A DNA stretch of 64,000 bases, taken from sequence record OQ603353.1, one strand, 5' to 3'. A program made the translations under genes and the position numbers. How positions within the stretch are numbered: the stretch's first letter is position 1; each line of letters starts with the position of its first letter. Under the pieces are notes generated by a model. The model saw only the letters and a program-made list of their open reading frames with translations. It did no database searches and was not told where the DNA came from. This document shows, in pieces, positions 1 to 64,000 of the stretch.

Positions 1-1151
1 TCCTCTTCCTCATCCTTCTTGGACTTCTTGCCAGCAGCCTTCTTGCCACCCTTGGCCGGCTTCTCTTCTTCCTCCTCGTCTTCCTCGTCCTCTTCCTCAG
101 CGTTCATCAGCTCCGCGATCTGCTCCTTGATTTCGTCGATCTGCGCTTGCAGCGACTCCAGAGACAGTTCCGACTTCTTGCCCTTACCCTTGGCAGCGGC
201 CTTCGGCGCAGCCTTGGCAGCCTTCTTGCCACCCTTGGCCGGCTTCTCTTCTTCCTCTTCCTCTTCCTCTTCCTCTTCTTCGTCTTCTTCCTCTTCTTCG
301 TCTTCTTCTTCCTCTTCCTCGTCTTCGTACTCTTCGTCTTCGTCGTCACCCTTCACCGACTTCTTGCCACCCTTGGCCGGCTTCTTGGCAGCGGCCTTCT
401 TGCCACCCTTGGCCGGCTTCTCTTCCTCGGCGTCACCGCCAAAGGTGTAGATGCCCTCGTCGGCCAGATAGGTCAGGAAGCCCTTGAGGCCATCCTTGCT
501 GTTGATCGGATCCAGCGTCGGCAGCAGCTTGGCGATGGCAGCACCGTTGCTGTGCTTCTTCACGTCAATGTCGCCGTCCTCGTAGATTTCCGAGGCCCAC
601 TTGTTATGAGCGACAGCGATGGCCTTGGCCTGCTTGTCGGTCAGCTTCTTGGCTTCCTTCTGGATGTCCGCGATTTGCAGGCCATTGAAGACGGCGCGGC
701 CAGCAGCGGCCTTGGTGTCCTTCTTGGCAGCGGCCTTGGCCGGAGCGGACTTGCCCTTACCCTTCGCAGCCGGCTTACCCTTGCCGCCCTTACCCTTGGC
801 CGGAGCCTTGGCGCTCGACTTCTTGCTCACGACCTTGGCCGTCTTCTTGGTGGTGGCCTTGGCGTCCTTCTTCGGAGCAGCCTTGGCTGCGGTCTTCTTG
901 GCGACCGGCTTCTTCGCAGCAGCCTTGGTGGTCTTGGCGGCAGCCTTCTTGGCCGGAGCAGCCTTGGTGGTCTTGGCAGCAGCCTTCTTCACGGCCGGCT
1001 TCTTGGCGGCAGCCTTCGGCGCAGCCTTGGTCTTGGTGGCCGGAGCCTTCTTCGCAGCGGTCTTCTTCACGGTGGTCTTTTCCGATTTGCCCTTGGCAGC
1101 AGCCTTGGTCTTGGTGGCGGCGGTCTTGGTGGTCTTCTTGGTGGTAGCCAT
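1..1151 (-). CDS. Histone H1-like / AlgP-like Lys-Ala-rich protein with acidic tracts (runs off the window edge)
   Basis: Not in the ORF track because there is no stop in the window. ATG at 1151 with AAGGA upstream. Reads MATTKKTTKTAATKTKAAAK..., then a central folded-looking segment (AGRAVFNGLQIADIQKEAKK...GFLTYLADEGIYTF), repeated EKPAKGGKKAA units, poly-E/D tracts and a heptad LSLESLQAQIDEIKEQIAELM. Confidence 0.85.
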   Translation of the reverse strand, partial: MATTKKTTKTAATKTKAAAKGKSEKTTVKKTAAKKAPATKTKAAPKAAAKKPAVKKAAAKTTKAAPAKKAAAKTTKAAAKKPVAKKTAAKAAPKKDAKATTKKTAKVVSKKSSAKAPAKGKGGKGKPAAKGKGKSAPAKAAAKKDTKAAAGRAVFNGLQIADIQKEAKKLTDKQAKAIAVAHNKWASEIYEDGDIDVKKHSNGAAIAKLLPTLDPINSKDGLKGFLTYLADEGIYTFGGDAEEEKPAKGGKKAAAKKPAKGGKKSVKGDDEDEEYEDEEEEEEDEEEEEDEEEEEEEEEEEEKPAKGGKKAAKAAPKAAAKGKGKKSELSLESLQAQIDEIKEQIAELMNAEEEDEEDEEEEEKPAKGGKKAAGKKSKKDEEE

Positions 1152-1211
1152 GTGAAACAGTTTCCTTATAAGGATGAATGGTTGGGTAGTACGTACATGG
1201 TTGGCCGTTCG

Positions 1212-1276
1212 GCGAACTCGTCCATGCCCGAATTCGCTAAAGTGTGCAGCGCCGTCCGGCCTAGCTCGCCGCTGCA
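1212..1276 (-). promoter_or_regulatory. Two-hairpin 5' leader of the H1-like gene
   Basis: Stems UGCAGCG/CGCUGCA (1245-1276) and GCGAAUUCG/CGAGUUCGC (1212-1237); the second loop is GGCAUGGA. Confidence 0.5.
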
Positions 1277-1283
1277 TATCCCT

Positions 1284-1292
1284 TATTTACAG
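1284..1292 (-). promoter_or_regulatory. CTGTAAATA phage promoter-like motif
   Basis: One of 7 identical 9-mers, all upstream of gene starts; resembles the T4-type late promoter TATAAATA. Confidence 0.6.
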
Positions 1293-1294
1293 GA

Positions 1295-1564
1295 TTACTC
1301 GCCAGCGTACTTTCGCTGGAACAGGTACGCTTCAACGTCGCCGATGGTCACCCACTTCTCAGCGTCCTCATCCGACACTTCGATCTGGAAGGTTTCCTCC
1401 AGTTCCATCAGCAGTTCGATCAAGTCGAGCGAATCTGCCCCGAGGTCAGAGACAAGGCTGGCGGTGGGGAGAACCTCTTCCGGCTTGACGCCGAGGAACT
1501 CCACTACCGCGTCGGTCACCCGCTTATGCAGGGTGGGGTAAAGGGGACTTTGTTCGATGCTCAT
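1295..1564 (-). CDS. acpP: Acyl carrier protein
   Basis: 89 aa, acidic, with the LGADSLDLIELLMELEETF phosphopantetheine-attachment motif. Confidence 0.92.
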   Translation of the reverse strand: MSIEQSPLYPTLHKRVTDAVVEFLGVKPEEVLPTASLVSDLGADSLDLIELLMELEETFQIEVSDEDAEKWVTIGDVEAYLFQRKYAGE

Positions 1565-1589
1565 AAGTACCGTCCTGTGGATGTGTCAG

Positions 1590-1598
1590 TATTTACAG
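1590..1598 (-). promoter_or_regulatory. CTGTAAATA phage promoter-like motif
   Basis: 26 nt upstream of the ACP start. Confidence 0.6.
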
Positions 1599-1640
1599 TA
1601 TTGAGGTGGCCGGAGCCACCTCAAGTTGCCCCAAGTGGGG

Positions 1641-2621
1641 TCAGTCGTCCAAGCTCTCGAAGAGATCCGCGAGGTTGGCTCGGCTGACCACCCGGACCAG
1701 CTGGTCCTGCTGGATGAGGGCGTTAGTGAACACCGGATTGCCTTGGCGATTGCGGCGCACTTCGTACATGATCTTGAAGTTGTCCCACCGGACTGCCCTG
1801 CCTTGCGTCTTGATGCCCCGGTCAGCCTCGATCACAAGGGCTCGCGTGTTGGCACTGCTGTCCGTCCACTTGACCTCCACCACGCAGCCCGGTTGCACGT
1901 CTACAAACTTGACCCCGATCGGATAGCCCCCGTTGACCTTCACGTTGTTCATCTTGAAGGCCGTGTTGGAGTGGTGCACAATGTAGTCAGCGTTGAAGTG
2001 CTTGGTCCGGGGCTTGCGTACCTCAAAGTGGTCCGGGTCATCAAGCATGAAGCCAACCACGTCTGCCGCAATGTAGGCAGTGACGTAATCCACGTCAGGA
2101 GCCGACTCGTCCAGTGTGCCAACTTGGTGGCAGATGACGCCTCCGATCCGAACCTCGCGGCGCGAATCAAGGATGACGGCAAAGGAACCGTCGCCTTGAA
2201 GGAGGGTGAACGCGTCCCGCAGGCGACGGATGACCGGCGTGGTGTCATGAAGCATTTCCTTGCCACTCCGCTTCCACTCCTTGATGAACTTCTCCGAAGG
2301 GGTCAGCGGAGCCTTGGGCAGCTTGGCGACCGTGGCCGATTGGGTCGGCATCTGCTCCGGGTGCAGGGTAAAGACGACGAGGAACGCGTAGTTGGAGGCG
2401 ATCACTTCGACCGCCTTGACCTTCTCCTTGCGACGGCGCATGACGCGCAGGACCGTCTTACGCACTGCCGCCTTATCCGTGATGGTGTGGGGGAAGAAGA
2501 TCCGAATCTCATTCTGCTTGTGCAGGGTGGTCTGTCGGACGCCCTTCAACGGCAGGTGGAAAGCCTCGCACAGGTCGGACTTGATGAAGGTGTGATTGAA
2601 GCCGGTGATTGCGTTGCTCAT
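1641..2621 (-). CDS. Hypothetical early protein (326 aa)
   Basis: Long ORF with GAAGGA RBS before ATG 2621; first gene after a sigma70-type promoter. No family recognised. Confidence 0.75.
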   Translation of the reverse strand: MSNAITGFNHTFIKSDLCEAFHLPLKGVRQTTLHKQNEIRIFFPHTITDKAAVRKTVLRVMRRRKEKVKAVEVIASNYAFLVVFTLHPEQMPTQSATVAKLPKAPLTPSEKFIKEWKRSGKEMLHDTTPVIRRLRDAFTLLQGDGSFAVILDSRREVRIGGVICHQVGTLDESAPDVDYVTAYIAADVVGFMLDDPDHFEVRKPRTKHFNADYIVHHSNTAFKMNNVKVNGGYPIGVKFVDVQPGCVVEVKWTDSSANTRALVIEADRGIKTQGRAVRWDNFKIMYEVRRNRQGNPVFTNALIQQDQLVRVVSRANLADLFESLDD

Positions 2622-2658
2622 GTGTGATCCTTCATTGGTCGGAGTGTTCCGGGAAATT

Positions 2659-2805
2659 TGCCAAGTGTGCTTGGCGAATCTGGCGTAGCGTGCAGGCACA
2701 GGGCATGACTCTACACCACTATCATACACCACCCCTAGCCGGGTGTCAAACCACCCCTGTCAGCCGTTCAGGTTCCGTTCAGGTTCGATTTGGGCACACT
2801 TGGCA
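2659..2805 (-). repeat. Early-promoter cassette copy 1 (inverted arms, GTTCAG iterations, leader)
   Basis: Shares CCACCCCTG, GCCGTTCAGGTTC and the GTGCCTG...CCAAGCACACTT leader with the copies at 17.3, 26.8 and 60.9 kb. Confidence 0.7.
2721..2749 (-). promoter_or_regulatory. Sigma70-type promoter
   Basis: TTGACA-17 bp-TATGAT on the minus strand. Confidence 0.85.
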
Positions 2806-2812
2806 GAATCTC

Positions 2813-3244
2813 TTATTCCGCAATCTCCATTTCTAGGCGTTCCTGCCACGTCTTCGGGCGGAGGGTCAGGGAGTGTGACCAGTGGCCTAGCCTCATTCGT
2901 GCCACCTCGTTAGCACCACACCCGTAAGGCACAGGCAGCGAGTTGACCCATTGGTGGAATCCCTGGGACGACTTGGCTGACTTGCCTGCCAGCTGCCTTG
3001 CCGTGAGATTGATTCCGGCGTTGAATGGCAGTGGGCAAATCCGGGTGCGATTGATGTGGTCAAGTAGCACAGTCGCAGGCATTGTCTCAACGCAATTCTG
3101 GCATGGTCGGAATCCTGTACCCACGAACTCTTCTGGAATCTGCTCCGTTTCGCACCAGCCCTCCATGCGACTGAATGCACGCACGCAGCAACTCGGATAG
3201 CCAAACCACAAGCCAAACAGAACGTACTGAGTAGACAATTCCAT
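2813..3244 (-). CDS. Conserved Cys-containing phage hypothetical protein
   Basis: GLWFGYPSCCVRAF and GTGFRPCQNC motifs, recalled from a common phage hypothetical family. Confidence 0.7.
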   Translation of the reverse strand: MELSTQYVLFGLWFGYPSCCVRAFSRMEGWCETEQIPEEFVGTGFRPCQNCVETMPATVLLDHINRTRICPLPFNAGINLTARQLAGKSAKSSQGFHQWVNSLPVPYGCGANEVARMRLGHWSHSLTLRPKTWQERLEMEIAE

Positions 3245-3267
3245 TTCGGTTCCCCTAGGTAGTGGCC

Positions 3268-4776
3268 TCAGATTGAGGCCACCATTGTATCAATGTCAGC
3301 CACGATCTTGTCGGCTGGCTTCTTGAGCCACTTATCCAGCTGAGTCAGGAATGCCTTCGTCTCCTTGATCTTCTCCACAAGCTTCTCGGCTTCCAGAGCC
3401 TTCAAGCTGCGAATCTGACGACTCAGGATCGTGTCCACCTGCTCGGCCGTGATCTTGAGGCCCTTCATCAACACCTCTTCGGTGTTCTTCGCTTTCAGCG
3501 CCTTGACGATCAAGTCGATGTTCTTGCATGCCAGCAGCATCAGTTCCTGCAACGCCAACTGCTCTTGCGTCTTGCCCTTCCGATAATTCAGGGCCTTGAC
3601 CTCAAGGTCGATGCGCCACTTGGTCCACTTCTTGAAGAAGTCCAGCACGCTGGTCTGCAACAGTTCAGCTGACGGCGTTTCGGTCTCGTAGTCGAAGCTC
3701 TTTTCGATGGCGTTGATTCGGAAGCTGCATCGCTTGGAGAAGTGCTTCTCGATCACTTCAAGCGCCTTGGCCTCAACCATCCGAACACCAATGTCCTGCT
3801 TGAGAACCACTTGAATCAGGAAGGGGTCTTTCCGACTCGTCTCATCCGTACAGGACTTGACACGATCATCCTCAGCGACTCGCCCGATCAGCTTCTCCAC
3901 GTCAGTCTGCGGAGGAATGGACGTGATGTTGATCGTCCTATTCTTGGCGTCGATGGTGTAGTCCGAAGTGACGATGGCACGGCCAGCACCAGTGGACAGC
4001 AGCTGGCGCCACTCCTTCCGGATTTCCTTCTGCTCGTTGCTGCCCTTGTTCAGGGTGCAGGAAGTGGAGCCATGACGGGCGTAGTTGATCTTGAGCGCCT
4101 TGCTGCAATCCTTCACGTCGATGGGCTGCTTCCGAAGGGCCTTCTTCGTCAGTTCGATGACGCCCTTCATGCCAAAGGCAGGCACCCAACCCGCCGTGCC
4201 CACCGCGATGTTGCCCGAACTACCATTCAACAGCAGGTTCGGCAGCAGCGACGGGAGGATCATTGGCTCTTGATCCTTACCATCATAGTTCGGCACCATG
4301 TCCGAAACTTCAAGGTGGTCGGCCGAGAAGAAGACGTTGTAGCCATACTTACTCAACTTCAACTCGGTGTATCGCATCGCCGCAGCTTCGTCCGTCATCG
4401 AACCAAAGTTGCCTTGGCCGATGAAGTACGGTTCCGAAGCATTCACCATCTGCACCACCGAGCCATAGGCTGCGGTGTCACCGTGCGGATGGTACTTACC
4501 GATCACGTCACCAACCAGTCGCGCAGACTTCTTGGTGCCACCGCTCGGAGCCATGCCCATCTTGTACGCCGCGTAGAGGATACGGCGCTGCACAGGCAGC
4601 AGCCCATCGCGGTAGTCCGGGAAGGCACGATCCTCAATGACCGCACGGCCATAGGTGAACATGCACTCGTCGCCATGGGTGGCCAAGTCAATATCGACTA
4701 CCACGTTGTTGCCCGAAGCCTTGACCTTACCCGACTTCACTTTCTTGCCTTTCACTTTCTTGGCTACCTTAGCCAT
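3268..4776 (-). CDS. gyrA: Type IIA topoisomerase subunit A (GyrA/ParC-like, no C-terminal pinwheel)
   Basis: RAFPDYRDGLLPVQRRIL, KSARLVGDVIGKYHPHGD, AAAMRYTE (catalytic Tyr); 502 aa. Confidence 0.95.
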   Translation of the reverse strand: MAKVAKKVKGKKVKSGKVKASGNNVVVDIDLATHGDECMFTYGRAVIEDRAFPDYRDGLLPVQRRILYAAYKMGMAPSGGTKKSARLVGDVIGKYHPHGDTAAYGSVVQMVNASEPYFIGQGNFGSMTDEAAAMRYTELKLSKYGYNVFFSADHLEVSDMVPNYDGKDQEPMILPSLLPNLLLNGSSGNIAVGTAGWVPAFGMKGVIELTKKALRKQPIDVKDCSKALKINYARHGSTSCTLNKGSNEQKEIRKEWRQLLSTGAGRAIVTSDYTIDAKNRTINITSIPPQTDVEKLIGRVAEDDRVKSCTDETSRKDPFLIQVVLKQDIGVRMVEAKALEVIEKHFSKRCSFRINAIEKSFDYETETPSAELLQTSVLDFFKKWTKWRIDLEVKALNYRKGKTQEQLALQELMLLACKNIDLIVKALKAKNTEEVLMKGLKITAEQVDTILSRQIRSLKALEAEKLVEKIKETKAFLTQLDKWLKKPADKIVADIDTMVASI

Positions 4777-4975
4777 CGTTACGTGCTCCCAAATGGCTCA
4801 TGGCGAGATACCCGAATGGGTATCCCTCCGTCTCGTGATACATGCAAGCCGCGTTGACTCGGAACTCGCTGCCATCAGTGAAGGTCAGTTGGACAGCCTT
4901 TAGCTCGCCGTCCTCCCGAAACTCTTCCGCCTTGGCAATCGTCTTGCCTGCCAGCAGTGCTTGAATGTCCATCAC
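4769..4975 (-). CDS. Small hypothetical protein
   Basis: Fills the gap between the topoisomerase subunits, with overlaps on both sides. Confidence 0.6.
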   Translation of the reverse strand: MMDIQALLAGKTIAKAEEFREDGELKAVQLTFTDGSEFRVNAACMYHETEGYPFGYLAMSHLGARNDG

Positions 4976-6864
4976 GGAATCCCCAGCAGGCGTTTTCTGG
5001 CGGTCACGTCGTCGGCCATCAGCAACGTAAACCGGGAGAGCGACTTTGCATCCTTGAGCGTGATGCGCTTGAGCTTACGGGTGGTGGCATCGAACGCTGC
5101 CTCCCGCAGCATTTCCGGAGCCGCCTCACCCCACCCCTTGAGGTGGTTGACCTTGTTGCGGTCTGCGCCCTTCGGCATCTTGGCCCACAGTTCCTTACGC
5201 GACTTCGCCATGTAATAGGTCTTGGTCTTGGCGTCGTAGTAGGTATACTCGGGGCTGTCCACGGTGTAGATCAGGCCACGCTCGAACACACCCGGCACAT
5301 ACTTGACCAGCAGGGCGATCACAAGCGTTTCGATGTGGCGACCGTCAACGTCCGCGTCGGTCAGCATAATCATCTTGCCAGTACGCAGGTGGTCAAGCGG
5401 ATTCTTCTTGGTCGGATCGAAGCCCAGCGCACGCAGGATGAACAACACTTCGTCACTGTTGAAGGCCGCGTTAATGTCCTTCTGCTTCATGACATTCAAA
5501 ATCTTGCCGCGCAACGGCAGGATTTCCTGATGCGTCTTATCGCGGGCCTTCTTCGCCGTGCCGCCTGCCGAGTCACCTTCCACCAAGAACGTCTCACGCT
5601 TATGCGGAGCGCAGTTGGCGCTGACGAACTTGGCAGGCATGTTGTTGCCCTTCTTCTTGCCCGAGTTCAGCGCAGCGATGGCCTTCTTTGAGGCAGTGAA
5701 CTCCGCCTTAGCCCCACGCACAGCCGCTGCCTTCTCGCACAGCGTCTTGGCCAGAGTCTTGTTTTGTGCGAAGAATTCATCCAGCTTCTTCTGCAACGGC
5801 GTGGGCAGCATGTCGTTGACCCGGCCGTCAACCAGCTGTGCCTTGTCCTGACTGCTGAATCGGGGAGCATCGAGTTTGGCGTTGATGATGCCTACTGCAC
5901 CTTCGAGCACGTCGTCCTTTCGGAAGGACTGCTTGCTGTTGGCGTACTTGACGATGGCATTGTAGAGACACTGTTTCAGAATGTCTACATGCAGACCGCC
6001 ATTCTTGTTGTGGATCGAGTTGGTGTATGCCTCGATGTTGTCGCCTTCGGCATCTGTGAACGCCAGCGCAATCTCAGCAGGGAACCCCTTCTCGGTCAGG
6101 ACGAACGGCTTGCCAGTGACAGTAGCCTTGAGCTTCTTGCACTGCGCACCGAGGAAGTCCTTGACACCATCCTTGAACTTCCACTGCTTCTTCTTGCCAT
6201 CAACGATGAGCGTGACTTCCAGCCCGGCGTTGAGGTAAGCAGCAAGTTCACACCACTGCTCGAAGTAGTCGATCGGAATCTTCGAGCCCTTGTCGAAATA
6301 CTTGAGGTCCGGAATCCAGTGGATCGCCGTGCCCTTCTTGACCTTGACCCCGAACGGCAACTTGGGGGCAGTCGCCTTCTTGACCGGCTTCTTCTCCACG
6401 CCATCGGCGTACTGAGTATGCCACCACACCTTGTCTCGGAAGGTGTGAACCTCAAAGTGCTTCGACAGCGCATTGGTAGCCTTGAGGCCAACGCCGTGCG
6501 TACCACCCGCGTTCTCGTAAGCACCCTTGTCAAACTTTGCGCCTGCATGCAGACGACTGACCAGCGACTTGAGTGCCGACTCCTTGACCTTGCGGCCTTC
6601 GATTTCCAGCGTGTGAGGCTTGACTGGCATACCACCTGCCGAGTCAATGGTCCAGAATTTCCACGCCTTCGTGTCGATCAACAGGGTGACAGAAGCGCCA
6701 CGGCCTGCCTTGAATTCGTCAACGATGTTGTCCAGCGGCTCGCGGCCGATGGTGCCGATACCCGTTGAATCTGTAAGGCCGATATACATACCGGCTTTGG
6801 CCTGAACGGCTTTCAAGCCAATCAGGACTTTTACTTGCTTCTCTGAATAGCTGGCTTTCGCCAC
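4972..6864 (-). CDS. gyrB: Type IIA topoisomerase subunit B (GyrB/ParE-like)
   Basis: GHKL motifs (EPLDNIVDE, GGTHGVG) and TOPRIM motifs (EGDSAGG, PLRGKILN, TDADVDG). Start moved to GTG 6864 with GAGGA RBS. Confidence 0.95.
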   Translation of the reverse strand: MAKASYSEKQVKVLIGLKAVQAKAGMYIGLTDSTGIGTIGREPLDNIVDEFKAGRGASVTLLIDTKAWKFWTIDSAGGMPVKPHTLEIEGRKVKESALKSLVSRLHAGAKFDKGAYENAGGTHGVGLKATNALSKHFEVHTFRDKVWWHTQYADGVEKKPVKKATAPKLPFGVKVKKGTAIHWIPDLKYFDKGSKIPIDYFEQWCELAAYLNAGLEVTLIVDGKKKQWKFKDGVKDFLGAQCKKLKATVTGKPFVLTEKGFPAEIALAFTDAEGDNIEAYTNSIHNKNGGLHVDILKQCLYNAIVKYANSKQSFRKDDVLEGAVGIINAKLDAPRFSSQDKAQLVDGRVNDMLPTPLQKKLDEFFAQNKTLAKTLCEKAAAVRGAKAEFTASKKAIAALNSGKKKGNNMPAKFVSANCAPHKRETFLVEGDSAGGTAKKARDKTHQEILPLRGKILNVMKQKDINAAFNSDEVLFILRALGFDPTKKNPLDHLRTGKMIMLTDADVDGRHIETLVIALLVKYVPGVFERGLIYTVDSPEYTYYDAKTKTYYMAKSRKELWAKMPKGADRNKVNHLKGWGEAAPEMLREAAFDATTRKLKRITLKDAKSLSRFTLLMADDVTARKRLLGIP

Positions 6865-6896
6865 GTCGGTTCCTCTTGGTTGAACGTCATACCCTA

Positions 6897-6905
6897 TATT
6901 TACAG
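6897..6905 (-). promoter_or_regulatory. CTGTAAATA phage promoter-like motif
   Basis: 33 nt upstream of the gyrB start. Confidence 0.6.
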
Positions 6906-6956
6906 GATGCCTCAATGTGCAGAAAGCCCTGCGATTTCTCACAGGGCTCTCCGGTC

Positions 6957-7643
6957 TTACTCCGCTGCGCTCCCCTGCTGGCGACGCAGCCACTCCTGCC
7001 GTTCCACGATTACGGGATGCACCATATCCCCTTCCACAAGTTCGTAGATATGGTACACCCACACCGCGTCGATGGCCTTGCCATCCGAACGGTTCTCCGC
7101 CGTCTCGTCATAGAGATACTCGAACTGCGGTTCACGTGTACCAAGGTACGCGCCCCACTTGTGCCAGCGCCAACCACCATTCGGCTCCTGCTCGTCCCTG
7201 CGCATTTCAACCATGCTGACGCAGAAGTACCGATTCTCCAGAGCGTCGATGATGGGGAACAGTTCAAACAGCTGTTCCGGGGTGTCCACCACACCATAGC
7301 AGTTGAGGTAGCGCCTCTTCGGTTCTCCGTCCTCTCCCACGTTGTCGTAGATGCCTGCGTTGTGCTCAGGGAACTCCGGATAGTCAAGATCGAACTTGCG
7401 CTTGCCGTCCTGCTTGGAGCGGTTGATTTCATGATCGAAGTTGAGGTCGCCCGTGAACACACCCGGCAGCGTTGCGTGCTCGTACACGAATGGGGCACGG
7501 TAGGAACCATCCTCCAGCTTCTGGAACTGATCCAGATGCTCATGGAAACTTTCGTTGTGGGGATTGGCACCGATGGGGTACTGGTCGCGCAGACCCTGCA
7601 ACCATTCGGCGGTATAGGTGATGAGCTTCGGAGTAACGAGCAT
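6957..7643 (-). CDS. Conserved phage hypothetical protein
   Basis: GGWRWHKWGAYLG...PQFEYLYDE motif; AAAGGA RBS before ATG 7643. Confidence 0.75.
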   Translation of the reverse strand: MLVTPKLITYTAEWLQGLRDQYPIGANPHNESFHEHLDQFQKLEDGSYRAPFVYEHATLPGVFTGDLNFDHEINRSKQDGKRKFDLDYPEFPEHNAGIYDNVGEDGEPKRRYLNCYGVVDTPEQLFELFPIIDALENRYFCVSMVEMRRDEQEPNGGWRWHKWGAYLGTREPQFEYLYDETAENRSDGKAIDAVWVYHIYELVEGDMVHPVIVERQEWLRRQQGSAAE

Positions 7644-7653
7644 TTCAATTCCT

Positions 7654-7845
7654 TTATCGTAGTTGTGCAGTGTGCTCAATGCGTTCACGCAGCTTGTCGG
7701 TGTCGAACGTCTGCTCCATCAGCAGCTTGTTGACCCAAAGCTGGTACTCTGTCCGACCGTCTACGTCACGCTTCTTGATGACGTAGTTCTTGCCGTTGTG
7801 CGGCGCCACCTGTTCGGTGACAATCTCCCATGTTACTCCTGCCAT
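7654..7845 (-). CDS. Small hypothetical protein
   Basis: Directly downstream of the E1 gene and overlapping it. Confidence 0.5.
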   Translation of the reverse strand: MAGVTWEIVTEQVAPHNGKNYVIKKRDVDGRTEYQLWVNKLLMEQTFDTDKLRERIEHTAQLR

Positions 7846-8516
7846 GTTACGCTGTGCATTCCCCATTCTTCACCCACGCTTGTCACCACCGTGTTAGGTG
7901 TCGGGCGGCCCATGACGAAATTCATGAACTGCCAGATCATCTGTGACGCGACAATCTGCGCCGTAGCTCCGACACTGAGGGTTGCCCCACAAGCCGCGCG
8001 CTCTACATTGGCGTCGTCGTCATCGAACAGGCCACCAATGTAATTAGTGCGTTGCCATTCCTTGCTGCGATCAAGCAGGAACGAGATTGCATCCCGGGCT
8101 CCCATGCGTCCATCCAGAAACGCACCACCCTCACACGGCAAGTAGTTCTCCGCGAAGGCACGGCGCGATGCCATGTTGTCCACGCATACGAACACGTATG
8201 GAGTGGCCTCAAACCTGGGCTTATTGAGGCGGCGAGGACACGCGCCCACTCGCGTGTCCGAAACTTGACGCAGGCGATCCACCAAGGCAACAGCCTTGTT
8301 CGCCCCCACGTCATCGGGACCGTACAGGCATTGGTTCGGCAGGTTGTGGGATTCCACCACGTCATCATCATAGACAACGAACGGTACACCGATCTTCGAC
8401 AACTGCAACGCTACCGCGCTGCCCAAGGCTCCTGCCCCGACAACCACCGCAGGCGTGCGCTCAGTGGCCTTACTTTTGCTCAGGTCGAAGATACCGGTCA
8501 ATCGAATTTGATCCAT
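7833..8516 (-). CDS. ThiF/MoeB/E1-like adenylyltransferase
   Basis: VVGAGALG nucleotide-binding loop, YDDDVVESHNLPNQ, NKAVAL, VFVCVDN, LDGRMG, and a C-terminal AACG candidate catalytic Cys. Confidence 0.9.
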   Translation of the reverse strand: MDQIRLTGIFDLSKSKATERTPAVVVGAGALGSAVALQLSKIGVPFVVYDDDVVESHNLPNQCLYGPDDVGANKAVALVDRLRQVSDTRVGACPRRLNKPRFEATPYVFVCVDNMASRRAFAENYLPCEGGAFLDGRMGARDAISFLLDRSKEWQRTNYIGGLFDDDDANVERAACGATLSVGATAQIVASQMIWQFMNFVMGRPTPNTVVTSVGEEWGMHSVTWQE

Positions 8517-8528
8517 CGTTAGTGCTCC

Positions 8529-11207
8529 TTAAAGTTCGTCATCCTCAATATCATCGTCGCACTCGCAATCTTCTGGAGTGCACAAGCAGCGGTTGCAACA
8601 CTTGCAGGGAGAGGACTCACAGTCCGAGCAGCAACTGCACCGAGTACGCTTGCACGTACCACAACAGCCACATTCTTCGCTCGGCTCATGTTTGCAACAT
8701 ACGCACTTGTGTTGCAGCATGTTACAGCCGGGGCAACTTTCGTTGCTGATGTTGTTCAACTTGAAATAACCTTCGGTTACATGGACCAACTCTTCAAGCC
8801 TCAGCACTGTCTCCCGAGTAACAGGAATCCTGTGCCAGTCTAGTTCCGCATTGGACACCTGTGCAACGATGTTGTCGAACTTCGGATTGCTAGTCTGACT
8901 CTTCAACGCAAGCAACTTCGAGCCTGATGCTCCCATGTTTTGATGGGAACCCTTCGACCTCCTGCGTGTACCAATTGGTGACAGGGAGGGCGCCATGTTT
9001 CCGATGAGGTCTTTCCACGGAGAAACCGCCGTGTACTCAGCGTCGGGCTTATCTCCATACGTCTTGGCCCATGCCCTCACGTACAGATCGTTGCGATCCG
9101 GCGTAGCCAAGAAGTCGTAAAGCAGCTGCAACCTGTAACGCAAGTTACCTACAACCGAATTGGAAGCGGTGGAAATGTGGTCCTCCAACTCGCTATGGAA
9201 CGAACCTAAGCACAGGGAGCCATGCGACTCTTGGCTGCTCGGGACAGCCATGTGTGGATGGATGCGCATACGCAGCCGGGGCTCAGAGTATTCCAATTCG
9301 TAGGCAAGCGGTGTTGCAATGTTGCGAATGGCGAGGTCGGTATTGACTAGAGACAGTGCAATCTGATACTGACCAATGTAGAACTGGCTTGGCACCGCCC
9401 GGTTATCCGTTTCGTCCTCATCGTCAAAGCCTGACACTTCCGGCGGCTGGTAGTACAGGTCATTCGTTTGGACGATGACCGTGCCCGAGGGCAGCAACTC
9501 CACATGCTCAATCCACGTGTAGCTATTGAGTTCTGCCAGTGCGAGGTTCACGTCCTCCGCAGTGAAAGAACAGATGCGACGAATCTGCTCCTGCAACTCG
9601 GCCTTACGTGCACGCAAAGTCAGCAGCGACTTTGTGGTTTCCGTCAAGTCTCGTTCCACGTCCTCGTAATCATGCAGGAGCGCCGTCGCCCGCTTAATCT
9701 GAATCCCGGTAACCAAGGAATCCTGAGTGGATACAACGTCCGTAGTCAGCGAGTTAAGCAGGGCGTGATACGTGAGGGCAGGAGAAGCCGACAGGAAGAT
9801 GTTACCTACCCGCACCACCGTAGGTGCGGTGCCCTTACGGAAGCGTTCCCACTTCACCACGCGGCTGGGGAAGTCACGCGCCTCGGGGTAGCCCGATATG
9901 TAACCAAGGAAGCGATCCTCGTAGGGGTCTAACGCAGAGTCGAAGACTTCCGCGATGGCCTTCCATCCAAGGTTGACCAGCATGGATTCAGCCTTGGCTT
10001 TCGTTTCAGCGGTGACATTGAAGTGGATGCCCTCGATGTGAGCGGGTCCATACAGCCTGTACTGCGTAGGCTCTGTCACTTGGAAGCCGAACGTCCTGCG
10101 CACTGCTATGCGACGCTCCTGCTCTTTACGATCGGCCTCAAACTCGCGCTGGCTGCGCCCTGTGTCGAAGCTGAGGCGTTCCATCCAGTTGATGAGTTGT
10201 GTCTCGTTCTCCATAGCCTCCAGAGGAATGACCAGCGGCATGCGTCCGACGCACGCCATCGCGTACATGTGGACCTGATCCTCCTTCATCATTACCTGTT
10301 CGACGCTAAAATGAATTTGGCTTGTTGCAGCCCGCCGACTGAACACGTCGTTTGCCACGGCGCTTTGCAGATTGCGGAAGTCAATCTCGTACAGTGGAAT
10401 GGAGTCTGTGTTGCCATTCACGAACGCCTGCTCACGGGTGGACTTGTAGTTGTCCGGATCATCGTCGCGGGCACGATCTTGGGACAGCAGGATGAAGAAG
10501 AACGCCCACACATGGTACACGTCAGGGAACGTGTTGGAATCCATCAAATCCCACTTGCAATCTTGCACAGGGAATACGTCGTTACCGAAGCACTGCTCAG
10601 TCATGGCTCGGGCGGCTACGCCAAGGTCGTTCGTGACGTGACCTGTACTGAACTCAGTTACCGAGTTGTATTCGTGTGCGTTGGAACCGGACATGTAGGC
10701 AGAGCGCACCGTGTTAGGCATGATGCGCTCGTGGCCTGCTGCTTCCTTTGCAATCACCCAAGAGCTAGGAATGACAGCAGGCTGGTTGAATGCTGGGTAT
10801 AGATCAGGGGAGTCCTTGAGGTAGGCAGCCACTGTTGGCACAGCCATCCCGAGGTACTTGTAGAATATCTCCTGCATTTCAGGAGAGCGGCGATTACGGA
10901 ACAGAGTCGCCATGTTCTCCCGCAGGGAGTCCACGATGAAAAGAATGCAGGCGCGAAGCGTGGCAGTATCCTGAACCTTGATGTAGGGCCTTTCTAGCAA
11001 AGGCACGTCTTCGGCCGCTACGTCAAGAGAGACACCCTTGCAGCAATCTCGGCACCGAACGTTCTCAGAGTACCTGTTCTCGGTGTCGTGGCACTCGCAG
11101 TCACAATCGGAGGTGCAGCACATGCACTCGTCATCATCGCAGTAGTCCCACAACTGAACAACCTTCTGCTTCGCTGCTGCTTTGGGGAACCTTCCGTTAC
11201 TCATCAT
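8529..11207 (-). CDS. Large protein with a prokaryotic E2-like (UBC-fold) domain, coiled coil and Cys-rich termini
   Basis: GQYQIAL...IRN...RIHPHM...GSLCLGSF...LQLLYDFL pattern (Cys codon 9210-9212) preceded by a heptad coiled coil; lies between Ubl and E1. Confidence 0.65.
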   Translation of the reverse strand: MMSNGRFPKAAAKQKVVQLWDYCDDDECMCCTSDCDCECHDTENRYSENVRCRDCCKGVSLDVAAEDVPLLERPYIKVQDTATLRACILFIVDSLRENMATLFRNRRSPEMQEIFYKYLGMAVPTVAAYLKDSPDLYPAFNQPAVIPSSWVIAKEAAGHERIMPNTVRSAYMSGSNAHEYNSVTEFSTGHVTNDLGVAARAMTEQCFGNDVFPVQDCKWDLMDSNTFPDVYHVWAFFFILLSQDRARDDDPDNYKSTREQAFVNGNTDSIPLYEIDFRNLQSAVANDVFSRRAATSQIHFSVEQVMMKEDQVHMYAMACVGRMPLVIPLEAMENETQLINWMERLSFDTGRSQREFEADRKEQERRIAVRRTFGFQVTEPTQYRLYGPAHIEGIHFNVTAETKAKAESMLVNLGWKAIAEVFDSALDPYEDRFLGYISGYPEARDFPSRVVKWERFRKGTAPTVVRVGNIFLSASPALTYHALLNSLTTDVVSTQDSLVTGIQIKRATALLHDYEDVERDLTETTKSLLTLRARKAELQEQIRRICSFTAEDVNLALAELNSYTWIEHVELLPSGTVIVQTNDLYYQPPEVSGFDDEDETDNRAVPSQFYIGQYQIALSLVNTDLAIRNIATPLAYELEYSEPRLRMRIHPHMAVPSSQESHGSLCLGSFHSELEDHISTASNSVVGNLRYRLQLLYDFLATPDRNDLYVRAWAKTYGDKPDAEYTAVSPWKDLIGNMAPSLSPIGTRRRSKGSHQNMGASGSKLLALKSQTSNPKFDNIVAQVSNAELDWHRIPVTRETVLRLEELVHVTEGYFKLNNISNESCPGCNMLQHKCVCCKHEPSEECGCCGTCKRTRCSCCSDCESSPCKCCNRCLCTPEDCECDDDIEDDEL

Positions 11208-11237
11208 CGTCGCCTTTTCGGTAGTCCTGAATGTACG

Positions 11238-11268
11238 AAAGGCCCGAGCGTCTTTCGACGCCCGAGCC
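11238..11268 (-). terminator. Hairpin / weak intrinsic terminator between Ubl and E2
   Basis: 12-bp stem GGCUCGGGCGUC/GACGCUCGGGCC with GAAA tetraloop, followed by UUUCG. Confidence 0.65.
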
Positions 11269-11286
11269 TAGGTGGTACGTGTAGCT

Positions 11287-11712
11287 TTAGCCGCCGCTCG
11301 CCTTGGCGATAGCGGTCAGCTTGAGGTTTTCCGACAGCTTGCGGTCAAGCGCAACCGGCTTACCCTTGTCGTCCTGATACTTGAAGTTCTCGTAGCCAGT
11401 ACCGCCGCCAGCCTTGATGGCCGAACGCACGGTCGAGCCTGCGGTGGCGGAGCCGGTGACGGTCAGCTTGCCAGTGACCTGCACGGTGTAGGTGGCGACT
11501 GCCACTTCCGCCGCCGGAACGTCCGTCACTTCCGTGGTCGGACTGGCAGCTGCGGTAGCTTCTGCCTGACCTTCACTACCTGCTGCCGGGACACTGACGT
11601 TTCCATCAGTCGCGGTGCTGGTTTCCGAATTGGTTCCAACGGTGACACTACCTTCGGCAGCGACGTTGGTGGCTTCTTCGTTGTTCTGGACGTTCTTTTC
11701 ATTGGTGTTCAT
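11287..11712 (-). CDS. Ubiquitin-like (beta-grasp) protein with C-terminal GG
   Basis: Low-complexity T/A/E N-terminal half, then TYTVQVTG-KLTVTG-STVRSAIKA-FKYQD-GKPVALDRKL-LKLTAIAKASGG-stop; adjacent to E2 and E1. Confidence 0.75.
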   Translation of the reverse strand: MNTNEKNVQNNEEATNVAAEGSVTVGTNSETSTATDGNVSVPAAGSEGQAEATAAASPTTEVTDVPAAEVAVATYTVQVTGKLTVTGSATAGSTVRSAIKAGGGTGYENFKYQDDKGKPVALDRKLSENLKLTAIAKASGG

Positions 11713-11757
11713 CGTTTCGATTCCTTGAGATACAGGGATTGGTTACTGCCTGACGTA

Positions 11758-11781
11758 GCAGGGAGGATCATTCCTCCCTGC
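11758..11781. other. Perfect 10-bp stem-loop GCAGGGAGGA/TCCTCCCTGC
   Basis: Intergenic, upstream of Ubl, no U tract; same outer arms as the hairpin at 57742-57766. Confidence 0.6.
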
Positions 11782-11797
11782 GAGATTACTGCCGAAC

Positions 11798-12238
11798 TTA
11801 CTTGACCTTCTTCTTGCCCTTCTTGCCCTTCTTCTTCTCGCCCTTCTCCGGCTTCTCAGCCTTGCCGCCCTTCGACTTCTTCTTGGCAGCCTCTTCGGCC
11901 TCACCCACGAACGAAACGTTCGTGTTGGCGACGACGTAGGTATCACCGTTCTCGGCCACGAACGTGGTGAAGTTGCCCTTCACTTCGATGGTGTCCGGCG
12001 CCACCTTGATGTTGGCCAGTTCCGCACGCGGATTCACGACCGCGATTTCCACCGAACCGTCTTCACCAACAGCGGCGTACTGCACGTTGGTGCGCGGGAT
12101 GACAGCCTGCTCGAACTTGGACGAACGCGGGCGCTTGTAGTGGACGGTGATCTGATTCGCGTCTTCCGCGACCACGGTGCCTTCGATGGTGCGGATGGCC
12201 GGCCCGTACAGGGTGGCGGTATAAATCTGCTTCGACAT
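11798..12238 (-). CDS. Beta-rich protein with Lys-rich tail; paralogue of 12988-13767
   Basis: TATLYGPAIRTIEGTVV...ITVHYKRPRSSKFEQAVIP aligns with TVTIQHPGIVEVYGEVI...ITLRRRIHRSRGKFEDVTYP. Confidence 0.75.
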   Translation of the reverse strand: MSKQIYTATLYGPAIRTIEGTVVAEDANQITVHYKRPRSSKFEQAVIPRTNVQYAAVGEDGSVEIAVVNPRAELANIKVAPDTIEVKGNFTTFVAENGDTYVVANTNVSFVGEAEEAAKKKSKGGKAEKPEKGEKKKGKKGKKKVK

Positions 12239-12264
12239 TGTGATACCTCAGAGGTTGGGTTGGA

Positions 12265-12936
12265 TCAATTGGAGGAACGAATGAGTTCCAAGAAACGCCG
12301 GTTGACGAGGCCCTGCATGGTTTCGTCAAAGGTGGCGAGCTTGCGGCGAATCTTGAGGTCTTGCTCAAGATCACCCCGACGCGTTGCCTCAAACAAGGCG
12401 AGCGCCGTTTCTTCGATGGGCAGGCCCCGAACCAGTCGCGTCGTGCGCGCTGGGCAGTTCTTGTTGCCACTCATGTAGTGGCATTCCTTGTACGCCTTGA
12501 GTTGCTCCGAACGCTTCTGATCGGTACTCACCAAGTGGGTGCACTTGAAGCACCACGGCTTGTCCATGATGAGAAGGTTCTTGGCCGAGTCGTCAATCTC
12601 GATGGGGACTTCATCAACGTCGTCGTCCTCCGGGATGACTTGGGAGGTGAAGGAAGGCGTAGCGCCGACCACCTCGACAGGAATCTCCCGACCAGTAACT
12701 CGCGGCTTGACCGGCAGAACGACTTCGGTACCTTCATCCTCGTATTCGTCCGCGTCCGCACTGGAGACTTCCGCAGCCTTGCGCAGCTGCTTGTCCACTA
12801 GCGCCTCAGTCAGCGCTACCGTGATTGCGGAATCATGCAGTGCCTTGGCAGCGGGTTCCGCCTTGCGCTTTTTGAGTCGAGGACGATCTTCCTGGGTTGC
12901 TGCCTTGGTTGATGCCTTGGTCTTTGCCATGTTCAT
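12265..12936 (-). CDS. Hypothetical protein with possible Zn-binding Cys/His cluster
   Basis: WCFKC...ECH...NCP motif after a basic/acidic disordered N-terminus. Confidence 0.7.
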   Translation of the reverse strand: MNMAKTKASTKAATQEDRPRLKKRKAEPAAKALHDSAITVALTEALVDKQLRKAAEVSSADADEYEDEGTEVVLPVKPRVTGREIPVEVVGATPSFTSQVIPEDDDVDEVPIEIDDSAKNLLIMDKPWCFKCTHLVSTDQKRSEQLKAYKECHYMSGNKNCPARTTRLVRGLPIEETALALFEATRRGDLEQDLKIRRKLATFDETMQGLVNRRFLELIRSSN

Positions 12937-12987
12937 TCACCTGTCTTCGTGGAGGGGCACGTCCCCTCCGATTTCTGTAGCGAAGAC

Positions 12988-13767
12988 TCACTCGTCTTCG
13001 TATTCGTCTTCATCTTCGTCATGCTCTTCCACTTCCACTTCTTGTTCGGATTCTTCTTCGTCTTCTTCATCCTCTTCGTCGTCTTCATCGTCATCGTCAT
13101 ATACAGGCGGCAACGGCTTTGCGGGCTTCACTACCTTCTGTACTGGCTTGGTAGGGAAGGGAGGCGCATCATCTTCTTCCTCGTCCTCGGTATCGTCCTC
13201 TTCCTCAACAGGAGGTGCAGGCGGCGCTACCTTCTTCTTGCGTACCGGACGTTCTTCCTCTTCATCCTCATCCTCTTCCTCGCGGCGCTTCTTGTACGTC
13301 CGCTCGGGAATATCTTCCGCACTACGAATCTGCACAACACTGGTGATGCTAGGATGGCACAAATGAATTGTACCGTCTTCTTCATCAGTCAGTACGTACA
13401 TGCCACCCTGGACTTCAAAGTCGCTGACCTCAAACACGTCATACTCATGGTTCGGGTCATCAATCAGCAGGGTTGCCTGGGGTTCGTTGATGTAGAACGC
13501 TGCCTTGACTGCTGACAGCGGATAGGTCACGTCTTCAAACTTGCCACGGGACCGATGGATGCGGCGACGCAGGGTAATGTGAACGTCACTACGGCTAATC
13601 ACCTCACCGTAGACTTCAACGATTCCCGGATGCTGAATGGTTACAGTAAAGGGAATCTTCTTGACCGGCTTCTTGTGGGCCTTTGCCTTTTCCAACTTTT
13701 TCTTGGTCTTGACCTTTTCCGGCACAGCCTTCTTGGTCTTGGTAGGCGCAGGCTTGGTTTTGCTCAT
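12988..13767 (-). CDS. Beta-rich protein with basic N-terminus and long acidic tail; paralogue of 11798-12238
   Basis: See the paralogue alignment; C-terminal poly-D/E. Confidence 0.75.
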   Translation of the reverse strand: MSKTKPAPTKTKKAVPEKVKTKKKLEKAKAHKKPVKKIPFTVTIQHPGIVEVYGEVISRSDVHITLRRRIHRSRGKFEDVTYPLSAVKAAFYINEPQATLLIDDPNHEYDVFEVSDFEVQGGMYVLTDEEDGTIHLCHPSITSVVQIRSAEDIPERTYKKRREEEDEDEEEERPVRKKKVAPPAPPVEEEDDTEDEEEDDAPPFPTKPVQKVVKPAKPLPPVYDDDDEDDEEDEEDEEESEQEVEVEEHDEDEDEYEDE

Positions 13768-13806
13768 TTAGTACCTCGGACGGGGATGGCTAACTTGCTT
13801 ATCCTT

Positions 13807-13815
13807 TATTTACAG
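13807..13815 (-). promoter_or_regulatory. CTGTAAATA phage promoter-like motif
   Basis: 40 nt upstream of the 13767 start; heads the gene run that contains Ubl-E2-E1. Confidence 0.6.
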
Positions 13816-13822
13816 TATCGCC

Positions 13823-14368
13823 CTAGCGCTCAAATTCAAGGCTGTAGCGGCTGATGATGTGCTCCGGCACCCTGCTGGCGCTGGCCTTGTGGAGCGCCCG
13901 AATCTTCTCCGCGTCCACATTGAAGGGATCGCCGACGATCCGTTCTTCGATGTAGTAATAGTAGAACCCGGCGGAGGTGGCGTAGTGGTAAAAGTGCGAC
14001 CGGCGCACGTTCGGATTGACCAAGATGACCACCTCAGTCCCGAGCATGAAGTGCATACAAGCGCGCTCGTAGTTGCGGCGATGCGCATTCTGCAACTCGT
14101 ACCCGTTGAACTTGTAGCGCCCCTTGTCATCCTTGAGGAAGTCCTCGGAGGACAGGATGGCCACGGTTTTGACTCCATTCGCCAGCGCAGTTGCCGCAAT
14201 TTCCTGGGCGGCTTCGTCCAGTGGCTCACCCGGTAGGCCCCGCAGGATGTAGAACGCACACTTGATGTTGTTGGGATGTTGCTGAGCCCGGGTGGGACTC
14301 AGCGTTACACCTTGGCGCTTAGGGGGATTGGGATAATCCCCGACGCCGATAGACTGGTTGGTGTCCAT
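13823..14368 (-). CDS. AAA_33/N4BP2-like polynucleotide-kinase homologue with a broken P-loop
   Basis: YILRGLPG followed by EPLDE instead of SGKST; the downstream SSEDF...GRYKF...LQNAH, VILVNPN and VPEHII..Y..FE pattern of that family is retained. Confidence 0.6.
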   Translation of the reverse strand: MDTNQSIGVGDYPNPPKRQGVTLSPTRAQQHPNNIKCAFYILRGLPGEPLDEAAQEIAATALANGVKTVAILSSEDFLKDDKGRYKFNGYELQNAHRRNYERACMHFMLGTEVVILVNPNVRRSHFYHYATSAGFYYYYIEERIVGDPFNVDAEKIRALHKASASRVPEHIISRYSLEFER

Positions 14369-14373
14369 GACGG

Positions 14374-16143
14374 TTAGCCTTTCACAGAATTGTAGAATTT
14401 CAGGAACTTAGGGTAGCCGGCCACGAACAGGTCAATGCTTTCTTCGCCAAGGCCGTCCACGGCGGACAGTGCCTTCCGAAGTGCCTTGGGCTTCGCGCCG
14501 TAGCTATACAGCTTCTTTCCGAGGGCATCGTACACCAAACTCAGCTTGGCATCTGCCATCGACATACCCGGACGGATGAAAGCGCCGCTAACCACCATCC
14601 AGTCCACAGCGTTGAATTTCGCAACCTTGGCGGAGATCGACTTGTGCACCTTTGCGCCCGCCGCGTTACCCAACAGCTTTTGCAGCTTCGGAGCGCTTGC
14701 TGCGATCAGCTTGGCAAAGGTGTTCAGGCCCGCATCGTACACCTTGACCATACCTACACCGCCCATGCCGTCAAAGTTGACAAACTTGAGCGCCTTCTCG
14801 AACCGAGCACGCAGCGTCTCAGCGCATGTGTCCGGTTTGGAACAGTACAGGTGCGCGTCGCCCATCTTGAGCTTGGCACCACAAGAACACACAGCAGGCA
14901 GTCCTGCCTTCTTGCCCGGCTTGATGACTTCCACCACATGAGGAATGACACCACCGCTGCGCACCACCTTGATCTTGGCCCCGAGGTTGAGGTTCAGAGC
15001 CATGACGTTCTTGGCATTGTGTGCCGAAGCATTCGTCATCGTGGTATTGCCAACCTTGATGGGCGCGTATGAAACGTTGGGGATACGAGCACCATCTGCG
15101 CCTGCCGTCCAGAAGAACTCCGTGACTTGAGTGATCTGTGCGGTGGCGTCTTCGGTTACGCCATACTTGTACGCCATAGCGTAGTAGGGGCGCTTGTCAG
15201 GACCACGCTGGTCACGCAGAGCGCCTCGCACCGAAGCCTTGTTCGCCTCGATCACCACGCCGTCGCACTCGATCATGTAGTCCGGAGAGCTAACCTTGGC
15301 GAGCATTGCATCCAGCGTGGGCTTGATCTTGTCACCCGACACCAGCTTGACCGTCTTGGCGAACATATCCGAGAAGCCTTGATCGGCGAGCCACTTGACC
15401 GCCGCCAGCTTGGTGTCCATTACCGCATTGCCGTTCGCGTCCATCAGTTCAAACGCGACCACCGAGCAATCCTTCACGAACGCATCATGGAAGCGAGTGC
15501 CAGTCAGGATGCCGTTGACCGAGTTGCGCGCTTCGCCATAGGTGCGTCCATCCACCTTCTTGCCCGACCACTTCTTGAACGCCTTGCGGGTGATGCACAG
15601 TTCGCAGCGAACGTAGATGGGCGAGTTCGGATTGGTGCCCTTGATCTTGGCGACCTTGGCAGGCACAACACCGAGTTCGATCATCTTGCGCAGATGCTTG
15701 GTGACGTTGCGCCCTACGCTACCACTACCGCGCGTGTAGGCTGCAACCGGAATCTGATTCACGATCTTGATGAGGAAAGAAGTGCCATCGAACTTCGGTC
15801 CCACCACGTATTGCTTCGCACCGACCTTGGCCGTGCGTTCGATGTACTTGTCGAACCACTTGGGTTCGTCGGTCTTGAGCTTGTCGAGCGACGGCAGGTA
15901 GAAGGGAAGATTGACTTTCTCACCCCCGGTCTCCTTCGCGCCAGTGCCCGCCAGATACTTCTTGACCGCTGCTGCGAGCTTCTTGTCACCGACCTTGGCT
16001 TTTTCCAAGGCGTCGCGCAGCTTGTCGTATTCAGCATCCGCCATGATGGGCTTGACCTTCTTCCCGTCGGCGTTGAAGTAAGCGGTGTCCGCTTTCTGCA
16101 ACAGGTTCAGGGTCTTCTTTGCGTCAAAAGGTTTCTTGAACAT
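14374..16143 (-). CDS. ligA: NAD+-dependent DNA ligase
   Basis: ADTAYFN...IMADAEYDKL (domain Ia), LPSLDK, PKFDG active-site Lys, CDGVVI, VVRSGGVIPHV, Zn finger CSC...C...C. Start moved to ATG 16143 (GAGGA). Confidence 0.92.
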   Translation of the reverse strand: MFKKPFDAKKTLNLLQKADTAYFNADGKKVKPIMADAEYDKLRDALEKAKVGDKKLAAAVKKYLAGTGAKETGGEKVNLPFYLPSLDKLKTDEPKWFDKYIERTAKVGAKQYVVGPKFDGTSFLIKIVNQIPVAAYTRGSGSVGRNVTKHLRKMIELGVVPAKVAKIKGTNPNSPIYVRCELCITRKAFKKWSGKKVDGRTYGEARNSVNGILTGTRFHDAFVKDCSVVAFELMDANGNAVMDTKLAAVKWLADQGFSDMFAKTVKLVSGDKIKPTLDAMLAKVSSPDYMIECDGVVIEANKASVRGALRDQRGPDKRPYYAMAYKYGVTEDATAQITQVTEFFWTAGADGARIPNVSYAPIKVGNTTMTNASAHNAKNVMALNLNLGAKIKVVRSGGVIPHVVEVIKPGKKAGLPAVCSCGAKLKMGDAHLYCSKPDTCAETLRARFEKALKFVNFDGMGGVGMVKVYDAGLNTFAKLIAASAPKLQKLLGNAAGAKVHKSISAKVAKFNAVDWMVVSGAFIRPGMSMADAKLSLVYDALGKKLYSYGAKPKALRKALSAVDGLGEESIDLFVAGYPKFLKFYNSVKG

Positions 16144-16163
16144 GAATAAGTCCTCGGTGTGTT

Positions 16164-16472
16164 TCAATTGAAATAAGTGTTGATGCTTCGCAGCCACACC
16201 ACAAAGGCAGGCAAGCCTGCATTGCCTTTGAAGTGCCCGAACATCATTCCCGTCTTGGTACGAATCTGAATTCGTGGCTCAACGTATTTGAAATTGACGC
16301 CTGACACATTGAGCTTACGGAAGTGGTACTTCCTGTGGAGTCGCCAGAAACGTTGACGTACCTCCCGAAGGGTTCCGTTCAAAGAGACGTTGACTAGCTT
16401 GCCGTTACGTCCCCGAATTTTTACCGCCCCTTCAACGGTGGCTCCCTTGAGCATCTTCCGAAGGTGATCCAT
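16164..16472 (-). CDS. Basic hypothetical protein
   Basis: Co-oriented ORF with RBS-like spacing. Confidence 0.6.
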   Translation of the reverse strand: MDHLRKMLKGATVEGAVKIRGRNGKLVNVSLNGTLREVRQRFWRLHRKYHFRKLNVSGVNFKYVEPRIQIRTKTGMMFGHFKGNAGLPAFVVWLRSINTYFN

Positions 16473-16490
16473 AAACGTTCCCTTGAACCT

Positions 16491-16516
16491 AAGAAAGCGA
16501 GCCCCGAAGGGCTCGC
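16491..16516 (-). terminator. Intrinsic terminator
   Basis: GCGAGCCC-UUCG-GGGCUCGC followed by UUUCUU. Confidence 0.8.
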
Positions 16517-16523
16517 ATCATGT

Positions 16524-17249
16524 TTACTTGCCGCCGTGCAAACGCAGTTCGCGCTTGCTCATGACGCAGGAGTGCATCGCATTCGGATAGCGCTGCTTGC
16601 TCGCGCTGCTCCACTTGATGCCACACTGGTTGCCTTCCACGTAGGCAACCCGCCCGGTGATGATCTTGCCCTTGTAACCACCTTCGCGCGCCGCCGGGCC
16701 GTTGGCAGCGAACGACACCTTGCTCCCGACCTTGATGCCAGTGCGCTTGGCGTCGTACACGATCTTGGGGCCGGGCCCCTTGGACACGTACACTGCACCC
16801 TTCTTCGGCTCCGGCTTCTGGAAGGTGCCGCTCTTGACCTTGCGCTCCAGGTTCTCTGCCCACTCGCGCACGTACTCCGCATTCACCGCTTCAAGGAACG
16901 CGACCATGTGGTAGGTGTCGATGCCGAAGGTGCGGCCGAGCTTTGCAATCTCGTTGCGCAGTTCCTTCTCGCGGAGGTCCATGTTGCCAGTCCACATTTC
17001 CTCGCTGTACTTGGACTCAAGCAGTTCCGGCGTGCACAGCAAGCCACCTTCCACGAAATACTGGAACGACAGCACCGGACGGGCTGCCACGTTCTCCTCA
17101 CCTTGCTTCACCTGAACCTCGGTGAAGAACACCGTCAGGATGCCATTCTCGTAGGAGGTGCTGAGGCCGACCTTGCGTGCGGTCGAACTGATGATGCCGA
17201 AGATGACGTTGGCGAGAGCGTTGAAGGTGCTGGAGTTAATGTCTTTCAT
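16524..17249 (-). CDS. Early hypothetical protein with possible C-terminal SH3/KOW-like domain
   Basis: First gene after promoter cassette 2; IKVGSKVSF...ITGRVAYVEGNQCGIKW. Confidence 0.7.
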   Translation of the reverse strand: MKDINSSTFNALANVIFGIISSTARKVGLSTSYENGILTVFFTEVQVKQGEENVAARPVLSFQYFVEGGLLCTPELLESKYSEEMWTGNMDLREKELRNEIAKLGRTFGIDTYHMVAFLEAVNAEYVREWAENLERKVKSGTFQKPEPKKGAVYVSKGPGPKIVYDAKRTGIKVGSKVSFAANGPAAREGGYKGKIITGRVAYVEGNQCGIKWSSASKQRYPNAMHSCVMSKRELRLHGGK

Positions 17250-17288
17250 GATGGCTTCCTTGATTCAATAGATGCCCGAAGGCGTGAG

Positions 17289-17438
17289 ATTTCAAAGTGT
17301 GTTTGGTATGCCATAAGCGACAGGCACACTCCCACACCCCTATCATAACACAAGTCAAGTCGGGTGACTACCACTCCTGACTTTCGTTCAGCTGCCGTTC
17401 AGGTTCCGAGGGTGGTCATTTCGAGCATCCTTTGAAAA
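17289..17438 (-). repeat. Early-promoter cassette copy 2
   Basis: Conserved leader AGTGTGCCTGTCG-N6-GCA-N2-CCAAACACACTTTGAAA, GTTCAG iterations, upstream arm CATCCTTTGAAAA. Confidence 0.8.
17342..17370 (-). promoter_or_regulatory. Sigma70-type extended -10 promoter
   Basis: TAGTCA-17 bp-TATGAT with TG at -15/-14. Confidence 0.7.
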
Positions 17439-17465
17439 ATCGAGGGGTCGGTGTTCTGACCCCTC
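17434..17465 (-). terminator. Intrinsic terminator
   Basis: GAGGGGUC/GACCCCUC stem then GAUUUUU. Confidence 0.75.
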
Positions 17466-17470
17466 ACGTG

Positions 17471-17833
17471 TTACTGCGCTACCTGCCGCACCTCAATCCC
17501 GAGGTGGTGGCACGTCAAGATGATTTGATCCACCGTCATCTGAGTGGACGCAACTACCTTGACACCTACTTCACGCGCTGCCTTTTGGAAGATGGCGAAA
17601 GGCACTCGGATGTTCTCCGCAGCCTTGGACGCCGCAGCAGGCTCCAGCCGTACCGGCTTTAGAGTCGCTTTCTCAAACGCCTGACCAATCATGTAGAGTG
17701 TGGTCAAGGTGTGGAGAGACGACAGCTTGCTGGTTCCTACATGGTGCTGCTTTGGCTTAGGCTGCGGCTTTGGTGCCTCCGGTACCTTACGGCCAGTGAG
17801 GGCAGCCAACTGCTCTGCCATTGACAGGCTCAT
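17471..17833 (-). CDS. Hypothetical protein
   Basis: ATGA overlap with the upstream gene. Confidence 0.65.
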   Translation of the reverse strand: MSLSMAEQLAALTGRKVPEAPKPQPKPKQHHVGTSKLSSLHTLTTLYMIGQAFEKATLKPVRLEPAAASKAAENIRVPFAIFQKAAREVGVKVVASTQMTVDQIILTCHHLGIEVRQVAQ

Positions 17834-18261
17834 GCCTTACCTCGCTTCTTGTTCTTCCGACGTTCGATGGCCTTCCACGCTCGACGCTCTGCACGATTGC
17901 CATTCGGATTAGGACCACCATCAAAGCAGGGCTCTATCACCATGTCATCGTACTCATGCTTACGGATAGCTTCCATCAGCCCCTTGGTGTTAATGGGTTG
18001 ATCGTGAAGCAACTGGATACGCGGATCGTCCAGAGGCAGCACCATATCGCCGATCACGTCCGGATGTTCCAGCAGCGCATCCGCTACTCGTACATCCGTG
18101 GCAATGAGGTTCAGCACACTACCGAGTGTGTACATGCTCATTGTGCGCGCCATGCGTGACTTGCCACCACGCATCACCTCAAGATCGGGAGCCGCTTCCA
18201 TCATCTGCCGCTTGATTACCTCAAGCGTTTCCACGTCGATTTCTCGGTCGCGCTCGATCAT
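17830..18261 (-). CDS. Hypothetical protein
   Basis: ATGA-coupled; basic NRAERRAWK tail. Confidence 0.65.
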   Translation of the reverse strand: MIERDREIDVETLEVIKRQMMEAAPDLEVMRGGKSRMARTMSMYTLGSVLNLIATDVRVADALLEHPDVIGDMVLPLDDPRIQLLHDQPINTKGLMEAIRKHEYDDMVIEPCFDGGPNPNGNRAERRAWKAIERRKNKKRGKA

Positions 18262-18530
18262 TCTTCATGGCCGGTGAGGATTTGGGCCAACAACTCCGTG
18301 GGAACGTTGACGAACTGCGCACCATCTACGTGGTAGAACTGGAAGCCGATCACCTTGTCGTCTGCCTTCATACCAGTGGTGCCCCGGTAGACGATGAACT
18401 CTCCGCGACGCAGGACAACCTGATCGGATGACCCACGAGTGGACAGGGTGACGGTGGTGTCTTCCACAACCTGATAGACAGCATCCTTGATGAGGACAGG
18501 AGACAGAACGTTGGTTCGGATAGAGTACAT
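18258..18530 (-). CDS. Hypothetical protein
   Basis: Co-oriented and translationally coupled. Confidence 0.6.
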   Translation of the reverse strand: MYSIRTNVLSPVLIKDAVYQVVEDTTVTLSTRGSSDQVVLRRGEFIVYRGTTGMKADDKVIGFQFYHVDGAQFVNVPTELLAQILTGHEE

Positions 18531-18540
18531 GGAGACTTCC

Positions 18541-19494
18541 TTAGATCAGGGGAACGGTGGCGGTGACGCTGGCCGGCTTCTTGGTGGATTTCTTGGCACC
18601 CTTCTTGCCGTAGGGCTTACCCATCGTAGCAGGTGCAGCTTCCTTGCGCTTGTCGGCCTTCGGCTTCGTCGCCTTGCTGGCTTGCTTGAGCAACTTCTTT
18701 TCGGCCTTGGCCTTCTTGGCCATCGACTTCTTGTGGGCCTTCTCGCGCTTGTCCTGCTCCTTCTCGAAGGCTTCGATGTACTTGGACTGCCGGACTTCGA
18801 TCAGGGACTTGTGCTCCTTGAAGCGGGTAAGCAGTTCGAGGTCACCCGAACTATAGACGCCGATCTTCTCCAGCTTCTTGTACGCCTTGAGTGCAGACTT
18901 CGGAACATTGGCCCACGGAATCGAGACGGCGATGATGCCACTCAACGGCAGCACCCGATAGGACGCGGCCTGACGTGCGAAGTAGGGGAAGCCGAAGCTG
19001 ACGCCCAGCTGCTTCTCCAGCGACTTGCTTTTGCCCTTGGTCTTCGGGGCGACTTCCTTGGACAGGGCGGTCAGGGCGGTCAGCAGGGCCTCACCTTCCG
19101 GCGAAGTCTTGTCCTTGCGCAGCTGGTACACCGTATCACGAACACCCTTGACGCGCACCAGCGCAAGATCACGCACGGAGTTGGTCAGGCGGAAGCGCAG
19201 GTTGCTCGGTACAGCCTCGCCCGAGAGGCTCATGCCTGCCACGTGCTGACCGAAGCTGGAATCCTTCACCAGCTTGTAGGCGCCCTTCATGAAGTCCTGC
19301 TGGGCCTTGTGGACCGCCAGCATGTTCTTGAGCACGTCGCCCGACTTGATGAGGAAGTAGCGCGTGTGAATGTCGCCATTGTGCATATCGACTTCGGCCT
19401 CACGCACTTGCTGGATCAGTGCCTCCTGCTGGTCGTTGGACAGGTAGTGCTTGAGCTTGACCGGCTTGGTGTCCGTGGCGGTGGTATCGTTCAT
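18541..19494 (-). CDS. Hypothetical protein with Lys/Ala-rich H1-like C-terminal tail
   Basis: Start moved to ATG 19494 (AAAGGA); biased, high-expression-like codon use. Confidence 0.75.
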   Translation of the reverse strand: MNDTTATDTKPVKLKHYLSNDQQEALIQQVREAEVDMHNGDIHTRYFLIKSGDVLKNMLAVHKAQQDFMKGAYKLVKDSSFGQHVAGMSLSGEAVPSNLRFRLTNSVRDLALVRVKGVRDTVYQLRKDKTSPEGEALLTALTALSKEVAPKTKGKSKSLEKQLGVSFGFPYFARQAASYRVLPLSGIIAVSIPWANVPKSALKAYKKLEKIGVYSSGDLELLTRFKEHKSLIEVRQSKYIEAFEKEQDKREKAHKKSMAKKAKAEKKLLKQASKATKPKADKRKEAAPATMGKPYGKKGAKKSTKKPASVTATVPLI

Positions 19495-19525
19495 GATGAT
19501 TCCTTTGTAATGATGGGAGGGTTGG

Positions 19526-20029
19526 TTACTTGACCGCGTACAGCGGCTTCGGGGTGACGAGGTTGCGGAACTCTTGGCCGATGTTGCTTGCCTTGATGGG
19601 GTGGCGACTGGACGCACGCGATGCGAACGCCCGGATCGCAGTCTCGTAATCAGTGAGGGCGAAGTATTCGAGTTGGTGCACGGTGGCCCCGAGCGTTTCC
19701 TCATCGTACTTGGTCACCTCGTAGTAGCCCACGCTGATAAGGTGGGCCGGCTCAAAACCTTGGAAGTGGACCGGGCCATCGTAGTGGATGCCAATGTAGT
19801 CAAGGGAGGTGCGCGCGGCACTCGGTTCCGTCAGGTCCACTTTGTCCATGTAGGCACGGCCCTCAATGCCAGTTACCTGACGGCCCTCCTCGATAGCCTT
19901 GATATTCAAGGCACCGAAAGCATGCACAAGAATGTCGGTGGTCCCTGCTTCCACGTTGGCTAGCAGGAGGCGATTGGGGAATTCAATTAGGTCCGGATCA
20001 CGCTTCATCTTCTGCCTCGTTCTTGTCAA
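19526..20029 (-). CDS. Hypothetical protein
   Basis: Co-oriented ORF. Confidence 0.6.
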   Translation of the reverse strand: MTRTRQKMKRDPDLIEFPNRLLLANVEAGTTDILVHAFGALNIKAIEEGRQVTGIEGRAYMDKVDLTEPSAARTSLDYIGIHYDGPVHFQGFEPAHLISVGYYEVTKYDEETLGATVHQLEYFALTDYETAIRAFASRASSRHPIKASNIGQEFRNLVTPKPLYAVK

Positions 20030-20423
20030 AGAAAGCTTCCGTAGGGGTCTTGCCGTGCTTGATGCACCAGTCCATCAGCAGGTCCAGCCCGGTCACGTCG
20101 CGGCGTGGGTCGTTGAGCCGCAGTTCGTCCATTTCGGTCACGTCGTGTTCGTGCAGCACGTGGTAACGAACGTGATCCATCTTGAAGAACTTCTGGAACG
20201 CCTCCCAACGATCAGCGACCTGTTGCACTTGAGCCAGTCGCTGCTCAAGGTTCTTGATGCGGTCAGCTTGATTGTTGAGGTCATGCGCCAAATAGTTCGC
20301 CGACACTTCCCCGATGATGTGGATGCGCGACTGCTTCCCATCAGGTGTGGTCAGGGTCATGATCGGAATTTCATGGTGCTTTTCTTTGGTGTCCAGATAC
20401 CACCAGCGTCCTTGTCTACTCAT
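19998..20423 (-). CDS. Hypothetical protein with coiled coil
   Basis: ATGA overlap with the upstream gene. Confidence 0.6.
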   Translation of the reverse strand: MSRQGRWWYLDTKEKHHEIPIMTLTTPDGKQSRIHIIGEVSANYLAHDLNNQADRIKNLEQRLAQVQQVADRWEAFQKFFKMDHVRYHVLHEHDVTEMDELRLNDPRRDVTGLDLLMDWCIKHGKTPTEAFFDKNEAEDEA

Positions 20424-20872
20424 CGTCTCTTCTCCAGTGAAATGCCTTCGCGCTCAGAGACGCGAATTGTGTCCCGTCCTACCCGTTGGGCAAGGGATGA
20501 CGAGCACCTGTAGGTCATGGTGCCCCGTACCTTCGGGCTGATTGTGGCTACGCCTATCGCGCGCTCCACGCTCCAGCCCCGACGCAGACGCATGTAAAGC
20601 GTCATGTACTTGATCCCTGTTTCCTCCGCCAGTTGCCGAAGGGTTATCTTTCTCCCTTGATACTCTACGCACACCTGCATGTTCGGATCGTACTCTGACT
20701 TGAGCCCCTGTTTGCAGCCGCAACTGCGAACGTCGCCGGACCTCAAGTTGGTTGTGGTAACGATCTTGTAGATGCCGCAGTCACACAGGCACCGCCATTT
20801 CGTTCCACCGCAACGCTCTAGGACTTCCAGCATCCCGAAACGTTGCCCTTCCAGATTCAGCATGTTTGACAT
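20420..20872 (-). CDS. Homing-endonuclease-associated DNA-binding domains without the HNH nuclease
   Basis: NLEGQRFGMLEV...WRCLCDCG...NLRSG..RSCGC followed directly by VEYQGRKITLRQLAEETGI....LYMRLRRGWSVERAI; no HNH motif in between. Confidence 0.7.
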   Translation of the reverse strand: MSNMLNLEGQRFGMLEVLERCGGTKWRCLCDCGIYKIVTTTNLRSGDVRSCGCKQGLKSEYDPNMQVCVEYQGRKITLRQLAEETGIKYMTLYMRLRRGWSVERAIGVATISPKVRGTMTYRCSSSLAQRVGRDTIRVSEREGISLEKRR

Positions 20873-20881
20873 GGTGACTTC

Positions 20882-21181
20882 CTAGGAATGATGCTGCCTG
20901 TAGACCTGCATGACACTTTCGGGGAGGCCATGACCTGTTGCGCGGACGTAAATCATATCACGCGTGCAGGTGTCACCCATGCCCCACTGGTGGATTTCGG
21001 CCAGTTCGTCGTCAGGCAGTGACGCCAAGAACGCATCGACCACGGCTGCATTCAAGAAACCGTTCGGCTCGATCCCCGAATAGTCGAGGATGTTGATGAG
21101 CAGATCGTGGGCCGAGTCCAATTCATGCTTGTCTGCCTTGACCTTCGCAATGATCGCTTCGTTGATTGCCTTGTTGCTCAC
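20882..21181 (-). CDS. Hypothetical protein
   Basis: Co-oriented and coupled. Confidence 0.6.
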   Translation of the reverse strand: MSNKAINEAIIAKVKADKHELDSAHDLLINILDYSGIEPNGFLNAAVVDAFLASLPDDELAEIHQWGMGDTCTRDMIYVRATGHGLPESVMQVYRQHHS

Positions 21182-21567
21182 AGCTTTCTCCCGAGTGCCT
21201 GAATAATCTCAGGTGGTGCGTTTGGATCGATGTAGGTGTAACCGGCCTTGTTGCAGATGGGTGCGATACGCATTTTCTTGCGTTCGATTTCCTCACGCGC
21301 TGCCTTTTCACGCGCAGCCCACTCCGGAGTCACCTCACGTACCACGTGCTTGACCGTGCTAGGAGCACGCATCGTCGCTGAGGGACCCGAGGCGGCTTTC
21401 TGCATACCTTCGGTGATGACGTACTTACTTTCACGTGGCTTCAACTCAGTGAACTGTTTCTTCGGTCTCTTCTTCGCAGTGTTAGCCTCAATCTCTGCCT
21501 CACGCTTTGCAGCGTTCTCGGCTCGCTTGATCGCCCACAGTTTCTTCTTACGCTGACCTGTTGCCAT
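21178..21567 (-). CDS. Conserved phage hypothetical protein
   Basis: C-terminal IAPICNKAGYTYI resembles the AP.YNKG.YQ motif recalled from large-phage hypotheticals. Confidence 0.6.
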   Translation of the reverse strand: MATGQRKKKLWAIKRAENAAKREAEIEANTAKKRPKKQFTELKPRESKYVITEGMQKAASGPSATMRAPSTVKHVVREVTPEWAAREKAAREEIERKKMRIAPICNKAGYTYIDPNAPPEIIQALGRKL

Positions 21568-21764
21568 TACGAGGTACGCCCAACGTAAATGTCCTTGTCG
21601 CTGCCAATCAGCAGACTCTGACCCGGCTGCAAATCGGCGATGGCGTCGAACTCTTCATCGCTGTAGTCCGTCATGTTGAACACCTGCTGCAACGTGAGGT
21701 CGTTGCGCGTGGTGCTTTCAGCAGCCGAGGGTTCCGAACGATCCTGCATGGTGAAACGGCGCAT
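21567..21764 (-). CDS. Small hypothetical protein
   Basis: TAATG-type coupling. Confidence 0.55.
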   Translation of the reverse strand: MRRFTMQDRSEPSAAESTTRNDLTLQQVFNMTDYSDEEFDAIADLQPGQSLLIGSDKDIYVGRTS

Positions 21765-21988
21765 TAGACTTTCTCCTTCTTGAAGTAGTTGCGGAGGGTT
21801 TCCTCATAGTAGAACATGAGGTCCCGATTTCGTTTGAGATCATCCTGCACACCTGCACCACGCCCCGGATACTTGCGCAGACGCTCAACTTCGCGGGTGG
21901 CCTTGGGAAGGTTCAAGTAGGCCACGCGTGCCTGCTCAAACGACGGCTCACTCGGAGCCGTCACCAAATCGTCGTCGTCGAAATCCAT
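21764..21988 (-). CDS. Small hypothetical protein
   Basis: TGATG overlap places the start at 21988. Confidence 0.55.
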   Translation of the reverse strand: MDFDDDDLVTAPSEPSFEQARVAYLNLPKATREVERLRKYPGRGAGVQDDLKRNRDLMFYYEETLRNYFKKEKV

Positions 21989-22986
21989 CACGAACCCCGA
22001 CTGGCTTCTCGCTCCCACGCATCAGCCTCACGCGGGGTCATGTGGGCATCCAGCGGGAAGTCTTCGGCTGTGTCTTCCTCACGCTGGCGCTTCTCTTCTT
22101 CGTAGATGCGAACCGACTCAGTGAACTGAGCATCCTGTTCGCGTTCTTCTTCGCGCGACCACAGTTCCCGATCACGTTCCAGCTGATCGTAGTTCGGTTC
22201 ATCCAGCGTTTCGCCGAGGCCGTCAACCCCATCGTACTGGCGGTCGAGGTCTTCCGCCCAGTCCGACATTGAATCGTTGTACTCCTGCTCCCGCCTACGT
22301 TCCTCGAAGCGGTAGTTGATGTAGTTGCTGGACAGCAGACGACGGAGGATGCTTTCCATCGCACTCCGCGATGAAGTGCAGAAGACGAAACCGCTATGGC
22401 CACGCATGCTGTCGAAATAGTGCAGCTTGCCTTGGGTGTAGTCGATGGTACCCGACGGGGAATCGTACTCGATGTTCGATTCCAACTGGCGCAGTGAACG
22501 CTGCACTGCCCTCGGGCCACCGAGCCTACCAGCAGTAGCCTGATAGTGGATGCTCACCGAAGTGGCGCGTCGTCCACGCTCTGCCCACATGTACCCGATT
22601 GACTGCAATGGCATCATGAGCTTCGGGGTAGCCTTCTTGAACGGCGGCGCGTCTTCCTTGTTTTCGTGCATCATGCCGTGCACGATCTTGCTGGTTTCTT
22701 CCAGCTTCTCGTACCACTTCTTGCTACGCCAACCGAACTGATTCATGGGACGAACCGGACCGAGGACGATCATGTGATCGACACTGATGCCGTCCTCCAT
22801 GATGACTGCACGGAACAGGTGATCGCCAAGGCGCAACTTGCGCAGTGCCTTGTCCGACAAGGAAGGTATATCGAACCCCGTCTTGTCGTAGCCCCAGCCG
22901 TGATTCCAACGGTCACGCTGGCAAATCACGCGATGCTTCGGCGAGGTGTTGCTCTTGCGGGTACGGTAGTTGGTGGTCATCGTCAT
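21988..22986 (-). CDS. Hypothetical protein with acidic coiled C-terminus
   Basis: 332 aa ORF directly after a CTGTAAATA motif. Confidence 0.7.
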   Translation of the reverse strand: MTMTTNYRTRKSNTSPKHRVICQRDRWNHGWGYDKTGFDIPSLSDKALRKLRLGDHLFRAVIMEDGISVDHMIVLGPVRPMNQFGWRSKKWYEKLEETSKIVHGMMHENKEDAPPFKKATPKLMMPLQSIGYMWAERGRRATSVSIHYQATAGRLGGPRAVQRSLRQLESNIEYDSPSGTIDYTQGKLHYFDSMRGHSGFVFCTSSRSAMESILRRLLSSNYINYRFEERRREQEYNDSMSDWAEDLDRQYDGVDGLGETLDEPNYDQLERDRELWSREEEREQDAQFTESVRIYEEEKRQREEDTAEDFPLDAHMTPREADAWEREASRGS

Positions 22987-23000
22987 CGTCTCGTCTAGGT

Positions 23001-23009
23001 TATTTACAG
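23001..23009 (-). promoter_or_regulatory. CTGTAAATA phage promoter-like motif
   Basis: 15 nt upstream of the 22986 start. Confidence 0.55.
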
Positions 23010-23016
23010 AAGGTGA

Positions 23017-23517
23017 TTACTGGTTGACTTGGTACTTGTGGTTGCACTTGACGCAGCCGTGTTCCCACATGCCCCACGCGTTGAACTTGCCTTGCCCGAA
23101 CACCATGCCACCTGCCTGCCACGAATGGGCACCGATGCAGTGGCGATGGTCCAGTTCCTTGTTGTGGTCCAGCACCACTGGCGCGATGATGACAGGATTG
23201 TCACCGAAGGTCTGCTTCGCGTCGAGGCCAGTAAGGCCACCGCCTTCAAACTCGGCGCGGATGGCAGTCACGATGTTTTCGCGGGTTTCGTTAGCGGCCG
23301 ATGCCGCAATCTGCGCCGCCAGCGTCTCAATCTCGCTAACGCTCAGGCCGCTGAACTGTAGGATTTCACCCGAGCCCCACTCCACGGTGCAGCCGTTGCG
23401 TGCCTTGCACTTTATCCACTCACGTACCACACCGAGGAAATCACCACCACGCTCCATATACAATGTCAGGGCGTTTGCTGCCTTGCCGGTCATCACTTCT
23501 TCATGGTTCAAGATCAT
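23017..23517 (-). CDS. Hypothetical protein with C-terminal Cys/His cluster
   Basis: HRHC..AH...CVKCNH. Confidence 0.6.
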   Translation of the reverse strand: MILNHEEVMTGKAANALTLYMERGGDFLGVVREWIKCKARNGCTVEWGSGEILQFSGLSVSEIETLAAQIAASAANETRENIVTAIRAEFEGGGLTGLDAKQTFGDNPVIIAPVVLDHNKELDHRHCIGAHSWQAGGMVFGQGKFNAWGMWEHGCVKCNHKYQVNQ

Positions 23518-23532
23518 CGTCTTGTCCTCGGA

Positions 23533-23784
23533 TCAGTAGGTAGTTGTCAGGAGGCGTTTCAATAACTTGTTGTCACGTTCCGGGTTGCTTTTCAGGTCGA
23601 GCGAAACAGATTCGCCGTATGCACAGGGTTCACCGTCTGCATTGAGCCGCACGAATCCACCACTTTCGGGCTTATGTCCAACGAACGCGCTGGCCATACG
23701 ATCATGCTCCATGTACTCCGGGAAGATGATCGCTCCAAGCACCGATCCGTACTTGGCATTCAATTCGCCCACAAGATATTTCAT
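23533..23784 (-). CDS. Conserved phage hypothetical protein
   Basis: IIFPEYMEH...SGGFV...CAYGESVSLDLKS...D pattern. Confidence 0.65.
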   Translation of the reverse strand: MKYLVGELNAKYGSVLGAIIFPEYMEHDRMASAFVGHKPESGGFVRLNADGEPCAYGESVSLDLKSNPERDNKLLKRLLTTTY

Positions 23785-24218
23785 TACCGCAGGCCTCCGA
23801 TGAACTCATTGTAGGGAACAACCACGTTCTCTACTGCCGGGTGGTAAGCAGGGTTGACGCGAATCTCGTTCTTGAAGAACGGATACGAACACGTCATGAA
23901 GACGTAGCGTTCAAGGGTGATGGCAGGTGCACCCTTGGTTGAGTCCGGCTTCCATTTGCCCTGTGCCACCTGCCCGGCCAGTCGCGGATACTGGCGTGCG
24001 ATGCAGGAGGAAATGCCCGCCACCTTGGGGCCGTTGGGATCATCGAAGGCACCCGTCTCGATCCAGTCCACTTCCACCTGCGCGAACGTTGCAGCATTGT
24101 CGCCCGTGGTCAGGTTGCCACTACGCGCCCACATGCTCGCACGATCTTCCTGGGAGTACGAGGTGGCGGAGGCTACGGCGGAGAAAGCGAGCAGCGCAAT
24201 ACCGATCAGCATTTTCAT
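23784..24218 (-). CDS. Secreted hypothetical protein
   Basis: Sec signal MKMLIGIALLAFSAVASA. Confidence 0.7.
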   Translation of the reverse strand: MKMLIGIALLAFSAVASATSYSQEDRASMWARSGNLTTGDNAATFAQVEVDWIETGAFDDPNGPKVAGISSCIARQYPRLAGQVAQGKWKPDSTKGAPAITLERYVFMTCSYPFFKNEIRVNPAYHPAVENVVVPYNEFIGGLR

Positions 24219-24991
24219 CAGTAGGTTACCTGTCGAGCGATGAGGGTAGCAGCGCGTTCACCGATACCCGGATGAATCGGCATGCCTTGCATGAGGTGGT
24301 CGATGGCCTGTCCGATGACCCAGCGGCCATGCAGGCGTTCGGGGAGTCGCTCACCAGCGTCGATCTGCTCGCGGGTCAGTACGCTGTCGTTGCGCACGTA
24401 ACCTTCCGCGATCAGGAGGTTCGCAACCAATTCATGATCGAAGTGCAGGCGTATGTTGTCGTTGATGGCAGCGAAGTCACTGATCCACTGGAGCAAATCA
24501 CTCTCGTAGCCGTCGGCTGGGAATATTTGGATCAGGCGGTCAATCTGGGCTTGGTCAATCTGCGCAAGTTTGACCCTCACAGCTTCCGCCTGCTTGTACG
24601 CATCCGTTTCCCTGTACTCCCGGGTACGTTCTTCGCACAGTTCGTGGAACCTGCTTTCCCATTTGGTGACGGCAGGGGAGGGCCGGTGGTTGATGATGTG
24701 CTCTGCCTCGTCACGCGTCAGGCGGACTTCAACGTCAATGCCATTGGCGCGCACGTTGAGCTTGCTTTCCCACCCGAACATCTGCTGCATGATCACCAGC
24801 ATGTTCTCGCACTTGGCGAGTACGGTGGGAATGTGTGCGCCCGGTTCCTCAATGGTGGTGAGGAACAACGTGGCATCACGGTCGCTCTGGACCAACTCGC
24901 CGATTACGCCAGCGAGGCCGCTCAGGTGAGCCGGGCCACGCAGTTCGCGCTTGGAAGGAATGTAGGGCTTGCCGTTCAGGGTCATTGTCAT
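24218..24991 (-). CDS. Hypothetical protein
   Basis: 257 aa, coupled to its neighbours. Confidence 0.65.
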   Translation of the reverse strand: MTMTLNGKPYIPSKRELRGPAHLSGLAGVIGELVQSDRDATLFLTTIEEPGAHIPTVLAKCENMLVIMQQMFGWESKLNVRANGIDVEVRLTRDEAEHIINHRPSPAVTKWESRFHELCEERTREYRETDAYKQAEAVRVKLAQIDQAQIDRLIQIFPADGYESDLLQWISDFAAINDNIRLHFDHELVANLLIAEGYVRNDSVLTREQIDAGERLPERLHGRWVIGQAIDHLMQGMPIHPGIGERAATLIARQVTY

Positions 24992-25017
24992 CGTCTCTTC
25001 TTGGGAGGGGTTGTGAA

Positions 25018-25458
25018 TCAGTCCAGCAGGTTGTTGAAAGCGTCGTCGATCAGTTCATCGAGGTTGTCACCGACAACGCAGTACCCGCCTTCGCTTGCAT
25101 CGAGGGTCGCACTTTCGTAGTCCACATTGGCGCACACCATCCATGCGCCCTTGAAGACCGTGTTGCGCTTGGGGTCGCGCGGACCGATGTAGTAGCCTTC
25201 CTTCTGGAGGGCGTGGGCGCGTGCGAAGCGCTCCGAAGTTTGCTCAGTGTTCTTGCTCATGTTCGTTTCCTTGGGCACGTGGCCCGGGTAAGGGTTTTCT
25301 TTGGTCAGAATCCACTCGGGATTCTCTGCGACTTTGGCAAGTGCCTCTGGCACAGAGGCACCGAATGTGGTGATGATGCGGCGTGGCCATTCTTTGACAT
25401 TCACCAAAATGAGGTGATCGTATCCCGAAGACCACTCGATTCCTACTTCAATGGTCAT
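25018..25458 (-). CDS. Hypothetical protein
   Basis: ATGA overlap places the start at 25458. Confidence 0.55.
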   Translation of the reverse strand: MTIEVGIEWSSGYDHLILVNVKEWPRRIITTFGASVPEALAKVAENPEWILTKENPYPGHVPKETNMSKNTEQTSERFARAHALQKEGYYIGPRDPKRNTVFKGAWMVCANVDYESATLDASEGGYCVVGDNLDELIDDAFNNLLD

Positions 25459-25736
25459 TTGGTCGCCGCCCATTCCAGCTTGAACTCGGCCATCGCTTGG
25501 CGCAAGGCCGTGTCGATGTGTTCGTCGTTGAGGTAATCGTACACCGGCCACAGAGTACGCATGCCAACGCTGTCACCCGGTTGCAGCTGCGAGGCACGAA
25601 GGGCATCCCATCGGAAACGCATCGGCGTCAGGCCATTGTTTTGATAGATGGCTTCGGACAGCGTGAGCTTGGGGAGAATGGTGGTCAGCGCATCGCGCAG
25701 CTGAGTGTAATGTTCCGGCTTCATCTTCATCATCAA
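25455..25736 (-). CDS. Conserved phage hypothetical protein
   Basis: RFRWDAL...YDYLNDEHIDTALR motif. Confidence 0.7.
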   Translation of the reverse strand: MMMKMKPEHYTQLRDALTTILPKLTLSEAIYQNNGLTPMRFRWDALRASQLQPGDSVGMRTLWPVYDYLNDEHIDTALRQAMAEFKLEWAATK

Positions 25737-25903
25737 TCTCCGTCATCACAGGTGCAGGTGGACCACATGTAGCAGTAACCGCAGGGGCGCAGGTCCGGGT
25801 TCTCAACCCAATCACCAGCTGGCCGAGGATTCTCGCTGTCGGCGAGCGCGGCGCATCGTTCGCATCCGCACATTTCACTGTGCAACACGTATTCCTTAGC
25901 CAT
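25733..25903 (-). CDS. Small Cys-rich protein
   Basis: HSEMCGCERC and PCGYCYMWSTCTC. Confidence 0.5.
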   Translation of the reverse strand: MAKEYVLHSEMCGCERCAALADSENPRPAGDWVENPDLRPCGYCYMWSTCTCDDGD

Positions 25904-26117
25904 TGTCCTCGGCCTCCGTCGGCTCAGGCAGTTTGTCCCACTCCTTCGTTCCTGGGTTCCACTCGTAGCCAAGCGGCTGGCCCGGATAGTGGATCATGTA
26001 GAAATCGAGCGCCCGCACCGCACCTGCTCCGTAACCTGCGTTGGTGAAGGCGTCTTCAATCGTTTCACCCTCGACCAGTTCATGCGTGCCCGAACGCCAA
26101 TACAGAACGTAGTTCAT
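25896..26117 (-). CDS. Small conserved phage hypothetical protein
   Basis: GETIEDAFTNAGYGAGAVRALDFY motif. Confidence 0.65.
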   Translation of the reverse strand: MNYVLYWRSGTHELVEGETIEDAFTNAGYGAGAVRALDFYMIHYPGQPLGYEWNPGTKEWDKLPEPTEAEDNG

Positions 26118-26127
26118 GTTTCTTTCC

Positions 26128-26370
26128 TTAGAGAATGGTGGTGCGCCGCTTGCCCTTGGGGTGCAGCGCTACCGAGTGGAGGTTGTTGAGGTCGATCAGG
26201 TCCGTTGGTTCAACCGCTGCGCCGTTGATATGCACAGCGCCATTGTTCATCCATCGCCTCAACTCCGAATTGCTTGCGGGTGACTTGGGGTTTTCAGTGG
26301 ACCAAAAGCCACCCGCTCCGAATTTGTGGATGCCTTGCAAGTATGCAAGCGCAGTTGTCAGTCGCTTCAC
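26128..26370 (-). CDS. S4-like RNA-binding protein (TyrRS C-terminal-like)
   Basis: SNSELRRWMNNGAVHING; GTGA overlap places the start at 26370. Confidence 0.6.
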   Translation of the reverse strand: MKRLTTALAYLQGIHKFGAGGFWSTENPKSPASNSELRRWMNNGAVHINGAAVEPTDLIDLNNLHSVALHPKGKRRTTIL

Positions 26371-26765
26371 AGGTAACCCCGGTACAGGTTTTCCATTTCG
26401 CCGCCCGTAACATAGAAATAGACGCCTTGCTTCTTGAAGATATGGAACCACTCCGAGTTCTCAATCTCCTTGATGACAAGGAGCAACGCATCGTGTCGCG
26501 TCTTACCGCCCCGAACCACAGTGTAGTAGTCGAACCCACCCGCCATTGGAATCTCCAACGACATTTCTGCGTAGTGAATCCCGTGCTTGGGAGATACCAC
26601 GTTGAAGTGCATCGGCAGGATCATGGTTGCGTCGCTCGGTTCCACCCATGCGCGCTTATGCTTGCGCACCTTGCCAAGCTTGCCGGCCAGCTTTTCCGTG
26701 CGGCTCTTGCCAGTTGGTTCAGCGAGGACTCGGGTGGTGCGAATGACAATATTGCTAAGGGACAT
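26367..26765 (-). CDS. Early hypothetical protein
   Basis: First gene after cassette 3; GGAG RBS before ATG 26765. Confidence 0.65.
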   Translation of the reverse strand: MSLSNIVIRTTRVLAEPTGKSRTEKLAGKLGKVRKHKRAWVEPSDATMILPMHFNVVSPKHGIHYAEMSLEIPMAGGFDYYTVVRGGKTRHDALLLVIKEIENSEWFHIFKKQGVYFYVTGGEMENLYRGYL

Positions 26766-26787
26766 GCTAGCTCCGATGAGTGCGTTA

Positions 26788-26928
26788 TTTTCAAAGTGTG
26801 TTTGGCCTGCTCTAGACGACAGGCAGACTTTCTCACAACTACAGTATAGCACAAATCTTCTCGGTGTGCGGCCACCCCTGATTCCCGTTCAGCTGCCGTT
26901 CAGGTTCAGTTCGAGCATCCTTTGAAAA
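26788..26928 (-). repeat. Early-promoter cassette copy 3 (extended -10 TGCTATACT at 26843-26851)
   Basis: Near-identical to copy 4 over the leader and the upstream GTTCAG block. Confidence 0.85.
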
Positions 26929-26949
26929 AATCGACCCATTCGGGAAACG

Positions 26950-26983
26950 AAAAGGGGCCACCAAGATCGCTCCCGGCAGCCCC
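26950..26983 (-). terminator. Intrinsic terminator closing the modification operon
   Basis: GGGGCUGCC/GGUGGCCCC stem then UUUUCGUUU. Confidence 0.75.
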
Positions 26984-26988
26984 TAAAT

Positions 26989-27837
26989 TCAGCCTAGTTT
27001 GAAGTCGATGCCCACAGCCACCTTGCTAGTGACCGGATGCACGCCACGTAGGACTGAGGAAATCTGCCGTTCAAACAACGGGGCTTCCCAATCCAAGTAC
27101 GTAGTGGTATCACCATGACGGACGACTATTTCCGCATCCTCTAACAGCGGCGCACCTACCAACTCTGCCACGCCTGCTGCATTCGGATTGTACATTGCGG
27201 CTACTTCGATCACGTCATCGAACCCTAGCACTTGAACTTCACCACTCCAATTTACTGGAGTAGTTGCGGCATGGTCTACCTTTGCAGCCACGTCGAAGCC
27301 ACGCTGCCATCCGATGATGCTCATCAGATGGAAGCCTAGATCGTACTTGATTACATGGTTCCATTGAGAACCATCGGTAGGCATGTTGTTGTGGTACATA
27401 GCCAGCGCAGTGATTGGTTCGTGCACGTCTGCCAGTTTGGAATGGTAAATCCATTCGGCGGAAACAAGCACACGATCATCAATCACGTCTGACTTATACG
27501 GCTTCTCACACAGCACGCGAGACTCAGGGAAGCATTGTACGGACTGCCTAACCATCAGGTCATGAGTGCTATCTGGCGTGGCGATGATAATGAGGTCCGG
27601 AGCATTCCACGTACTCATCATTGCGCCAGTCAGTGTTTTGTATACTGGAACCTGACGCTCCAGCACTGCTTCTTCGTAGAACGAACCCCACTGATTAACC
27701 AGCACCGATCTGCTGTAGACTTCACTAGCCTTGGGGTTCACGTCTACGACAAAGGACAGCGTATGTCCGAGATTCAAGGCAGCGATGGCGTGAGCTTTAC
27801 CCACGCCAAGGCCACCTACAATTCCAATGCGCGCCAT
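26989..27837 (-). CDS. Gfo/Idh/MocA-family NAD(P) oxidoreductase
   Basis: RIGIVGGLGVG Rossmann motif, IIATPDSTH, VLCEKP. Confidence 0.85.
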   Translation of the reverse strand: MARIGIVGGLGVGKAHAIAALNLGHTLSFVVDVNPKASEVYSRSVLVNQWGSFYEEAVLERQVPVYKTLTGAMMSTWNAPDLIIIATPDSTHDLMVRQSVQCFPESRVLCEKPYKSDVIDDRVLVSAEWIYHSKLADVHEPITALAMYHNNMPTDGSQWNHVIKYDLGFHLMSIIGWQRGFDVAAKVDHAATTPVNWSGEVQVLGFDDVIEVAAMYNPNAAGVAELVGAPLLEDAEIVVRHGDTTTYLDWEAPLFERQISSVLRGVHPVTSKVAVGIDFKLG

Positions 27838-27840
27838 TGC

Positions 27841-28950
27841 TTAGTTCGGGTAGCGGTCGTTGTCGAGCAACTTGGTCAGGCGAGTGGTAATCGTGTGCTC
27901 AAACGCATTGACCTGCACGAACACTGGGGCCAGCAACACGTCGAACAGAGTGTGGCGTACCCAATCCTTACTCAGGAGTTGGGCTGCATCTTCCAGCGTG
28001 TAGTACAGGTGCTCGTCGCGGTACATGTATGGGTAGCACGCGCGGTTGGGCACTACCGGAATCGCGCCTAGGACCACTGCATCAATAACGCTGTAACCGA
28101 AAGTCTCCAGCGTTGCAGAGCTAAACAGGAAACTCAGTTTCGCCACCTCGGTCCAATACTTGTCCTTGGTATCACATAGGACGAACTCAATACCTGCATC
28201 CACCGCTTCCTGATACAGTGGTGCGGTGTCGAGGGGGACCGGGTGCAGAACGCGGAAGGTGCGGGTGTCGCCAAGACGATGGGCCAGTTCGATGAAGTCT
28301 TCGGGGCGCTTATCCTCTGCCCAACGATGGCTCCAGCCCACGACAGGCTTTGCCTCTTCAGCACGCGCAGTCAGCGAACGGCGCAGCTGCGCAGGGTTGG
28401 TATCTTGTGGGCTAATGACCGGCAGACCAATGACGTTGACGTTGGTGGAGTTTAGTAGGTCCACTCCATAGTCGGTAGCTACGTAGGTTTCGGTGAAACA
28501 ATCCAGCAGGGTTTCTTCGAGGCTGCGTACCCACGAGCCTGCCGAATACAGGAAGTCACCCGGAGTCTCAACGCTGCTATGGAAGAAGCCGGTCAGGTGG
28601 GCCTTGATGCCTGCGCAGTGCATGTGGAACTTGAGCACCGGAACGGCAGGCGACCAACCATCGGCAAAGTAAACCACGTCGCCATCAGCGATGTGATCCA
28701 GCACACCCAGCACACCCTTGCAGAACGATTTGGTCATCGTCTCGTCGGAGTAGAACATGGACTGCGACGACATGCTGTTGAATTCTTCGCCGCTGTTCAC
28801 CTCAACGACTTCAAACTCATGACCGTTAAGGGTCCGAGTCTTGTCTGCTGCGGTTTGGCGGAGGGCGGCGATCACCTTGTTAGTGATCCACTTCTCAGGG
28901 CGGAAGTCCGACTCGGGACTGCGAACTACAATGATCTTCTTCACTTTCAA
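27841..28950 (-). CDS. GT-B (GT4-like) glycosyltransferase with GTDC1/QTMAN-like motifs
   Basis: WSHRWAEDKRPEDF and KDKY...FSSATLETFGYSVIDAVVLGAIPVVPNRACYP...HLY. Confidence 0.85.
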   Translation of the reverse strand: MKVKKIIVVRSPESDFRPEKWITNKVIAALRQTAADKTRTLNGHEFEVVEVNSGEEFNSMSSQSMFYSDETMTKSFCKGVLGVLDHIADGDVVYFADGWSPAVPVLKFHMHCAGIKAHLTGFFHSSVETPGDFLYSAGSWVRSLEETLLDCFTETYVATDYGVDLLNSTNVNVIGLPVISPQDTNPAQLRRSLTARAEEAKPVVGWSHRWAEDKRPEDFIELAHRLGDTRTFRVLHPVPLDTAPLYQEAVDAGIEFVLCDTKDKYWTEVAKLSFLFSSATLETFGYSVIDAVVLGAIPVVPNRACYPYMYRDEHLYYTLEDAAQLLSKDWVRHTLFDVLLAPVFVQVNAFEHTITTRLTKLLDNDRYPN

Positions 28951-29555
28951 TCCTCTTTGAACTTTCGGTGGTGGAGGCTGCGAGTTACCTCAACATGAAG
29001 CGACGGTCCGCGCTCTCCCTTTTCATGCAACACGAACGACTCTGCAATCAGATCGAAGTTGCCGATCATATACATTTCGCGCTCGTAGATTTGCAGGCAC
29101 TTGCTCTTGGCTTTGGTTTCGCTGTAGAGCGTGAAGTCCGGCACCTTATAGTTGAATGCAGGCACCAGCACGGATGGGCGCTCCTTGACTGGCAGCATCG
29201 ACCACGCGAGCATGGTGTGCTTATGTAGCTCCCGATGATGGCGGTGGCCATACTCACCGTTCGGGTTGTGCGTTACGAGGTAGTTGTACCCATTGTGCAA
29301 CTGCTGATAGATGTTCTCCACCAGCAGCGCAGTGTCCTCGGTCAGCGTGCCTTGGTAATCGTCGTCCAACGCAAGCTGGATACCCCTCGATTTCAACACC
29401 TTACAGGCGGCAAGGAATTCCTTGCCGCGTGCAGTGCGATGACCGTAAGTGGCACATAGATCGTGCCACTCGATATGAGGCGTGGCCTGCCGGATGTTGT
29501 GGCCGAAAATGAAACTGTCATCCGGGTGGGCCATTACAATCAGTGCTTTCATCAC
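28947..29555 (-). CDS. PIG-L/LmbE-family N-acetylhexosamine deacetylase
   Basis: MAHPDDS and THNPNGEYGHRHH metal-binding motifs. Confidence 0.85.
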   Translation of the reverse strand: MMKALIVMAHPDDSFIFGHNIRQATPHIEWHDLCATYGHRTARGKEFLAACKVLKSRGIQLALDDDYQGTLTEDTALLVENIYQQLHNGYNYLVTHNPNGEYGHRHHRELHKHTMLAWSMLPVKERPSVLVPAFNYKVPDFTLYSETKAKSKCLQIYEREMYMIGNFDLIAESFVLHEKGERGPSLHVEVTRSLHHRKFKED

Positions 29556-31075
29556 AGTCCTACTAGCGGCGCGTCCTGCATATACTTTACAGGATCGTCC
29601 TTACCAATCATGGCAAACGCGGTTCGCCGCAACTGGCATGGGCCACAGTTTCCGCAATGAAGCTCACCGCCGTGGTAGCAACTCCAGCTAAGATGGATCG
29701 GCGCTTCAAGCAGCAGACCCGTCTGCGCCACTTCATGCTTCATCAGCTTGTCCAGAGGGTTGACCAACTTCGGAGCGGCCTTGGAGCCAATGGCGATGGC
29801 CTTCTCCATGAGGTCGAAGAACTCCTTCTCGTTGTCTCCGAATGCGCCTGCTTCTTCAAGATTGGCGCCGGTGTAGATTGCACCAAAGCTCCACCGATCA
29901 GCATATGCTGCCATCATGGCGACCATCAGGCCATTACGGAATGGCACCCACTCATTCGCGTATTCGATGCCGTCCTTGCCGGTTGCCACTTCCATCGTGT
30001 CGTCCACCAGCGGGTTGCCACCCAGCTGCTTGAGGAAGTCAAGGTCGAAGAACTTGAGGGTGATCGTCTTCCTGGGATGACGTTCAACCAGCGCAGCGTG
30101 GATAGCTGTCACTGCCTCTGTCTCGCGCGTCTGTGCCCGGCAGCCATAATGGAAGTGGGCGAGCACGATATTGGTGTGATCCCGACAGGCGATTTCTGCA
30201 CTAACCGTGCTATCCATACCGCCGGACAGAATCACGATGGCGCTCTCAGGATTGCCACCGTTCGGATCCTTGTCGAAGCGAGTGGTTGCCGCCTTGCCTA
30301 CGAAGAAGGAGTTCCGGTCGTGGTGGCCATTGAACTTCCAAGTCGAGTTGGCGGCGATGTGGAAGTCAGTATACATGCCATCCCGAATCAGTGCACGCGT
30401 AATGGCCTGACGTTCACTGGCGAATACCACCGCAGCGGCGTTTTCGTGGAAGCCAAAGCTAGGGCACACAGCGGAGAGGGGCCGATAGTTGCGGGCGAGC
30501 CACAGCGTATCAGTCTCCACGTCGTAGACCGCTGACGCGACAGAACCGATCAGGCTTTCAAACTCGCCACGCTCAACCGCGTAGGGAATCGCAGCGCTGT
30601 CCACCTTGGTGCGGGAATGTTCCGGGATGAATTGCGCATCGTTGGCGATGACGCCGTTGTGAACAGCGAAATAGCGTTCAGCGGGCCAGTTGGCGTAGGG
30701 CTGAATGTCATCCTCGCGCTGGTCCTGTAGCCATTCAGTAGTCGGCTCGGCTCGGCAGTTTGCGATCAGGGTGAAACTTCTCACCTCGTTCGGAGTCATG
30801 GCGTCGAGGTTGCGCATCATGATCTGCACCTGACTGATTACAGCCAGTGCACGTGCATTGAGGTCAGGATGGGTATCCCGAATCGAACGGAACGACTGAC
30901 GCTGGAATACGCGATGTGTGCTGCCATCAAGCGACGTGATGAAGGCAGCGTAGCCCATTGCATCACGGCCACGCTCGCAACTTTCAACAGCCAGCGTCAT
31001 CAGTGCGTTGAAGACGACACGCTTCTGCTGTGCGTCAGACCAACGCAGGTTATGGACACCGAAAATGGAACACAT
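29552..31075 (-). CDS. queC: Glutamine amidotransferase class II - QueC fusion (Gat-QueC)
   Basis: N-terminal Ntn Cys (MCSIFG), RGRDAMG, NCRAEPT, HNGVIAND; QueC SGGMDS PP-loop, VPFRNGL, NLEEAGAFGDN, Zn site SCY...HCGNCGPC. Confidence 0.92.
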   Translation of the reverse strand: MCSIFGVHNLRWSDAQQKRVVFNALMTLAVESCERGRDAMGYAAFITSLDGSTHRVFQRQSFRSIRDTHPDLNARALAVISQVQIMMRNLDAMTPNEVRSFTLIANCRAEPTTEWLQDQREDDIQPYANWPAERYFAVHNGVIANDAQFIPEHSRTKVDSAAIPYAVERGEFESLIGSVASAVYDVETDTLWLARNYRPLSAVCPSFGFHENAAAVVFASERQAITRALIRDGMYTDFHIAANSTWKFNGHHDRNSFFVGKAATTRFDKDPNGGNPESAIVILSGGMDSTVSAEIACRDHTNIVLAHFHYGCRAQTRETEAVTAIHAALVERHPRKTITLKFFDLDFLKQLGGNPLVDDTMEVATGKDGIEYANEWVPFRNGLMVAMMAAYADRWSFGAIYTGANLEEAGAFGDNEKEFFDLMEKAIAIGSKAAPKLVNPLDKLMKHEVAQTGLLLEAPIHLSWSCYHGGELHCGNCGPCQLRRTAFAMIGKDDPVKYMQDAPLVGL

Positions 31076-31080
31076 GTGGG

Positions 31081-31875
31081 TTACTCCGTGGGGTCGAGCA
31101 AGACCGGAACCTTGCGCTCAAAAGGAATGGGCTTCCACGTCTTCTTGTAGTCGAAGACGGCGAGGCCGAGGTTGAGATACAACACGTTCGCCTTGTAGCA
31201 CAGGCGTAGGGCTTGCAGGAGCATCACGTTCCCGACGGTGTACTCCTTGGCGTATTGGTCACGCAGGAGCAACGTGTTGACCCAGTGATACTCATCGTTC
31301 TCTGGGCACATTTGGAACATGCCAATGCCGCATGGGGTGAACTTGCCATCCTCGCTAGGACGGAAAACCAGCACCACGTCACTGTTGGGAATCAGCGACC
31401 ATGCAGCGATGTATTCAAGGTATGCCACCGCCGTTTCTGTCGCACCTTCAAACGTCATGCCCGGATTGAAGTGTTGCAGGTTCGAGACGATGATGTGGAT
31501 GAGTCCAGCCTTGAACTGGTCAAACTCCCCACCACGCGCGGGATGGAACATGAGGTTGGCCGTGTTCTTCCAGCTGCGCTTCAATTGCGACAGTGATTGC
31601 AGGTGCGCCTCAAAACTGGGACGGCTTGCAATGACACGAACCTCTGGACGCATCGTGTGCGCCAGATTGTCCGACAGGTTCAGCACCTCATCGTAGAAGG
31701 CAGGGAACTCAGTGTCGCCCATAGGGACAAGTATGGTCCCTGCGTCTTCGGTATGGACTTCCTCAACGGTAAAGCCATTCGGTGCGGCGACCGGCTTGAA
31801 GGGTAGGCCCTTATTGCGCGCCAGAACCTCGCGGTATACGCGGTACTTCTCGAAGGCTGCGCGAACGTTACTCAT
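31081..31875 (-). CDS. FemAB/BioF2-like GNAT (Acetyltransf_6-type) paralogue 1
   Basis: FEAHLQSLSQLKR and GNVMLLQALRLCYKANVLYLNLG...DYKKTW; start moved to ATG 31875 (GGAG, overlap). Confidence 0.7.
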   Translation of the reverse strand: MSNVRAAFEKYRVYREVLARNKGLPFKPVAAPNGFTVEEVHTEDAGTILVPMGDTEFPAFYDEVLNLSDNLAHTMRPEVRVIASRPSFEAHLQSLSQLKRSWKNTANLMFHPARGGEFDQFKAGLIHIIVSNLQHFNPGMTFEGATETAVAYLEYIAAWSLIPNSDVVLVFRPSEDGKFTPCGIGMFQMCPENDEYHWVNTLLLRDQYAKEYTVGNVMLLQALRLCYKANVLYLNLGLAVFDYKKTWKPIPFERKVPVLLDPTE

Positions 31876-32911
31876 AAACCCATGCTCCTGCTTGGTAGTA
31901 AGGAGGCCACATTTTCTCTTTGGGGGTGGCCGAACAAATTGCGATACCTGCATACGTCATCGTGTCATTACACACGGGACGCTTGTACTGACTGTAGGTG
32001 TGGCCTTCCACAAAGTCAGCAGCCAGCGTGGTATCAATGATGGCGGTCCCCGTCTCCGGCCGCTGTAGGTAATACTGCACAGCATGCGCCAGAACCGCAG
32101 TGCCCAGCCCATTCGGAGCATCGTAGGTGGAGTCCTTGAAGAAGCCAACGAACACGCGACGATTGACGCGCTTCACAAACGTACCGACTGCCACAAGGCG
32201 CAAGCCATCGTAAACCTTGATGGTGTCGCACCCTGAACCAGCAGCCACCGACATTGCCAGCGGTAGCAGCGAACCTTCCACTACCAACGGATGCCACGTA
32301 GAGCACGTCTCTGCTGTCTGCGCGCTCCAGTGTTCCTGCATCCACTCGGCGATGACTGGAATCTCGTAGTCGAACAAGGGCTCGACCTCAAACGTGAGGT
32401 GCTCGGATACGCGCAGCTTCTGGCGTACCTGTGCTCTACGCTTAGTGGACAGAGACGTGAGATATTCATCCCACGTCATGACACCGGCGCGATCACGATA
32501 CCCTAGGTACACCACGTCCGACTTGAGTGAGTAGATTTCTCGTGGGAAGTCTTCGCCGTATCTATGTGGGCAGTCAAGGGCAGGAGGTGCGACGACTGCA
32601 TTATCCTGCTCAAAGGTTGGGATGGATTGAGACAGGTCGATCAAGGTGTTCTTGATTTGATCGACCGTACCTAGCATGAAGCCGGTTGCCATCCCCATAT
32701 TGGTGAACCCTGCGTACAGGGTTCCGTCCGGGTAAGACTCAACAGCGATTGAGCCGTCCGTGCTCACGTAGAGCGGCTTGTCCGCATAGGAAGGTGCAAG
32801 CTTTCTGCGGAGCTTTACCCACTGTGCTTGCACGTCCTTATCTAGCTCAGGGTAGATCGAGTTTGAACATCCGAAACGTTCAATGTAATGCTCGGCAGTC
32901 ATTACGTGCAT
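31868..32911 (-). CDS. FemAB/BioF2-like GNAT paralogue 2
   Basis: WDEYLTSLSTKRRAQVRQKLR; LGTAVLAHAVQY; YKRP. Confidence 0.75.
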   Translation of the reverse strand: MHVMTAEHYIERFGCSNSIYPELDKDVQAQWVKLRRKLAPSYADKPLYVSTDGSIAVESYPDGTLYAGFTNMGMATGFMLGTVDQIKNTLIDLSQSIPTFEQDNAVVAPPALDCPHRYGEDFPREIYSLKSDVVYLGYRDRAGVMTWDEYLTSLSTKRRAQVRQKLRVSEHLTFEVEPLFDYEIPVIAEWMQEHWSAQTAETCSTWHPLVVEGSLLPLAMSVAAGSGCDTIKVYDGLRLVAVGTFVKRVNRRVFVGFFKDSTYDAPNGLGTAVLAHAVQYYLQRPETGTAIIDTTLAADFVEGHTYSQYKRPVCNDTMTYAGIAICSATPKEKMWPPYYQAGAWVYE

Positions 32912-32913
32912 GG

Positions 32914-33789
32914 TTATTCCTTTGCAGTGTTGTTCAGCAGTGCGTGGCGCAACTTGAGGATGCTTTCGGGATGAGTCAAGTCGCGGTCAGTACGCGCGTG
33001 GAAGAGGGAGCCCCGGAAGGTGCTGTAGCTGACGCCGTATTCCACTGCCGTAACCTGCGCACCCTTGACGTAAGACACCACCGCAGTGTGGAAGGTACGC
33101 GAGAAGTAATCTCGGATGTTCCACATTTGCTTATAGGTGTCATCCCACACAGAGTAGTGCTGGTCCGGTAGCAGATTACTCAGGTCTTCCGGCACGATAC
33201 CAGCAGCGCCGTCGAGGATCAGCAGATACCACTTTTCACGAATACCGAGTTGGGTCAGGAGGTTCTGAGTCAACTCGATGATTTCAGGATTGTTTGGAAC
33301 AACCAGCACGTGCGGTCGCGTGGGAGCGTACAGTTCCCTAGCAGCTTCGATACCTATGACCTTGGCACGACGCTCTGCCATCACAGGGTTAGGTACGAAA
33401 TCGTGCTCGGGCTCAGCGAACTCGTAGCCCCTGCGCGACTGCGGGATGGGCGTTTCCGAATCCAGCAGACGCAGCACGATGGAGGTTTCGGGGCGAATGG
33501 CACACATGGCTTCCAACACAACCTCGGTCATGTTGCGGCCGTAGTCTGCTGCCTGCCATGCAGGACCAACAATCTCATCGCCTTGCAGTTCGACCGTGGT
33601 GCTGCCGATAGCGAAGCACAGGTAGGTCAGCAGTGGAGCCCACGAACTCGGCACACCTTGCAGCGTGTAGTTGCCATCCAGCGATGCTAGATAGGACAGC
33701 GTGTTGACCAGTTCAGGCAGGCTCTTGGAATCCGGACTCAGCTGCGAGGATGCGCCGTCCTCAGTTTGGGAATGAATCTCAATCTTCAT
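32914..33789 (-). CDS. Unknown protein inside the modification operon
   Basis: 291 aa, tightly coupled to both neighbours; no family recognised. Confidence 0.75.
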   Translation of the reverse strand: MKIEIHSQTEDGASSQLSPDSKSLPELVNTLSYLASLDGNYTLQGVPSSWAPLLTYLCFAIGSTTVELQGDEIVGPAWQAADYGRNMTEVVLEAMCAIRPETSIVLRLLDSETPIPQSRRGYEFAEPEHDFVPNPVMAERRAKVIGIEAARELYAPTRPHVLVVPNNPEIIELTQNLLTQLGIREKWYLLILDGAAGIVPEDLSNLLPDQHYSVWDDTYKQMWNIRDYFSRTFHTAVVSYVKGAQVTAVEYGVSYSTFRGSLFHARTDRDLTHPESILKLRHALLNNTAKE

Positions 33790-35416
33790 GCTTCAACCTC
33801 TTGTAGTAGTAGAATGCGTCCGTGCTATCAAGGTCATTACCAAACGAATCTGTCTTGTCATCGTAGTAGCCTACGACAGGCAGGCTCTGCTCAAACCCGA
33901 GGGCACGATACAGGCGCTTGGCAGGATCGTTGGTAACCGAAGTGTGCAAGGCAACGCCATCAAACTCATTCGACAGCAGCGCGAACGCCTTTTGCATCAT
34001 CTGCCTACCGACACCGTGGCCACGCATCTGCTCAGTGACGTACACAAGGTCGATATAGGCGTTCGGATTAAATTGGTTGAAAACAATGTAGCCGATGGGG
34101 TTCCGATACCGCCACCTTGCGACAAGAATCCGAACCCTTCCGCCCTCACGTGCCGTCATCAGGATGTGCGACAGCTGATTGATCGTCTCAAGATCGAAGG
34201 TGTTGAGGTCGTCTTCCCCGAACAGTTCAGAAGTCAGCTTGAGGAACTCAGCCAGCTTGATCTCCGACACGTCGATCTGATCGTTCCACTTGCTGTCCAG
34301 CTTCTTCAACTCCCATCCCTTACCACGGATGTATACCGGAGGTTCAAAGCCGTACTCAGCGCAGTAGTTGCCTGCGCAGAAATCCGAATCCACCACAGCG
34401 TAGTCGAGGGGAACGATGGGCAGTTCAAAGCCTACCGGAATGAACTTTTCCTTGTAGGTACCTTCGGTGTCTAGGTGGTAATACTTTACGTCGAGCGGCA
34501 GTTCTTCCGCAATGAATCGGATCGCCTCGTAGATGGCGAGGAAGCCGATGCGACGCTTCTTGTACTCTTCGTAGCTCACACCCGGCACGGCCAGCTTGTC
34601 CACGTACACAGCGCCACGCACTTCACCGATGTTGGTGCAGATGAGGCGGTTGTCCGCGTCGTAGATATTGAGGACCAACGCATTACGGTCCTCAAGGTTA
34701 TGCAGCATGTTGTTGATGTGGATGATGTTGGTGACGTTATCATCCGAGGTGTAGGTCCACCGCTCAAGGTTGGCGGTGTAGTTCTTGTGGAAGTCAGCAG
34801 ACTTCATCACGTCGCGCAGGCTAACCTGCTCCACCCGAACGCCTTCGTTCAGGCGCATCACAGCACGATAGTTCTCCCGGTTCTTCTTCGACAGGGAGGC
34901 AACGTAGCTTTCCATCGATTCGGGGATGTAGAGGCCATAGGACTTGTCATCCTGATAGCCATACTCACGCGGGTAGATCGGGAAGTAGTTGACGATCATG
35001 CAGGGCGGCAGCTGCTCAAACACGTCATCCAGAAATTCTGGCAGCGCCGGTGGGACGCTGACTTCAAAGTAGCTCGCACCAAACAGGTCAAACTTGGCTT
35101 GCTTGAGGGGATCACGGGTGTTCCACAGATCGTGCAGGATCGTATGGCCTACCATCTGCCCGGTGTTCAGGTCATACACATTCGTAATCACCAGCACGCT
35201 TTGATGCACAAAGTTTGCCAGCAGTACCGAAATGTATTCGTCGTAGGTGGGCAGCAAGTCACCAAAGATGCCCACACCATCAAGTGCTTTGACCCGATGC
35301 AGGTACTGCTCAAACTTTGCCTTCGGGATGAGCTTCACAACGTCAGCGGTGGGTGCGACAACATGCTGCTCGCCGAACACCCGATCAGTGCGAAACTCGC
35401 GCAGTCCGTAATTCAT
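33779..35416 (-). CDS. FemAB-like GNAT paralogue 3 fused to a RimI-like GNAT
   Basis: MESYVASLSKKNRENYR; C-terminal YIDLVYVTEQMRGHGVGRQMM...NDPAKRLYRALGF (acetyl-CoA motifs A and B). Confidence 0.8.
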   Translation of the reverse strand: MNYGLREFRTDRVFGEQHVVAPTADVVKLIPKAKFEQYLHRVKALDGVGIFGDLLPTYDEYISVLLANFVHQSVLVITNVYDLNTGQMVGHTILHDLWNTRDPLKQAKFDLFGASYFEVSVPPALPEFLDDVFEQLPPCMIVNYFPIYPREYGYQDDKSYGLYIPESMESYVASLSKKNRENYRAVMRLNEGVRVEQVSLRDVMKSADFHKNYTANLERWTYTSDDNVTNIIHINNMLHNLEDRNALVLNIYDADNRLICTNIGEVRGAVYVDKLAVPGVSYEEYKKRRIGFLAIYEAIRFIAEELPLDVKYYHLDTEGTYKEKFIPVGFELPIVPLDYAVVDSDFCAGNYCAEYGFEPPVYIRGKGWELKKLDSKWNDQIDVSEIKLAEFLKLTSELFGEDDLNTFDLETINQLSHILMTAREGGRVRILVARWRYRNPIGYIVFNQFNPNAYIDLVYVTEQMRGHGVGRQMMQKAFALLSNEFDGVALHTSVTNDPAKRLYRALGFEQSLPVVGYYDDKTDSFGNDLDSTDAFYYYKRLKHED

Positions 35417-36246
35417 TTCTTCGTTCTCAGGTAACGTGCATGGTTGAATACTTGCGTGGCGTCGAGGGCCTGAATGCCATCAAACAAAGGAAGGTTGGAC
35501 CCAAGGGCATTCGTAGCTGCGTCCTTCTTGATGCGCTCCACCCAATCGCGGAAGTCGAGGCCATCCATATCCATAGCGCCGAGGGCACCGAGGTGTGGGG
35601 CAAACGTTTCCATATCGACAAGGCGCTTGCCCGCCTGACCGGCCCACAGGTCCAGCGCGACCATTGCAGCCTTGGATGCGTTCGGGGTCAGGGAGAACAT
35701 GCTGTCTACGCTAATGTAAGTGGGGAAGTTTAGGCCGAACAGGCCACCTACGATTTCGCCTTCTGCGTTGAGCACTGTGACCGAGTACGCTTTACGTTCC
35801 TTACCATAGTGGAGTGCCTTGTATGCACGCTGAGTAGGAGTATCGAGCCATTGCGTGTACTCGTCTGCATCCTCTTCCTTATCTTCCGGACGCTCAACCG
35901 TAGCGCAGTGGTGAATCACCTTGTCGAAGCCGACGTTCAGCTGGTAGTTCCAACCCTGCTTGCGAATGAACTGCTCGGTAGTCTTGGAAACGTGCAGGCC
36001 ACCAACAGGCAGCACGGCTCGGCGACCGCTGACTTCCCAAATCCATTCGGATTCATCCTCTGTGCCAACGAACCCCATCGGGTGCGCCTGCGCCCTGTCT
36101 GCCAAACCATACAGAAGGTGCGGCGTCATTTCTACGGTCCAGCAGTAGTCGTCATCATCCAGCGGGAAGTGCTCTGCATTGATGTGGCGAACGTCGTTCA
36201 AGTCGTACAGCTTGAACGGAATCTTAGTGTCGCTCGAAGTGTCCAT
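35413..36246 (-). CDS. aat: Leucyl/phenylalanyl-tRNA-protein transferase homologue
   Basis: RAVL..GGLHVSK, FDKVIHHCA, AYKALH, VGGLFG, DSMFS...NASKAA, LVDME...HLGALGA follow the E. coli Aat pattern. Confidence 0.85.
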   Translation of the reverse strand: MDTSSDTKIPFKLYDLNDVRHINAEHFPLDDDDYCWTVEMTPHLLYGLADRAQAHPMGFVGTEDESEWIWEVSGRRAVLPVGGLHVSKTTEQFIRKQGWNYQLNVGFDKVIHHCATVERPEDKEEDADEYTQWLDTPTQRAYKALHYGKERKAYSVTVLNAEGEIVGGLFGLNFPTYISVDSMFSLTPNASKAAMVALDLWAGQAGKRLVDMETFAPHLGALGAMDMDGLDFRDWVERIKKDAATNALGSNLPLFDGIQALDATQVFNHARYLRTKK

Positions 36247-36946
36247 TCAGTTCGTTTCCGTAAAATTCAGTAAGGGTCATACCAAGGTGTGCAGTTTCGT
36301 CAACGGTGTCTGCCTCAATGGAAGCAGAATCCCAAGGAGTGCGCTGAATGAAACTGTTCAGGTGCTTGCAGAGAGCATCGAATGCTTCCCGATTCGTGAT
36401 GAATCGCTTGGCGTGATCGTCACCTTCGCGCCCAGCGTTCTGGATGACCATGACAGGCTCACCCTTGAACCACACGGAAGCCAGCCTCCAGAAGCGGCGC
36501 GGATCGAAGAAGAATTCCTTGAGGACGCGCACTTCAATCTCGGTGTCTTTGTGAAGCGCCTCCATATCGAAGTCGCTGAGTTCTACGTCTAGGCCACCCT
36601 TTAGATGGTTGAAGTAGAAGCCACGCAGAGCGTAAATGGCCGGCTCAACCTTATCGAAGTTTTCGATGGCGTAGACTTCCTCGCAGGTAAAGGGAACCTT
36701 GGCAGCCTCGGCCCTAGCCAGCTGATCCGCCTTGTACTCATTGATGGCGTCTACAAGTTGAGTGACCTCACGGTCCCCCTGTGCACCACCGTCCACCTCC
36801 TCCATCTTGATTTCCACACCGATACTTTTCAGCATGGGCTCAATCTTTACGAGGGCCTGTATGTAGTGCATCGGTCCTAGGCCAGCCTCAATAGCTGCAT
36901 AGACTATGTGGGCAGGCTTGAACACAATCACAGTTTGTTCCGACAT
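36224..36946 (-). CDS. Hypothetical protein, first gene of the modification operon
   Basis: RRFWRLASVWF.GEPVM.IQNAGREGDDH..RFITN motif; follows a CTGTAAATA motif. Confidence 0.75.
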   Translation of the reverse strand: MSEQTVIVFKPAHIVYAAIEAGLGPMHYIQALVKIEPMLKSIGVEIKMEEVDGGAQGDREVTQLVDAINEYKADQLARAEAAKVPFTCEEVYAIENFDKVEPAIYALRGFYFNHLKGGLDVELSDFDMEALHKDTEIEVRVLKEFFFDPRRFWRLASVWFKGEPVMVIQNAGREGDDHAKRFITNREAFDALCKHLNSFIQRTPWDSASIEADTVDETAHLGMTLTEFYGNELNGHFERH

Positions 36947-36972
36947 TGGAATCTCCTTGAGGATACAGTCTA

Positions 36973-36981
36973 TATTTACAG
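36973..36981 (-). promoter_or_regulatory. CTGTAAATA phage promoter-like motif
   Basis: Between a terminator and the modification operon. Confidence 0.65.
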
Positions 36982-36994
36982 GATCGGGAAACGC

Positions 36995-37024
36995 AAAAGG
37001 GGCAGCCGCTAGGCCACCCCCTTT
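36995..37024 (-). terminator. Intrinsic terminator
   Basis: GGGGUGGCC-UAGC-GGCUGCCCC then UUUUG. Confidence 0.8.
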
Positions 37025-37033
37025 CGTGTGTTC

Positions 37034-37309
37034 TCAGGAACGACCCGCGAACACAAGGCGACGGCCCGAACCCTTGGGGCGCAGGTTGCCTTCCAATTCG
37101 CGGAAGAGCTTGCGCTCCCCGTTCTTGTTGGATTCAATGCTTGCGGTCGTGCCCTTGGCCGACAGTTCCAGCGCCACCACTTTTCCGCTCCGGGTGGAAA
37201 TCATAGACTCTGCGCCTTCCTCCCAGCCCTCACGAAGACACGCAGGCACCGGGGTCGTAATCACTTCAACCTCGTCACCCAACTTGAACTTGAACGGATA
37301 CAGATTCAC
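37034..37309 (-). CDS. Small SH3/KOW-like hypothetical protein
   Basis: FKFKLGDEVEV...GKVV. Confidence 0.6.
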   Translation of the reverse strand: MNLYPFKFKLGDEVEVITTPVPACLREGWEEGAESMISTRSGKVVALELSAKGTTASIESNKNGERKLFRELEGNLRPKGSGRRLVFAGRS

Positions 37310-37319
37310 GCTTGCTCCT

Positions 37320-37928
37320 TTAGTGTAGATGCTTCTTGCTTGTGGTAGTACCGTCTAGCTTGAATAGGCGGCGTAGAACAGGGCCATCCAGAATGAATGG
37401 GTCAAAGTATTCTGGATCAATCTCGTCCATGTCTTCCTGCGTCATGCCCATTAGCGCAGCATACTCCTCTCGGGTAGGCTCGATGATGGAATCAACATAG
37501 GTGAACAGGTGGTGCGGATGAGTGTCGTCCCCGACCAGCGTTACCAAGCCAGCGGCCTGACTGATACAACTCTCGGGGCCGTAGTGAAGGGAATGCAGCT
37601 TGCGAATCTCTTCCAGCATTTCGTCGCGCTCGTGGCCAGTGCGTGCAGCCAGCTGATTTCGAGTGACGATATACATGGGGTCTTCGGGGCCACGGTCGAT
37701 CTTGAACATGACCAACACATTGACCCGCTGTATTCCGGTTGCTACGATTTGCGCCTTGTTGTTGGAGAGACGCAAGGTGTAGTCATGACCACACACAGGG
37801 CAACTCCATTCCATGATTCCGTTTGCAGGGATCGGAGAACAATCCACTGTAGCCTTCTCACAGTTGAGGCACGTTGCTTCAACCCCGTTAAATACTTTCT
37901 TGGTCGAGGTAGGGGACGACACAAACAC
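37320..37928 (-). CDS. Zinc-ribbon protein
   Basis: CLNC...CPVC. Confidence 0.7.
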   Translation of the reverse strand: MFVSSPTSTKKVFNGVEATCLNCEKATVDCSPIPANGIMEWSCPVCGHDYTLRLSNNKAQIVATGIQRVNVLVMFKIDRGPEDPMYIVTRNQLAARTGHERDEMLEEIRKLHSLHYGPESCISQAAGLVTLVGDDTHPHHLFTYVDSIIEPTREEYAALMGMTQEDMDEIDPEYFDPFILDGPVLRRLFKLDGTTTSKKHLH

Positions 37929-37968
37929 TCCGAATGGTGAGGGCGCATTGCTGCGCCCTATGGGTTAC

Positions 37969-39435
37969 TTAGTATTCGTCAGGGACAATATCCGGAGACG
38001 TGGTGGACGGCGGGGTAGTGTCGTCCTCCGTCTTGACACCGAGGCGGTTCAGGACAGCAGCACCCGCTGGGGTGTTGGCAAAGCTTTCAACCATCGCGCC
38101 CATGTTCAGGCCACCAGCAGCGCCGAACAGACCGGAGACCTTGTTGATGCCTTCGGTCGGGGTACCAGTGTTGGCGATGACCTTGACGCTTGCGCCTTCC
38201 AGCGCCTTGGCCTGTGCGATGCCGACTTCCTTGGTAGCGTTGATGCTTTCCACGCTCAGGAGGTACGTCTGATAGCCTTGGTTCTCACCGATTTCCTTGG
38301 CCAGTTCGATCTGAGTGGTGACCGGGGCACGCAGGCGTGCAGTCTCAGCGGCTGCCTCAGCTTCGCCTCGGGCCTGAATACCCTCAGCCTCACGCTGCGC
38401 CTGAGTCAGTGCTGCATCGGCCTCAAGCTCGATCTGACGCTTGTTACCTTCCGCCCGAATAACCTGCGATTCCTTCTGCGCAGTTGCGGCGATCAGGGCC
38501 GTCTTCTGCTGTGCTTCGGCGTTGATTACCGAGGTCTGACGATCTTCCTCTGCCTTGACCACACTCACTTCACGGCGAATGTCAGCGCCTCGCACTTCCT
38601 CAACCTTGCGCACTTCCATTTCGCGGGTCTTGGTGACCGCAGCTTCCTGCGAGACTTCCTGCTGGGTACGCTCCCGAGCAATACCCACAGTCTTTTCCTT
38701 CTCAGCAGTACGCTTGCCAATCGTCTCTTCCGATTCCTGACGGCGCATTTCCACTTCCTGCTGGGCTTCGATTTCCACCAGCGAAGCAGTGCGCAGGTTG
38801 CGTGCGACCTCAGTACGGCTTTCGGATTCGATCTGAGAAATCTTCTTTGCCATGATGTTGGCAATGACTTCCTGACCCGGCGCATCCTTAATGTCCATCA
38901 ACTCGATGGACTTGACGCTCTTGACGCCCCACGCCGGAAGCTGCTGCTGTACGTCCTCAGTGAAAGCCTTACCGAAGGTGCTACGCTCGGTCATGATTTC
39001 GTTAATGTCGTAGGTCGCCAGCATCGAACGCGCTGCACCCTTTACGATGGATTCCAGCTGGGAGGTCAGTTCCTCAAAGTTCTCAACGCTCTGCGCCGCC
39101 ACGTCCGAATCAGCGATCTGGAAGAAGGCTTCCACTTCGATACGGAACGGGGTCCGATCCTTATCGTATGCCTCGTAGTCGTTCAGGCGAACGCTGAACA
39201 TGGTAGTCGGCAGGATGCGGCGAGTCATACCGATGCGCGGGAACCATTCCGGCCACTTGTAGTAGACGTTACCTGCATCCTTGTCCTTGCCGTAGCTGAC
39301 GGTAGCCTTGGCTTGCTGGACAATGTGTACTTCGTTGGTGGGGACAACAGTGCGGCGACCGAATGCCCAAAGGCAAATGATCGCAAGCAGTGCAAGGATG
39401 GCGAGCACTGCGATACCGATGACGATGATTCCCAT
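37969..39435 (-). CDS. SPFH/Band 7 (flotillin-like) membrane protein
   Basis: N-terminal TM, RRTVVPTNEVHIVQ, SPFH core and long A/E-rich coiled coil. Confidence 0.9.
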   Translation of the reverse strand: MGIIVIGIAVLAILALLAIICLWAFGRRTVVPTNEVHIVQQAKATVSYGKDKDAGNVYYKWPEWFPRIGMTRRILPTTMFSVRLNDYEAYDKDRTPFRIEVEAFFQIADSDVAAQSVENFEELTSQLESIVKGAARSMLATYDINEIMTERSTFGKAFTEDVQQQLPAWGVKSVKSIELMDIKDAPGQEVIANIMAKKISQIESESRTEVARNLRTASLVEIEAQQEVEMRRQESEETIGKRTAEKEKTVGIARERTQQEVSQEAAVTKTREMEVRKVEEVRGADIRREVSVVKAEEDRQTSVINAEAQQKTALIAATAQKESQVIRAEGNKRQIELEADAALTQAQREAEGIQARGEAEAAAETARLRAPVTTQIELAKEIGENQGYQTYLLSVESINATKEVGIAQAKALEGASVKVIANTGTPTEGINKVSGLFGAAGGLNMGAMVESFANTPAGAAVLNRLGVKTEDDTTPPSTTSPDIVPDEY

Positions 39436-39466
39436 AGATGAAACGTTTCCTTGTGGTTAGTAGCTG

Positions 39467-39766
39467 TTACCAGCGGATTGTGGTGCCTTTGATGAAACCG
39501 GAACACGCTATGCCTTCTACCTTGGCACCTTGAGGGGACGTAGCGCGGAACTTGGCACGGAAGGTGTCGCTGTCAGCGCAACCTAGCCATGAATAACCGA
39601 GGTATTCAACGTCGGTGTAGCCCTGCGCGTGCAGAGCCTCCACCATCTTGCCCTGCCCGAAGGCTCGCGTTTTCAGCGGACCTCCGAGGAAGAAGATCGC
39701 CAAGAGGGCGATCACTGCGACTACGATGAGGAGTTCGATCAGAGTAAAGCCCGATTGCTTCTTCAT
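39467..39766 (-). CDS. Small protein with type IV prepilin N-terminal methylation signal
   Basis: MKKQSG/FTLIELLIVVAVIALLA; two-Cys C-terminal domain. Confidence 0.8.
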   Translation of the reverse strand: MKKQSGFTLIELLIVVAVIALLAIFFLGGPLKTRAFGQGKMVEALHAQGYTDVEYLGYSWLGCADSDTFRAKFRATSPQGAKVEGIACSGFIKGTTIRW

Positions 39767-40068
39767 TGCTGATCCAGAGTTCTGAGGAACTTGCGGCGAC
39801 GGAAAAGGTCGTACTTGAGAGTACGGAAGAAATCAACCACAGGCCACCACAGACGGTGGACCAGTGGATCGTGCTTGCTCACATGCCGATAAACCGCACG
39901 ATGCTCCATGCGATCAAGCGCCATTAGCAGTTCACGCTCTACCTTTACAGGATCAGCGCCATGCACTGCCGTGGCGTGGAAGCGTACTGCACCCATAGAC
40001 TGGAGCTTTTCTTTGACGCGATCCGTAGACGCGCCTTTATTCTCTACGTCAAACAATGGCACTTCCAT
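39763..40068 (-). CDS. Hypothetical protein
   Basis: ATGA-coupled. Confidence 0.55.
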   Translation of the reverse strand: MEVPLFDVENKGASTDRVKEKLQSMGAVRFHATAVHGADPVKVERELLMALDRMEHRAVYRHVSKHDPLVHRLWWPVVDFFRTLKYDLFRRRKFLRTLDQQ

Positions 40069-40069
40069 C

Positions 40070-40384
40070 TTAGTCCTCGTTGGCTATCTTGAGTAATACG
40101 TGACCGTGGCAAGGGGCAGGTGCACACCAGCACACCAAGTCCTTGCCTTTCAATCGCTGCTTGATTTTACGCACCATGTTCGGATCAGCGAGCACCCATT
40201 CCTTGAATGCCTGAATCGCCTCATGGCGCGAGGACACACGGAACTTAGCTTGTGTGCCATCTTTACTGCCGAAGGGATTGCCCCACTCAGACGGCCTACC
40301 TATGTAGACAGCACCTTCGGGTGCGTTCCCGCGTCGCTTGTTGTATACCTTTGGTCCCGAAGGTACGTCAAAGAGTTTCTTCAC
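40070..40384 (-). CDS. DUF4326-family protein
   Basis: VYIGRPSEWGNPF...LKGKDLVCWCAPAPCHGHVL; GTGA overlap start. Confidence 0.85.
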   Translation of the reverse strand: MKKLFDVPSGPKVYNKRRGNAPEGAVYIGRPSEWGNPFGSKDGTQAKFRVSSRHEAIQAFKEWVLADPNMVRKIKQRLKGKDLVCWCAPAPCHGHVLLKIANED

Positions 40385-40800
40385 TTGATGCCTACAAATC
40401 CGAGGTAGCGATAGGGAGCTTCCATTCCCCACTTGTCGCACAGGCGAGTAATCATTTCCGTGTAGTGACAGCCATGCTTGGTCTTGAACTTCTGCTCCAG
40501 ATTGTTGGCTATCGCGCGCCATCGTCGGGTAGCCTGCTCGGCTGGAGTGAGGGCTTCCCCGTCCCCTTCGTCGGCATGCTCAGAATCGAGGTCATCGAAC
40601 TCTCCGAGCACATTCTCCCCACTGCCGCTCTCTGCCAAGGATAGAGCCCTACAGATGCCTTCCTCGGTTGCTCTAGCGAGGAGCCAGATGGAATGGTCGG
40701 GGTGGTCATGGGGTATCTGCACCTGTAGTTTCATGCTGGGATTCGTAGAATTGTTGGCGAGTAATCCACTCGCCGTTGTGCCACAGGTAGCCGAGTTCAA
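40381..40800 (-). CDS. Hypothetical protein (start uncertain)
   Basis: Co-oriented ORF filling the gap. Confidence 0.5.
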   Translation of the reverse strand: MNSATCGTTASGLLANNSTNPSMKLQVQIPHDHPDHSIWLLARATEEGICRALSLAESGSGENVLGEFDDLDSEHADEGDGEALTPAEQATRRWRAIANNLEQKFKTKHGCHYTEMITRLCDKWGMEAPYRYLGFVGIK

Positions 40801-40875
40801 TCAACTTTTCGACCGCCTTGATGCGACGTGGAGTTCCCATGTTCCTGTCGAACAGGTGGGACTGAGGGCCTTCAC

Positions 40876-41826
40876 TCATTTGCGGATACCTACGAGTACG
40901 TTGGCCTTGATACTTTCGAGCACATCCTCATCATCCGTATCGTCTTCATCCCATGTAAGGACGGGATCGAGTTGCTCGAAATCGTTGGCATCGTAATCAC
41001 AACGCCACGCATCGACCTGAGCGAATCCCGCATCGCGCAACATATCCGTTAGCTCCGGTTCAGAGAAGTAGCGCTGACAGAATGGATTCTTGATCTTGAC
41101 CGATACGACCACACGCCCATCGACCTTGATGGAAATGTTACTGAACTCGTCAATGTTGTTAGAGATTGCCCGATCGTAGTACGACTTGACGCGGGCAACT
41201 ACCGTTACATTGGAGTACCGAGTGTTGCTGGCGAGGTTCTTGCTGACCAGCCAGCGGTACATGGGAGTGTAACAGTCTACATGGAATTCTTGGGTGGAGA
41301 CACGTCCATTCATACGTTCATCAGGGGATAGCGCCGTGGCATAGCCATCCGAGCAGAAATCCATGATGAAGATACCACCTTTCTTGGTGGCCGAGAATGC
41401 CGAGTTGATGAAGCCTTGTACGCCAGCGCGAGTGACGATGCCGCCCTTGTCCATATCACATACGGAACTCGGCGAGTAATAGTGGGCGGTCACAATGTCC
41501 CACTGCTGCTTGAAAACGTGCTGCGTAATATCGCGCACTTGGATGATGCCGGGATTGCCTGCGGACAGAGTGCCATCAGTGCCCGAATACTTGAGGCCCT
41601 GCACAGGCCATGCCTTCTTGAAGTAATCGGCATGTTTGCTGTGTGCACCGGAGAGAAGCTCCAGCAGTGAGGATGCGCGCGGACGCATTTGGAATGCGAT
41701 ATGAGCGAAGGCATGCGCCTCCTGCATCTTGTACCCTTCGCTCCGATTGTAGATGGCTTGGTATAGCTCACTGAAATCGTACAGGTGATGCAGCTTCATG
41801 TTGATTGTTTTGCGCGGACCTTTCAT
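40876..41826 (-). CDS. Class I SAM-dependent methyltransferase
   Basis: LYQAIY, LLELLSG (motif I-like), DIT...WDIVT, TKKGGIFIMDF, RYFSEPELTDMLRDAGF. Confidence 0.75.
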   Translation of the reverse strand: MKGPRKTINMKLHHLYDFSELYQAIYNRSEGYKMQEAHAFAHIAFQMRPRASSLLELLSGAHSKHADYFKKAWPVQGLKYSGTDGTLSAGNPGIIQVRDITQHVFKQQWDIVTAHYYSPSSVCDMDKGGIVTRAGVQGFINSAFSATKKGGIFIMDFCSDGYATALSPDERMNGRVSTQEFHVDCYTPMYRWLVSKNLASNTRYSNVTVVARVKSYYDRAISNNIDEFSNISIKVDGRVVVSVKIKNPFCQRYFSEPELTDMLRDAGFAQVDAWRCDYDANDFEQLDPVLTWDEDDTDDEDVLESIKANVLVGIRK

Positions 41827-41883
41827 TCCTTATCCTCGTTGTTTGTCTTTCCAAAGTGGAGAGGTTTCCCTCCCCACGAATAG

Positions 41884-42264
41884 TTACCAGTACCAGCGAT
41901 CAGCCCAACTCAGGATGCGCTTGCTCGGACGTTCCACGTCGCCAATGTCATCGAGGTCAACGAGCTTGCGTACCTTGTCCGTGCAGCGACGGGAGGCAGC
42001 GCGCAGCTTATGCTCTGCGATGTTACGGTAGCTTCGGGGAATGCTTCCCATCAGGTAGGCCCGGTAGCCATCCGAATGGAAGTAAGCGACAGCAGCCTTG
42101 TGGGCTTTCTCAATGTCGGTGTGACCATAGACTCGCTGACAGTGGTTCAGTACAAGTTCTTCACCAGTCCAATACTCGGACTTGTATTGACGCCCGGGGT
42201 TGAAATTGTCGTGAACGTGCCAGTTCAGGTCATAGTGGTTTCGGCGACGGATGGTGCGACTCAT
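41884..42264 (-). CDS. Basic hypothetical protein
   Basis: MSRTIRRR start, Arg-rich. Confidence 0.6.
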   Translation of the reverse strand: MSRTIRRRNHYDLNWHVHDNFNPGRQYKSEYWTGEELVLNHCQRVYGHTDIEKAHKAAVAYFHSDGYRAYLMGSIPRSYRNIAEHKLRAASRRCTDKVRKLVDLDDIGDVERPSKRILSWADRWYW

Positions 42265-42339
42265 GGTGATGCCCTCTCGTTGTAGTTAACGATCGGGTAT
42301 CACGAATCCAGTACCAGTAGCTCTTGCTCATGCTGTTCC

Positions 42340-42780
42340 TCAGTTGGTGTTCGGGAAAGCGTTCATGATGGTGTCGATGTGCGCGTGCATAGCGGCCCCG
42401 TCAATGGTGGTCATGTTGGCAGTGTCGTTGGCAATGCTGCGCACAGCGTTGCGGTACGCCAGCACCAGCTGATTGCTGCGCTCGGCCAGCAGCTGCTGGA
42501 GGCCCATATCAGCAACTGCATCCGGGGTTTCGATGTGAGCGTTCAGGTGGATGGTGTGGTTGCTGCCAGTGTTGCCGAACTGCGGGTAGGTAACGACACC
42601 CGACAGATCGAACACGTAACCACGCTGGTAACCAGCCGGGGTAGCCGAAACAACGACGCTACCGCCCGAGCCCTGAGCGCGCAGGGCATCTTCCAGATGA
42701 CCAGCGACGGCAGTAGCATCGTCAACGTTGACGATCAGCGGGTTGAAAGCAATGGTGATGGTTTCATTGTAAGCCGACAT
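42340..42780 (-). CDS. Hypothetical protein
   Basis: GGAG RBS and strongly biased codons. Confidence 0.7.
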   Translation of the reverse strand: MSAYNETITIAFNPLIVNVDDATAVAGHLEDALRAQGSGGSVVVSATPAGYQRGYVFDLSGVVTYPQFGNTGSNHTIHLNAHIETPDAVADMGLQQLLAERSNQLVLAYRNAVRSIANDTANMTTIDGAAMHAHIDTIMNAFPNTN

Positions 42781-42820
42781 TAGGATTCTCCATAGTTGTG
42801 TCGGTGGATGGTGCGGAGCG

Positions 42821-43009
42821 TTATGCTCCTTCGTGCACCGCTGCCATTTCCGCAGCGGTAAGGTGCCTGCATCCCGCCATCAGCATTTCCATGCAGATAG
42901 GACAGTGGTACATGCCAATAGGCATGCCCATCAGGAGTTCGGGATGCTCATGGCATTCAAAGTCAGCGTTGCGGTAGAAGCGCGCAAGCACCAACTGGAT
43001 GTTCTCCAT
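42821..43009 (-). CDS. Small Zn-ribbon-like hypothetical protein (start uncertain)
   Basis: GMPIGMYHCPICMEMLMAG motif. Confidence 0.45.
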   Translation of the reverse strand: MENIQLVLARFYRNADFECHEHPELLMGMPIGMYHCPICMEMLMAGCRHLTAAEMAAVHEGA

Positions 43010-43376
43010 CTTGGGATAGTCGTAGTAGACGCCCCCGAGTGGCAGCGTGGATGGGCGCTGCCTTGAATTCAGCAGAATCGAAAATCTGGCGCAGGTACTT
43101 GTTGATGAGGTCCAGCGGACGGCTAATGTCGCCAACGTGGTCAATCAGGAAAGCAAGATCGACGCACTTGAGAACACGGTCATCAGCGCACTTGACCTTC
43201 GCAGCGTAGATGGTTCGCTGCTCGGACTTCCACGGGATGAAAGAGGGGTCACTTTCAAAGACGGCCATCGTCACGTAGGACGGCAGGTAGCCCTTGTACG
43301 GAAGATTGACCGAGAAGCCTTCAATCTCAACGCTCTTGTTGGTGTCACACACCACGATGTAGGGAATGTCGTTCAC
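42963..43376 (-). CDS. Hypothetical protein
   Basis: Coupled ORF. Confidence 0.55.
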   Translation of the reverse strand: MNDIPYIVVCDTNKSVEIEGFSVNLPYKGYLPSYVTMAVFESDPSFIPWKSEQRTIYAAKVKCADDRVLKCVDLAFLIDHVGDISRPLDLINKYLRQIFDSAEFKAAPIHAATRGRLLRLSQDGEHPVGACALLPQR

Positions 43377-43708
43377 TCAGTAACCTCCACCTGAATCCAC
43401 AGTTCACGCAGCTTGCGCAACGCCTGATACCGTGCTTCCTCAAAGTCGTCGTAATCGAACACGAACGTTTCTTCACAGAGGTCCACACCCGGCACCGTAA
43501 CGTAGTCACCTTTGCCATAGTGCTGGGTGTTGGCACCCATGATAGGGTCAGCCATCCACGATGCGTTATACATGACCTCATCAGTGCAGCGGGCGAGCTT
43601 GATGATGAAGATGACACGCTCAGCCCGTTCACCCTCCCCACGATTCGGCACTACGTCCGGAAAGCCCTGACAGAAGATGTGACGGATGAACAGGAAAGGA
43701 ATCTTCAC
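43373..43708 (-). CDS. Hypothetical protein
   Basis: Coupled ORF. Confidence 0.55.
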   Translation of the reverse strand: MKIPFLFIRHIFCQGFPDVVPNRGEGERAERVIFIIKLARCTDEVMYNASWMADPIMGANTQHYGKGDYVTVPGVDLCEETFVFDYDDFEEARYQALRKLRELWIQVEVTE

Positions 43709-44007
43709 TTGTCCGTCTCCAGCAGGCCCGCCTTGATCGCACGCTTCTCAGCCTTCTTGAGCATCTTGATGTACTCAGGCAGCTGCGCCACGGGAATGCT
43801 CATGCCCTTGCCGGGATTGAATTCCTTGTCGTTCTTTTTCTTGTACCACGTGCGAGTATCGACCAAGCTGCGACCGTCCTCAAACGTGTTGATGGTGACG
43901 CGGAGTTCCGTGGTGTCAGTCTCAGCGAAGATGCCGATGTTGCGAACCTTTTCAGGGGCGAACGTCTTGGCGGGCTTCTCTTCGCGCTTTCCTTTGGACT
44001 TGCTCAT
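43705..44007 (-). CDS. PC4/YdbC-like ssDNA-binding transcription cofactor
   Basis: ELRVTINTFEDGRSLVDTRTWY....FNPGKGMSIP. Confidence 0.8.
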   Translation of the reverse strand: MSKSKGKREEKPAKTFAPEKVRNIGIFAETDTTELRVTINTFEDGRSLVDTRTWYKKKNDKEFNPGKGMSIPVAQLPEYIKMLKKAEKRAIKAGLLETDK

Positions 44008-44015
44008 GTGTTCCT

Positions 44016-44333
44016 CTACTTGGAGTGTAAGACTTCGACGTGTGACCCGCCCGGAATCAGGAATCGCTTGATCCTGTAGTCCACGGCAGGGAGGGTGTAC
44101 TCTACGGCGCGAATGGCGCCGGTGTGAATCATCGCATCAATGAAGTTACAGATTCCATGTGTGCTAAAGCGTACCGTAACGCCCGCAGTGTGCAAGCGTG
44201 ACATTAGCTCTGGAATGAGTTCCATCGCCTTGCATCCTTGCTTGATCGAAACAATCTCGACAATCATCCTCCGAAGAACCTGTGCAGACTCTTCATCAAT
44301 GGCGGACGCATCATCGCACTGCTGAATGGACAT
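44016..44333 (-). CDS. Hypothetical winged-helix-like protein
   Basis: Start moved below the terminator; helix pattern followed by IHTGAIRAVEY. Confidence 0.55.
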   Translation of the reverse strand: MSIQQCDDASAIDEESAQVLRRMIVEIVSIKQGCKAMELIPELMSRLHTAGVTVRFSTHGICNFIDAMIHTGAIRAVEYTLPAVDYRIKRFLIPGGSHVEVLHSK

Positions 44334-44343
44334 GGCTAGTACC

Positions 44344-44368
44344 GAGAAAGGTGCCCCGAAGGGCACCT
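44344..44368 (-). terminator. Intrinsic terminator
   Basis: AGGUGCCC-UUCG-GGGCACCU then UUCUC. Confidence 0.75.
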
Positions 44369-44373
44369 GTAGG

Positions 44374-44682
44374 TTAGAGGTCGTTCAACTGGTCACGCAT
44401 ATCGTTGTCAGCGCTGACGCGAGAAAGTCCACGCCCGGTCCAACTATTGCCGTAGCTGGATTTGTACGCACGATGCAGACGGCACGAATGGCACTTGCAA
44501 TGCGGCTTCGTGGTATTGATCCTACGCCGAGCATTGTTGACAGCCCACTCCTTCTGATTGAAGTAGGACTCCACGTAGTTGGACCGAGAGGGATCACCCA
44601 TCTTTTCAGTGCGAAGGGTGTTCTGCTTCAAACGCTTTGCAAAGATGCGTTCACGGTGGTGACGACGAATTGCACGGTTCAT
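44374..44682 (-). CDS. Basic Cys-containing phage hypothetical protein
   Basis: MNRAIRRHHRER...TTKPHCKCHSC. Confidence 0.6.
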   Translation of the reverse strand: MNRAIRRHHRERIFAKRLKQNTLRTEKMGDPSRSNYVESYFNQKEWAVNNARRRINTTKPHCKCHSCRLHRAYKSSYGNSWTGRGLSRVSADNDMRDQLNDL

Positions 44683-44766
44683 TGCTGGTCTCCATAAGGC
44701 CCCCTGCCCACGGCGGACAGGGGCTGCCTATGACGGAAATCAGCGATTCGCTCTTGACGTTCATGC

Positions 44767-45024
44767 TCACCTCAGCTGGGAGTCTTTCGATCCGCGACGG
44801 TTGTAATACGTTTCGCCAGTAACGGCGTACTTGCTTTGACAGCATACACACCGAGTTGCGTTGGGCATCGCCTTACGGCGTGCGAGGGGAATGGGGTTGT
44901 CGCAATCCACACAATCCTCAGTGCCCGTTCCTTGTAGCATCAGGCGCGCTCGATCAATCGCGTTGTTAACCGTTGCGTCAATCGTATCCTGCACGCCATC
45001 TGCTGGTCCGAAACCTACTGCCAT
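44767..45024 (-). CDS. TraR/DksA C4-type zinc-finger protein (YbiI-like)
   Basis: GFGPADGVQDTID...CVDCDNPIPLARRKAMPNATRCVCCQ. Confidence 0.9.
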   Translation of the reverse strand: MAVGFGPADGVQDTIDATVNNAIDRARLMLQGTGTEDCVDCDNPIPLARRKAMPNATRCVCCQSKYAVTGETYYNRRGSKDSQLR

Positions 45025-45036
45025 CTTGTCACCTAC

Positions 45037-45228
45037 TTAGAAGCCGTGGTAGTCGTCACGCTTCACTGCGTTCTCGGGATGCTGTGCCGCAGTGGAGCTA
45101 AACCACGATACACCCTTCATCTTGTCCGGGCCCATCGTGGTCATTTGCTGCTCAAACGCCGCCGCCAGATTGGCAGTCAGCGTAGGCCGAAGTTGATTGA
45201 ATTGCTCAGTCGTCATTGGTTCCCTCAA
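45037..45228 (-). CDS. Small hypothetical protein
   Basis: Co-oriented ORF. Confidence 0.45.
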   Translation of the reverse strand: MREPMTTEQFNQLRPTLTANLAAAFEQQMTTMGPDKMKGVSWFSSTAAQHPENAVKRDDYHGF

Positions 45229-45772
45229 TTACCTTGGAGAGTTTCGGCTTCACGTATTTCAGATCAGCCAGCTTCTTGATGGTCGCCAGATTGGCGTACT
45301 GCTTCAACATGCTGGAGATTGCTTCTGCATGCAGGCCCTTTTCCATCTTGCGGCGCTGTACCGGAGTCAGCAGGCCCTTGCGGAAGAGGGAGTCTGCATC
45401 CGAACCGGAGTAGTGACGCTGGAACTGCTCCACCCACTTGACTTCCAGCGCGAACCGAACAGTCTCTGCGTTGGTGGGCCATGCGCCTACCGTCAGCAGC
45501 GCCTCAGTCACTTCCGGCGTGAGGTACCGAGCATTGGAGGTGTGCTTGCGAGGAGACAGCAGGAGGATGTTCTCGTTCCTGCCAATGTTCCTTCGGTGGT
45601 GGTCAAACTGACTGCTGTAGACAGTGCCCCGAGTACCCACTGCGAACAGACCGCCAGACAGGTTGTAGACGCGAGGACGATCAGGGTGCAGCACCACTGA
45701 GTCCGAAGGGAACGCGCGCATCTGAACGTCAGGCAGGTTGAGTTGCGGGGCAGTAATGATGAGAGCAGTCAT
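45206..45772 (-). CDS. Hypothetical protein
   Basis: 188 aa with RBS. Confidence 0.65.
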   Translation of the reverse strand: MTALIITAPQLNLPDVQMRAFPSDSVVLHPDRPRVYNLSGGLFAVGTRGTVYSSQFDHHRRNIGRNENILLLSPRKHTSNARYLTPEVTEALLTVGAWPTNAETVRFALEVKWVEQFQRHYSGSDADSLFRKGLLTPVQRRKMEKGLHAEAISSMLKQYANLATIKKLADLKYVKPKLSKVIEGTNDD

Positions 45773-45784
45773 GCTAGGACTTCC

Positions 45785-46468
45785 TTATGCGTTGATGGCT
45801 ATGTAAGCCGAGGTTGGGTTGCACGGTTGCAGGTCGTACCCATTGACGTAGTAGGTACGGGTCCAGAAAGTACGGTCAAGCTGAGGGACAGCAATCCAGC
45901 AGTCAACATCAACTACCGGCTTGGAGAAAGCAACCTCAAACCGTTCACGCTTGATGGTCAAGGTTGGTTGGAGCGGTACGCCCGAAGAGCGAGCGTATAC
46001 AGCGAGGTCACGATTGTGTTGAGCCACCAACCGTGAGTACCTGGTACTTGTGAAACGTTGTGCGTGTCCGGGCCCACCGTTGTAGCACACAAGTGCTCTC
46101 TGGCTGTGACCGAAGGTATCGACACACTCACGTAGATAAAGAGCAGCTACTCGCAACCCCAATTCAGTGTCGTTGCGTAGACGGGCTGGCGTTATCGTCC
46201 CGAGTTCTGGATGCCGCGTAGCGACATACTTTGCCGTAGCAAGGTTTACGTGCCCGACGCCGAAGTGCTTGCCTCCTGCGTCTGTCGTTATCCTGCCCAG
46301 CGAGGACTCTCGGAAGACGAGTCCGGGCAGCATGTCCGAAACTCCATACTCCGCGCCAATCTGTGCAGACAGGTGCAGTACGGTTTGCTGTTTCGGGGTA
46401 AGCTTTAGTGCCATCGCCTCTGACGCGAACGGCACAAACATAAGAAGCATAGCGAGAATGAAGCGCAT
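45785..46468 (-). CDS. Secreted lytic transglycosylase (SLT-like)
   Basis: Signal peptide MRFILAMLLMFVPFASEA; VFRESS catalytic Glu; ALYLREC...ALVCYNGG. Confidence 0.8.
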   Translation of the reverse strand: MRFILAMLLMFVPFASEAMALKLTPKQQTVLHLSAQIGAEYGVSDMLPGLVFRESSLGRITTDAGGKHFGVGHVNLATAKYVATRHPELGTITPARLRNDTELGLRVAALYLRECVDTFGHSQRALVCYNGGPGHAQRFTSTRYSRLVAQHNRDLAVYARSSGVPLQPTLTIKRERFEVAFSKPVVDVDCWIAVPQLDRTFWTRTYYVNGYDLQPCNPTSAYIAINA

Positions 46469-46571
46469 GTTAACCTCATGGGTGCGGTGGCCCTGACTGT
46501 CCTTTATGTCCGGGTCACATTGTCTACTCAAGCTCCGCCGGTGTACGGCTGTAGAGGATTAATGGGAAGGG

Positions 46572-46904
46572 TTAGAAGATGGTTACAGCAAGAACGGCCC
46601 ACATGACTTTACACAACACATGCAAACCTTGATCCACGTTGATTCCGATTAAGCGTTCGCTCTTGAGAAAATCAATTGCGAAGTGACACGCAGTTTCCAG
46701 TACACCCAGCAGTGCGGAGCCTGTTATGAGAGCAACCGCACCACCATGAATCATGGCGTGTGCAGTCAGCGCATGCCACCAAGGCACGTGCTTGTCTCCA
46801 GTACGTCTACACTTGTTTGCTGCGATGAATGGTCCCTGTAATGGATAGTCGGCCAAGGCATGACCAACTATCAGGAAGAACAGAATGGATAGGAACTCGG
46901 TCAA
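46572..46904 (-). CDS. DUF3307-family membrane protein
   Basis: GHALADYPLQ...HAMIHG...HFAIDFLK...DQGLH. Confidence 0.85.
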   Translation of the reverse strand: MTEFLSILFFLIVGHALADYPLQGPFIAANKCRRTGDKHVPWWHALTAHAMIHGGAVALITGSALLGVLETACHFAIDFLKSERLIGINVDQGLHVLCKVMWAVLAVTIF

Positions 46905-47326
46905 TCGTTGTCCTCGATTTCTTCGTCTTCATCGTCCGGATGAAGCTCCGAGAAGGTTCCGTCGGCGTTCTTGACTTGGGTAGGCAACGCGGTAAGCAAC
47001 TTACCTTCGTACCAATCGCCAATGCCCCGCCAGAAGCTGCCACCCTGACCAGTGTAGCTAGTTCCCGAATTCTTGCGGTAGCCCATGAACTCCAACACGT
47101 AGCTAAAGAAAGCACACAGCAGCGGCCACCAATAGGTAAGGTAGAACTCACCCATCTTGGCTTCGGGCTTCTGCACCTTGTAGACCTTCATCTGCCAGCG
47201 CAAATGGGAGAAGGCGTTGGCCACTCCGATCACAAGAAGCTCAAACAGGAACAACAAAAGCAGGATGCCAAGTAGGCTCCATACCAACACACCTGTTCCG
47301 AAGAACAACGTTTTCATATAGCTCAC
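46901..47326 (-). CDS. Membrane hypothetical protein
   Basis: Long hydrophobic N-terminal segment. Confidence 0.6.
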   Translation of the reverse strand: MSYMKTLFFGTGVLVWSLLGILLLLFLFELLVIGVANAFSHLRWQMKVYKVQKPEAKMGEFYLTYWWPLLCAFFSYVLEFMGYRKNSGTSYTGQGGSFWRGIGDWYEGKLLTALPTQVKNADGTFSELHPDDEDEEIEDND

Positions 47327-47865
47327 TCAACAACCTCCTGATTGGCTGGGTCCGGCGTCATGTCGTACCATTCATGCCCCTCGTAGAACGGAGCCACTCC
47401 GACCACACCGCCAACATCATCATGCAGGGAGGGTGCCACAGTATCTCCGAATTCCTTGGAAGCAACGTACCGCCATTTGCGCGGGAGGCCGGTATCGTGT
47501 TTGCCGGTAGGGTAGCAAAGCGAACGGCCTTGGTAAAAGAAGAAGCATTGATCGCCAATGCGAACACCGAGCTCGGCATTGTCGTTTACTACCCACTTGA
47601 CTTCGCTGGCGAGGATTGCTTCGCGCGAAGACGGTCCAGCTGCCGAACGCATCATGCTGAGATACGATCGGAAGTCTACGATGTTGGTAACACTCACGCG
47701 CATCACTGAGCCATTAGGCCAGCCCACTAGGGCCTGCGGTGAGAATAGGACCACCTCCACGTAGTCATCGGTCACCGTCCATCCCGTAATGAAGATGGGA
47801 TTAGGCGAACCATTCACTTCCTTGTTGTATGTCCTGATAGCTGCTTCAACTTCCGTTGCTTCCAT
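47323..47865 (-). CDS. Hypothetical protein
   Basis: WVVNDNAELGVRIGDQCFFFYQG motif. Confidence 0.65.
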   Translation of the reverse strand: MEATEVEAAIRTYNKEVNGSPNPIFITGWTVTDDYVEVVLFSPQALVGWPNGSVMRVSVTNIVDFRSYLSMMRSAAGPSSREAILASEVKWVVNDNAELGVRIGDQCFFFYQGRSLCYPTGKHDTGLPRKWRYVASKEFGDTVAPSLHDDVGGVVGVAPFYEGHEWYDMTPDPANQEVVE

Positions 47866-47873
47866 ATCGCACC

Positions 47874-48146
47874 TTACAAAGTCCCTAGTTCTTTCCGACG
47901 CCGCAGTGCCCTACGTAGGTCTGCAACGTTTCCGTATTCTGCCGAATCTTCAATCATGCCGCTGACTTCGCGCAGCAGCGTGTAACGCTGTGCAATCACG
48001 TCTGAGCGCACAAACCATCCGTTACTCAGAGTGAGCATGTTGTTCGTAACCGGGATGGCCGCTGCGTCCACGCCAAGGGTAGTGGCGAGCTTGCTGCGTA
48101 CAATCTCAAGATCGGCCTCAAAGGTCTTGTTCGTGTTTGCTGCCAT
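47874..48146 (-). CDS. Hypothetical protein
   Basis: GGAGG RBS before ATG 48146. Confidence 0.6.
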   Translation of the reverse strand: MAANTNKTFEADLEIVRSKLATTLGVDAAAIPVTNNMLTLSNGWFVRSDVIAQRYTLLREVSGMIEDSAEYGNVADLRRALRRRKELGTL

Positions 48147-48159
48147 TTGATCCTCCAAG

Positions 48160-48187
48160 AAAAACTGAAAGGGCCCTCCGTGGCCCT
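48160..48187 (-). terminator. Intrinsic terminator with a CsrA-consensus loop
   Basis: AGGGCC-ACGGAG-GGCCCU then UUCAGUUUUU. Confidence 0.7.
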
Positions 48188-48196
48188 ATCGGTGTA

Positions 48197-48433
48197 TCAG
48201 GTTGCTTCGCTTTCCGCACCCGAAGTGACTTCGGTTGGGCTAGTTGACTTGGCAAACGGCACGCCGCGCTGGATGCGTTCGTGGACTTCCTGACGATTGA
48301 CCGGGGTTTCCTTCGGTGCGTCAATACCGATTTTCACTTGATTGCCCTTGACACCAAGGATACGCACCGTAGACATATTCGAGCCGGTGCCAATCATGAC
48401 TGCTTCACCAATGCGGCGAGTAAGAAGCAACAT
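48197..48433 (-). CDS. csrA: Carbon storage regulator CsrA/RsmA
   Basis: [15 protein letters not shown]...[33 protein letters not shown]. Confidence 0.95.
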
Positions 48434-48524
48434 TTTTTGTTTCTCCGTGAAAGTAGTGGGCGACTTTCTTGGTCAGCCCTAGTGAATTGAAAAACGAATG
48501 AGACGTTCCGTGTTAGACCTAACC

Positions 48525-48630
48525 ACGCATTCGATTGCTGTGCCCCTAGGTGGTGCTGCGCATAGGGCGCAGCTTGTCAGAGCGCATATCCAACAAGCTG
48601 CGAGCGTCAGAGGGCTCCAATCGGATGCGT
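48525..48630 (-). ncRNA. Candidate structured RNA (four-way junction) in the csrA upstream region
   Basis: Four contiguous helices with 0/0/0/4-nt linkers, found by manual pairing; see findings. No family recognised. Confidence 0.55.
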
Positions 48631-48691
48631 GTAGATCGTTAATCCTTACGTGTTTGAGTGGTTGCTTGCGCGTGATTCAATCAAGGTGCTG

Positions 48692-49051
48692 CTATACCTT
48701 ATTTACAGTATCCGAGCTACCCATTTGAGCGAAAGCGGAACGCCAACTATCCATGCGTGCCTGCTTTTCTGGATCAAGGGGCAGGCTGTGATAGAAGGGG
48801 TCATGGTCCTTGACCGTCCTCCCCGTGATGGTCAGCATGGTCACGTCGTTCGACCGCACCGCACAAGAGCGCAGGCAACCGGGACATATGTGAACGTACT
48901 CCTGCCCGTGAGGCACATACAGCATCATCGGCGGTTCATGCTCAGGATGCTGGCACGGCTTCCACGCTTCCTGCACGGGGCGCATGTGGGATTGGATTTT
49001 CTCTTCCAGTTCAGAGAAGTCCGTCTTGATGGTAAGCTGTTGCTTGTTCAT
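48692..49051 (-). CDS. Hypothetical protein with CxH/CxxC cluster
   Basis: PCQHPEHEPPM...HICPGC; ATGA overlap start. Confidence 0.6.
   Translation of the reverse strand: MNKQQLTIKTDFSELEEKIQSHMRPVQEAWKPCQHPEHEPPMMLYVPHGQEYVHICPGCLRSCAVRSNDVTMLTITGRTVKDHDPFYHSLPLDPEKQARMDSWRSAFAQMGSSDTVNKV
48700..48708 (-). promoter_or_regulatory. CTGTAAATA phage promoter-like motif
   Basis: Heads the 260-nt non-coding region and csrA. Confidence 0.6.
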
Positions 49052-49254
49052 TGCTCGATCATCCCAAGTTCTTGGGCCCGAAGAAGAGCCACGTGTTTCG
49101 TGTTGGCTTCCCACAGGATCGAATCGGTCCGATGCTTGGCCACGTCGGGGTCATGGTTGAACTCGTTCATCAACGCCTGACCATAGCGCTGATGCTGCGG
49201 CTTGGTGCCGAAGAACTTCTTGTCGAAAGCGACCAGTGCGTTTGCGGAAATCAC
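49048..49254 (-). CDS. Small hypothetical protein
   Basis: RYGQALMN motif; GTGA overlap start. Confidence 0.55.
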   Translation of the reverse strand: MISANALVAFDKKFFGTKPQHQRYGQALMNEFNHDPDVAKHRTDSILWEANTKHVALLRAQELGMIEQ

Positions 49255-49613
49255 TTTGCCTCCATAGCATCGGCGAGGGTCAGGGTTGCGACATAGGGGA
49301 CCGCAACCGTGGACATTGCGATGAACTCCCAATCACCCATCGGATCAGGCGGTACGAAATGCGCGTCCTTGACCTGAACTCCCTTGCTTTCCAGATAGCG
49401 GAGCACTTCGTTGCGCCAGTCTTCATTTGCCATCCACTCCCACCCACCTAGGTCCGTATTGCGACGGGGCAGGCGATAGAAGCGTACCACGCGATCCTGC
49501 TGTGCAGCTTCGGCAACCAGCGAGACGAAACGCTCGGCTGCCTCGAAGCCAGTCTCAGTGGGCACAGCACGGCCGATGATGGGAAGGGAGCGAAGGGTGG
49601 CGATCAGTTTCAT
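49251..49613 (-). CDS. Hypothetical protein
   Basis: AAGGAG RBS before ATG 49613. Confidence 0.6.
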   Translation of the reverse strand: MKLIATLRSLPIIGRAVPTETGFEAAERFVSLVAEAAQQDRVVRFYRLPRRNTDLGGWEWMANEDWRNEVLRYLESKGVQVKDAHFVPPDPMGDWEFIAMSTVAVPYVATLTLADAMEAK

Positions 49614-49818
49614 TCGGTTCTCCTTGATCGGGCGCATGACCCGACAATTCCTGAGTCAGTAGATTGGCCAGCGCGGCCATGTGTTGTTGAATGATGCTTT
49701 GCTGCTCACGTTTCTGCTCGGTGGGAGAAAGAGCGGACAACTCGATCCGCTTCTTCCAGAGCGCCGCGTTACACTCACGTGCAACTCGACCAACGTGTTC
49801 CCGCGTTTTCTTATTCAC
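49555..49818 (-). CDS. Hypothetical protein
   Basis: GTGA-coupled; tail overlaps the next gene. Confidence 0.45.
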   Translation of the reverse strand: MNKKTREHVGRVARECNAALWKKRIELSALSPTEQKREQQSIIQQHMAALANLLTQELSGHAPDQGEPNETDRHPSLPSHHRPCCAH

Positions 49819-50069
49819 TTTGCGCGTCTGCGCCTCCGTGCTAGCCGGGCATTCCTATAGTGCTGATAACCCGGAATCAAAACAAAGGGTATTGCGACAA
49901 TGAAGCCTCCCGCCAGAAGCAGCAGGAGGGCAACACCTAGGACCGTGATGTGGCCCTTCATGCCAGTGGCGATCCACATTCCTACCAACCCAATACCAAG
50001 GAAGGCGTACAACGTGACGAGGCTGTTAACCCCGCGTGCTTCATGCAACAACAGGAATCGCAGGAACAT
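49815..50069 (-). CDS. Small membrane protein
   Basis: Two hydrophobic segments and a basic tail. Confidence 0.55.
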   Translation of the reverse strand: MFLRFLLLHEARGVNSLVTLYAFLGIGLVGMWIATGMKGHITVLGVALLLLLAGGFIVAIPFVLIPGYQHYRNARLARRRRRAK

Positions 50070-50078
50070 AACCGCTCC

Positions 50079-50354
50079 TTACATTTGAATGGTGGCCTCG
50101 CCGTAGTGGCGACCACGCACCGGGAAATTACTGACGCCAGTGACGCCAATACTCTTGAGGACAACGCTGATGCGTCCCGCTTCTGCCGGGGTCAGCTTGG
50201 TAGCTGCCAGCAGCTTAGTCATTTCCGGCGACTGGAAATGGTGACTCAGGCCATACTTCGGATCGTCACGCAACGCGATGGCTGCACGTTGCAGACTGAG
50301 GGCGTTGGCTTTGTGCAGGGGATTGATACCCACCGCGTTGACGGTCTTGCTCAT
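50079..50354 (-). CDS. Hypothetical protein
   Basis: GGAG RBS before ATG 50354. Confidence 0.55.
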   Translation of the reverse strand: MSKTVNAVGINPLHKANALSLQRAAIALRDDPKYGLSHHFQSPEMTKLLAATKLTPAEAGRISVVLKSIGVTGVSNFPVRGRHYGEATIQM

Positions 50355-50371
50355 TCGTCGAACTACTCCGG

Positions 50372-50887
50372 TTAGTTGAGCGCGAGGTCGCGTTCTTTGG
50401 TCTTGTATGCGCACATGATTGCACGCGTGTTCATGTAGTCAGGATCGGACATCTGCTCACCAGTCGTCTGACCGTTCCACATAATGTCGAAGATGCAGCC
50501 GCAGAAGATGTTCGGCATCGTGCGAGCTTCTACCAGCACTTCCTCATCATCGAAGCCCATGCCTTCCGACGCCTTCAAGTCAGGGACGCACTGTGCAATG
50601 AAGTGCGCCCGACGTTCGTCTTTCGACGGTGCCACGAACTCGGGCAGCGGCTTGCGCGGCGTACCTTCTTGGATGGATTTCTCAATGTCCTCCATGAGGA
50701 CTTCGGAGGTCGTCTTCTCCGTGACCCCTTGCGGCGGCTTGGACTCGATGGTCGGAGGGGCGGAAGGGATGGCGCTGGCGGACGGAGGCTGCGGCCCGAA
50801 GAAGTACAGGGCAGCCAGCACGATGACAGCGATCAGGAGAGGGTAAACGAGCCAGCCCGGCGGCTGGAACTTGGACTTCTTTTCCAT
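50372..50887 (-). CDS. Membrane-anchored hypothetical protein
   Basis: N-terminal TM, Pro linker, C...FCGCIF...C domain. Confidence 0.65.
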   Translation of the reverse strand: MEKKSKFQPPGWLVYPLLIAVIVLAALYFFGPQPPSASAIPSAPPTIESKPPQGVTEKTTSEVLMEDIEKSIQEGTPRKPLPEFVAPSKDERRAHFIAQCVPDLKASEGMGFDDEEVLVEARTMPNIFCGCIFDIMWNGQTTGEQMSDPDYMNTRAIMCAYKTKERDLALN

Positions 50888-50927
50888 GACAGATTCCTTT
50901 TGGTTGGCGACCTATGAAATTAGGTCA

Positions 50928-51413
50928 TTACGTGATTTCGAGGCCAAGGCAAGCGAAGGTCAACTCACCGATGAATTTACCGCCTGCACACTCCAGTCGG
51001 ACGAAAGAGCCTAGCGGCACCATCTTGGACCGAGCGTATGCCTTCTGTTCAGCGAGATACAGGACACCAACGACACCGTTCTTGTAGTCCGAACGGGCGG
51101 AGGAAGACAGGTCGGAAATGTAGAACGTGGTGCTGCCGTCCTTGTTATCGGTGACGCGATCCAGCACGCCTGCGATCAACAGCTGCTGGTTCTCGAATTC
51201 GCCGAGGCGGTGGGGTTCATACACCCGAGCTTGGTAGATGCCAAGAGGCAGGGTTTCCTTGAACCCCTTGGCATTCCACTCGGCCCTGCTGATGATGGTG
51301 TTGACCTCGTTGTCATTGGAAGCGGCTTGGCCGTTCCCCGAACACGCCGCGAACAGTGCGGTCAGGGTGGCGATGACGATGGCACGGAACGAAGCGCTCA
51401 GATACTTGTGCAT
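50928..51413 (-). CDS. Lipoprotein, possible OB-fold (tRNA_anti-like)
   Basis: Lipobox FAAC; QLLIAGVLDRV...VRLECAG pattern. Confidence 0.6.
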   Translation of the reverse strand: MHKYLSASFRAIVIATLTALFAACSGNGQAASNDNEVNTIISRAEWNAKGFKETLPLGIYQARVYEPHRLGEFENQQLLIAGVLDRVTDNKDGSTTFYISDLSSSARSDYKNGVVGVLYLAEQKAYARSKMVPLGSFVRLECAGGKFIGELTFACLGLEIT

Positions 51414-51436
51414 GGTGAACTTCCTTGACGGTTGAG

Positions 51437-51838
51437 TTAGTGCTTGCAGGAACAGGAGTTGTTGTGCCGGTGCACGTGCCACGCACGCATGTTGACGATG
51501 TGCGCAATGATGAGTGCTACACCGAACACCACCATTGGGATCGCGTGTAGCCATTCGGATTGGTCAAACCAGTCGTGCCAGATGATTGAGGCACTCATGG
51601 CAACCGCAGCGAGGAACATCCACTTCCACGAATGCGGATCACGATGACGCCATGTGCCAATCGCCAGCGTGGCAGCAGCGAACGCAAACGTACCGAGCAG
51701 CAGGTAGGTGTGGATGATTTCTTCGCCTTGGACGAATCCAAAGAAGGAGACGCCGAAGAACGCGAGGACAGGAACAGCGGCGCAGTGCACAGCGCACAGA
51801 GCCGATGCAGAGATACCGAGGCGGTCGAGAATCTTCAT
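51437..51838 (-). CDS. MerC-domain membrane protein
   Basis: LDRLGISASALCAVHC, four TM segments, AHIVN, His/Cys-rich tail. Confidence 0.85.
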   Translation of the reverse strand: MKILDRLGISASALCAVHCAAVPVLAFFGVSFFGFVQGEEIIHTYLLLGTFAFAAATLAIGTWRHRDPHSWKWMFLAAVAMSASIIWHDWFDQSEWLHAIPMVVFGVALIIAHIVNMRAWHVHRHNNSCSCKH

Positions 51839-51839
51839 G

Positions 51840-52235
51840 TTAGGCCCTCAGAGCGAAGTTATCGTCATGAGCGCAGTCACCGATTTCTTCCTCGTAGAAG
51901 CGAAGGCCCTTGGCAGTCAGCTTGTAGTACACGTCGGTACCACGGCGAGTCTCGATCAGCACCGAACGGAACAGGCCCTGACGAAGTGCCCACGCCATCG
52001 TGTCGGTGTTGATCGCGTCGCCAACATTGAGGATACGTGTGGGCCGACCATCTTCCAGCATGCCGATGCGGTAGCTGTAGATCGGACGTTCAATGGGCCA
52101 GCCGCCCTTGGTGTGACCAATCACCTCGTTGCGTTCCAGCTGCGGGAACAGGATGCGTTGCGCAGTGTTGACCATGATGGAAGACAGCACAGCGGTGATG
52201 GCGGCGGTGGATTCTGCGGCAGTGCGACGATTCAT
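51840..52235 (-). CDS. Hypothetical protein, possible winged helix
   Basis: ALRQGLF...YYKLTAKGLRFY. Confidence 0.55.
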   Translation of the reverse strand: MNRRTAAESTAAITAVLSSIMVNTAQRILFPQLERNEVIGHTKGGWPIERPIYSYRIGMLEDGRPTRILNVGDAINTDTMAWALRQGLFRSVLIETRRGTDVYYKLTAKGLRFYEEEIGDCAHDDNFALRA

Positions 52236-52277
52236 TTCCAGCTTCCTTGGTTGAAGATATTGAGATACAGGCGCTAC

Positions 52278-52610
52278 TCACTCGGAGTAGATGGTAGGGC
52301 GTTTGGTTTGCTTGCTCTTGAGTTCGCCAGTGAGGGAGCGAAGACGCTCCCACGTGATCGGTCCAGCCATGCCCTTCGCTTTCTTGAAAGCAGTACGCAC
52401 GAATCGGTCTTCGCAGTCGAGGCGTTGAGCCATATCGGCGTAGCTGACGTTCTCGCCCTCGATCAAGTAACGATCAATCTTGACCGGGCGCTTCTTGGCA
52501 AAGTCACGCTGCGTTGCAATGTGGAAGCCTTGCATCGTAGGTGCTTTGTCGGGTTTGCTAAGGGGATCGTATGATCCCCGTTTGATGAGGTGACTCACAG
52601 CTTTTTCCAT
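52278..52610 (-). CDS. Hypothetical HTH-like protein (start uncertain)
   Basis: SYADMAQRLDCEDRFVR. Confidence 0.5.
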   Translation of the reverse strand: MEKAVSHLIKRGSYDPLSKPDKAPTMQGFHIATQRDFAKKRPVKIDRYLIEGENVSYADMAQRLDCEDRFVRTAFKKAKGMAGPITWERLRSLTGELKSKQTKRPTIYSE

Positions 52611-53383
52611 TCCTCGTAGGTCATGACTTGCGTGACGTAGCCCGGCCACGTCTTTTCAGTGGCGACGTTGAGGGCAGTTTCGTGCAAGTCGAACAACCAC
52701 GGCTCAACATCGCCGAAGTCCTTACCGAAGTGTTCGATCTGGCCATAGGTGCCCGCGTATCGACCCGGCTCCCCATTCTCCAGTGCGACACGACGGATGA
52801 TGCACCAGCGCGTAGGTTCGATGAAGGGTATACCCTCAGCTTCGGCCATGCCCTTCGCTTCTTCGACCGCTTCCTTAGCGGTGGCGTAACTGCCGAACCC
52901 GGTGTTGAACGGTTCATGCAGTCCCTCTTCATTTACAATGATGATGACGGCGAAGAAGCCCCGAATGCCGTGCGTCACAGTTGCATATGCAGTGATGGGC
53001 GGTTCGTAGTCCGGGTAGTGCTCCTTCAACGCCTCAGCAATCGTGGCTTCGGTGTCGAACGTGTTGCTCAGTTCCTTCGGCAGTTCGTAGAACGTGGAGT
53101 AATCATGGTCATCCATGAAGCCCCCGAACTCGCGCGCATGGTCATCGTTGAGGATGATGAAGCGACCGACCAGTTCGTACTTGAGCTTGAGGACAGTGTG
53201 CACACCATTCTCAGCGTATTGCGATCGGACAGTGCTTGCACCCTTTCGCTCACGATCGGCTTGTTCTTCCGCAGCCTTGGCCGTGCGGTACAGGCCCGAG
53301 CAGTAGTCCTCGTAGTTGCAGCAGGTGCAGCCGGTGCCGTGGTGGATGGTGTAGCAGAAACCGACGGGTGCATGCTTGCTCAT
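52595..53383 (-). CDS. Hypothetical multidomain protein
   Basis: 262 aa, N-terminal CTCC. Confidence 0.65.
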   Translation of the reverse strand: MSKHAPVGFCYTIHHGTGCTCCNYEDYCSGLYRTAKAAEEQADRERKGASTVRSQYAENGVHTVLKLKYELVGRFIILNDDHAREFGGFMDDHDYSTFYELPKELSNTFDTEATIAEALKEHYPDYEPPITAYATVTHGIRGFFAVIIIVNEEGLHEPFNTGFGSYATAKEAVEEAKGMAEAEGIPFIEPTRWCIIRRVALENGEPGRYAGTYGQIEHFGKDFGDVEPWLFDLHETALNVATEKTWPGYVTQVMTYEEWKKL

Positions 53384-53691
53384 GTTTCATCCTCAGTGCT
53401 GTAGGTGCGCCATGCGCTTTCGCGGGCGGGTGCGTAACGCAGATGCTTGACGGCGTAACGGTTTCCGTAGTGATCCGTCTTCCACTCATCGGTGAACCCG
53501 ATTTCACGAACCGCTGCTTGGTAGGTGTCCGGATCGTCCTCGTAGTAACCGTTGGTGTTGTCGATGCTGTGCCAGTGGGCAAACTTGCCACCGCACACGT
53601 TGCACTTGTTGGGATAGCTCGCGTTGTGCGTGTCCCAAATCATGTGGTGCCCGTTTTCGCACAGGCGTTCTTCACTTCCTCGATAGCCCAC
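53380..53691 (-). CDS. Conserved Cys-containing phage hypothetical protein
   Basis: LCENGH...CNVCG...WHSIDNTNG motif. Confidence 0.65.
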   Translation of the reverse strand: MGYRGSEERLCENGHHMIWDTHNASYPNKCNVCGGKFAHWHSIDNTNGYYEDDPDTYQAAVREIGFTDEWKTDHYGNRYAVKHLRYAPARESAWRTYSTEDET

Positions 53692-53692
53692 G

Positions 53693-54262
53693 TCACTTCC
53701 TCTTGGCGTAGTAGCGATGCCCCTTGTGGGGGAATGCGTTGTGGCCGAACGGATGGATGGTGTCCAACTCGTAGCCGGAACTATGGCGATAGATGCGCGT
53801 CGTTTCGTGTGTCGAAGTGGTTTTCGTTACGCGGTCCACATACACACGTTGATCGTCCATCAATGCCTCGCGCACGATCTGGCGCACTTGACGCAACGTG
53901 CGAACCTTGCGGTCGATGGGGATTTCACCGAAGACTTCATACACGCGACGGCGCTTGTACTTCGGACGGTTTCGGCTGAACGATACTGCTTCCTTGAACG
54001 CTGCTTTCAACAGCGCGACCGAATCGCCGTGATGCTCCTGCGGCGACCAAAACTCAATGAAGCACCACCCGCCCTTCTCATCATAGCTTTGCAGGAAGGC
54101 GTGCGACTTTCGGTGCGCCTTGTAGTGAGGGCTCTCAATCCAGTTGTCCGTGACACTGGAACGAAGGGCAACCATTTGCTCCGGCGTGCCGTTCTCAACG
54201 ACGACGCCCCAATTCTTGTCAGCGAACGGCTTGCAGTAGGTGAAGGTCGGGCGACGGCTCAT
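53693..54262 (-). CDS. Hypothetical protein
   Basis: ATGA overlap places the start at 54262. Confidence 0.6.
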   Translation of the reverse strand: MSRRPTFTYCKPFADKNWGVVVENGTPEQMVALRSSVTDNWIESPHYKAHRKSHAFLQSYDEKGGWCFIEFWSPQEHHGDSVALLKAAFKEAVSFSRNRPKYKRRRVYEVFGEIPIDRKVRTLRQVRQIVREALMDDQRVYVDRVTKTTSTHETTRIYRHSSGYELDTIHPFGHNAFPHKGHRYYAKRK

Positions 54263-54483
54263 CCTGTGAAACTCCTTTTCATCAAATCGCGTGGGTTCGG
54301 ATACTGCTGTTTCAACTTGTGCGTTCGCATAGCATCCCGATCCTGCCGGATGAGTTGCTTCGCTTTGTCTTTCACCGTCAGCTGCCAATCGCCCGCCGCA
54401 CGCAACCCACCTTTCACGCTCAGGGATCGCAGCAGGGATTGTGTGGCGTTGGTGTTGGTGATTGCAACGATGGGGAGGATCAT
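54259..54483 (-). CDS. Hypothetical protein
   Basis: ATGA overlaps on both sides. Confidence 0.55.
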   Translation of the reverse strand: MILPIVAITNTNATQSLLRSLSVKGGLRAAGDWQLTVKDKAKQLIRQDRDAMRTHKLKQQYPNPRDLMKRSFTG

Positions 54484-54863
54484 TTTGTATCCCTCGGATA
54501 GTGGTAACCGAAGAACCACACCGGGTAGCCATTGGACTGGTTGGTGTAGTGAGTGATCTTGGTCAGTACGAGTTCGGGCTGATCGAAATACAACCGCAGG
54601 AACTCTTCGATTTGGGCCGGAGTGCGCTGCGGGCTATAGAAATACTGACCCGAGTTGCCCCACACTTTCTTAGCGCAACGGTCGAACTTGCTGCTATCCC
54701 ACGAGAACATGCGGTCACTATATGCGCCGCTGTTGAGGTGGGTTTCCAAAACGTCCACGTGATTCTGGAATTGAACACGGCCACCGAATTCATCGGTAAG
54801 CTCTTGGAACTGACCATCCACGAAGACGAAGGTGCGGTGGCCGAACTGATTATCCAGCGACAT
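54480..54863 (-). CDS. Conserved phage hypothetical protein
   Basis: AYSDR...WD..KF...IE.FL..YF...NQSNGYPVWFF motif. Confidence 0.7.
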   Translation of the reverse strand: MSLDNQFGHRTFVFVDGQFQELTDEFGGRVQFQNHVDVLETHLNSGAYSDRMFSWDSSKFDRCAKKVWGNSGQYFYSPQRTPAQIEEFLRLYFDQPELVLTKITHYTNQSNGYPVWFFGYHYPRDTK

Positions 54864-55149
54864 AGTGCTTCCCCTTTAGGGCCTTGAATACGTATTCGTT
54901 GATGTGAACGAACTGGAAACAAGCAGCGACGCACGCAGCAACGAGGAAACACAGGGCTAACACAAGCTTGCCCTTGCCAGCCAACGCCACACACCAGCAC
55001 GCATAGGTCAACACGGTTACGATATTGAGATTTATCTCCACCCTATCTCGTTGGTAGCACCAGCCAAAGTAAAGCAGAACGTCCCACATGTTGTAGAAGA
55101 TGTACGCCCGGTCACCGTGGATATACATGCGATCACTCCATCGCATCAA
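54850..55149 (-). CDS. Small membrane protein
   Basis: Hydrophobic C-terminal half. Confidence 0.5.
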   Translation of the reverse strand: MMRWSDRMYIHGDRAYIFYNMWDVLLYFGWCYQRDRVEINLNIVTVLTYACWCVALAGKGKLVLALCFLVAACVAACFQFVHINEYVFKALKGKHYVAG

Positions 55150-55417
55150 GTGCAGTACGAACGAATTCGCGGAAGTCTTGATCGCTCAGGTTGTTGATGT
55201 TGGCGCGCACCTGCTCGACGAAGTGCTCCGCTTTCAAGGGGACGCGGTTGGTAACTAGATTACCCCGAGTGTGCTTTTCACACACGGCGCAGAAGTCCCT
55301 GTAACTCGCCCTGCGCACGTGATGCGCGGGTGTACTGTCAGGCGTGCAATCGTCGCACAGGTAAGAGGTCTTGACCTGCACGCGCACCGAAAGATGCTTA
55401 GACTGAACTTGGTTCAT
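55133..55417 (-). CDS. Small Zn-ribbon protein
   Basis: CDDC...CAVC. Confidence 0.55.
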   Translation of the reverse strand: MNQVQSKHLSVRVQVKTSYLCDDCTPDSTPAHHVRRASYRDFCAVCEKHTRGNLVTNRVPLKAEHFVEQVRANINNLSDQDFREFVRTALDAME

Positions 55418-55629
55418 TTACCCAACTCCTTGTAGAAAGCAATGTCCAACCGCCATGTGGCGAAGACGATCAGGGCGACCAGCAGGTTGATTGATCCGAT
55501 GATCGAGAACGCAAGCCCTAACGATTTGAAGAAGGCTGGCAGCGCGCACATGATGCTGCCGATGAGGGTGCCCACAATGAGGTTCTTGCCCTTATGGCGC
55601 TTGAACCACGGAATGAATCGCATATCCAT
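55414..55629 (-). CDS. Small two-TM membrane protein
   Basis: TAATG overlap start. Confidence 0.55.
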   Translation of the reverse strand: MDMRFIPWFKRHKGKNLIVGTLIGSIMCALPAFFKSLGLAFSIIGSINLLVALIVFATWRLDIAFYKELGK

Positions 55630-55862
55630 TAGCGCTTCCCTGGCTTGGTCTTTGGCATGCCGATGGCGCTTGAAGCAGCCCGGCGATCCTTGGATGATTT
55701 GATCTTGAGTGCAGCGTCGGCGTGGCACTTGGCCGTGTAGATGTTGAACGTCTCTCCGGTACGCTCGCTACGTACCTTGCTTTCCAGTGCGCCATACTCG
55801 ATGACTTTGTGAATGCCATCGCGGCCTTCGACGCGGCAGAACTTGTCCCAAGACTGGATCAT
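55629..55862 (-). CDS. Small hypothetical protein
   Basis: Co-oriented ORF. Confidence 0.55.
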   Translation of the reverse strand: MIQSWDKFCRVEGRDGIHKVIEYGALESKVRSERTGETFNIYTAKCHADAALKIKSSKDRRAASSAIGMPKTKPGKR

Positions 55863-55904
55863 TGCGTTACCCCTTGTGGTGAATAGTCAGGCGATGCCCG
55901 TGCG

Positions 55905-56249
55905 TTACTTGATGATGAGCTTTTGATTGGAGCAGCAGTCCAACAATTGCTCGTACACTTCCGGTGTTACGTTGACACAGCCAGCGGTAATGCCTCGGCG
56001 GTCAGCAGGGTTGTCTGACTGGATGCGACGTTCCCGATGCTGTGCGTTGCCAAGTGTGTAGGTGCGGTGGATAGCAGACACGCCCTTGGCAGTGTGCCTG
56101 AACATGAGAACGTCGCCGCCGTATCCCGGCCAGTCCGTCTCAGCGTGCGTCATCTGAAACTCGCCGCGCGGAGTATCGGTTCCTACTAAAGCAGGATGGC
56201 ACTGACCCGCAAAGCAAATCAGCGCCAACGTCACGTCTACGATTACCAT
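55905..56249 (-). CDS. L,D-transpeptidase-like protein
   Basis: TPRGEF, GYGGDVLMF, AIHRT, ITAGCVNV (His/Cys catalytic pattern). Confidence 0.8.
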   Translation of the reverse strand: MVIVDVTLALICFAGQCHPALVGTDTPRGEFQMTHAETDWPGYGGDVLMFRHTAKGVSAIHRTYTLGNAQHRERRIQSDNPADRRGITAGCVNVTPEVYEQLLDCCSNQKLIIK

Positions 56250-56261
56250 GATCCTTTCCTT

Positions 56262-56291
56262 GAAAGGAGGGGCAGCCTAAGCCACCCCTCC
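56262..56291 (-). terminator. Intrinsic terminator
   Basis: GGAGGGGUGGC-UUAG-GCUGCCCCUCC then UUUC. Confidence 0.75.
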
Positions 56292-56297
56292 GGTGAA

Positions 56298-57671
56298 TCA
56301 ACCTTCGATCTTGCTGCGGATGATGTACTGCACCGGCTTCACTTCCTGCGGCAGTTCGCACAGGCGAAGCTGGATGGTAGTGACCATGCGCTGATTGGCG
56401 CTCGACGTGCCCATGCCAGCCTGACCCCATTCCTGACTGCGACCACCGCCGCCCAGCGCAACGTTGCGATTACCCGAAACACCAACCACCGTGGTGAACA
56501 TGGTGACCTGATGCCCGTAGTAGCGCGGGCCAGTCGGACCTTCAAAGGTCAGGTACGGCACCAAGTTACCATTGGCATCGGTGTAGGGCACCAGTTCCTG
56601 GGTGATGCCTTGGTCGATGCTCGACTTGATGAACAGGCCGTGGAAGGTTCCGTTGACTCGCTCAGTCACAACCTTTTGCAGCGGACCACAGGCCGACGTT
56701 TCCTTGATGATGTTGCCAGTGGCGACATACGAGGAAGGAGTCAGCGGCACGACAGCTGGGATGCTCAGGGCCAGTGCGCGGTAGCTCGAATTGTTGGAAG
56801 CGTCAACGTGCGTGCTGCTGTTGCCACTGCCATCATTCGACATGCTGCTCGACTGCCCACCAACCTTGGTGCTGGTCGATTGGCCACCGACATTGGTGGA
56901 CTGACCAACCGCGTTGGTGTTGGCGCTGCTCTGGCCCTGCGAGGCCGAGTTCGCATTCTTGTTGCTGCTGTTACCGCTGCCGTCATTCGACAGGCCGTTG
57001 ATGCTGCTCTGGCCCAGCGCGTTGGTGTTGTTGCCAGTGGTTGCCGAGTTGTTACCTCCGGTCAGCGCGTTCGCGTTGCCATTGGTATTGCTGCTCGACT
57101 GACCTTGGCCTTGCGATGCGGAACCGCCCTGACCACCCGCACCACCTGCACCACCAGCGCCGCCGTTGGCAGTGGTCGTGTTGTTCGACCCGTTGCCATT
57201 GCCCATGTTGCTGTTGGAACTGTTGCCGCCGTTGATGGCGTTGGCGTTGGAGGAATTGCCGCCCGTCATATCGCCCGTGCGGTTGCCACCATTCGACAGG
57301 GAGTTTCCGCCGCTGCTACTCGACGTGTTGCCAACCGAGGAACGGTTGTCGTTGTCGTTGTTGCTCAGGTTGCCTGTGGCCGAACCGCCTGCGCCACCCT
57401 GAGCATGACCACCCTGCACCGTGTTGCCGCTTTGGTCAACCGTGTTACCGCTCTGCTGGAGGTTGTTCTCACCAGTGTTGCTGTTGCCCGATTGGTTCGA
57501 TGCAGTCGAGTTGCCGATCTGCGTGGAGTTGGAATTGGTGTTGTCCGCCGTGGTGGACGTGTCACCCATGTTCTGATTGGAGCAGTTGACCGTACCTTCG
57601 GGGCACGGCGGGTTCTGCGCCAGTGCGGAGAACGACAGGGACAGTGCCAATGCAAGAATGAGCTTGTTCAT
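56298..57671 (-). CDS. Secreted Gly/Asn/Ser/Gln-rich repeat protein
   Basis: Sec signal MNKLILALALSLSFSALA, about 290 aa low-complexity N/G/S/Q region, globular C-terminus. Confidence 0.8.
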   Translation of the reverse strand: MNKLILALALSLSFSALAQNPPCPEGTVNCSNQNMGDTSTTADNTNSNSTQIGNSTASNQSGNSNTGENNLQQSGNTVDQSGNTVQGGHAQGGAGGSATGNLSNNDNDNRSSVGNTSSSSGGNSLSNGGNRTGDMTGGNSSNANAINGGNSSNSNMGNGNGSNNTTTANGGAGGAGGAGGQGGSASQGQGQSSSNTNGNANALTGGNNSATTGNNTNALGQSSINGLSNDGSGNSSNKNANSASQGQSSANTNAVGQSTNVGGQSTSTKVGGQSSSMSNDGSGNSSTHVDASNNSSYRALALSIPAVVPLTPSSYVATGNIIKETSACGPLQKVVTERVNGTFHGLFIKSSIDQGITQELVPYTDANGNLVPYLTFEGPTGPRYYGHQVTMFTTVVGVSGNRNVALGGGGRSQEWGQAGMGTSSANQRMVTTIQLRLCELPQEVKPVQYIIRSKIEG

Positions 57672-57705
57672 AGATTCCTTTTTTAGGGACGCCTTCGCTT
57701 TAATC

Positions 57706-57766
57706 GTAACCCTGCGCCTCGGGTTACCGCGCTAATGTGAAGCAGGGATACACCATGTATCCCTGC
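57706..57766. other. Two intergenic perfect stem-loops
   Basis: GTAACCC/GGGTTAC (57706-57727) and GCAGGGATAC/GTATCCCTGC (57742-57766). Confidence 0.6.
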
Positions 57767-57780
57767 CGTGCTACCGAAGA

Positions 57781-58419
57781 TTACTCTTCGTCTTCCTCGT
57801 CATCGCCGTTGTCGTCCGGATTCTCCGTGATGGCCTCCTGCGCAGCGCGTGCTGCCTTCTTTTCCGCACGCTTGCGTTCCTGGGCTGCCTCTTCCTCCGC
57901 TTCGCGTGCAGCACGCTCTGCATCGGCGACGGCCTGACGTGCCTGGAACACTTGTTCCATCGACTCACCCAGCGCGCCGTCCAGCAGTTCTTCCAGCAGC
58001 TTGTCAGCGCTCAGTTCGCCTTCGGCCGTCGCATCCTTGTTCGCCAGAAGGGCCGCAGCCTTCTTCTTGAGAACCTTGATGTGCGGCATGACGTTGACCT
58101 CGTAGTTCTCGGCCAGTTCCTTGCTGGTGAACAGCTTCCCGTCCTTCGCCTTGTAACGCGTCACCTTGACCGCGCCAGTGGAACCGGCTTCAACCGTGAA
58201 GCTGCCGTCAGCGTGTGCCTTGATCGCGTTGCGGTAGTCTGCGATCAGGCCGCCGATTTCCCCTTCGATCAGTTCACGGAACATGTTGGCCTTGCGATCC
58301 TGCGCGCCTTCCAGTGCAGTCTGGATCAGACCACGCATCTGTGCGAGGCAGACGGCCTCTTCCGACTGGAACAAGGTGTTGGTGCCATCGGCGATCCAGC
58401 GAGCGACTTTCTTTGCCAT
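57781..58419 (-). CDS. Hypothetical protein with internal repeat and coiled coil
   Basis: Two copies of V.R[WY].A.DG..LF.S; A/E-rich tail. Confidence 0.7.
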   Translation of the reverse strand: MAKKVARWIADGTNTLFQSEEAVCLAQMRGLIQTALEGAQDRKANMFRELIEGEIGGLIADYRNAIKAHADGSFTVEAGSTGAVKVTRYKAKDGKLFTSKELAENYEVNVMPHIKVLKKKAAALLANKDATAEGELSADKLLEELLDGALGESMEQVFQARQAVADAERAAREAEEEAAQERKRAEKKAARAAQEAITENPDDNGDDEEDEE

Positions 58420-58458
58420 GATGCTACTTCCTTCTTTGAGTGATGTTGCGAGTGGGTG

Positions 58459-58968
58459 TTACGGAGTGGTGGGTTCTTGCTCGATTTCTTGGACAGCAGC
58501 GAGCACTTCTGCTTCGGGAATCTCGATGTAGTTGGATTCCCAATCCAACTTGCCGAACGGCAGCATGAGGCATTCATCCGGTTCCATTACAATTGGCACG
58601 TCGTTGTTATGTGCCATGAGGCGTGCAATTGCCTCCTTGAGGGTCGGCGCCATCACCGACTTATCGTAGATGAAAATGTCGTTCTGTTCTTTTTCGTGAT
58701 CTTCCTTGAAGGTGTAGTAGAGACGGTACTTGTTGTTGGGAAGTCGAGGCTCCATAACCTCTTCTTCATCATCGACATAATCGTCCGAAGAATCCGTGGC
58801 GACTTTGCCATAGGACTCACGGTACAGTTCACCCATGCGGCTGAGGTCGTCAGGAAGTGACGCAGTGACCGAGAGTGCTCCGTTGCAGTAGCGAACAACG
58901 AAAACCTCTTGCTCGCCGCCGTCAACGTCAATGACAAGGGTATCCCCTTCCGCGATTACGATACGCAT
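58459..58968 (-). CDS. Acidic hypothetical protein
   Basis: Coupled ORF. Confidence 0.6.
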   Translation of the reverse strand: MRIVIAEGDTLVIDVDGGEQEVFVVRYCNGALSVTASLPDDLSRMGELYRESYGKVATDSSDDYVDDEEEVMEPRLPNNKYRLYYTFKEDHEKEQNDIFIYDKSVMAPTLKEAIARLMAHNNDVPIVMEPDECLMLPFGKLDWESNYIEIPEAEVLAAVQEIEQEPTTP

Positions 58969-59363
58969 TAAAGCTCCCCGAGCTCTTGCTCGATCAGGTT
59001 GAGATTGATTTCAAGTTTACGCGCCTGCTCCGTAAACTCATTGGCTTCGACATGGAGCCGCCGAATATCCGAGGGTAGCGACCACAGCACTTGATGCGCA
59101 ACCACGACACACCCGAAGATCAGCGCCACGATGGGAATTGCTATCATCGGGATGTTGTTCGCAAAGATGGACAGTACAATAAGCGTCACCAGCATCACTG
59201 CTGCACCCAGCAACCCGAACATACGCACGCGGCGCAGTTTCTTGATCGCCTCGAACTTGATGCGTCGCATCGCGTACAGGTGCCCGATGTGCGACACCAA
59301 ATCATCCTTGGCGTCCGTGAGCACCTGTATCCGCATCTTGTTCCGCCAATTATCCGTAATCAT
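58968..59363 (-). CDS. Two-TM membrane protein
   Basis: Hydrophobic hairpin flanked by coiled segments. Confidence 0.65.
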   Translation of the reverse strand: MITDNWRNKMRIQVLTDAKDDLVSHIGHLYAMRRIKFEAIKKLRRVRMFGLLGAAVMLVTLIVLSIFANNIPMIAIPIVALIFGCVVVAHQVLWSLPSDIRRLHVEANEFTEQARKLEINLNLIEQELGEL

Positions 59364-59617
59364 TCAGTACCTACCTGCGAGGAAGAGTAGAAGGCCGCTT
59401 GCTCCTGTTTCAGTTCGGCCTTGCGGTGGAAGAACGTGGCCCGACGCCACATGAGGACAATGTAAGCAACCACTGCGATCAACCCGATCGTCCAGTGGAT
59501 GAAGACCGCCAGAGCGATCCCGACGATCAGTACGAGGTACATGATCGTCGTGTGTTTCTGGATCGCATCCCTGCACCTGCCCAAGTCTGCGATCACGTCC
59601 GAGTAAGTGCGGCTCAC
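59360..59617 (-). CDS. Two-TM membrane protein
   Basis: Hydrophobic hairpin; GTGA overlap. Confidence 0.6.
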   Translation of the reverse strand: MSRTYSDVIADLGRCRDAIQKHTTIMYLVLIVGIALAVFIHWTIGLIAVVAYIVLMWRRATFFHRKAELKQEQAAFYSSSQVGTE

Positions 59618-60159
59618 GGCAGAATCTCCAGTTCATCGAACGAAGGCACGCCATGTACCCGAGACTCGCCGCGCTTTACGTAAGCCTTGCCCGGCACCGT
59701 GGGGCGATACCCCCATGCGTAGCTGGCCAGAGCGCCTTCCCCTTCGGTCTTCAGGATGAGGTTCTCCGGCTTGAAGTGTGGCGATGCCTTGATGGCGTCG
59801 AGTTCCGCTTGGTCCCACACCGGAAAACGCCAGTTGTGGTTGACGTTATCCACTGTCGTGATTAAGCCGTTCAGACGGCCCGGCGTCAACCACTGTTTCG
59901 TTGCAAGATCATATGCCAGCGTGCGGCACATGCTGCCCGTGCACTCGAAACCTGAGTGGTTTATCAGGCGTACCTCGTCAGTGACTGGTTCCACGATCCA
60001 ACCGCGTGGATGGGTGCCAAGCTTGCCAACGATCATGAACTCCGTATCCTCGTCAAGGGCCATGCCCTCGGCGGCACGGGCGAGCACAAGAATCTGATTG
60101 CCCACTCGGGTGGAGAAATTGTTGCGGCGGTTGTCACGAACAAAGATGAGGTTCTTCAT
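59614..60159 (-). CDS. Hypothetical protein
   Basis: GAGGA RBS before ATG 60159; HSGFECTGSMCRT motif. Confidence 0.65.
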   Translation of the reverse strand: MKNLIFVRDNRRNNFSTRVGNQILVLARAAEGMALDEDTEFMIVGKLGTHPRGWIVEPVTDEVRLINHSGFECTGSMCRTLAYDLATKQWLTPGRLNGLITTVDNVNHNWRFPVWDQAELDAIKASPHFKPENLILKTEGEGALASYAWGYRPTVPGKAYVKRGESRVHGVPSFDELEILP

Positions 60160-60178
60160 TGATCCGTCCTCGGATGCG

Positions 60179-60439
60179 TTAGAGTTTGAGCTTGATGACA
60201 GTGGCGTGGTCCCACTCTTCCGGCTTGCGCGCATCGTTGTCGTACTTGACCATGCGCGCTTGATGCAACCACTCTTCGAGTGTGCACCAGTTGAGGTGCA
60301 GGATTGGAACGCTGGATTCGATAGCGTGATCCTGATCCTCCCCGATGAAGTAGTGATAGCCTTCACCCTTCACCAGTTCCAGCTTCATGCCCTCCGCTGC
60401 GATAGCGGCGTTTACTTTCTTGTAGGTCAGACGTGCCAT
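60179..60439 (-). CDS. Hypothetical protein
   Basis: GAGGA RBS before ATG 60439. Confidence 0.6.
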   Translation of the reverse strand: MARLTYKKVNAAIAAEGMKLELVKGEGYHYFIGEDQDHAIESSVPILHLNWCTLEEWLHQARMVKYDNDARKPEEWDHATVIKLKL

Positions 60440-60449
60440 GATCCGATCC

Positions 60450-60878
60450 TCAGTAGGAGGCGACGTTGACCGAAATGCGATCAACAATGTTGCGCTGGGC
60501 GACTTCATCGCACACAAGCATGACGCGCGCCTTGTCGTCTTCCGTCGGGCGGTGACCTTGCAACTTCCACTTGGCCCGAACGTCAACCACGCAACCGCAC
60601 AGCACGTCAGCGCTAACGTCGTAGCCCGAAGAGTAGCCCAGCAGCGGAGCAACTACACTCCGGCACTGGCGCATATCAGCCAAGGCTGCATCGTTCAGGG
60701 TGGGCTCCGATCCCATCACAGCCTTGACGCTATTGACGATGCGCGCGGGCAGCTTGCTCGTCTCTTCCGAGAAGAGCTTGCCCGGATTGACGTGGACAAA
60801 GGCGGCGAGTGCGAGCATCCCGCAAACAACCTTGGCAGCGGCGGCGATGAATTCGTTGGTGGTCGGGGCAGTGTTCAT
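60450..60878 (-). CDS. Early membrane-anchored/exported protein
   Basis: First gene after cassette 4; hydrophobic N-terminus, C...CGC...C. Confidence 0.65.
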   Translation of the reverse strand: MNTAPTTNEFIAAAAKVVCGMLALAAFVHVNPGKLFSEETSKLPARIVNSVKAVMGSEPTLNDAALADMRQCRSVVAPLLGYSSGYDVSADVLCGCVVDVRAKWKLQGHRPTEDDKARVMLVCDEVAQRNIVDRISVNVASY

Positions 60879-60903
60879 TGCATTATCTCCGATGAGTGCG
60901 TTA

Positions 60904-61044
60904 TTTTCAAAGTGTGTTTGGCGTGCTGCATACGACAGGCACACTACTCCACACGTACATTATAGCACAAGTAAATCGGGGTGCACGCCACCCCTGATTC
61001 CCGTTAAGCTGCCGTTCAGGTTCAGTTCGAGCACCCTTTGAAAA
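60904..61044 (-). repeat. Early-promoter cassette copy 4 (extended -10 TGCTATAAT at 60959-60967)
   Basis: Near-identical to copy 3. Confidence 0.85.
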
Positions 61045-61067
61045 ATCGAGGGGTCGGAACACCCTCG
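61041..61067 (-). terminator. Intrinsic terminator after the helicase
   Basis: CGAGGG/CCCUCG stem then AUUUUU. Confidence 0.7.
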
Positions 61068-61069
61068 TT

Positions 61070-62959
61070 TCAGGGCCTATCCTTTAGCCCTTTCTTCATC
61101 TTCTGGAGCTTGGCGTCTAGCTCTTTCATTTCCTTGCCTATCGTCTTATCAGCTGGGTTGAGTTTCAGCTTGCGCTTTAGGTAGACGATGCGATTACTCA
61201 TCTTGCGGAGTTCCTCTGGCATGGAAGCCCTGTACTTGGCTACCCGGCTAGCGGTCTGCGTGCGAATCTTGTGCATGTACTCTTCGGGCGTGCCACGAGT
61301 CTCCTTGGCTTCCTCAGATCGTGCATTGTTGACGCTCCACTCTGCATAGTTGCCCAGCGTCTCCATCGTTTCGTGATCCAGAATCGGGAAGTGATTCATT
61401 CTCTTGTGGATCATCTTGGCTAGACCCAGCGTTGGCACGATGGCGAGCATGGCATCCTTGCTTTCGTGATTGCGCATATTGCCACGCCCCAAACTCTGGA
61501 TCGTCTTGGCCACCACGTAATCCTGCTGCGGATCATACTCCGGCATATACGCTTGCATCAACGAGCGCATTACAGGATCAGGATTCACGCCTGCCAAGAA
61601 CACGACGGCGTTGGTACCGATGAAATCGTTGCGCCCTTCCACACGTCCAGTAGAGAACTTACGGAACAGCTTCTCGTTTACCTCCACGTCTTCCAGCGGT
61701 CCCTTGTTCATCAGCAGGAGCGCCTTGTCCTTACATTTGTGTAGCTTACGGAATCGACTGACAAGCTTCTCCGACATTTCCAATTGCCATGCCAGCGGGT
61801 CCAGCTTGAAGTTGGCTTCCTTCAACTTCTTGTGTAGGCGTTGCAGCTTAGGGCCTGCCTTAGCACGGTTGTTCTTGCCCGGATTGCGTAGGAATTCTGA
61901 GAAGGTCTTCAAATCCCGAGACGTTAGGTTCTGTGCGTCTAGCTCTGCCTTGATCGAAGTAATGTGTTCGCGTGGCACCAACAGGTTGTTGGTATTCATC
62001 GACTTGGACGGCATCGAGCTTGTGTTGAGCAATGGCACGATGGTGACTCGGGAATAGTTCTCCAGAATCTTGGCGTTGGCGTTGGCATAGAAGCCTGTAC
62101 CCAGCTGATCGTCGATGAAAGGAATGGTGACATTGCGTACCGTGCCTGCTGCTTCCTTTTCCATCAGGTAGAACATTTGACTGTCCTCAAAATCCGCTGA
62201 CAGAATATATACCGACTTGAAGCCTTGGAAGGGATACGATGGCAGGGTGATACGCATGAACTGTCGCTTCCCTTTGGCTCCCGTCTTCATAGCGCCAAAC
62301 ACCTTCATGCGTCCGTTAGCCCTTTCGGGATCAATGTCGTGCAGAAGCTGCTTGACTTGTAGAACGTACTTCTTCGGCCCCATTGCCTTAATGAGAGCTT
62401 TGCGTTCCGAGGGCTTCACTTCCTCGTTGACAGCCACCTCAAAGATGTTGGTTCCGTTGAGGCGCCTAGTGACGAACAGCTTGTCTAGCAAATGCTTGAC
62501 CGTTGCGTTGAATTCAATCTTGTCGGTCATAGTCACCCACTTGCGCGCCTCGTCAAACAGCACAGTGGTATGCTCAAAAGTTGGATGGGATCGTAGTTGC
62601 AGGAAGGTGGCGTGCGTGATGAACATGATGCTACCGTGCTTGTACGGATTCCCTACGTACAAGCCATTGCCCTTCTTCCAGTTCAGCACCGAATTGACGA
62701 TACTCATCACATTGTCGTTGGTACTGGAATCGCTACCACTGGCAATGTAGTGCAGGAAGGAATGCTGGGATTCTGGCAGCACTCGCTGCACACTCTTGAC
62801 CGTCTGCTCCAGCAATTTCTTGGTGGGAGCGACGTACAGAATATATCCGGGTTTCTTTTTCGCGTGGCCTGCCTCCACATGCTTCCGCATGAATTCCACA
62901 GCAGCCCTAGTTTTGCCCAATCCCGGAGGAGCGGACACAAAGTTGACAGTCAGGGTCAT
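61070..62959 (-). CDS. SF2-type helicase, possible origin-binding/initiator protein
   Basis: APPGLGKT (Walker A), YVAPTKKLLEQ (Ia), FITHATF, LFDEA (Walker B), LSAD (III), QSLGRGNMR (VI). Confidence 0.8.
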   Translation of the reverse strand: MTLTVNFVSAPPGLGKTRAAVEFMRKHVEAGHAKKKPGYILYVAPTKKLLEQTVKSVQRVLPESQHSFLHYIASGSDSSTNDNVMSIVNSVLNWKKGNGLYVGNPYKHGSIMFITHATFLQLRSHPTFEHTTVLFDEARKWVTMTDKIEFNATVKHLLDKLFVTRRLNGTNIFEVAVNEEVKPSERKALIKAMGPKKYVLQVKQLLHDIDPERANGRMKVFGAMKTGAKGKRQFMRITLPSYPFQGFKSVYILSADFEDSQMFYLMEKEAAGTVRNVTIPFIDDQLGTGFYANANAKILENYSRVTIVPLLNTSSMPSKSMNTNNLLVPREHITSIKAELDAQNLTSRDLKTFSEFLRNPGKNNRAKAGPKLQRLHKKLKEANFKLDPLAWQLEMSEKLVSRFRKLHKCKDKALLLMNKGPLEDVEVNEKLFRKFSTGRVEGRNDFIGTNAVVFLAGVNPDPVMRSLMQAYMPEYDPQQDYVVAKTIQSLGRGNMRNHESKDAMLAIVPTLGLAKMIHKRMNHFPILDHETMETLGNYAEWSVNNARSEEAKETRGTPEEYMHKIRTQTASRVAKYRASMPEELRKMSNRIVYLKRKLKLNPADKTIGKEMKELDAKLQKMKKGLKDRP

Positions 62960-63038
62960 AGTGCGTATTTACGCTGTAACGTTACAGTACCTTTACAGGA
63001 TGCCAAAACAGGGCGTTTCGGTAAAAATACTTCCGCCT

Positions 63039-63228
63039 TTAGACACGCCTGCGTTACAGTAAAATCTGAGCAGTCTGAGGGGAAACCGCCGCAGGGGTCG
63101 AAAACGCAGAAACGCGGATCCTTCAATCCCCAGCAATAAAAAACGCGGAGACTTGATGTTTTGACAGAAATTTTATGTAACGTACCCTCCCCTAGAGATA
63201 TTAGACACGCCACCGTTACAGTAAAATC
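63039..63228. repeat. 28-bp direct repeat pair (63039-63066 and 63201-63228)
   Basis: TTAGACACGCCTGCGTTACAGTAAAATC vs TTAGACACGCCACCGTTACAGTAAAATC (2 mismatches). Confidence 0.9.
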
Positions 63229-63242
63229 GTCTTTTCAGGTGA

Positions 63243-63282
63243 AAACCCCACCCCAAAGGGGCCAGCCTTTGGGGTGGGGTTT
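63243..63282. repeat. Perfect 17-bp inverted repeat with 6-nt spacer
   Basis: AAACCCCACCCCAAAGG-GGCCAG-CCTTTGGGGTGGGGTTT. Confidence 0.9.
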
Positions 63283-63837
63283 CGTACCCAGGTACACATC
63301 AGGAATCTCTAGCTCTACGTTTCTATGAAATCCCCACTAAGGCACAAACCTAGGAATGGCTCCGGCCTCCGGCCTTCTCCATTCGTACAGGTTGTTCTTA
63401 GGGGGAATGCCTTTTCGCTTACGCGATCCTCCCTGATTCAGCCTCTAGAGAACGAAATCCTCTAAAATCACCGCGTTTTTCGTAGTTTACCCTGTAGCTG
63501 GTAAGCCGGAGGCCCAAACTCCGGGTAGTTTAGGGTCCAACCTCCTAAAAATGGTTCCAGAACCTACATTTTCCTGCCTGCGTTTCCGGCAGTTCTGCCC
63601 TTACGGAACCACCCCGCACGGGTCAGGATCGACCCAGGAGGGTCAGAATGGGTCCAGAAGGCCAAAATCGCCTAGGATCGAGCATATCTACGCTGGATGC
63701 ACGCTGTTTTCTCGCAATTTGAGTGTACGAGGGCGATAGAACCCCTCAGCCTACCATCACCTGCTCTGGCGTTGTCCGGGTTGGGGTGGAAATTGTGTCA
63801 TAACAACTTACGGACAACTTCAACTGAGGAACACGTT

Positions 63838-64000
63838 GTGAATCTCATTCCAACTGTTTTTGCTTCACAGAAGCCGTCCCTTCCCAGCGCTGAGGTTGCT
63901 TTCGCTTCCTTTGGCTGCGAAGGCTGCGGCAACCACTTCTCGGTGCAGGCCAGCATGAGCACTCCGTTCTGCGTTCTGTGTGGTTGCGACAATACCACTC
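63838..64000 (+). CDS. Zinc-ribbon protein, 5' part (runs off the window)
   Basis: GAGGA RBS, GTG 63838, MNLIPTVF...FGCEGCGNHFSVQASMSTPFCVLCGCDNTT; not in the ORF track because there is no stop. Confidence 0.7.
   Translation, partial: MNLIPTVFASQKPSLPSAEVAFASFGCEGCGNHFSVQASMSTPFCVLCGCDNTT

Follow-up and report, generated by a model that had tools for sequence, protein, structure and literature searches.

A jumbo-phage operon joining Gat-QueC to aminoacyltransferase-like genes, a candidate tailoring pathway for 7-deazaguanine

The window analysed here is a 64,000-nucleotide stretch of record OQ603353.1, part of the 227-kb Xanthomonas jumbo phage Ep026 / PhiXhv-15. The five genes at 31081–36246 are real, all on the minus strand, and lie where a first-pass annotation had placed them. 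They belong to a longer minus-strand operon, whose genes overlap or abut from 36946 to 26989 and which ends at a terminator-like hairpin (26984–26953), graded strong, 5 nt past the stop codon of the last gene. The operon is set among replication genes (ligase, topoisomerases, helicase), with an SPFH membrane protein encoded immediately upstream. The features considered are the following:

40876–41826, minus strand: class-I SAM methyltransferase-like protein, 316 aa (PDB profile matches)
37034–37928, minus strand: two small conserved genes upstream, of 91 aa and of 202 aa with an N-terminal zinc ribbon
36224–36946, minus strand: conserved protein, function unassigned, 240 aa (phrog_8664, E 3.8e-21)
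35413–36246, minus strand: Aat-like (Leu_Phe_trans) transferase with variant acceptor/catalytic site, 277 aa (PF03588, E 1.9e-30)
33779–35416, minus strand: fusion of a Fem-like Acetyltransf_6 N-terminal part and a C-terminal N-alpha-acetyltransferase-like GNAT, 545 aa (Pfam)
32914–33789, minus strand: ArcS2-like (DUF5591) protein, 291 aa (DUF5591, E 0.052; ArcS model, E 0.028)
31868–32911, minus strand: tandem-GNAT (dupGNAT) protein, 347 aa (AlphaFold2 and Foldseek)
31081–31875, minus strand: possible Fem/Acetyltransf_6-like transferase, 264 aa (weak Pfam match and hhalign)
29552–31075, minus strand: Gat-QueC, a class-II glutamine amidotransferase fused to QueC, 507 aa (QueC, E 4.4e-49; GATase_7, E 5.9e-8)
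28947–29555, minus strand: PIG-L/LmbE-family de-N-acetylase, 202 aa (Pfam PIG-L, 31.2 bits; cut-off 28.2)
27841–28950, minus strand: probable GT4-like glycosyltransferase, 369 aa (family matches and annotation)
26989–27837, minus strand: GFO/IDH/MocA-type NAD(P) oxidoreductase, 282 aa (Pfam GFO_IDH_MocA, E 4.8e-9)
26953–26984, minus strand: terminator-like hairpin at the operon end (14-bp stem, 8 G-C pairs, T-rich tail)
PV764602.1, 11630–13336, strand not given: TGT-like protein, 568 aa, 99.6% identical in Ep026

The phrog_8664 gene opens the tight block and keeps this position in the relatives L006 and L009, where homologues of the 91-aa and 202-aa genes (the latter with a weak Zn_ribbon match) also lie upstream of the cluster. 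Gene order across the operon is kept in L006 (40–83% identical), and dN/dS is 0.10–0.39 across all operon genes. A single operon combines Gat-QueC, a degenerate ArcS2-like gene, a PIG-L deacetylase, a probable GT4 enzyme and an oxidoreductase with a transferase complement made up of the Aat-like protein, one good candidate and two possible ones for the FemX/MprF/Sbb17 type of tandem GNAT, and an N-alpha-acetyltransferase-like GNAT.

The 7-deazaguanine context is the key to this locus; the first-pass annotation had seen the transferases and missed that context. Gat-QueC aligns over 98% of its length, at 33% identity, with the Gat-QueC proteins of phages 9g and FritzHoffmann, which are annotated ‘dPreQ0 and archaeosine synthase’. 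Other parts of the genome carry genes annotated as FolE, QueD and, as a candidate, a radical-SAM QueE. In phage 9g, a set of FolE, QueD, QueE, Gat-QueC and a DpdA-type enzyme inserts archaeosine-type bases into DNA. The corresponding divergent TGT/DpdA-like protein is encoded outside the operon, 94 kb away; it is orthologous to a ‘TGT domain-containing protein’ of Vibrio phage GR7B (E 7e-101), has the invariant DSGGFQ and CxCPxC...H motifs, matches Pfam TGT below the gathering score and matches the ArcTGT profile 1iq8 at E 1.5e-5. An HMM built from the DpdA proteins of 9g, Saguaro and V07 did not match it. A pathway of this kind would probably act on phage DNA. Compared with the dG+ pathway of 9g and the Queuovirinae, the window phage has in common the full-length Gat-QueC homologue, FolE, QueD, QueE and a TGT-superfamily protein, but the last is far from DpdA1/2 and unlinked, and Gat-QueC shares its operon with nine tailoring genes, an arrangement that to our knowledge occurs in no described deazaguanine phage.

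The 291-aa protein, which lay outside the set of three helix proteins in the first-pass annotation, matches GR7B in phmmer at E 2.7e-12, and its homologues hit DUF5591/ArcS more clearly (GR7B_00119, 28.2 bits against a cut-off of 26; L009, E 3.8e-5). Archaeal ArcS couples lysine, as an amine, to the nitrile of preQ0 (PMC11298593), and ArcS2 leads to dG+ (PMC10516641). As with archaeal ArcS and with ArcS2 of Vibrio phage nt-1, a DUF5591-type protein adjoins QueC, but in alignment the window protein and the one in L006 have lost the PC-x3-KPY signature of ArcS, whereas L009 and GR7B keep it. The loss coincides with fusion of the GATase to QueC, and by its sequence the protein may be inactive.

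Three further genes point to sugar chemistry. The oxidoreductase is conserved beside the glycosyltransferase in L006 and L013 (dN/dS 0.19) and is probably a sugar-tailoring enzyme. A Pfam search with the 369-aa protein returned no match; two of three members of its family match Glycos_transf_1 weakly (best E 0.0065), the L013 homologue aligns at E 4.6e-87 and the gene is annotated ‘glycoside transferase’ in PhiXhv-15, which together suggest, at weak to moderate strength, a GT4-like glycosyltransferase. The PIG-L protein has weak MshB matches. The 316-aa methyltransferase-like protein (SAM-MTase 1wzn, E 0.033; amino-sugar N,N-dimethyltransferases, about E 0.2) is encoded by a gene that travels with the module, lying inside the cluster in L009 and adjoining the 347-aa family in L012 and L013.

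By its sequence, the 277-aa protein is a true Leu_Phe_trans domain, sharing with bacterial Aat the PF03588 domain, D186, the S-M-F-S core and the hydrophobic aminoacyl pocket. The strings VDSMFS and LVDME reported earlier are present at residues 180 and 209, and a HMMER alignment to E. coli Aat (chain 2z3k) pairs them with GESMFS and LIDCQ, giving the changes G155V, E156D, C187M and Q188E. The claim that the catalytic D/Q pair is altered thus holds for Q188, now E, and not for D186, which is unchanged. The four changed positions are conserved in 74–79 of 80 bacterial Aats sampled, positions 156 and 188 being E and Q in 79, and the changes at these two positions are themselves conserved in an 80%-identical relative; dN/dS for the gene is 0.105, indicating strong purifying selection. 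The phage protein further differs in having N- and C-terminal extensions, in scoring 83.3 bits against TIGR00667, under the NCBIfam equivalog cut-off of 143.55, and in an operon context other than proteolysis: its gene overlaps its two neighbours by 4 and 23 nt and is translationally coupled into the operon with Gat-QueC, the ArcS2-like gene, PIG-L and the probable glycosyltransferase. In Aat, E156 and Q188 reportedly hold in place the cationic residue at the acceptor's N terminus (PMC4964394). The proposal that the acceptor has moved from protein N termini to an amine on a sugar or base that this operon produces fits the evidence: exactly these acceptor-anchoring residues are changed, and the gene is coupled into this operon.

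The 347-aa protein gave an AlphaFold2 model (pLDDT 76, pTM 0.79) predicted to be a tandem GNAT. Its best PDB matches in Foldseek are the aminoacyl-tRNA-dependent L-PGS 4v36 (2.8e-9), FemX (3.5e-8), MprF, Sbb17/Sba18 and FemA; ranks 1–27 are all FemX/FemA, L-/A-PGS and MprF, Sbb17/Sba18 or uncharacterised DUF2156-type chains (5vrv, 2hqy), and acyl-CoA tandem GNATs enter only at rank 28. The family, about six clusters among 1.84 billion proteins, keeps a K/R-rich helix where the second GNAT domain starts and an invariant Y-K pair; the helix and the Lys correspond to two features described for such enzymes, a basic helix that binds tRNA and a Lys that acts in catalysis. The predicted structure bears a good resemblance to aminoacyl-tRNA-dependent transferases, a resemblance of fold that by itself does not discriminate aminoacyl-tRNA from thioester donors. 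FemX/FemA and MprF (aaPGS) share the predicted tandem GNAT, basic inter-domain helix and conserved aromatic-Lys pair, but have no detectable sequence similarity to the phage protein (TM-scores 0.45–0.55), which lacks their membrane or peptidoglycan context.

The 545-aa protein matches Acetyltransf_6 over residues 178–305 (27.2 bits; cut-off 22) and Acetyltransf_1 over residues 429–508 (E 1.7e-14). The latter bears out the extra RimI-like acetyltransferase noticed earlier (rimI model, E 3e-9, under its cut-off), and the best PDB sequence matches are Naa30 and Ard1. The N-domain model is poor (pLDDT 47.6), and its fold matches (FemX, Sbb17, ATE1) argue moderately for a predicted Fem-like fold. 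The open reading frame of the third gene extends to 31953 (31081–31953, 290 aa); its true start is probably 31875, giving 264 aa, as in the database copy P0012 (L006 homologue, 256 aa). It matches Acetyltransf_6 at its C-terminal Y-K motif (E 0.14), as do two of five family members, its family aligns collinearly with the 347-aa and 545-aa families (hhalign E 0.04–0.13) and its dN/dS is 0.39; these features hint weakly at a Fem/Acetyltransf_6-like transferase.

These three proteins had been called paralogues. The helix strings are present (residues 114, 147 and 168 of the 290-, 347- and 545-aa frames), and the PP.Y...[GA]W tail ascribed to two of them is literal in the 347-aa protein but has one extra residue between Y and GW in the 545-aa protein. 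The sequences themselves do not establish paralogy: in pairwise phmmer the 347- and 545-aa proteins match at about E 0.01 and the third matches neither, and pairwise hhalign of the three families (E 0.002–0.2) does not reach significance. The helix motif alone is not above chance, because the short YL.SL..K.R string of the 347-aa profile is matched by chance in neuroglobin and flotillin. Of the four tRNA- or thioester-dependent transferases proposed, the Aat-like and 347-aa proteins are supported, the 545-aa protein is plausible and the 264-aa protein weak.

Relatives with the module core are rare, comprising uncultured phages and GR7B. Members of the 347-aa family are accompanied by QueC and ArcS2-like genes in L009 and GR7B, by lysine-2,3-aminomutase-like radical-SAM genes in GR7B, L012 and L013, and in L013 also by the same glycosyltransferase and oxidoreductase as in the window. 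A term search of the paper describing the PhiXhv phages found no mention of queuosine genes, restriction or these transferases.

We give an even chance to the reading that the jumbo phage has a 7-deazaguanine hypermodification operon of which this region forms the tailoring half, and in which tRNA-dependent transferases would aminoacylate a base or amino-sugar amine; the gene content suggests an undescribed amino-acid-decorated base. A deazaguanine base (preQ0 or G+) would be made and inserted by the TGT-like enzyme, most likely into phage DNA; the glycosyltransferase would place an N-acetyl-hexosamine on the base side chain (amidine), and PIG-L would remove the acetyl group to free an amine. 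Tandem-GNAT and Aat-like enzymes would then add amino acids stepwise from host aminoacyl-tRNAs, the residue added by the Aat-like enzyme probably being hydrophobic and adjoining a cationic group, and the C-terminal GNAT would acetyl-cap the new N terminus. The sugar genes are absent from GR7B and L009, so the acceptor amine there must differ and the order of steps is guesswork.

This logic would parallel streptothricin/BD-12 and mycothiol biosynthesis. Fem-like Orf11/Sba18/Sbb17 aminoacylate the amino-sugar amine of streptothrisamine, and BD-12 enzymes are among the best matches of the 347-aa model (9wqx, 9wqw, 9wqy). An amidine/guanidine aglycone, amino sugar, aminoacyl group and N-acetyltransferase would be common to both, as is, in relatives of the phage, a lysine-2,3-aminomutase-like gene; the systems differ in sequence (11–15% identity), in host (actinomycete versus phage), in one transferase versus several, and in an aglycone that here would be 7-deazaguanine, probably within DNA. 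Mycothiol and bacillithiol synthesis (MshA-D, BshA-C) use in the same order a GT4-type transferase, PIG-L, addition of an amino acid to the freed glucosamine amine and a GNAT acetyl cap, but sequence matches are weak and the amino-acid step is ATP-dependent (MshC/BshC) rather than, as proposed here, tRNA-dependent.

The same parallels, including the deacetylase, tRNA-dependent aminoacylation and the aminomutase of relatives, would suit a free streptothricin-like deazapurine-aminosugar-peptide metabolite directed at the host or competitors, as would the divergence and outlying position of the TGT-like gene. We consider such a product improbable, given that phage deazaguanine pathways studied so far all end in DNA, with DpdA regarded as their signature (PMC10516641), that a TGT-superfamily protein is conserved in related jumbo phages and that the operon is set among replication genes. 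Similarly improbable is that the tandem GNATs are ordinary acyl-CoA or acyl/aminoacyl-ACP N-acyltransferases (MshD- or clavulanate-like), with tRNA used by the Aat-like protein only, if at all. Acetyl-CoA tandem GNATs (VipF; clavulanate protein 2wpw) are among the fold matches (E 1e-5 to 1e-3), Pfam Acetyltransf_6 leaves the donor unspecified and genes for an ACP and a ThiF-like adenylating enzyme are present in the phage; however, among the fold matches of the 347-aa model the E-values of aminoacyl-tRNA users are better by 3–4 orders of magnitude, the strongly basic helix and Y-K pair of that family match tRNA-dependent members, and the ACP and ThiF genes lie 20–30 kb off and show no synteny with the module in relatives.

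Remodelling of the host envelope by lipid or peptidoglycan aminoacylation and sugar deacetylation, for instance for superinfection exclusion, would accord with lysyl-phosphatidylglycerol synthase and FemX as best fold matches, with the work of GT4 and PIG-L enzymes on envelope precursors and with the SPFH neighbour, but is a slim prospect: all the transferases lack a membrane domain, their genes are tightly coupled to Gat-QueC and the ArcS2-like gene within a replication block, and the QueC linkage recurs in relatives. Least likely is the earlier suggestion of N-degron rewiring, in which the Aat-like protein would add Leu/Phe to protein N termini and feed or divert host ClpS/ClpAP proteolysis beside functionally unrelated neighbours: the genuine domain with D186 and its pocket, and an acceptor site that is still acidic, allow it, but the overlapping genes of a terminator-bounded operon, the sub-equivalog score, four altered near-invariant positions, the distant relative L009 keeping the cluster core without Aat and a neighbourhood in which no ClpS-like gene was noticed give it no support.

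If the deazaguanine-hypermodification reading is true, the phage would carry a bulky glyco-aminoacyl base shielding its DNA from host nucleases.

The ten minus-strand genes of the block that contains the transferases are best explained, with about an even chance, as an operon for 7-deazaguanine hypermodification that includes tRNA-dependent aminoacylation. Neighbouring genes either overlap, by 4 to 23 nt, or stand a few bases apart. Directly after the oxidoreductase gene comes a hairpin (26984-26953) with a 14-bp, G+C-rich stem and a T tail, and no comparable terminator was found inside the ten-gene block.

Genes of the operon in order of transcription (window positions)
36224-36946, minus strand: first, 240-aa protein (phrog_8664)
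35413-36246, minus strand: second, Aat-like (leucyl/phenylalanyl-transferase-like) protein, 277 aa
33779-35416, minus strand: third, 545-aa protein
32914-33789, minus strand: fourth, 291-aa ArcS2-like protein
31868-32911, minus strand: fifth, 347-aa protein
31081-31875, minus strand: sixth, 264-aa protein
29552-31075, minus strand: seventh, Gat-QueC
28947-29555, minus strand: eighth, PIG-L
27841-28950, minus strand: ninth, probable glycosyltransferase
26989-27837, minus strand: tenth and last, oxidoreductase

The reading frame of the 264-aa protein can be extended (31875-31953) to 290 aa, as annotated in phage PhiXhv-15; relatives and the database copy favour the shorter start, which gives an 8-nt overlap with the stop of the gene upstream. 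All window genes are under purifying selection, as judged by comparison with L006, a 35-kb locus from Logan. No tRNA genes were found within the window, which leaves a dedicated phage donor tRNA unsupported; the sole tRNA of the phage genome is tRNA-Asn. Genes for a 488-aa SPFH/Band-7 membrane protein (37969-39435) and a DUF4326 protein (40070-40522) lie a short way upstream of the operon on the minus strand, and an acyl carrier protein gene is found on the same strand at about 1298-1585.

The window is 100% identical in Ep026 (OQ603353, 227 kb) and Ep032 and nearly identical in PhiXhv-15 (PV764602.1), the only one of the three copies with annotation. These phages are virulent, infect Xanthomonas hortorum pv. 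vitians and belong to the jumbo myoviruses. The Ep032 record (OQ603359.1) is titled ‘Erwinia phage’, with Erwinia sp. YA1 as host, and the identity of its region to Ep026 despite this label points to a very broad host range or else to a problem with the label. In the paper that describes the PhiXhv phages (PMC13340338), a term search returned no mention of queuosine genes, restriction or the operon’s transferases.

Downstream of the transferases, Gat-QueC combines a QueC domain (E = 4e-49) with GATase_7 (E = 6e-8) and shares 33% identity across 98% of its length with enzymes of phages 9g and FritzHoffmann annotated as ‘dPreQ0 and archaeosine synthase’. The PhiXhv-15 record annotates a QueD-like protein, a GTP cyclohydrolase (FolE) and a radical-SAM ‘GTP 3',8-cyclase’, the last of which is likely to be QueE. 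The preQ0 pathway set of FolE, QueD, QueE and QueC is present, with the QueC domain identified by profile match and the others by record annotation. A ‘thiamine biosynthesis protein’ considered as a second QueC was ruled out as a ThiF-family, E1-like adenylating enzyme; its gene (7833-8516, minus strand) adjoins that of an 892-aa protein without a Pfam match (8529-11207, minus strand), and the two may form a separate conjugation or counter-defence pair.

The 291-aa protein encoded between the transferases appears to be a remote member of the DUF5591/ArcS-core proteins. Its own DUF5591 match is at E = 0.052, and its homologues in locus L009 and in Vibrio phage vB_VcorM_GR7B (GR7B), tied to it at E = 2.7e-12, score 24 and 28.2 bits, respectively (cut-off 26). 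In the ArcS reaction, lysine is attached to the preQ0 nitrile (PMC11298593), whereas the core-only phage form, ArcS2, yields dG+; the C1-domain signature of ArcS is PC-x3-KPY-x2-S-x2-H (PMC10516641). In the window and L006 proteins this signature is replaced by P-N and a six-residue deletion, whereas PC-x3-KPY is intact in the proteins of L009 and GR7B, where the QueC genes are plain. The signature is lost exactly in the two lineages with a GATase-bearing QueC, which looks like a functional hand-over and fits the published interchangeability of ArcS and Gat-QueC for amidine formation. This pattern suggests that the ArcS2-like copy in the window is either vestigial or repurposed.

DpdA counts as the signature protein of deazaguanine DNA (PMC10516641). 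Searches of every ORF of at least 70 aa by phmmer and with one HMM built from the DpdA of 9g, Saguaro and V07 returned no DpdA1/2, and among 44 hypothetical proteins of medium size scanned with Pfam none matched TGT or DUF6610 at E <= 1e-3. GR7B annotates a ‘TGT domain-containing protein’, however, and synteny with this annotation alone located its orthologue (E = 7e-101), a 568-aa hypothetical protein at PV764602.1 11630-13336 that is 99.6% identical in Ep026; both phages place the gene near a sigma factor and a RecA-like gene. DSGGFQ and CxCPxC...H motifs are invariant in the pair, Pfam TGT matches the same profile region below threshold (E = 0.07 in PhiXhv-15, 2.3e-5 in GR7B), and a profile of the pair matches the archaeosine tRNA-guanine transglycosylase 1iq8 at E = 1.5e-5 in two collinear stretches. 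On these motifs and profile matches, the genome is judged to encode an enzyme of the TGT superfamily, at a distance of 94 kb from the operon and outside the window; it may act on DNA, and it is not recognisable as DpdA1/2. It is improbable that the operon’s product is a free metabolite and not a DNA base.

The TGT-like protein belongs to a divergent clade that includes Vibrio phages GR7B and GR11A, nine Pseudomonas putida jumbo phages, Phage NCTB, Burkholderia phage BCSR5 and Achromobacter phage Motura. The P. putida phages also share the 316-aa methyltransferase-like protein of the window; as a DpdA candidate this co-occurring protein was ruled out, since it resembles a class-I methyltransferase. 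In GR7B an acyl carrier protein is encoded two genes upstream of the TGT-like gene. The 44 hypothetical proteins scanned, encoded by PhiXhv-15 outside the window, include single Pfam matches to Tad3 (anti-Thoeris), Acb1 (anti-CBASS), NADAR, ADP-ribosyltransferase exoenzyme, SprT-like and spermine/spermidine synthase domains.

The first-pass annotation had described the 264-, 347- and 545-aa proteins as three paralogues sharing a helix motif, two of them also with a common C-terminal tail. All of the sequence strings that it quoted are present, and the helix and tail are real features of the 347-aa family; kinship of the three, however, is not established by sequence. The best pairwise value among them by blastp or phmmer within the cluster is about E = 0.01 (347 versus 545 aa), and when small family alignments are compared by hhalign the values range from E = 0.002 to 0.2, with collinear alignments that place shared helix opposite shared helix and the C-terminal Y-K motif opposite its counterpart. 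With blastp, phmmer and hhalign scores all marginal, paralogy by sequence was dropped. The YL.SL..K.R string of the 347-aa profile is also picked up by chance in neuroglobin and flotillin, because of which the helix motif alone is not diagnostic; when the 347-aa, ArcS2-like and glycosyltransferase families were searched against the PDB by sequence and by profile, the outcome was nothing or chance matches to neuroglobin, flotillin and Mur ligase.

The evidence for tandem-GNAT kinship is better from fold than from sequence. An AlphaFold2 model of the 347-aa protein from a seven-sequence alignment (pLDDT 76, pTM 0.79) bears out the proposed double-GNAT fold: its Foldseek matches in the PDB are lysyl- and alanyl-phosphatidylglycerol synthases, MprF, FemX, FemA and Sbb17/Sba18, with 4v36, 1xf8, 5vrv, 9wqx and 1lrz as top entries (E about 1e-9 to 1e-5, TM 0.36-0.55). 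The uncharacterised 5vrv (DUF2156 domain, putative lysyl-PG synthase) and 2hqy are among the top ranks. Residues invariant across the family include Y150, L151, L154, K157, R159, Y309, K310, R311, N315, P337, Y339 and W344, and the Y-K pair is invariant within each transferase family. The shared motif is followed by 5-7 Lys/Arg in about 16 residues; in the model, this region forms helices (147-168) that open the second GNAT domain. Tandem GNATs of the FemABX/aaPGS type bind the tRNA acceptor stem through a positively charged helix and have a catalytic Lys; the basic helix and Lys of the 347-aa protein may be equivalent to the FemX helix and K305. Acyl-CoA tandem GNATs rank lower among the matches, and an L/F-transferase appears at 1e-3. 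Given this ranking, thioester donors for the tandem GNATs, in place of tRNA, are improbable, to about the same degree as a free metabolite. Host envelope remodelling, to which the phosphatidylglycerol synthases among the matches might point, is less probable still for an operon that also holds Gat-QueC.

The model of the 545-aa N-terminal domain, built from three sequences, is poor (pLDDT 47.6), and its matches to FemX, Sbb17/Sba18, ATE1 and tandem GNATs (TM 0.2-0.3 to FemX/Sbb17) are suggestive of a Fem-type fold. Pfam Acetyltransf_6 lies above threshold at residues 178-305. The extra acetyltransferase reported on one of the three proteins was confirmed as the C-terminal GNAT of the 545-aa protein, whose nearest solved relatives are the N-alpha-acetyltransferases Naa30 and Ard1. 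Membership of the 264-aa protein among the tandem-GNAT transferases is weakly indicated: its own Acetyltransf_6 match is at E = 0.14, and its wider family (L006, L012, L009 and GR7B_00116) adds two sub-threshold matches at a C-terminal Y-K-K-x-W motif.

A HMMER scan across all 1.84 billion representatives yielded just six real relatives of the 347-aa protein; none of the members of its family is annotated, and word-based searches of 5.8 billion proteins returned 0-2 relatives per protein, the 264-aa protein finding only itself. For the Aat-like and 347-aa proteins, scanning IMG/VR brought up no relatives. Even in the more cautious view, the 347-aa proteins form a new, very rare, phage-specific tandem-GNAT clade. 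In the representative search, nine short stretches of a 1211-aa protein (P0007) match the 347-aa profile, all at positions of about 203-236 (E = 1e-12), probably a repeat or compositional artefact.

The Aat-like protein contains PF03588 (Leu_Phe_trans) at residues 62-227 with 106 bits against a gathering score of 22.7 (E = 1.9e-30), and misses the NCBIfam equivalog cut-off of TIGR00667 (83.3 versus 143.55 bits). HMMER aligns it to E. coli Aat (2z3k) at E = 4e-15, with VDSMFS opposite GESMFS and LVDME opposite LIDCQ, as the first-pass annotation had it. From this pairing it follows that the proposed alteration of the catalytic motif holds for E156 (D in the phage) and Q188 (E in the phage), whereas D186 is kept. 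These positions were compared with 80 bacterial Aat genes from a species-representative genome collection, a narrow taxon sample dominated by Chitinophagaceae and Acinetobacter, with Bdellovibrionales among the remainder; the scan pattern permitted D or E at 156, so that this position was unforced.

Residues of the Aat motifs in 80 bacterial Aats and in the phage protein (E. coli numbering)
G155: G in 78/80 bacterial Aats, V in phage
E156: E in 79/80 bacterial Aats, D in phage
D186: D in 79/80 bacterial Aats, D in phage
C187: C in 74/80 bacterial Aats, M in phage
Q188: Q in 79/80 bacterial Aats, E in phage

The variant residues and D186 recur in the 80%-identical L006 relative, and the gene’s dN/dS of 0.105 is the minimum of the cluster. 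At the Leu/Phe pocket, M144, F153, L170, F173 and I185 are replaced by L, I, M, A(?) and V, respectively, all hydrophobic, with an alignment gap near residue 170. Both acceptor positions, 156 and 188, remain or turn acidic; in Aat, Glu156 and Gln188 either hold the N-terminal Arg/Lys acceptor in place or take part in catalysis (PMC4964394). Because the pocket is hydrophobic and the acceptor positions are acidic, we infer that the donor type is probably unchanged and the acceptor different yet still cationic. With both acceptor positions altered, rewiring of the N-degron pathway by the Aat-like enzyme is very unlikely.

The module is very rare but recurrent. L006 retains the same ten genes in unchanged order at 40-83% identity. 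L009 carries the three upstream genes, the 545-aa fusion, a homologue of the methyltransferase-like protein encoded at window 40876-41826, two QueC genes, an ArcS2-like gene and members of the 347- and 264-aa families; no Aat was found within its recovered 8.9 kb. In GR7B, an ArcS2-like gene, two QueC genes and representatives of both transferase families adjoin a DNA ligase, in a cluster that also encodes a small GNAT, a radical-SAM enzyme resembling lysine-2,3-aminomutase and a 697-aa unknown protein. Loci L012 and L013 likewise add a lysine-2,3-aminomutase-like gene, and L013 has the same glycosyltransferase as the window (E = 5e-87), the same oxidoreductase and two copies of the 347-aa family. 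These LAM_C radical-SAM genes (L010:15779-16927 in GR7B, L012:5098-6300 and L013:7472-8638) accompany the 347-aa family, and the window phage has none.

A pathway can be proposed from parts documented here, in an order of steps that we infer. FolE, QueD, QueE and Gat-QueC would make the base, which the TGT-like enzyme would insert, probably into DNA, and which would bear an amidine or related group. The GT4-like enzyme would then add an N-acetylhexosamine, PIG-L would free its amine, and the tandem-GNAT and Aat-like enzymes would add amino acids from host aminoacyl-tRNA. The N-alpha-acetyltransferase-like domain would cap the chain, and the oxidoreductase and methyltransferase-like protein would tailor the sugar or amine. 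In relatives without the sugar genes, the acceptor amine may be that of lysine or beta-lysine attached by the intact ArcS2.

The closest chemical precedent is the streptothricin/BD-12 family, in which the amino sugar attached to a guanidine aglycone receives an aminoacyl group; in BD-12 this step is carried out by the Fem-like Orf11/Sba18/Sbb17 using Gly-tRNA. Streptothricin carries beta-lysine, derived from lysine aminomutase. Mycothiol biosynthesis follows the same logic of glycosyltransferase, PIG-L deacetylase, amino-acid ligation and GNAT cap. The fullest form of the proposal, offered tentatively, is that virion DNA carries an archaeosine-type 7-deazaguanine decorated with an amino sugar and with a short aminoacyl or peptidyl chain that is N-acetylated and would be assembled on DNA or a precursor by FemX/MprF-like and Aat-like enzymes from host aminoacyl-tRNAs.

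Phage DNA hypermodification is a main escape route from restriction and CRISPR and a source of new nucleic-acid chemistry. To our knowledge, the eight known phage 7-deazaguanines have small side chains, none with a sugar or amino acid and none made via aminoacyl-tRNA. The enzyme classes singly, and phage deazaguanine pathways, are already known; what is new is their combination, of which no description was found in the literature searched, and there is a substantial chance that it represents a new class of DNA modification chemistry. The glyco-aminoacyl form of the DNA, if true, would be the first tRNA-dependent DNA hypermodification and provide the first non-protein acceptor for an L/F-transferase homologue. 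Comparison of the relatives with ArcS2 and plain QueC with those with Gat-QueC is a natural one that may show exchange of the amidine-forming step. If the operon acts as its parts suggest, it would extend the deazaguanine family to glyco-aminoacyl bases, divert aminoacyl-tRNA to nucleic-acid tailoring and give the L/F-transferase fold a new class of acceptor.

Follow-up and report, generated by a model that had tools for sequence, protein, structure and literature searches.

A predicted four-way-junction RNA fold upstream of csrA in a clade of near-identical jumbo phages

To our knowledge, phages commonly carry copies of the global regulator CsrA, and these copies are hardly studied; we know of no account of how a lytic jumbo phage times and doses its own CsrA. 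The phage of sequence record OQ603353.1 gives this question a concrete form. Its csrA gene is preceded by a long gap without open reading frames, and the RNA of that gap can be folded into a compact four-way junction. Is this fold a working part of the csrA transcript, or is it a repeat of another origin that lies between two genes? The window analyzed here is a stretch of 64,000 nt of that record. All coordinates are those of the whole stretch, and the element is read on the minus strand, which also carries all of the genes around it.

The element lies between csrA and an upstream open reading frame (ORF). The csrA gene (48197–48433, minus strand) encodes 78 amino acids, matches Pfam family PF02599 with an E-value of 1.5e-18, and is annotated as CsrA in phage PhiXhv-12. 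The upstream ORF (48692–49051, minus strand) encodes 119 amino acids of no known family. The ORF-free gap between them, put at about 260 nt in an initial annotation of this DNA, measures 258 nt (48434–48691), and no sense-strand ORF of at least 25 amino acids is found in it. Its sole frame, of 24 amino acids with a TTG start (48546–48620), lies inside the stems and has no Shine-Dalgarno sequence, and the variants that fall in it are one synonymous and two non-synonymous, so a leader peptide was rejected. Directly after csrA there is a clean intrinsic terminator (48170–48187, minus strand) in which a T-rich tail comes after a GC stem of 6 bp; csrA therefore closes its own short transcription unit. 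A replication origin was set aside because no change of skew or composition is seen, as were a retron msr/msd and an omega or guide RNA, since neither a reverse transcriptase nor a TnpB-like gene adjoins the element.

The 1-kb region round the element is 99.8–100% identical in five jumbo phages with genomes of 227–229 kb, namely Xanthomonas phage Ep026, Erwinia phage Ep032, PhiXhv-12, and PhiXhv-15, as well as PhiXhv-16. The three PhiXhv phages are lytic phages of X. hortorum pv. vitians that form a new genus (PMC13340338). The paper describing them makes no mention of csrA, promoters, or RNA elements (PMC13340338), and a literature search turned up no publication that deals with structured leaders of phage csrA genes.

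The whole folded element spans 48516–48637 on the minus strand (122 nt). It is predicted to consist of a 19-bp closing stem and a three-hairpin core, which together make a four-way junction with a minimum free energy (MFE) of -56.0 kcal/mol. The four helices named in the initial annotation, P1 to P4, are all found by direct reading of the minus strand. In P1, 48618–48630 faces 48525–48537 with 12 of 13 positions paired and one C x A mismatch. One further pair, C48631-G48524, prolongs this helix, and an outward extension of six more pairs (GAUCUA/UAGGUC) brings the closing stem to 19 bp. The 5′ strand of this stem occupies 48618–48637 (P1 at 48618–48631 with C48624 unpaired, and the extension at 48632–48637), and the 3′ strand occupies 48516–48537 (P1 at 48524–48537, a 2-nt bulge at 48522–48523, and the extension at 48516–48521). 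Its irregularities are thus the C x A mismatch and the 2-nt bulge.

The three hairpins of the core follow one another closely on the same strand. P2 (48602–48617) pairs GAGC with GCUC and has a C/U-rich loop of 8 nt. P3 (48569–48601) is a 13-bp hairpin, in which 48589–48601 pairs with 48569–48581, including two G.U pairs, and which carries the 7-nt loop UAUGCGC. P4 (48542–48568) consists of CCCUA/UAGGG and the pair G48568-C48542; its loop measures 14 nt, and its bulge at 48543 is variable. The junction linkers of 0, 0, 0, and 4 nt, and the complementarity between UGCGC of the P3 loop and GCGCA of the P4 loop, are likewise present in the sequence as had been claimed. This complementarity stems from a duplication of UAUGCGC, in which GCGC is self-complementary, and so it gives weak evidence for a possible kissing contact between the two loops.

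It had also been proposed that the element is an undescribed non-coding RNA or cis-regulatory leader. This agrees with the searches, in which Rfam 15 gave no match at gathering score in the whole window and no match at E-values up to 10 for 48300–48900 on both strands. ARAGORN found no tRNA or tmRNA in the window, and elsewhere in the phage genome it found only a tRNA-Asn. A tRNA was also rejected on architecture, since arms of 19, 4, 13, and 5 bp and this order of linkers are unlike those of a tRNA. Among phage RNAs, the pRNA of phi29 is a three-way junction that belongs to small protein-primed podoviruses. The csrA element shares with it a phage origin, a length of about 120 nt, a long helix that closes the 5′ and 3′ ends, a multi-helix junction, and two loops complementary to each other. 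However, the junction here is four-way, it would lie inside an mRNA leader, and it has no match to pRNA in Rfam.

Does the sequence fold better than chance? The initial annotation had proposed a comparison with shuffled controls, and its outcome favors the fold. The 116-nt minus-strand RNA has an MFE of -52.2 kcal/mol, which corresponds to a z-score of -5.16 against 200 dinucleotide shuffles, none of which (0 of 200) reaches the native energy. Among the 120-nt windows of the 64 kb, the element ranks about 17th in energy, with a GC-corrected z-score of -2.9. On the other hand, the frequency of its MFE structure, 0.40, ranks second of 3196 windows, and the window that ranks first is a trivial fold of -19 kcal/mol. 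The answer is therefore mixed: the fold exceeds chance relative to shuffles, while its energy is unexceptional relative to the phage's own sequence.

Other gaps in the window also fold strongly. The ORF-free gaps 26118–26366 (z -4.5) and 42781–42962 (z -4.2), both on the minus strand, fold much better than shuffles, and their architecture is unlike that of the csrA element. A further gap of 584 nt at 63214–63797 (minus strand) has no ORF of at least 50 amino acids and an MFE of -219.6 kcal/mol. It ends in an 18-bp GC-rich terminator, and Rfam gives no match for it at gathering score. The gap could encode a large non-coding RNA or contain small genes that were overlooked.

The antisense strand of the csrA element folds too (-54 kcal/mol, z -3.78), as must be expected of any inverted repeat. 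This bears on a rival explanation that is possible, though on the unlikely side, in which the element is functionless or a feature of the DNA. It would then be an inverted repeat carried passively between two genes, either a relic resembling a miniature inverted-repeat transposable element (MITE) or a fortuitous palindrome. The antisense fold, with its z-score near -3.8, and an energy that does not stand out from the genome background are both in keeping with such a repeat, whereas the outlying MFE frequency is not. In addition, the sense strand does better than the antisense strand against shuffles (z -5.16 vs -3.78), and its G.U pairs in P3 and in the extension of P1 become A.C mismatches on the antisense strand. 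These G.U pairs, together with a natural variant that turns a G-C pair into G.U, favor pairing in a sense-strand RNA.

Micro-variation in the element was followed in the contigs of four public sequencing runs and in the GenBank and Logan relatives. Five sites vary in the 107-nt core. In P1, C to U at 48527 changes a G-C pair to G.U, and in P3, G to A at 48578 changes a U.G pair to U-A. Two neighboring changes, U to C at 48611 and C to U at 48612, fall in the P2 loop, and G to A at 48543 falls in the P4 bulge. None of the five breaks a pair of the junction model, for which a rough estimate of the chance is about 0.14. The variants are therefore compatible with the junction fold, yet they are not evidence for it. 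Its 5 variable sites in 107 nt compare to 9 in 844 nt of flanking sequence, so that the element shows no higher conservation than its surroundings, and a rate per base above that of the flanks is also what a passively carried repeat could show.

The closing stem has pair probabilities of 0.95–1.0 in all five alleles and P3 has a pair probability of 0.99, so that in the models P1 and P3 are certain. The rest of the core depends on the allele. G at 48543 is found only in the phage of the window and in Ep026 and Ep032, which are identical to it over this stretch, while A is found in the three PhiXhv genomes, a Logan contig, and the runs X13, X19, and X20. In the window allele (G), the pair probability is 0.14 for P2 and 0.04 for P4, and an alternative helix between GCCCU (48611–48615) and GGGGC (48542–48546) has a probability of 0.85. 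The four other alleles (A) all have the four-way junction as their MFE structure, with P2 and P4 at 0.74–0.99. This means that a single base at 48543 flips the predicted fold of the core. Moreover, the alternative helix has, in its two 5-nt strands, three of the five variable sites. Such sites may simply be free to vary, or the balance of the two core folds may be under some pressure.

These observations speak for another, very unlikely, rival explanation, according to which the element is a switch. The switch would toggle between two nearly isoenergetic core folds, the four-way junction and an elongated helix, or it would work through a closing stem that is held open. In the latter variant, CsrA or a ligand would hold open the closing stem's 5′ strand, which has AAGGA and UUGGAG on its flanks, and the 3′ strand would form an alternative hairpin before a U5 tract, so that transcription stops before csrA. 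The 3′ strand of P1 can indeed pair with 48495–48512, ending at U5. However, this alternative terminator reaches only -7.5 kcal/mol and is absent from the prediction even with the 5′ strand forced open, and the closing stem, at 19 bp, is too long and by far too stable to be the usual P1 of a riboswitch. There is also no Rfam aptamer and no conservation that would define a binding pocket.

For these reasons a terminator/antiterminator switch was rejected, its alternative hairpin being too weak at -7.5 kcal/mol, and so was a riboswitch, for which that value stands against about -56 kcal/mol for the closed fold and no aptamer is found in Rfam. Aptamers of the SAM-I type share with the element a compact four-helix junction of about 100–120 nt in a 5′ leader, but the csrA element has no Rfam match, no convincing expression platform, and a closing stem of 19 bp instead of 4–8 bp. 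A new class of bistable four-way-junction riboregulator in the leader of a jumbo-phage csrA, with a toggling core or a stem opened by CsrA, is a long shot. If it were true, it would let the phage adjust, in the course of infection, how much of its own global translational regulator is present.

Is the fold transcribed at all? The initial annotation had pointed to a motif ahead of the ORF-free region, and the promoter-like sequence CTGTAAATA is indeed found at 48700–48708 on the minus strand, where it overlaps the last codons of the upstream ORF. We take this motif to be similar to the T4 late -10 box TATAAATA. The window holds seven exact copies of it, all on the minus strand; the six other sites are at 1284, 1590, 6897, 13807, 23001, and 36973. 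Its 8-base core, TGTAAATA, occurs 19 times in the complete 227-kb genome of PhiXhv-12, preceded by C in 18 of the 19 copies, and the motif also has an extended form, (A/T)(A/C)CTGTAAATA. All 19 core copies are in the sense direction and upstream of ORFs, often just after a terminator. The genes behind them include two topoisomerase genes, a primase, an acyl carrier protein, a nucleotide pyrophosphohydrolase, and a deazaguanine operon, and the class looks like a set of replication-phase promoters. Three copies in PhiXhv-12 (173694, 180748, and 188150) are preceded by the palindrome-like sequence GGTGCCA(T/A)TTTGGCA, which could be an operator.

The distance from the motif to the start codon is mostly below 60 nt and once 121 nt, and the 266 nt before csrA is the longest of the 19. 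The promoter-like motif, the 266-nt leader that it would imply, and the lack of a sense ORF of at least 25 amino acids thus suggest that the fold most likely lies within a transcribed csrA leader.

Many public runs hold the sequence, mostly runs of DNA or of undetermined type. Run X18 gives four short contigs with depths of 9, 19, 34, and 9 that break at gene borders. This depth pattern looks like RNA, and X18 is the only such run. Its contigs cover both flanking genes, ending at 48489 on the csrA side and at 48658 on the side of the upstream ORF, and they leave 48490–48657 uncovered; X18 is also not among the runs that contain words of the element. The hole is centered on the fold within 3 nt and extends 20–26 nt past the stem on each side. 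It fits an excision at the closing stem or a dropout caused by structure. It may equally correspond to an untranscribed region, and the hole by itself proves nothing. It does argue against an abundant stable small RNA.

The hole bears on a third rival explanation, which is judged quite unlikely. Here the element would belong to a separate small RNA of about 170–200 nt, made from the CTGTAAATA promoter or cut from the leader, with its 3′ end at a U5 tract (48490–48494, minus strand) and acting in trans through C/U-rich loops. The promoter motif upstream fits this, as do a hairpin with the U5 tract 22 nt after the fold, the end of the X18 gap (48490–48657) exactly at that tract, and the C/U-rich P2 loop, which is like an anti-Shine-Dalgarno sequence. 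Against it, the hairpin before the U5 tract has only -3.0 kcal/mol and is not called by a terminator scan, and the abundant stable RNA that would be expected in X18 is absent from it. Moreover, no target and no homologues were identified.

The initial annotation had also suggested a possible tie to the phage CsrA, and a link of the junction itself to CsrA was not borne out. CsrA-type sites do occur in the leader, but they lie downstream of the junction, at distances of 3 nt and 66 nt and outside its loops, and reading of the P2, P3, and P4 loops finds no GGA in them. The first site, ACACGGAAC (48505–48513, minus strand), overlaps the weak hairpin that ends in the U5 tract (region 48490–48513). 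The second, UCACGGAGA (48442–48450, minus strand), overlaps the Shine-Dalgarno sequence GGAG of csrA. Their CACGGA cores, at 48507–48512 and 48444–48449, are 63 nt apart, and the second overlaps GGAG 7 nt before the csrA AUG. In the whole 227-kb genome there is one pair of CACGGA 10–70 nt apart, which is that of the csrA leader, and by our own estimate the chance of two CACGGA in 266 nt is about 0.002. GGA as such is not enriched in the leader, which has 5 copies in about 260 nt where about 4 would be expected; in PhiXhv-12 the A allele at 48543 creates one more, for a total of 6.

Leaders that are repressed by CsrA, such as those of E. coli glgC and of csrA itself, have one GGA site on the Shine-Dalgarno sequence and a second within 10–63 nt. 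At the level of sequence the phage leader has this same arrangement, with two CACGGA 63 nt apart and one of them on the Shine-Dalgarno sequence, as in leaders repressed by CsrA/RsmA. The four-way junction, whose loops have no GGA, is however foreign to that module. These sites suggest that csrA may be autoregulated by the phage CsrA, or be under the control of host RsmA, independently of the junction. Since the junction loops have no GGA and the leader is not enriched in it, the element is not a CsrB-like decoy, and a CsrA-sequestering small RNA of the CsrB, RsmY, or RsmZ type was rejected.

No homologue diverged by more than about 2% was found in any collection searched, and as a result there is neither covariation nor proof of selection. 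Searches of phages by blastn, for which the 1-kb region as well as the element by itself served as query, recovered only the five genomes, at identities of at least 99.4%, and plasmids gave no match. Neither BLAST nor a covariance model (R1) detects another copy in the 227-kb phage genome, and the model finds only the site of the element itself. When IMG/VR was searched with the CsrA and upstream-ORF proteins, only unrelated csrA phages were recovered, in which the covariance model finds nothing; the P3 pattern is absent from IMG/VR as well, and that collection is without this phage group. An exact 20-mer beside the element is absent from the JGI metagenomes.

For the upstream ORF, a search of 5.8 billion proteins gave one homologue, which is 98% identical, and the nearest non-self CsrA is 67% identical in its core only. 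The loci of four such CsrA proteins are unrelated contexts. The single 18-bit match of the covariance model at these loci lies downstream of a csrA and was rejected as a generic GC hairpin. Other phage csrA genes have upstream gaps of 4–116 nt, and no analogous fold is found before them. The element is therefore confined to one tight clade of near-identical phages. The proposal of an undescribed non-coding RNA or leader stands in part: it agrees with the lack of an Rfam family, the position on the strand of the genes, and the longest leader of its class, while covariation and the public sequencing runs give it no clear support.

Conservation that stops at one tight clade is again in keeping with an inverted repeat that is carried passively, and the form of the element strengthens the resemblance. 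Its ends look like imperfect terminal inverted repeats of 20–22 bp, it is intergenic and about 122 bp long, and TAAC stands on both sides. Bacterial MITEs such as Correia and ERIC are likewise about 120 bp, with terminal inverted repeats of about 20 bp and 4-nt flanking direct repeats, intergenic, and strongly folded if transcribed. When tested for terminal repeats with a target-site duplication, the element gives 20 matches in 22 end positions with a 2-nt indel, flanked by TAAC, a weak result because the boundaries were drawn post hoc. MITEs are, however, multicopy by definition, and here BLAST and the covariance model show a single copy in the phage and no further copy exists in any collection searched, so an identification as a MITE failed. 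A pattern made from the repeat core has 8 matches in 185,579 species genomes and 6 in the JGI metagenomes, but none of these is similar in its interior or fits the covariance model, and phages, plasmids, and IMG/VR gave none.

An integron attC site was also considered by eye. GTTAGGT (48517–48523) fits GTTRRRY, and GATTAAC (48638–48644) nearly fits RYYYAAC. The motifs are out of register, there is no second site after csrA, and bacterial genomes gave no related sites, so this candidate was rejected.

Taken with these alternatives in view, the preferred reading sees in the element a structured domain within the csrA 5′ leader, with a role as a stabilizer or as an RNase III processing site. This reading is tentative, with a probability of roughly 40%. 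Transcription would start some 60 nt upstream of the fold, at the phage promoter that CTGTAAATA marks, and the csrA mRNA would carry an unusually long 5′ leader of about 260 nt with the element as its folded core. The leader RNA would fold into the 19-bp closing stem capped by three hairpins at the four-way junction, and the fold would presumably act in cis on its transcript, as a stable block that shapes the fate of the mRNA. In one form, the long irregular closing stem would be a processing site of the RNase III type that separates csrA from the RNA upstream; in the other, the fold would be a 5′ stabilizer. Translation of csrA would probably be controlled separately, at the two CACGGA sites 3′ of the fold.

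The RNase III sites of phages, such as those in the T7 early region, lambda sib, and the N leader, are simple hairpins with an internal loop. As a prediction, the closing stem of the csrA element would suit such an enzyme, because 19 bp make about two turns of mostly regular double-stranded RNA. Like the known sites, it would be a long irregular stem of about 19–20 bp with a mismatch and a bulge, located between genes on a phage transcript. It differs in being capped by a three-hairpin junction, and the likeness is one of predicted fold.

Several of the observations above support the leader reading. These are the z-score of -5.16, the second rank of 3196 in MFE frequency, and the junction as MFE structure in four of five alleles; the better folding of the sense strand and the G.U pairs that only it can form; and the sense direction of all TGTAAATA copies, with csrA having the longest leader. 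The variants in P1 and P3, which keep pairing while the other three fall in a loop or bulge, also support it, as do the unique CACGGA pair and the centering of the X18 hole on the fold. It is weakened by the lack of a diverged homologue, by an element no better conserved than its flanks, and by about 16 other 120-nt windows in the 64 kb that fold as well for their GC content. The X18 hole, which can be read both ways, and the absence of an analogue from other phage csrA genes weaken it further. An undescribed leader or non-coding RNA is a reasonable reading of the locus, though an unproven one.

At present, the value of the element, a well-formed predicted structure of a single clade, is that of a defined and cheap experimental target. 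Annotation of this phage group can make use of the promoter motif and of the paired CsrA sites. If the fold is functional, it would offer a handle on the control of csrA through processing, stabilization, or feedback, and it would represent a new orphan RNA family in a newly described genus of Xanthomonas biocontrol phages.
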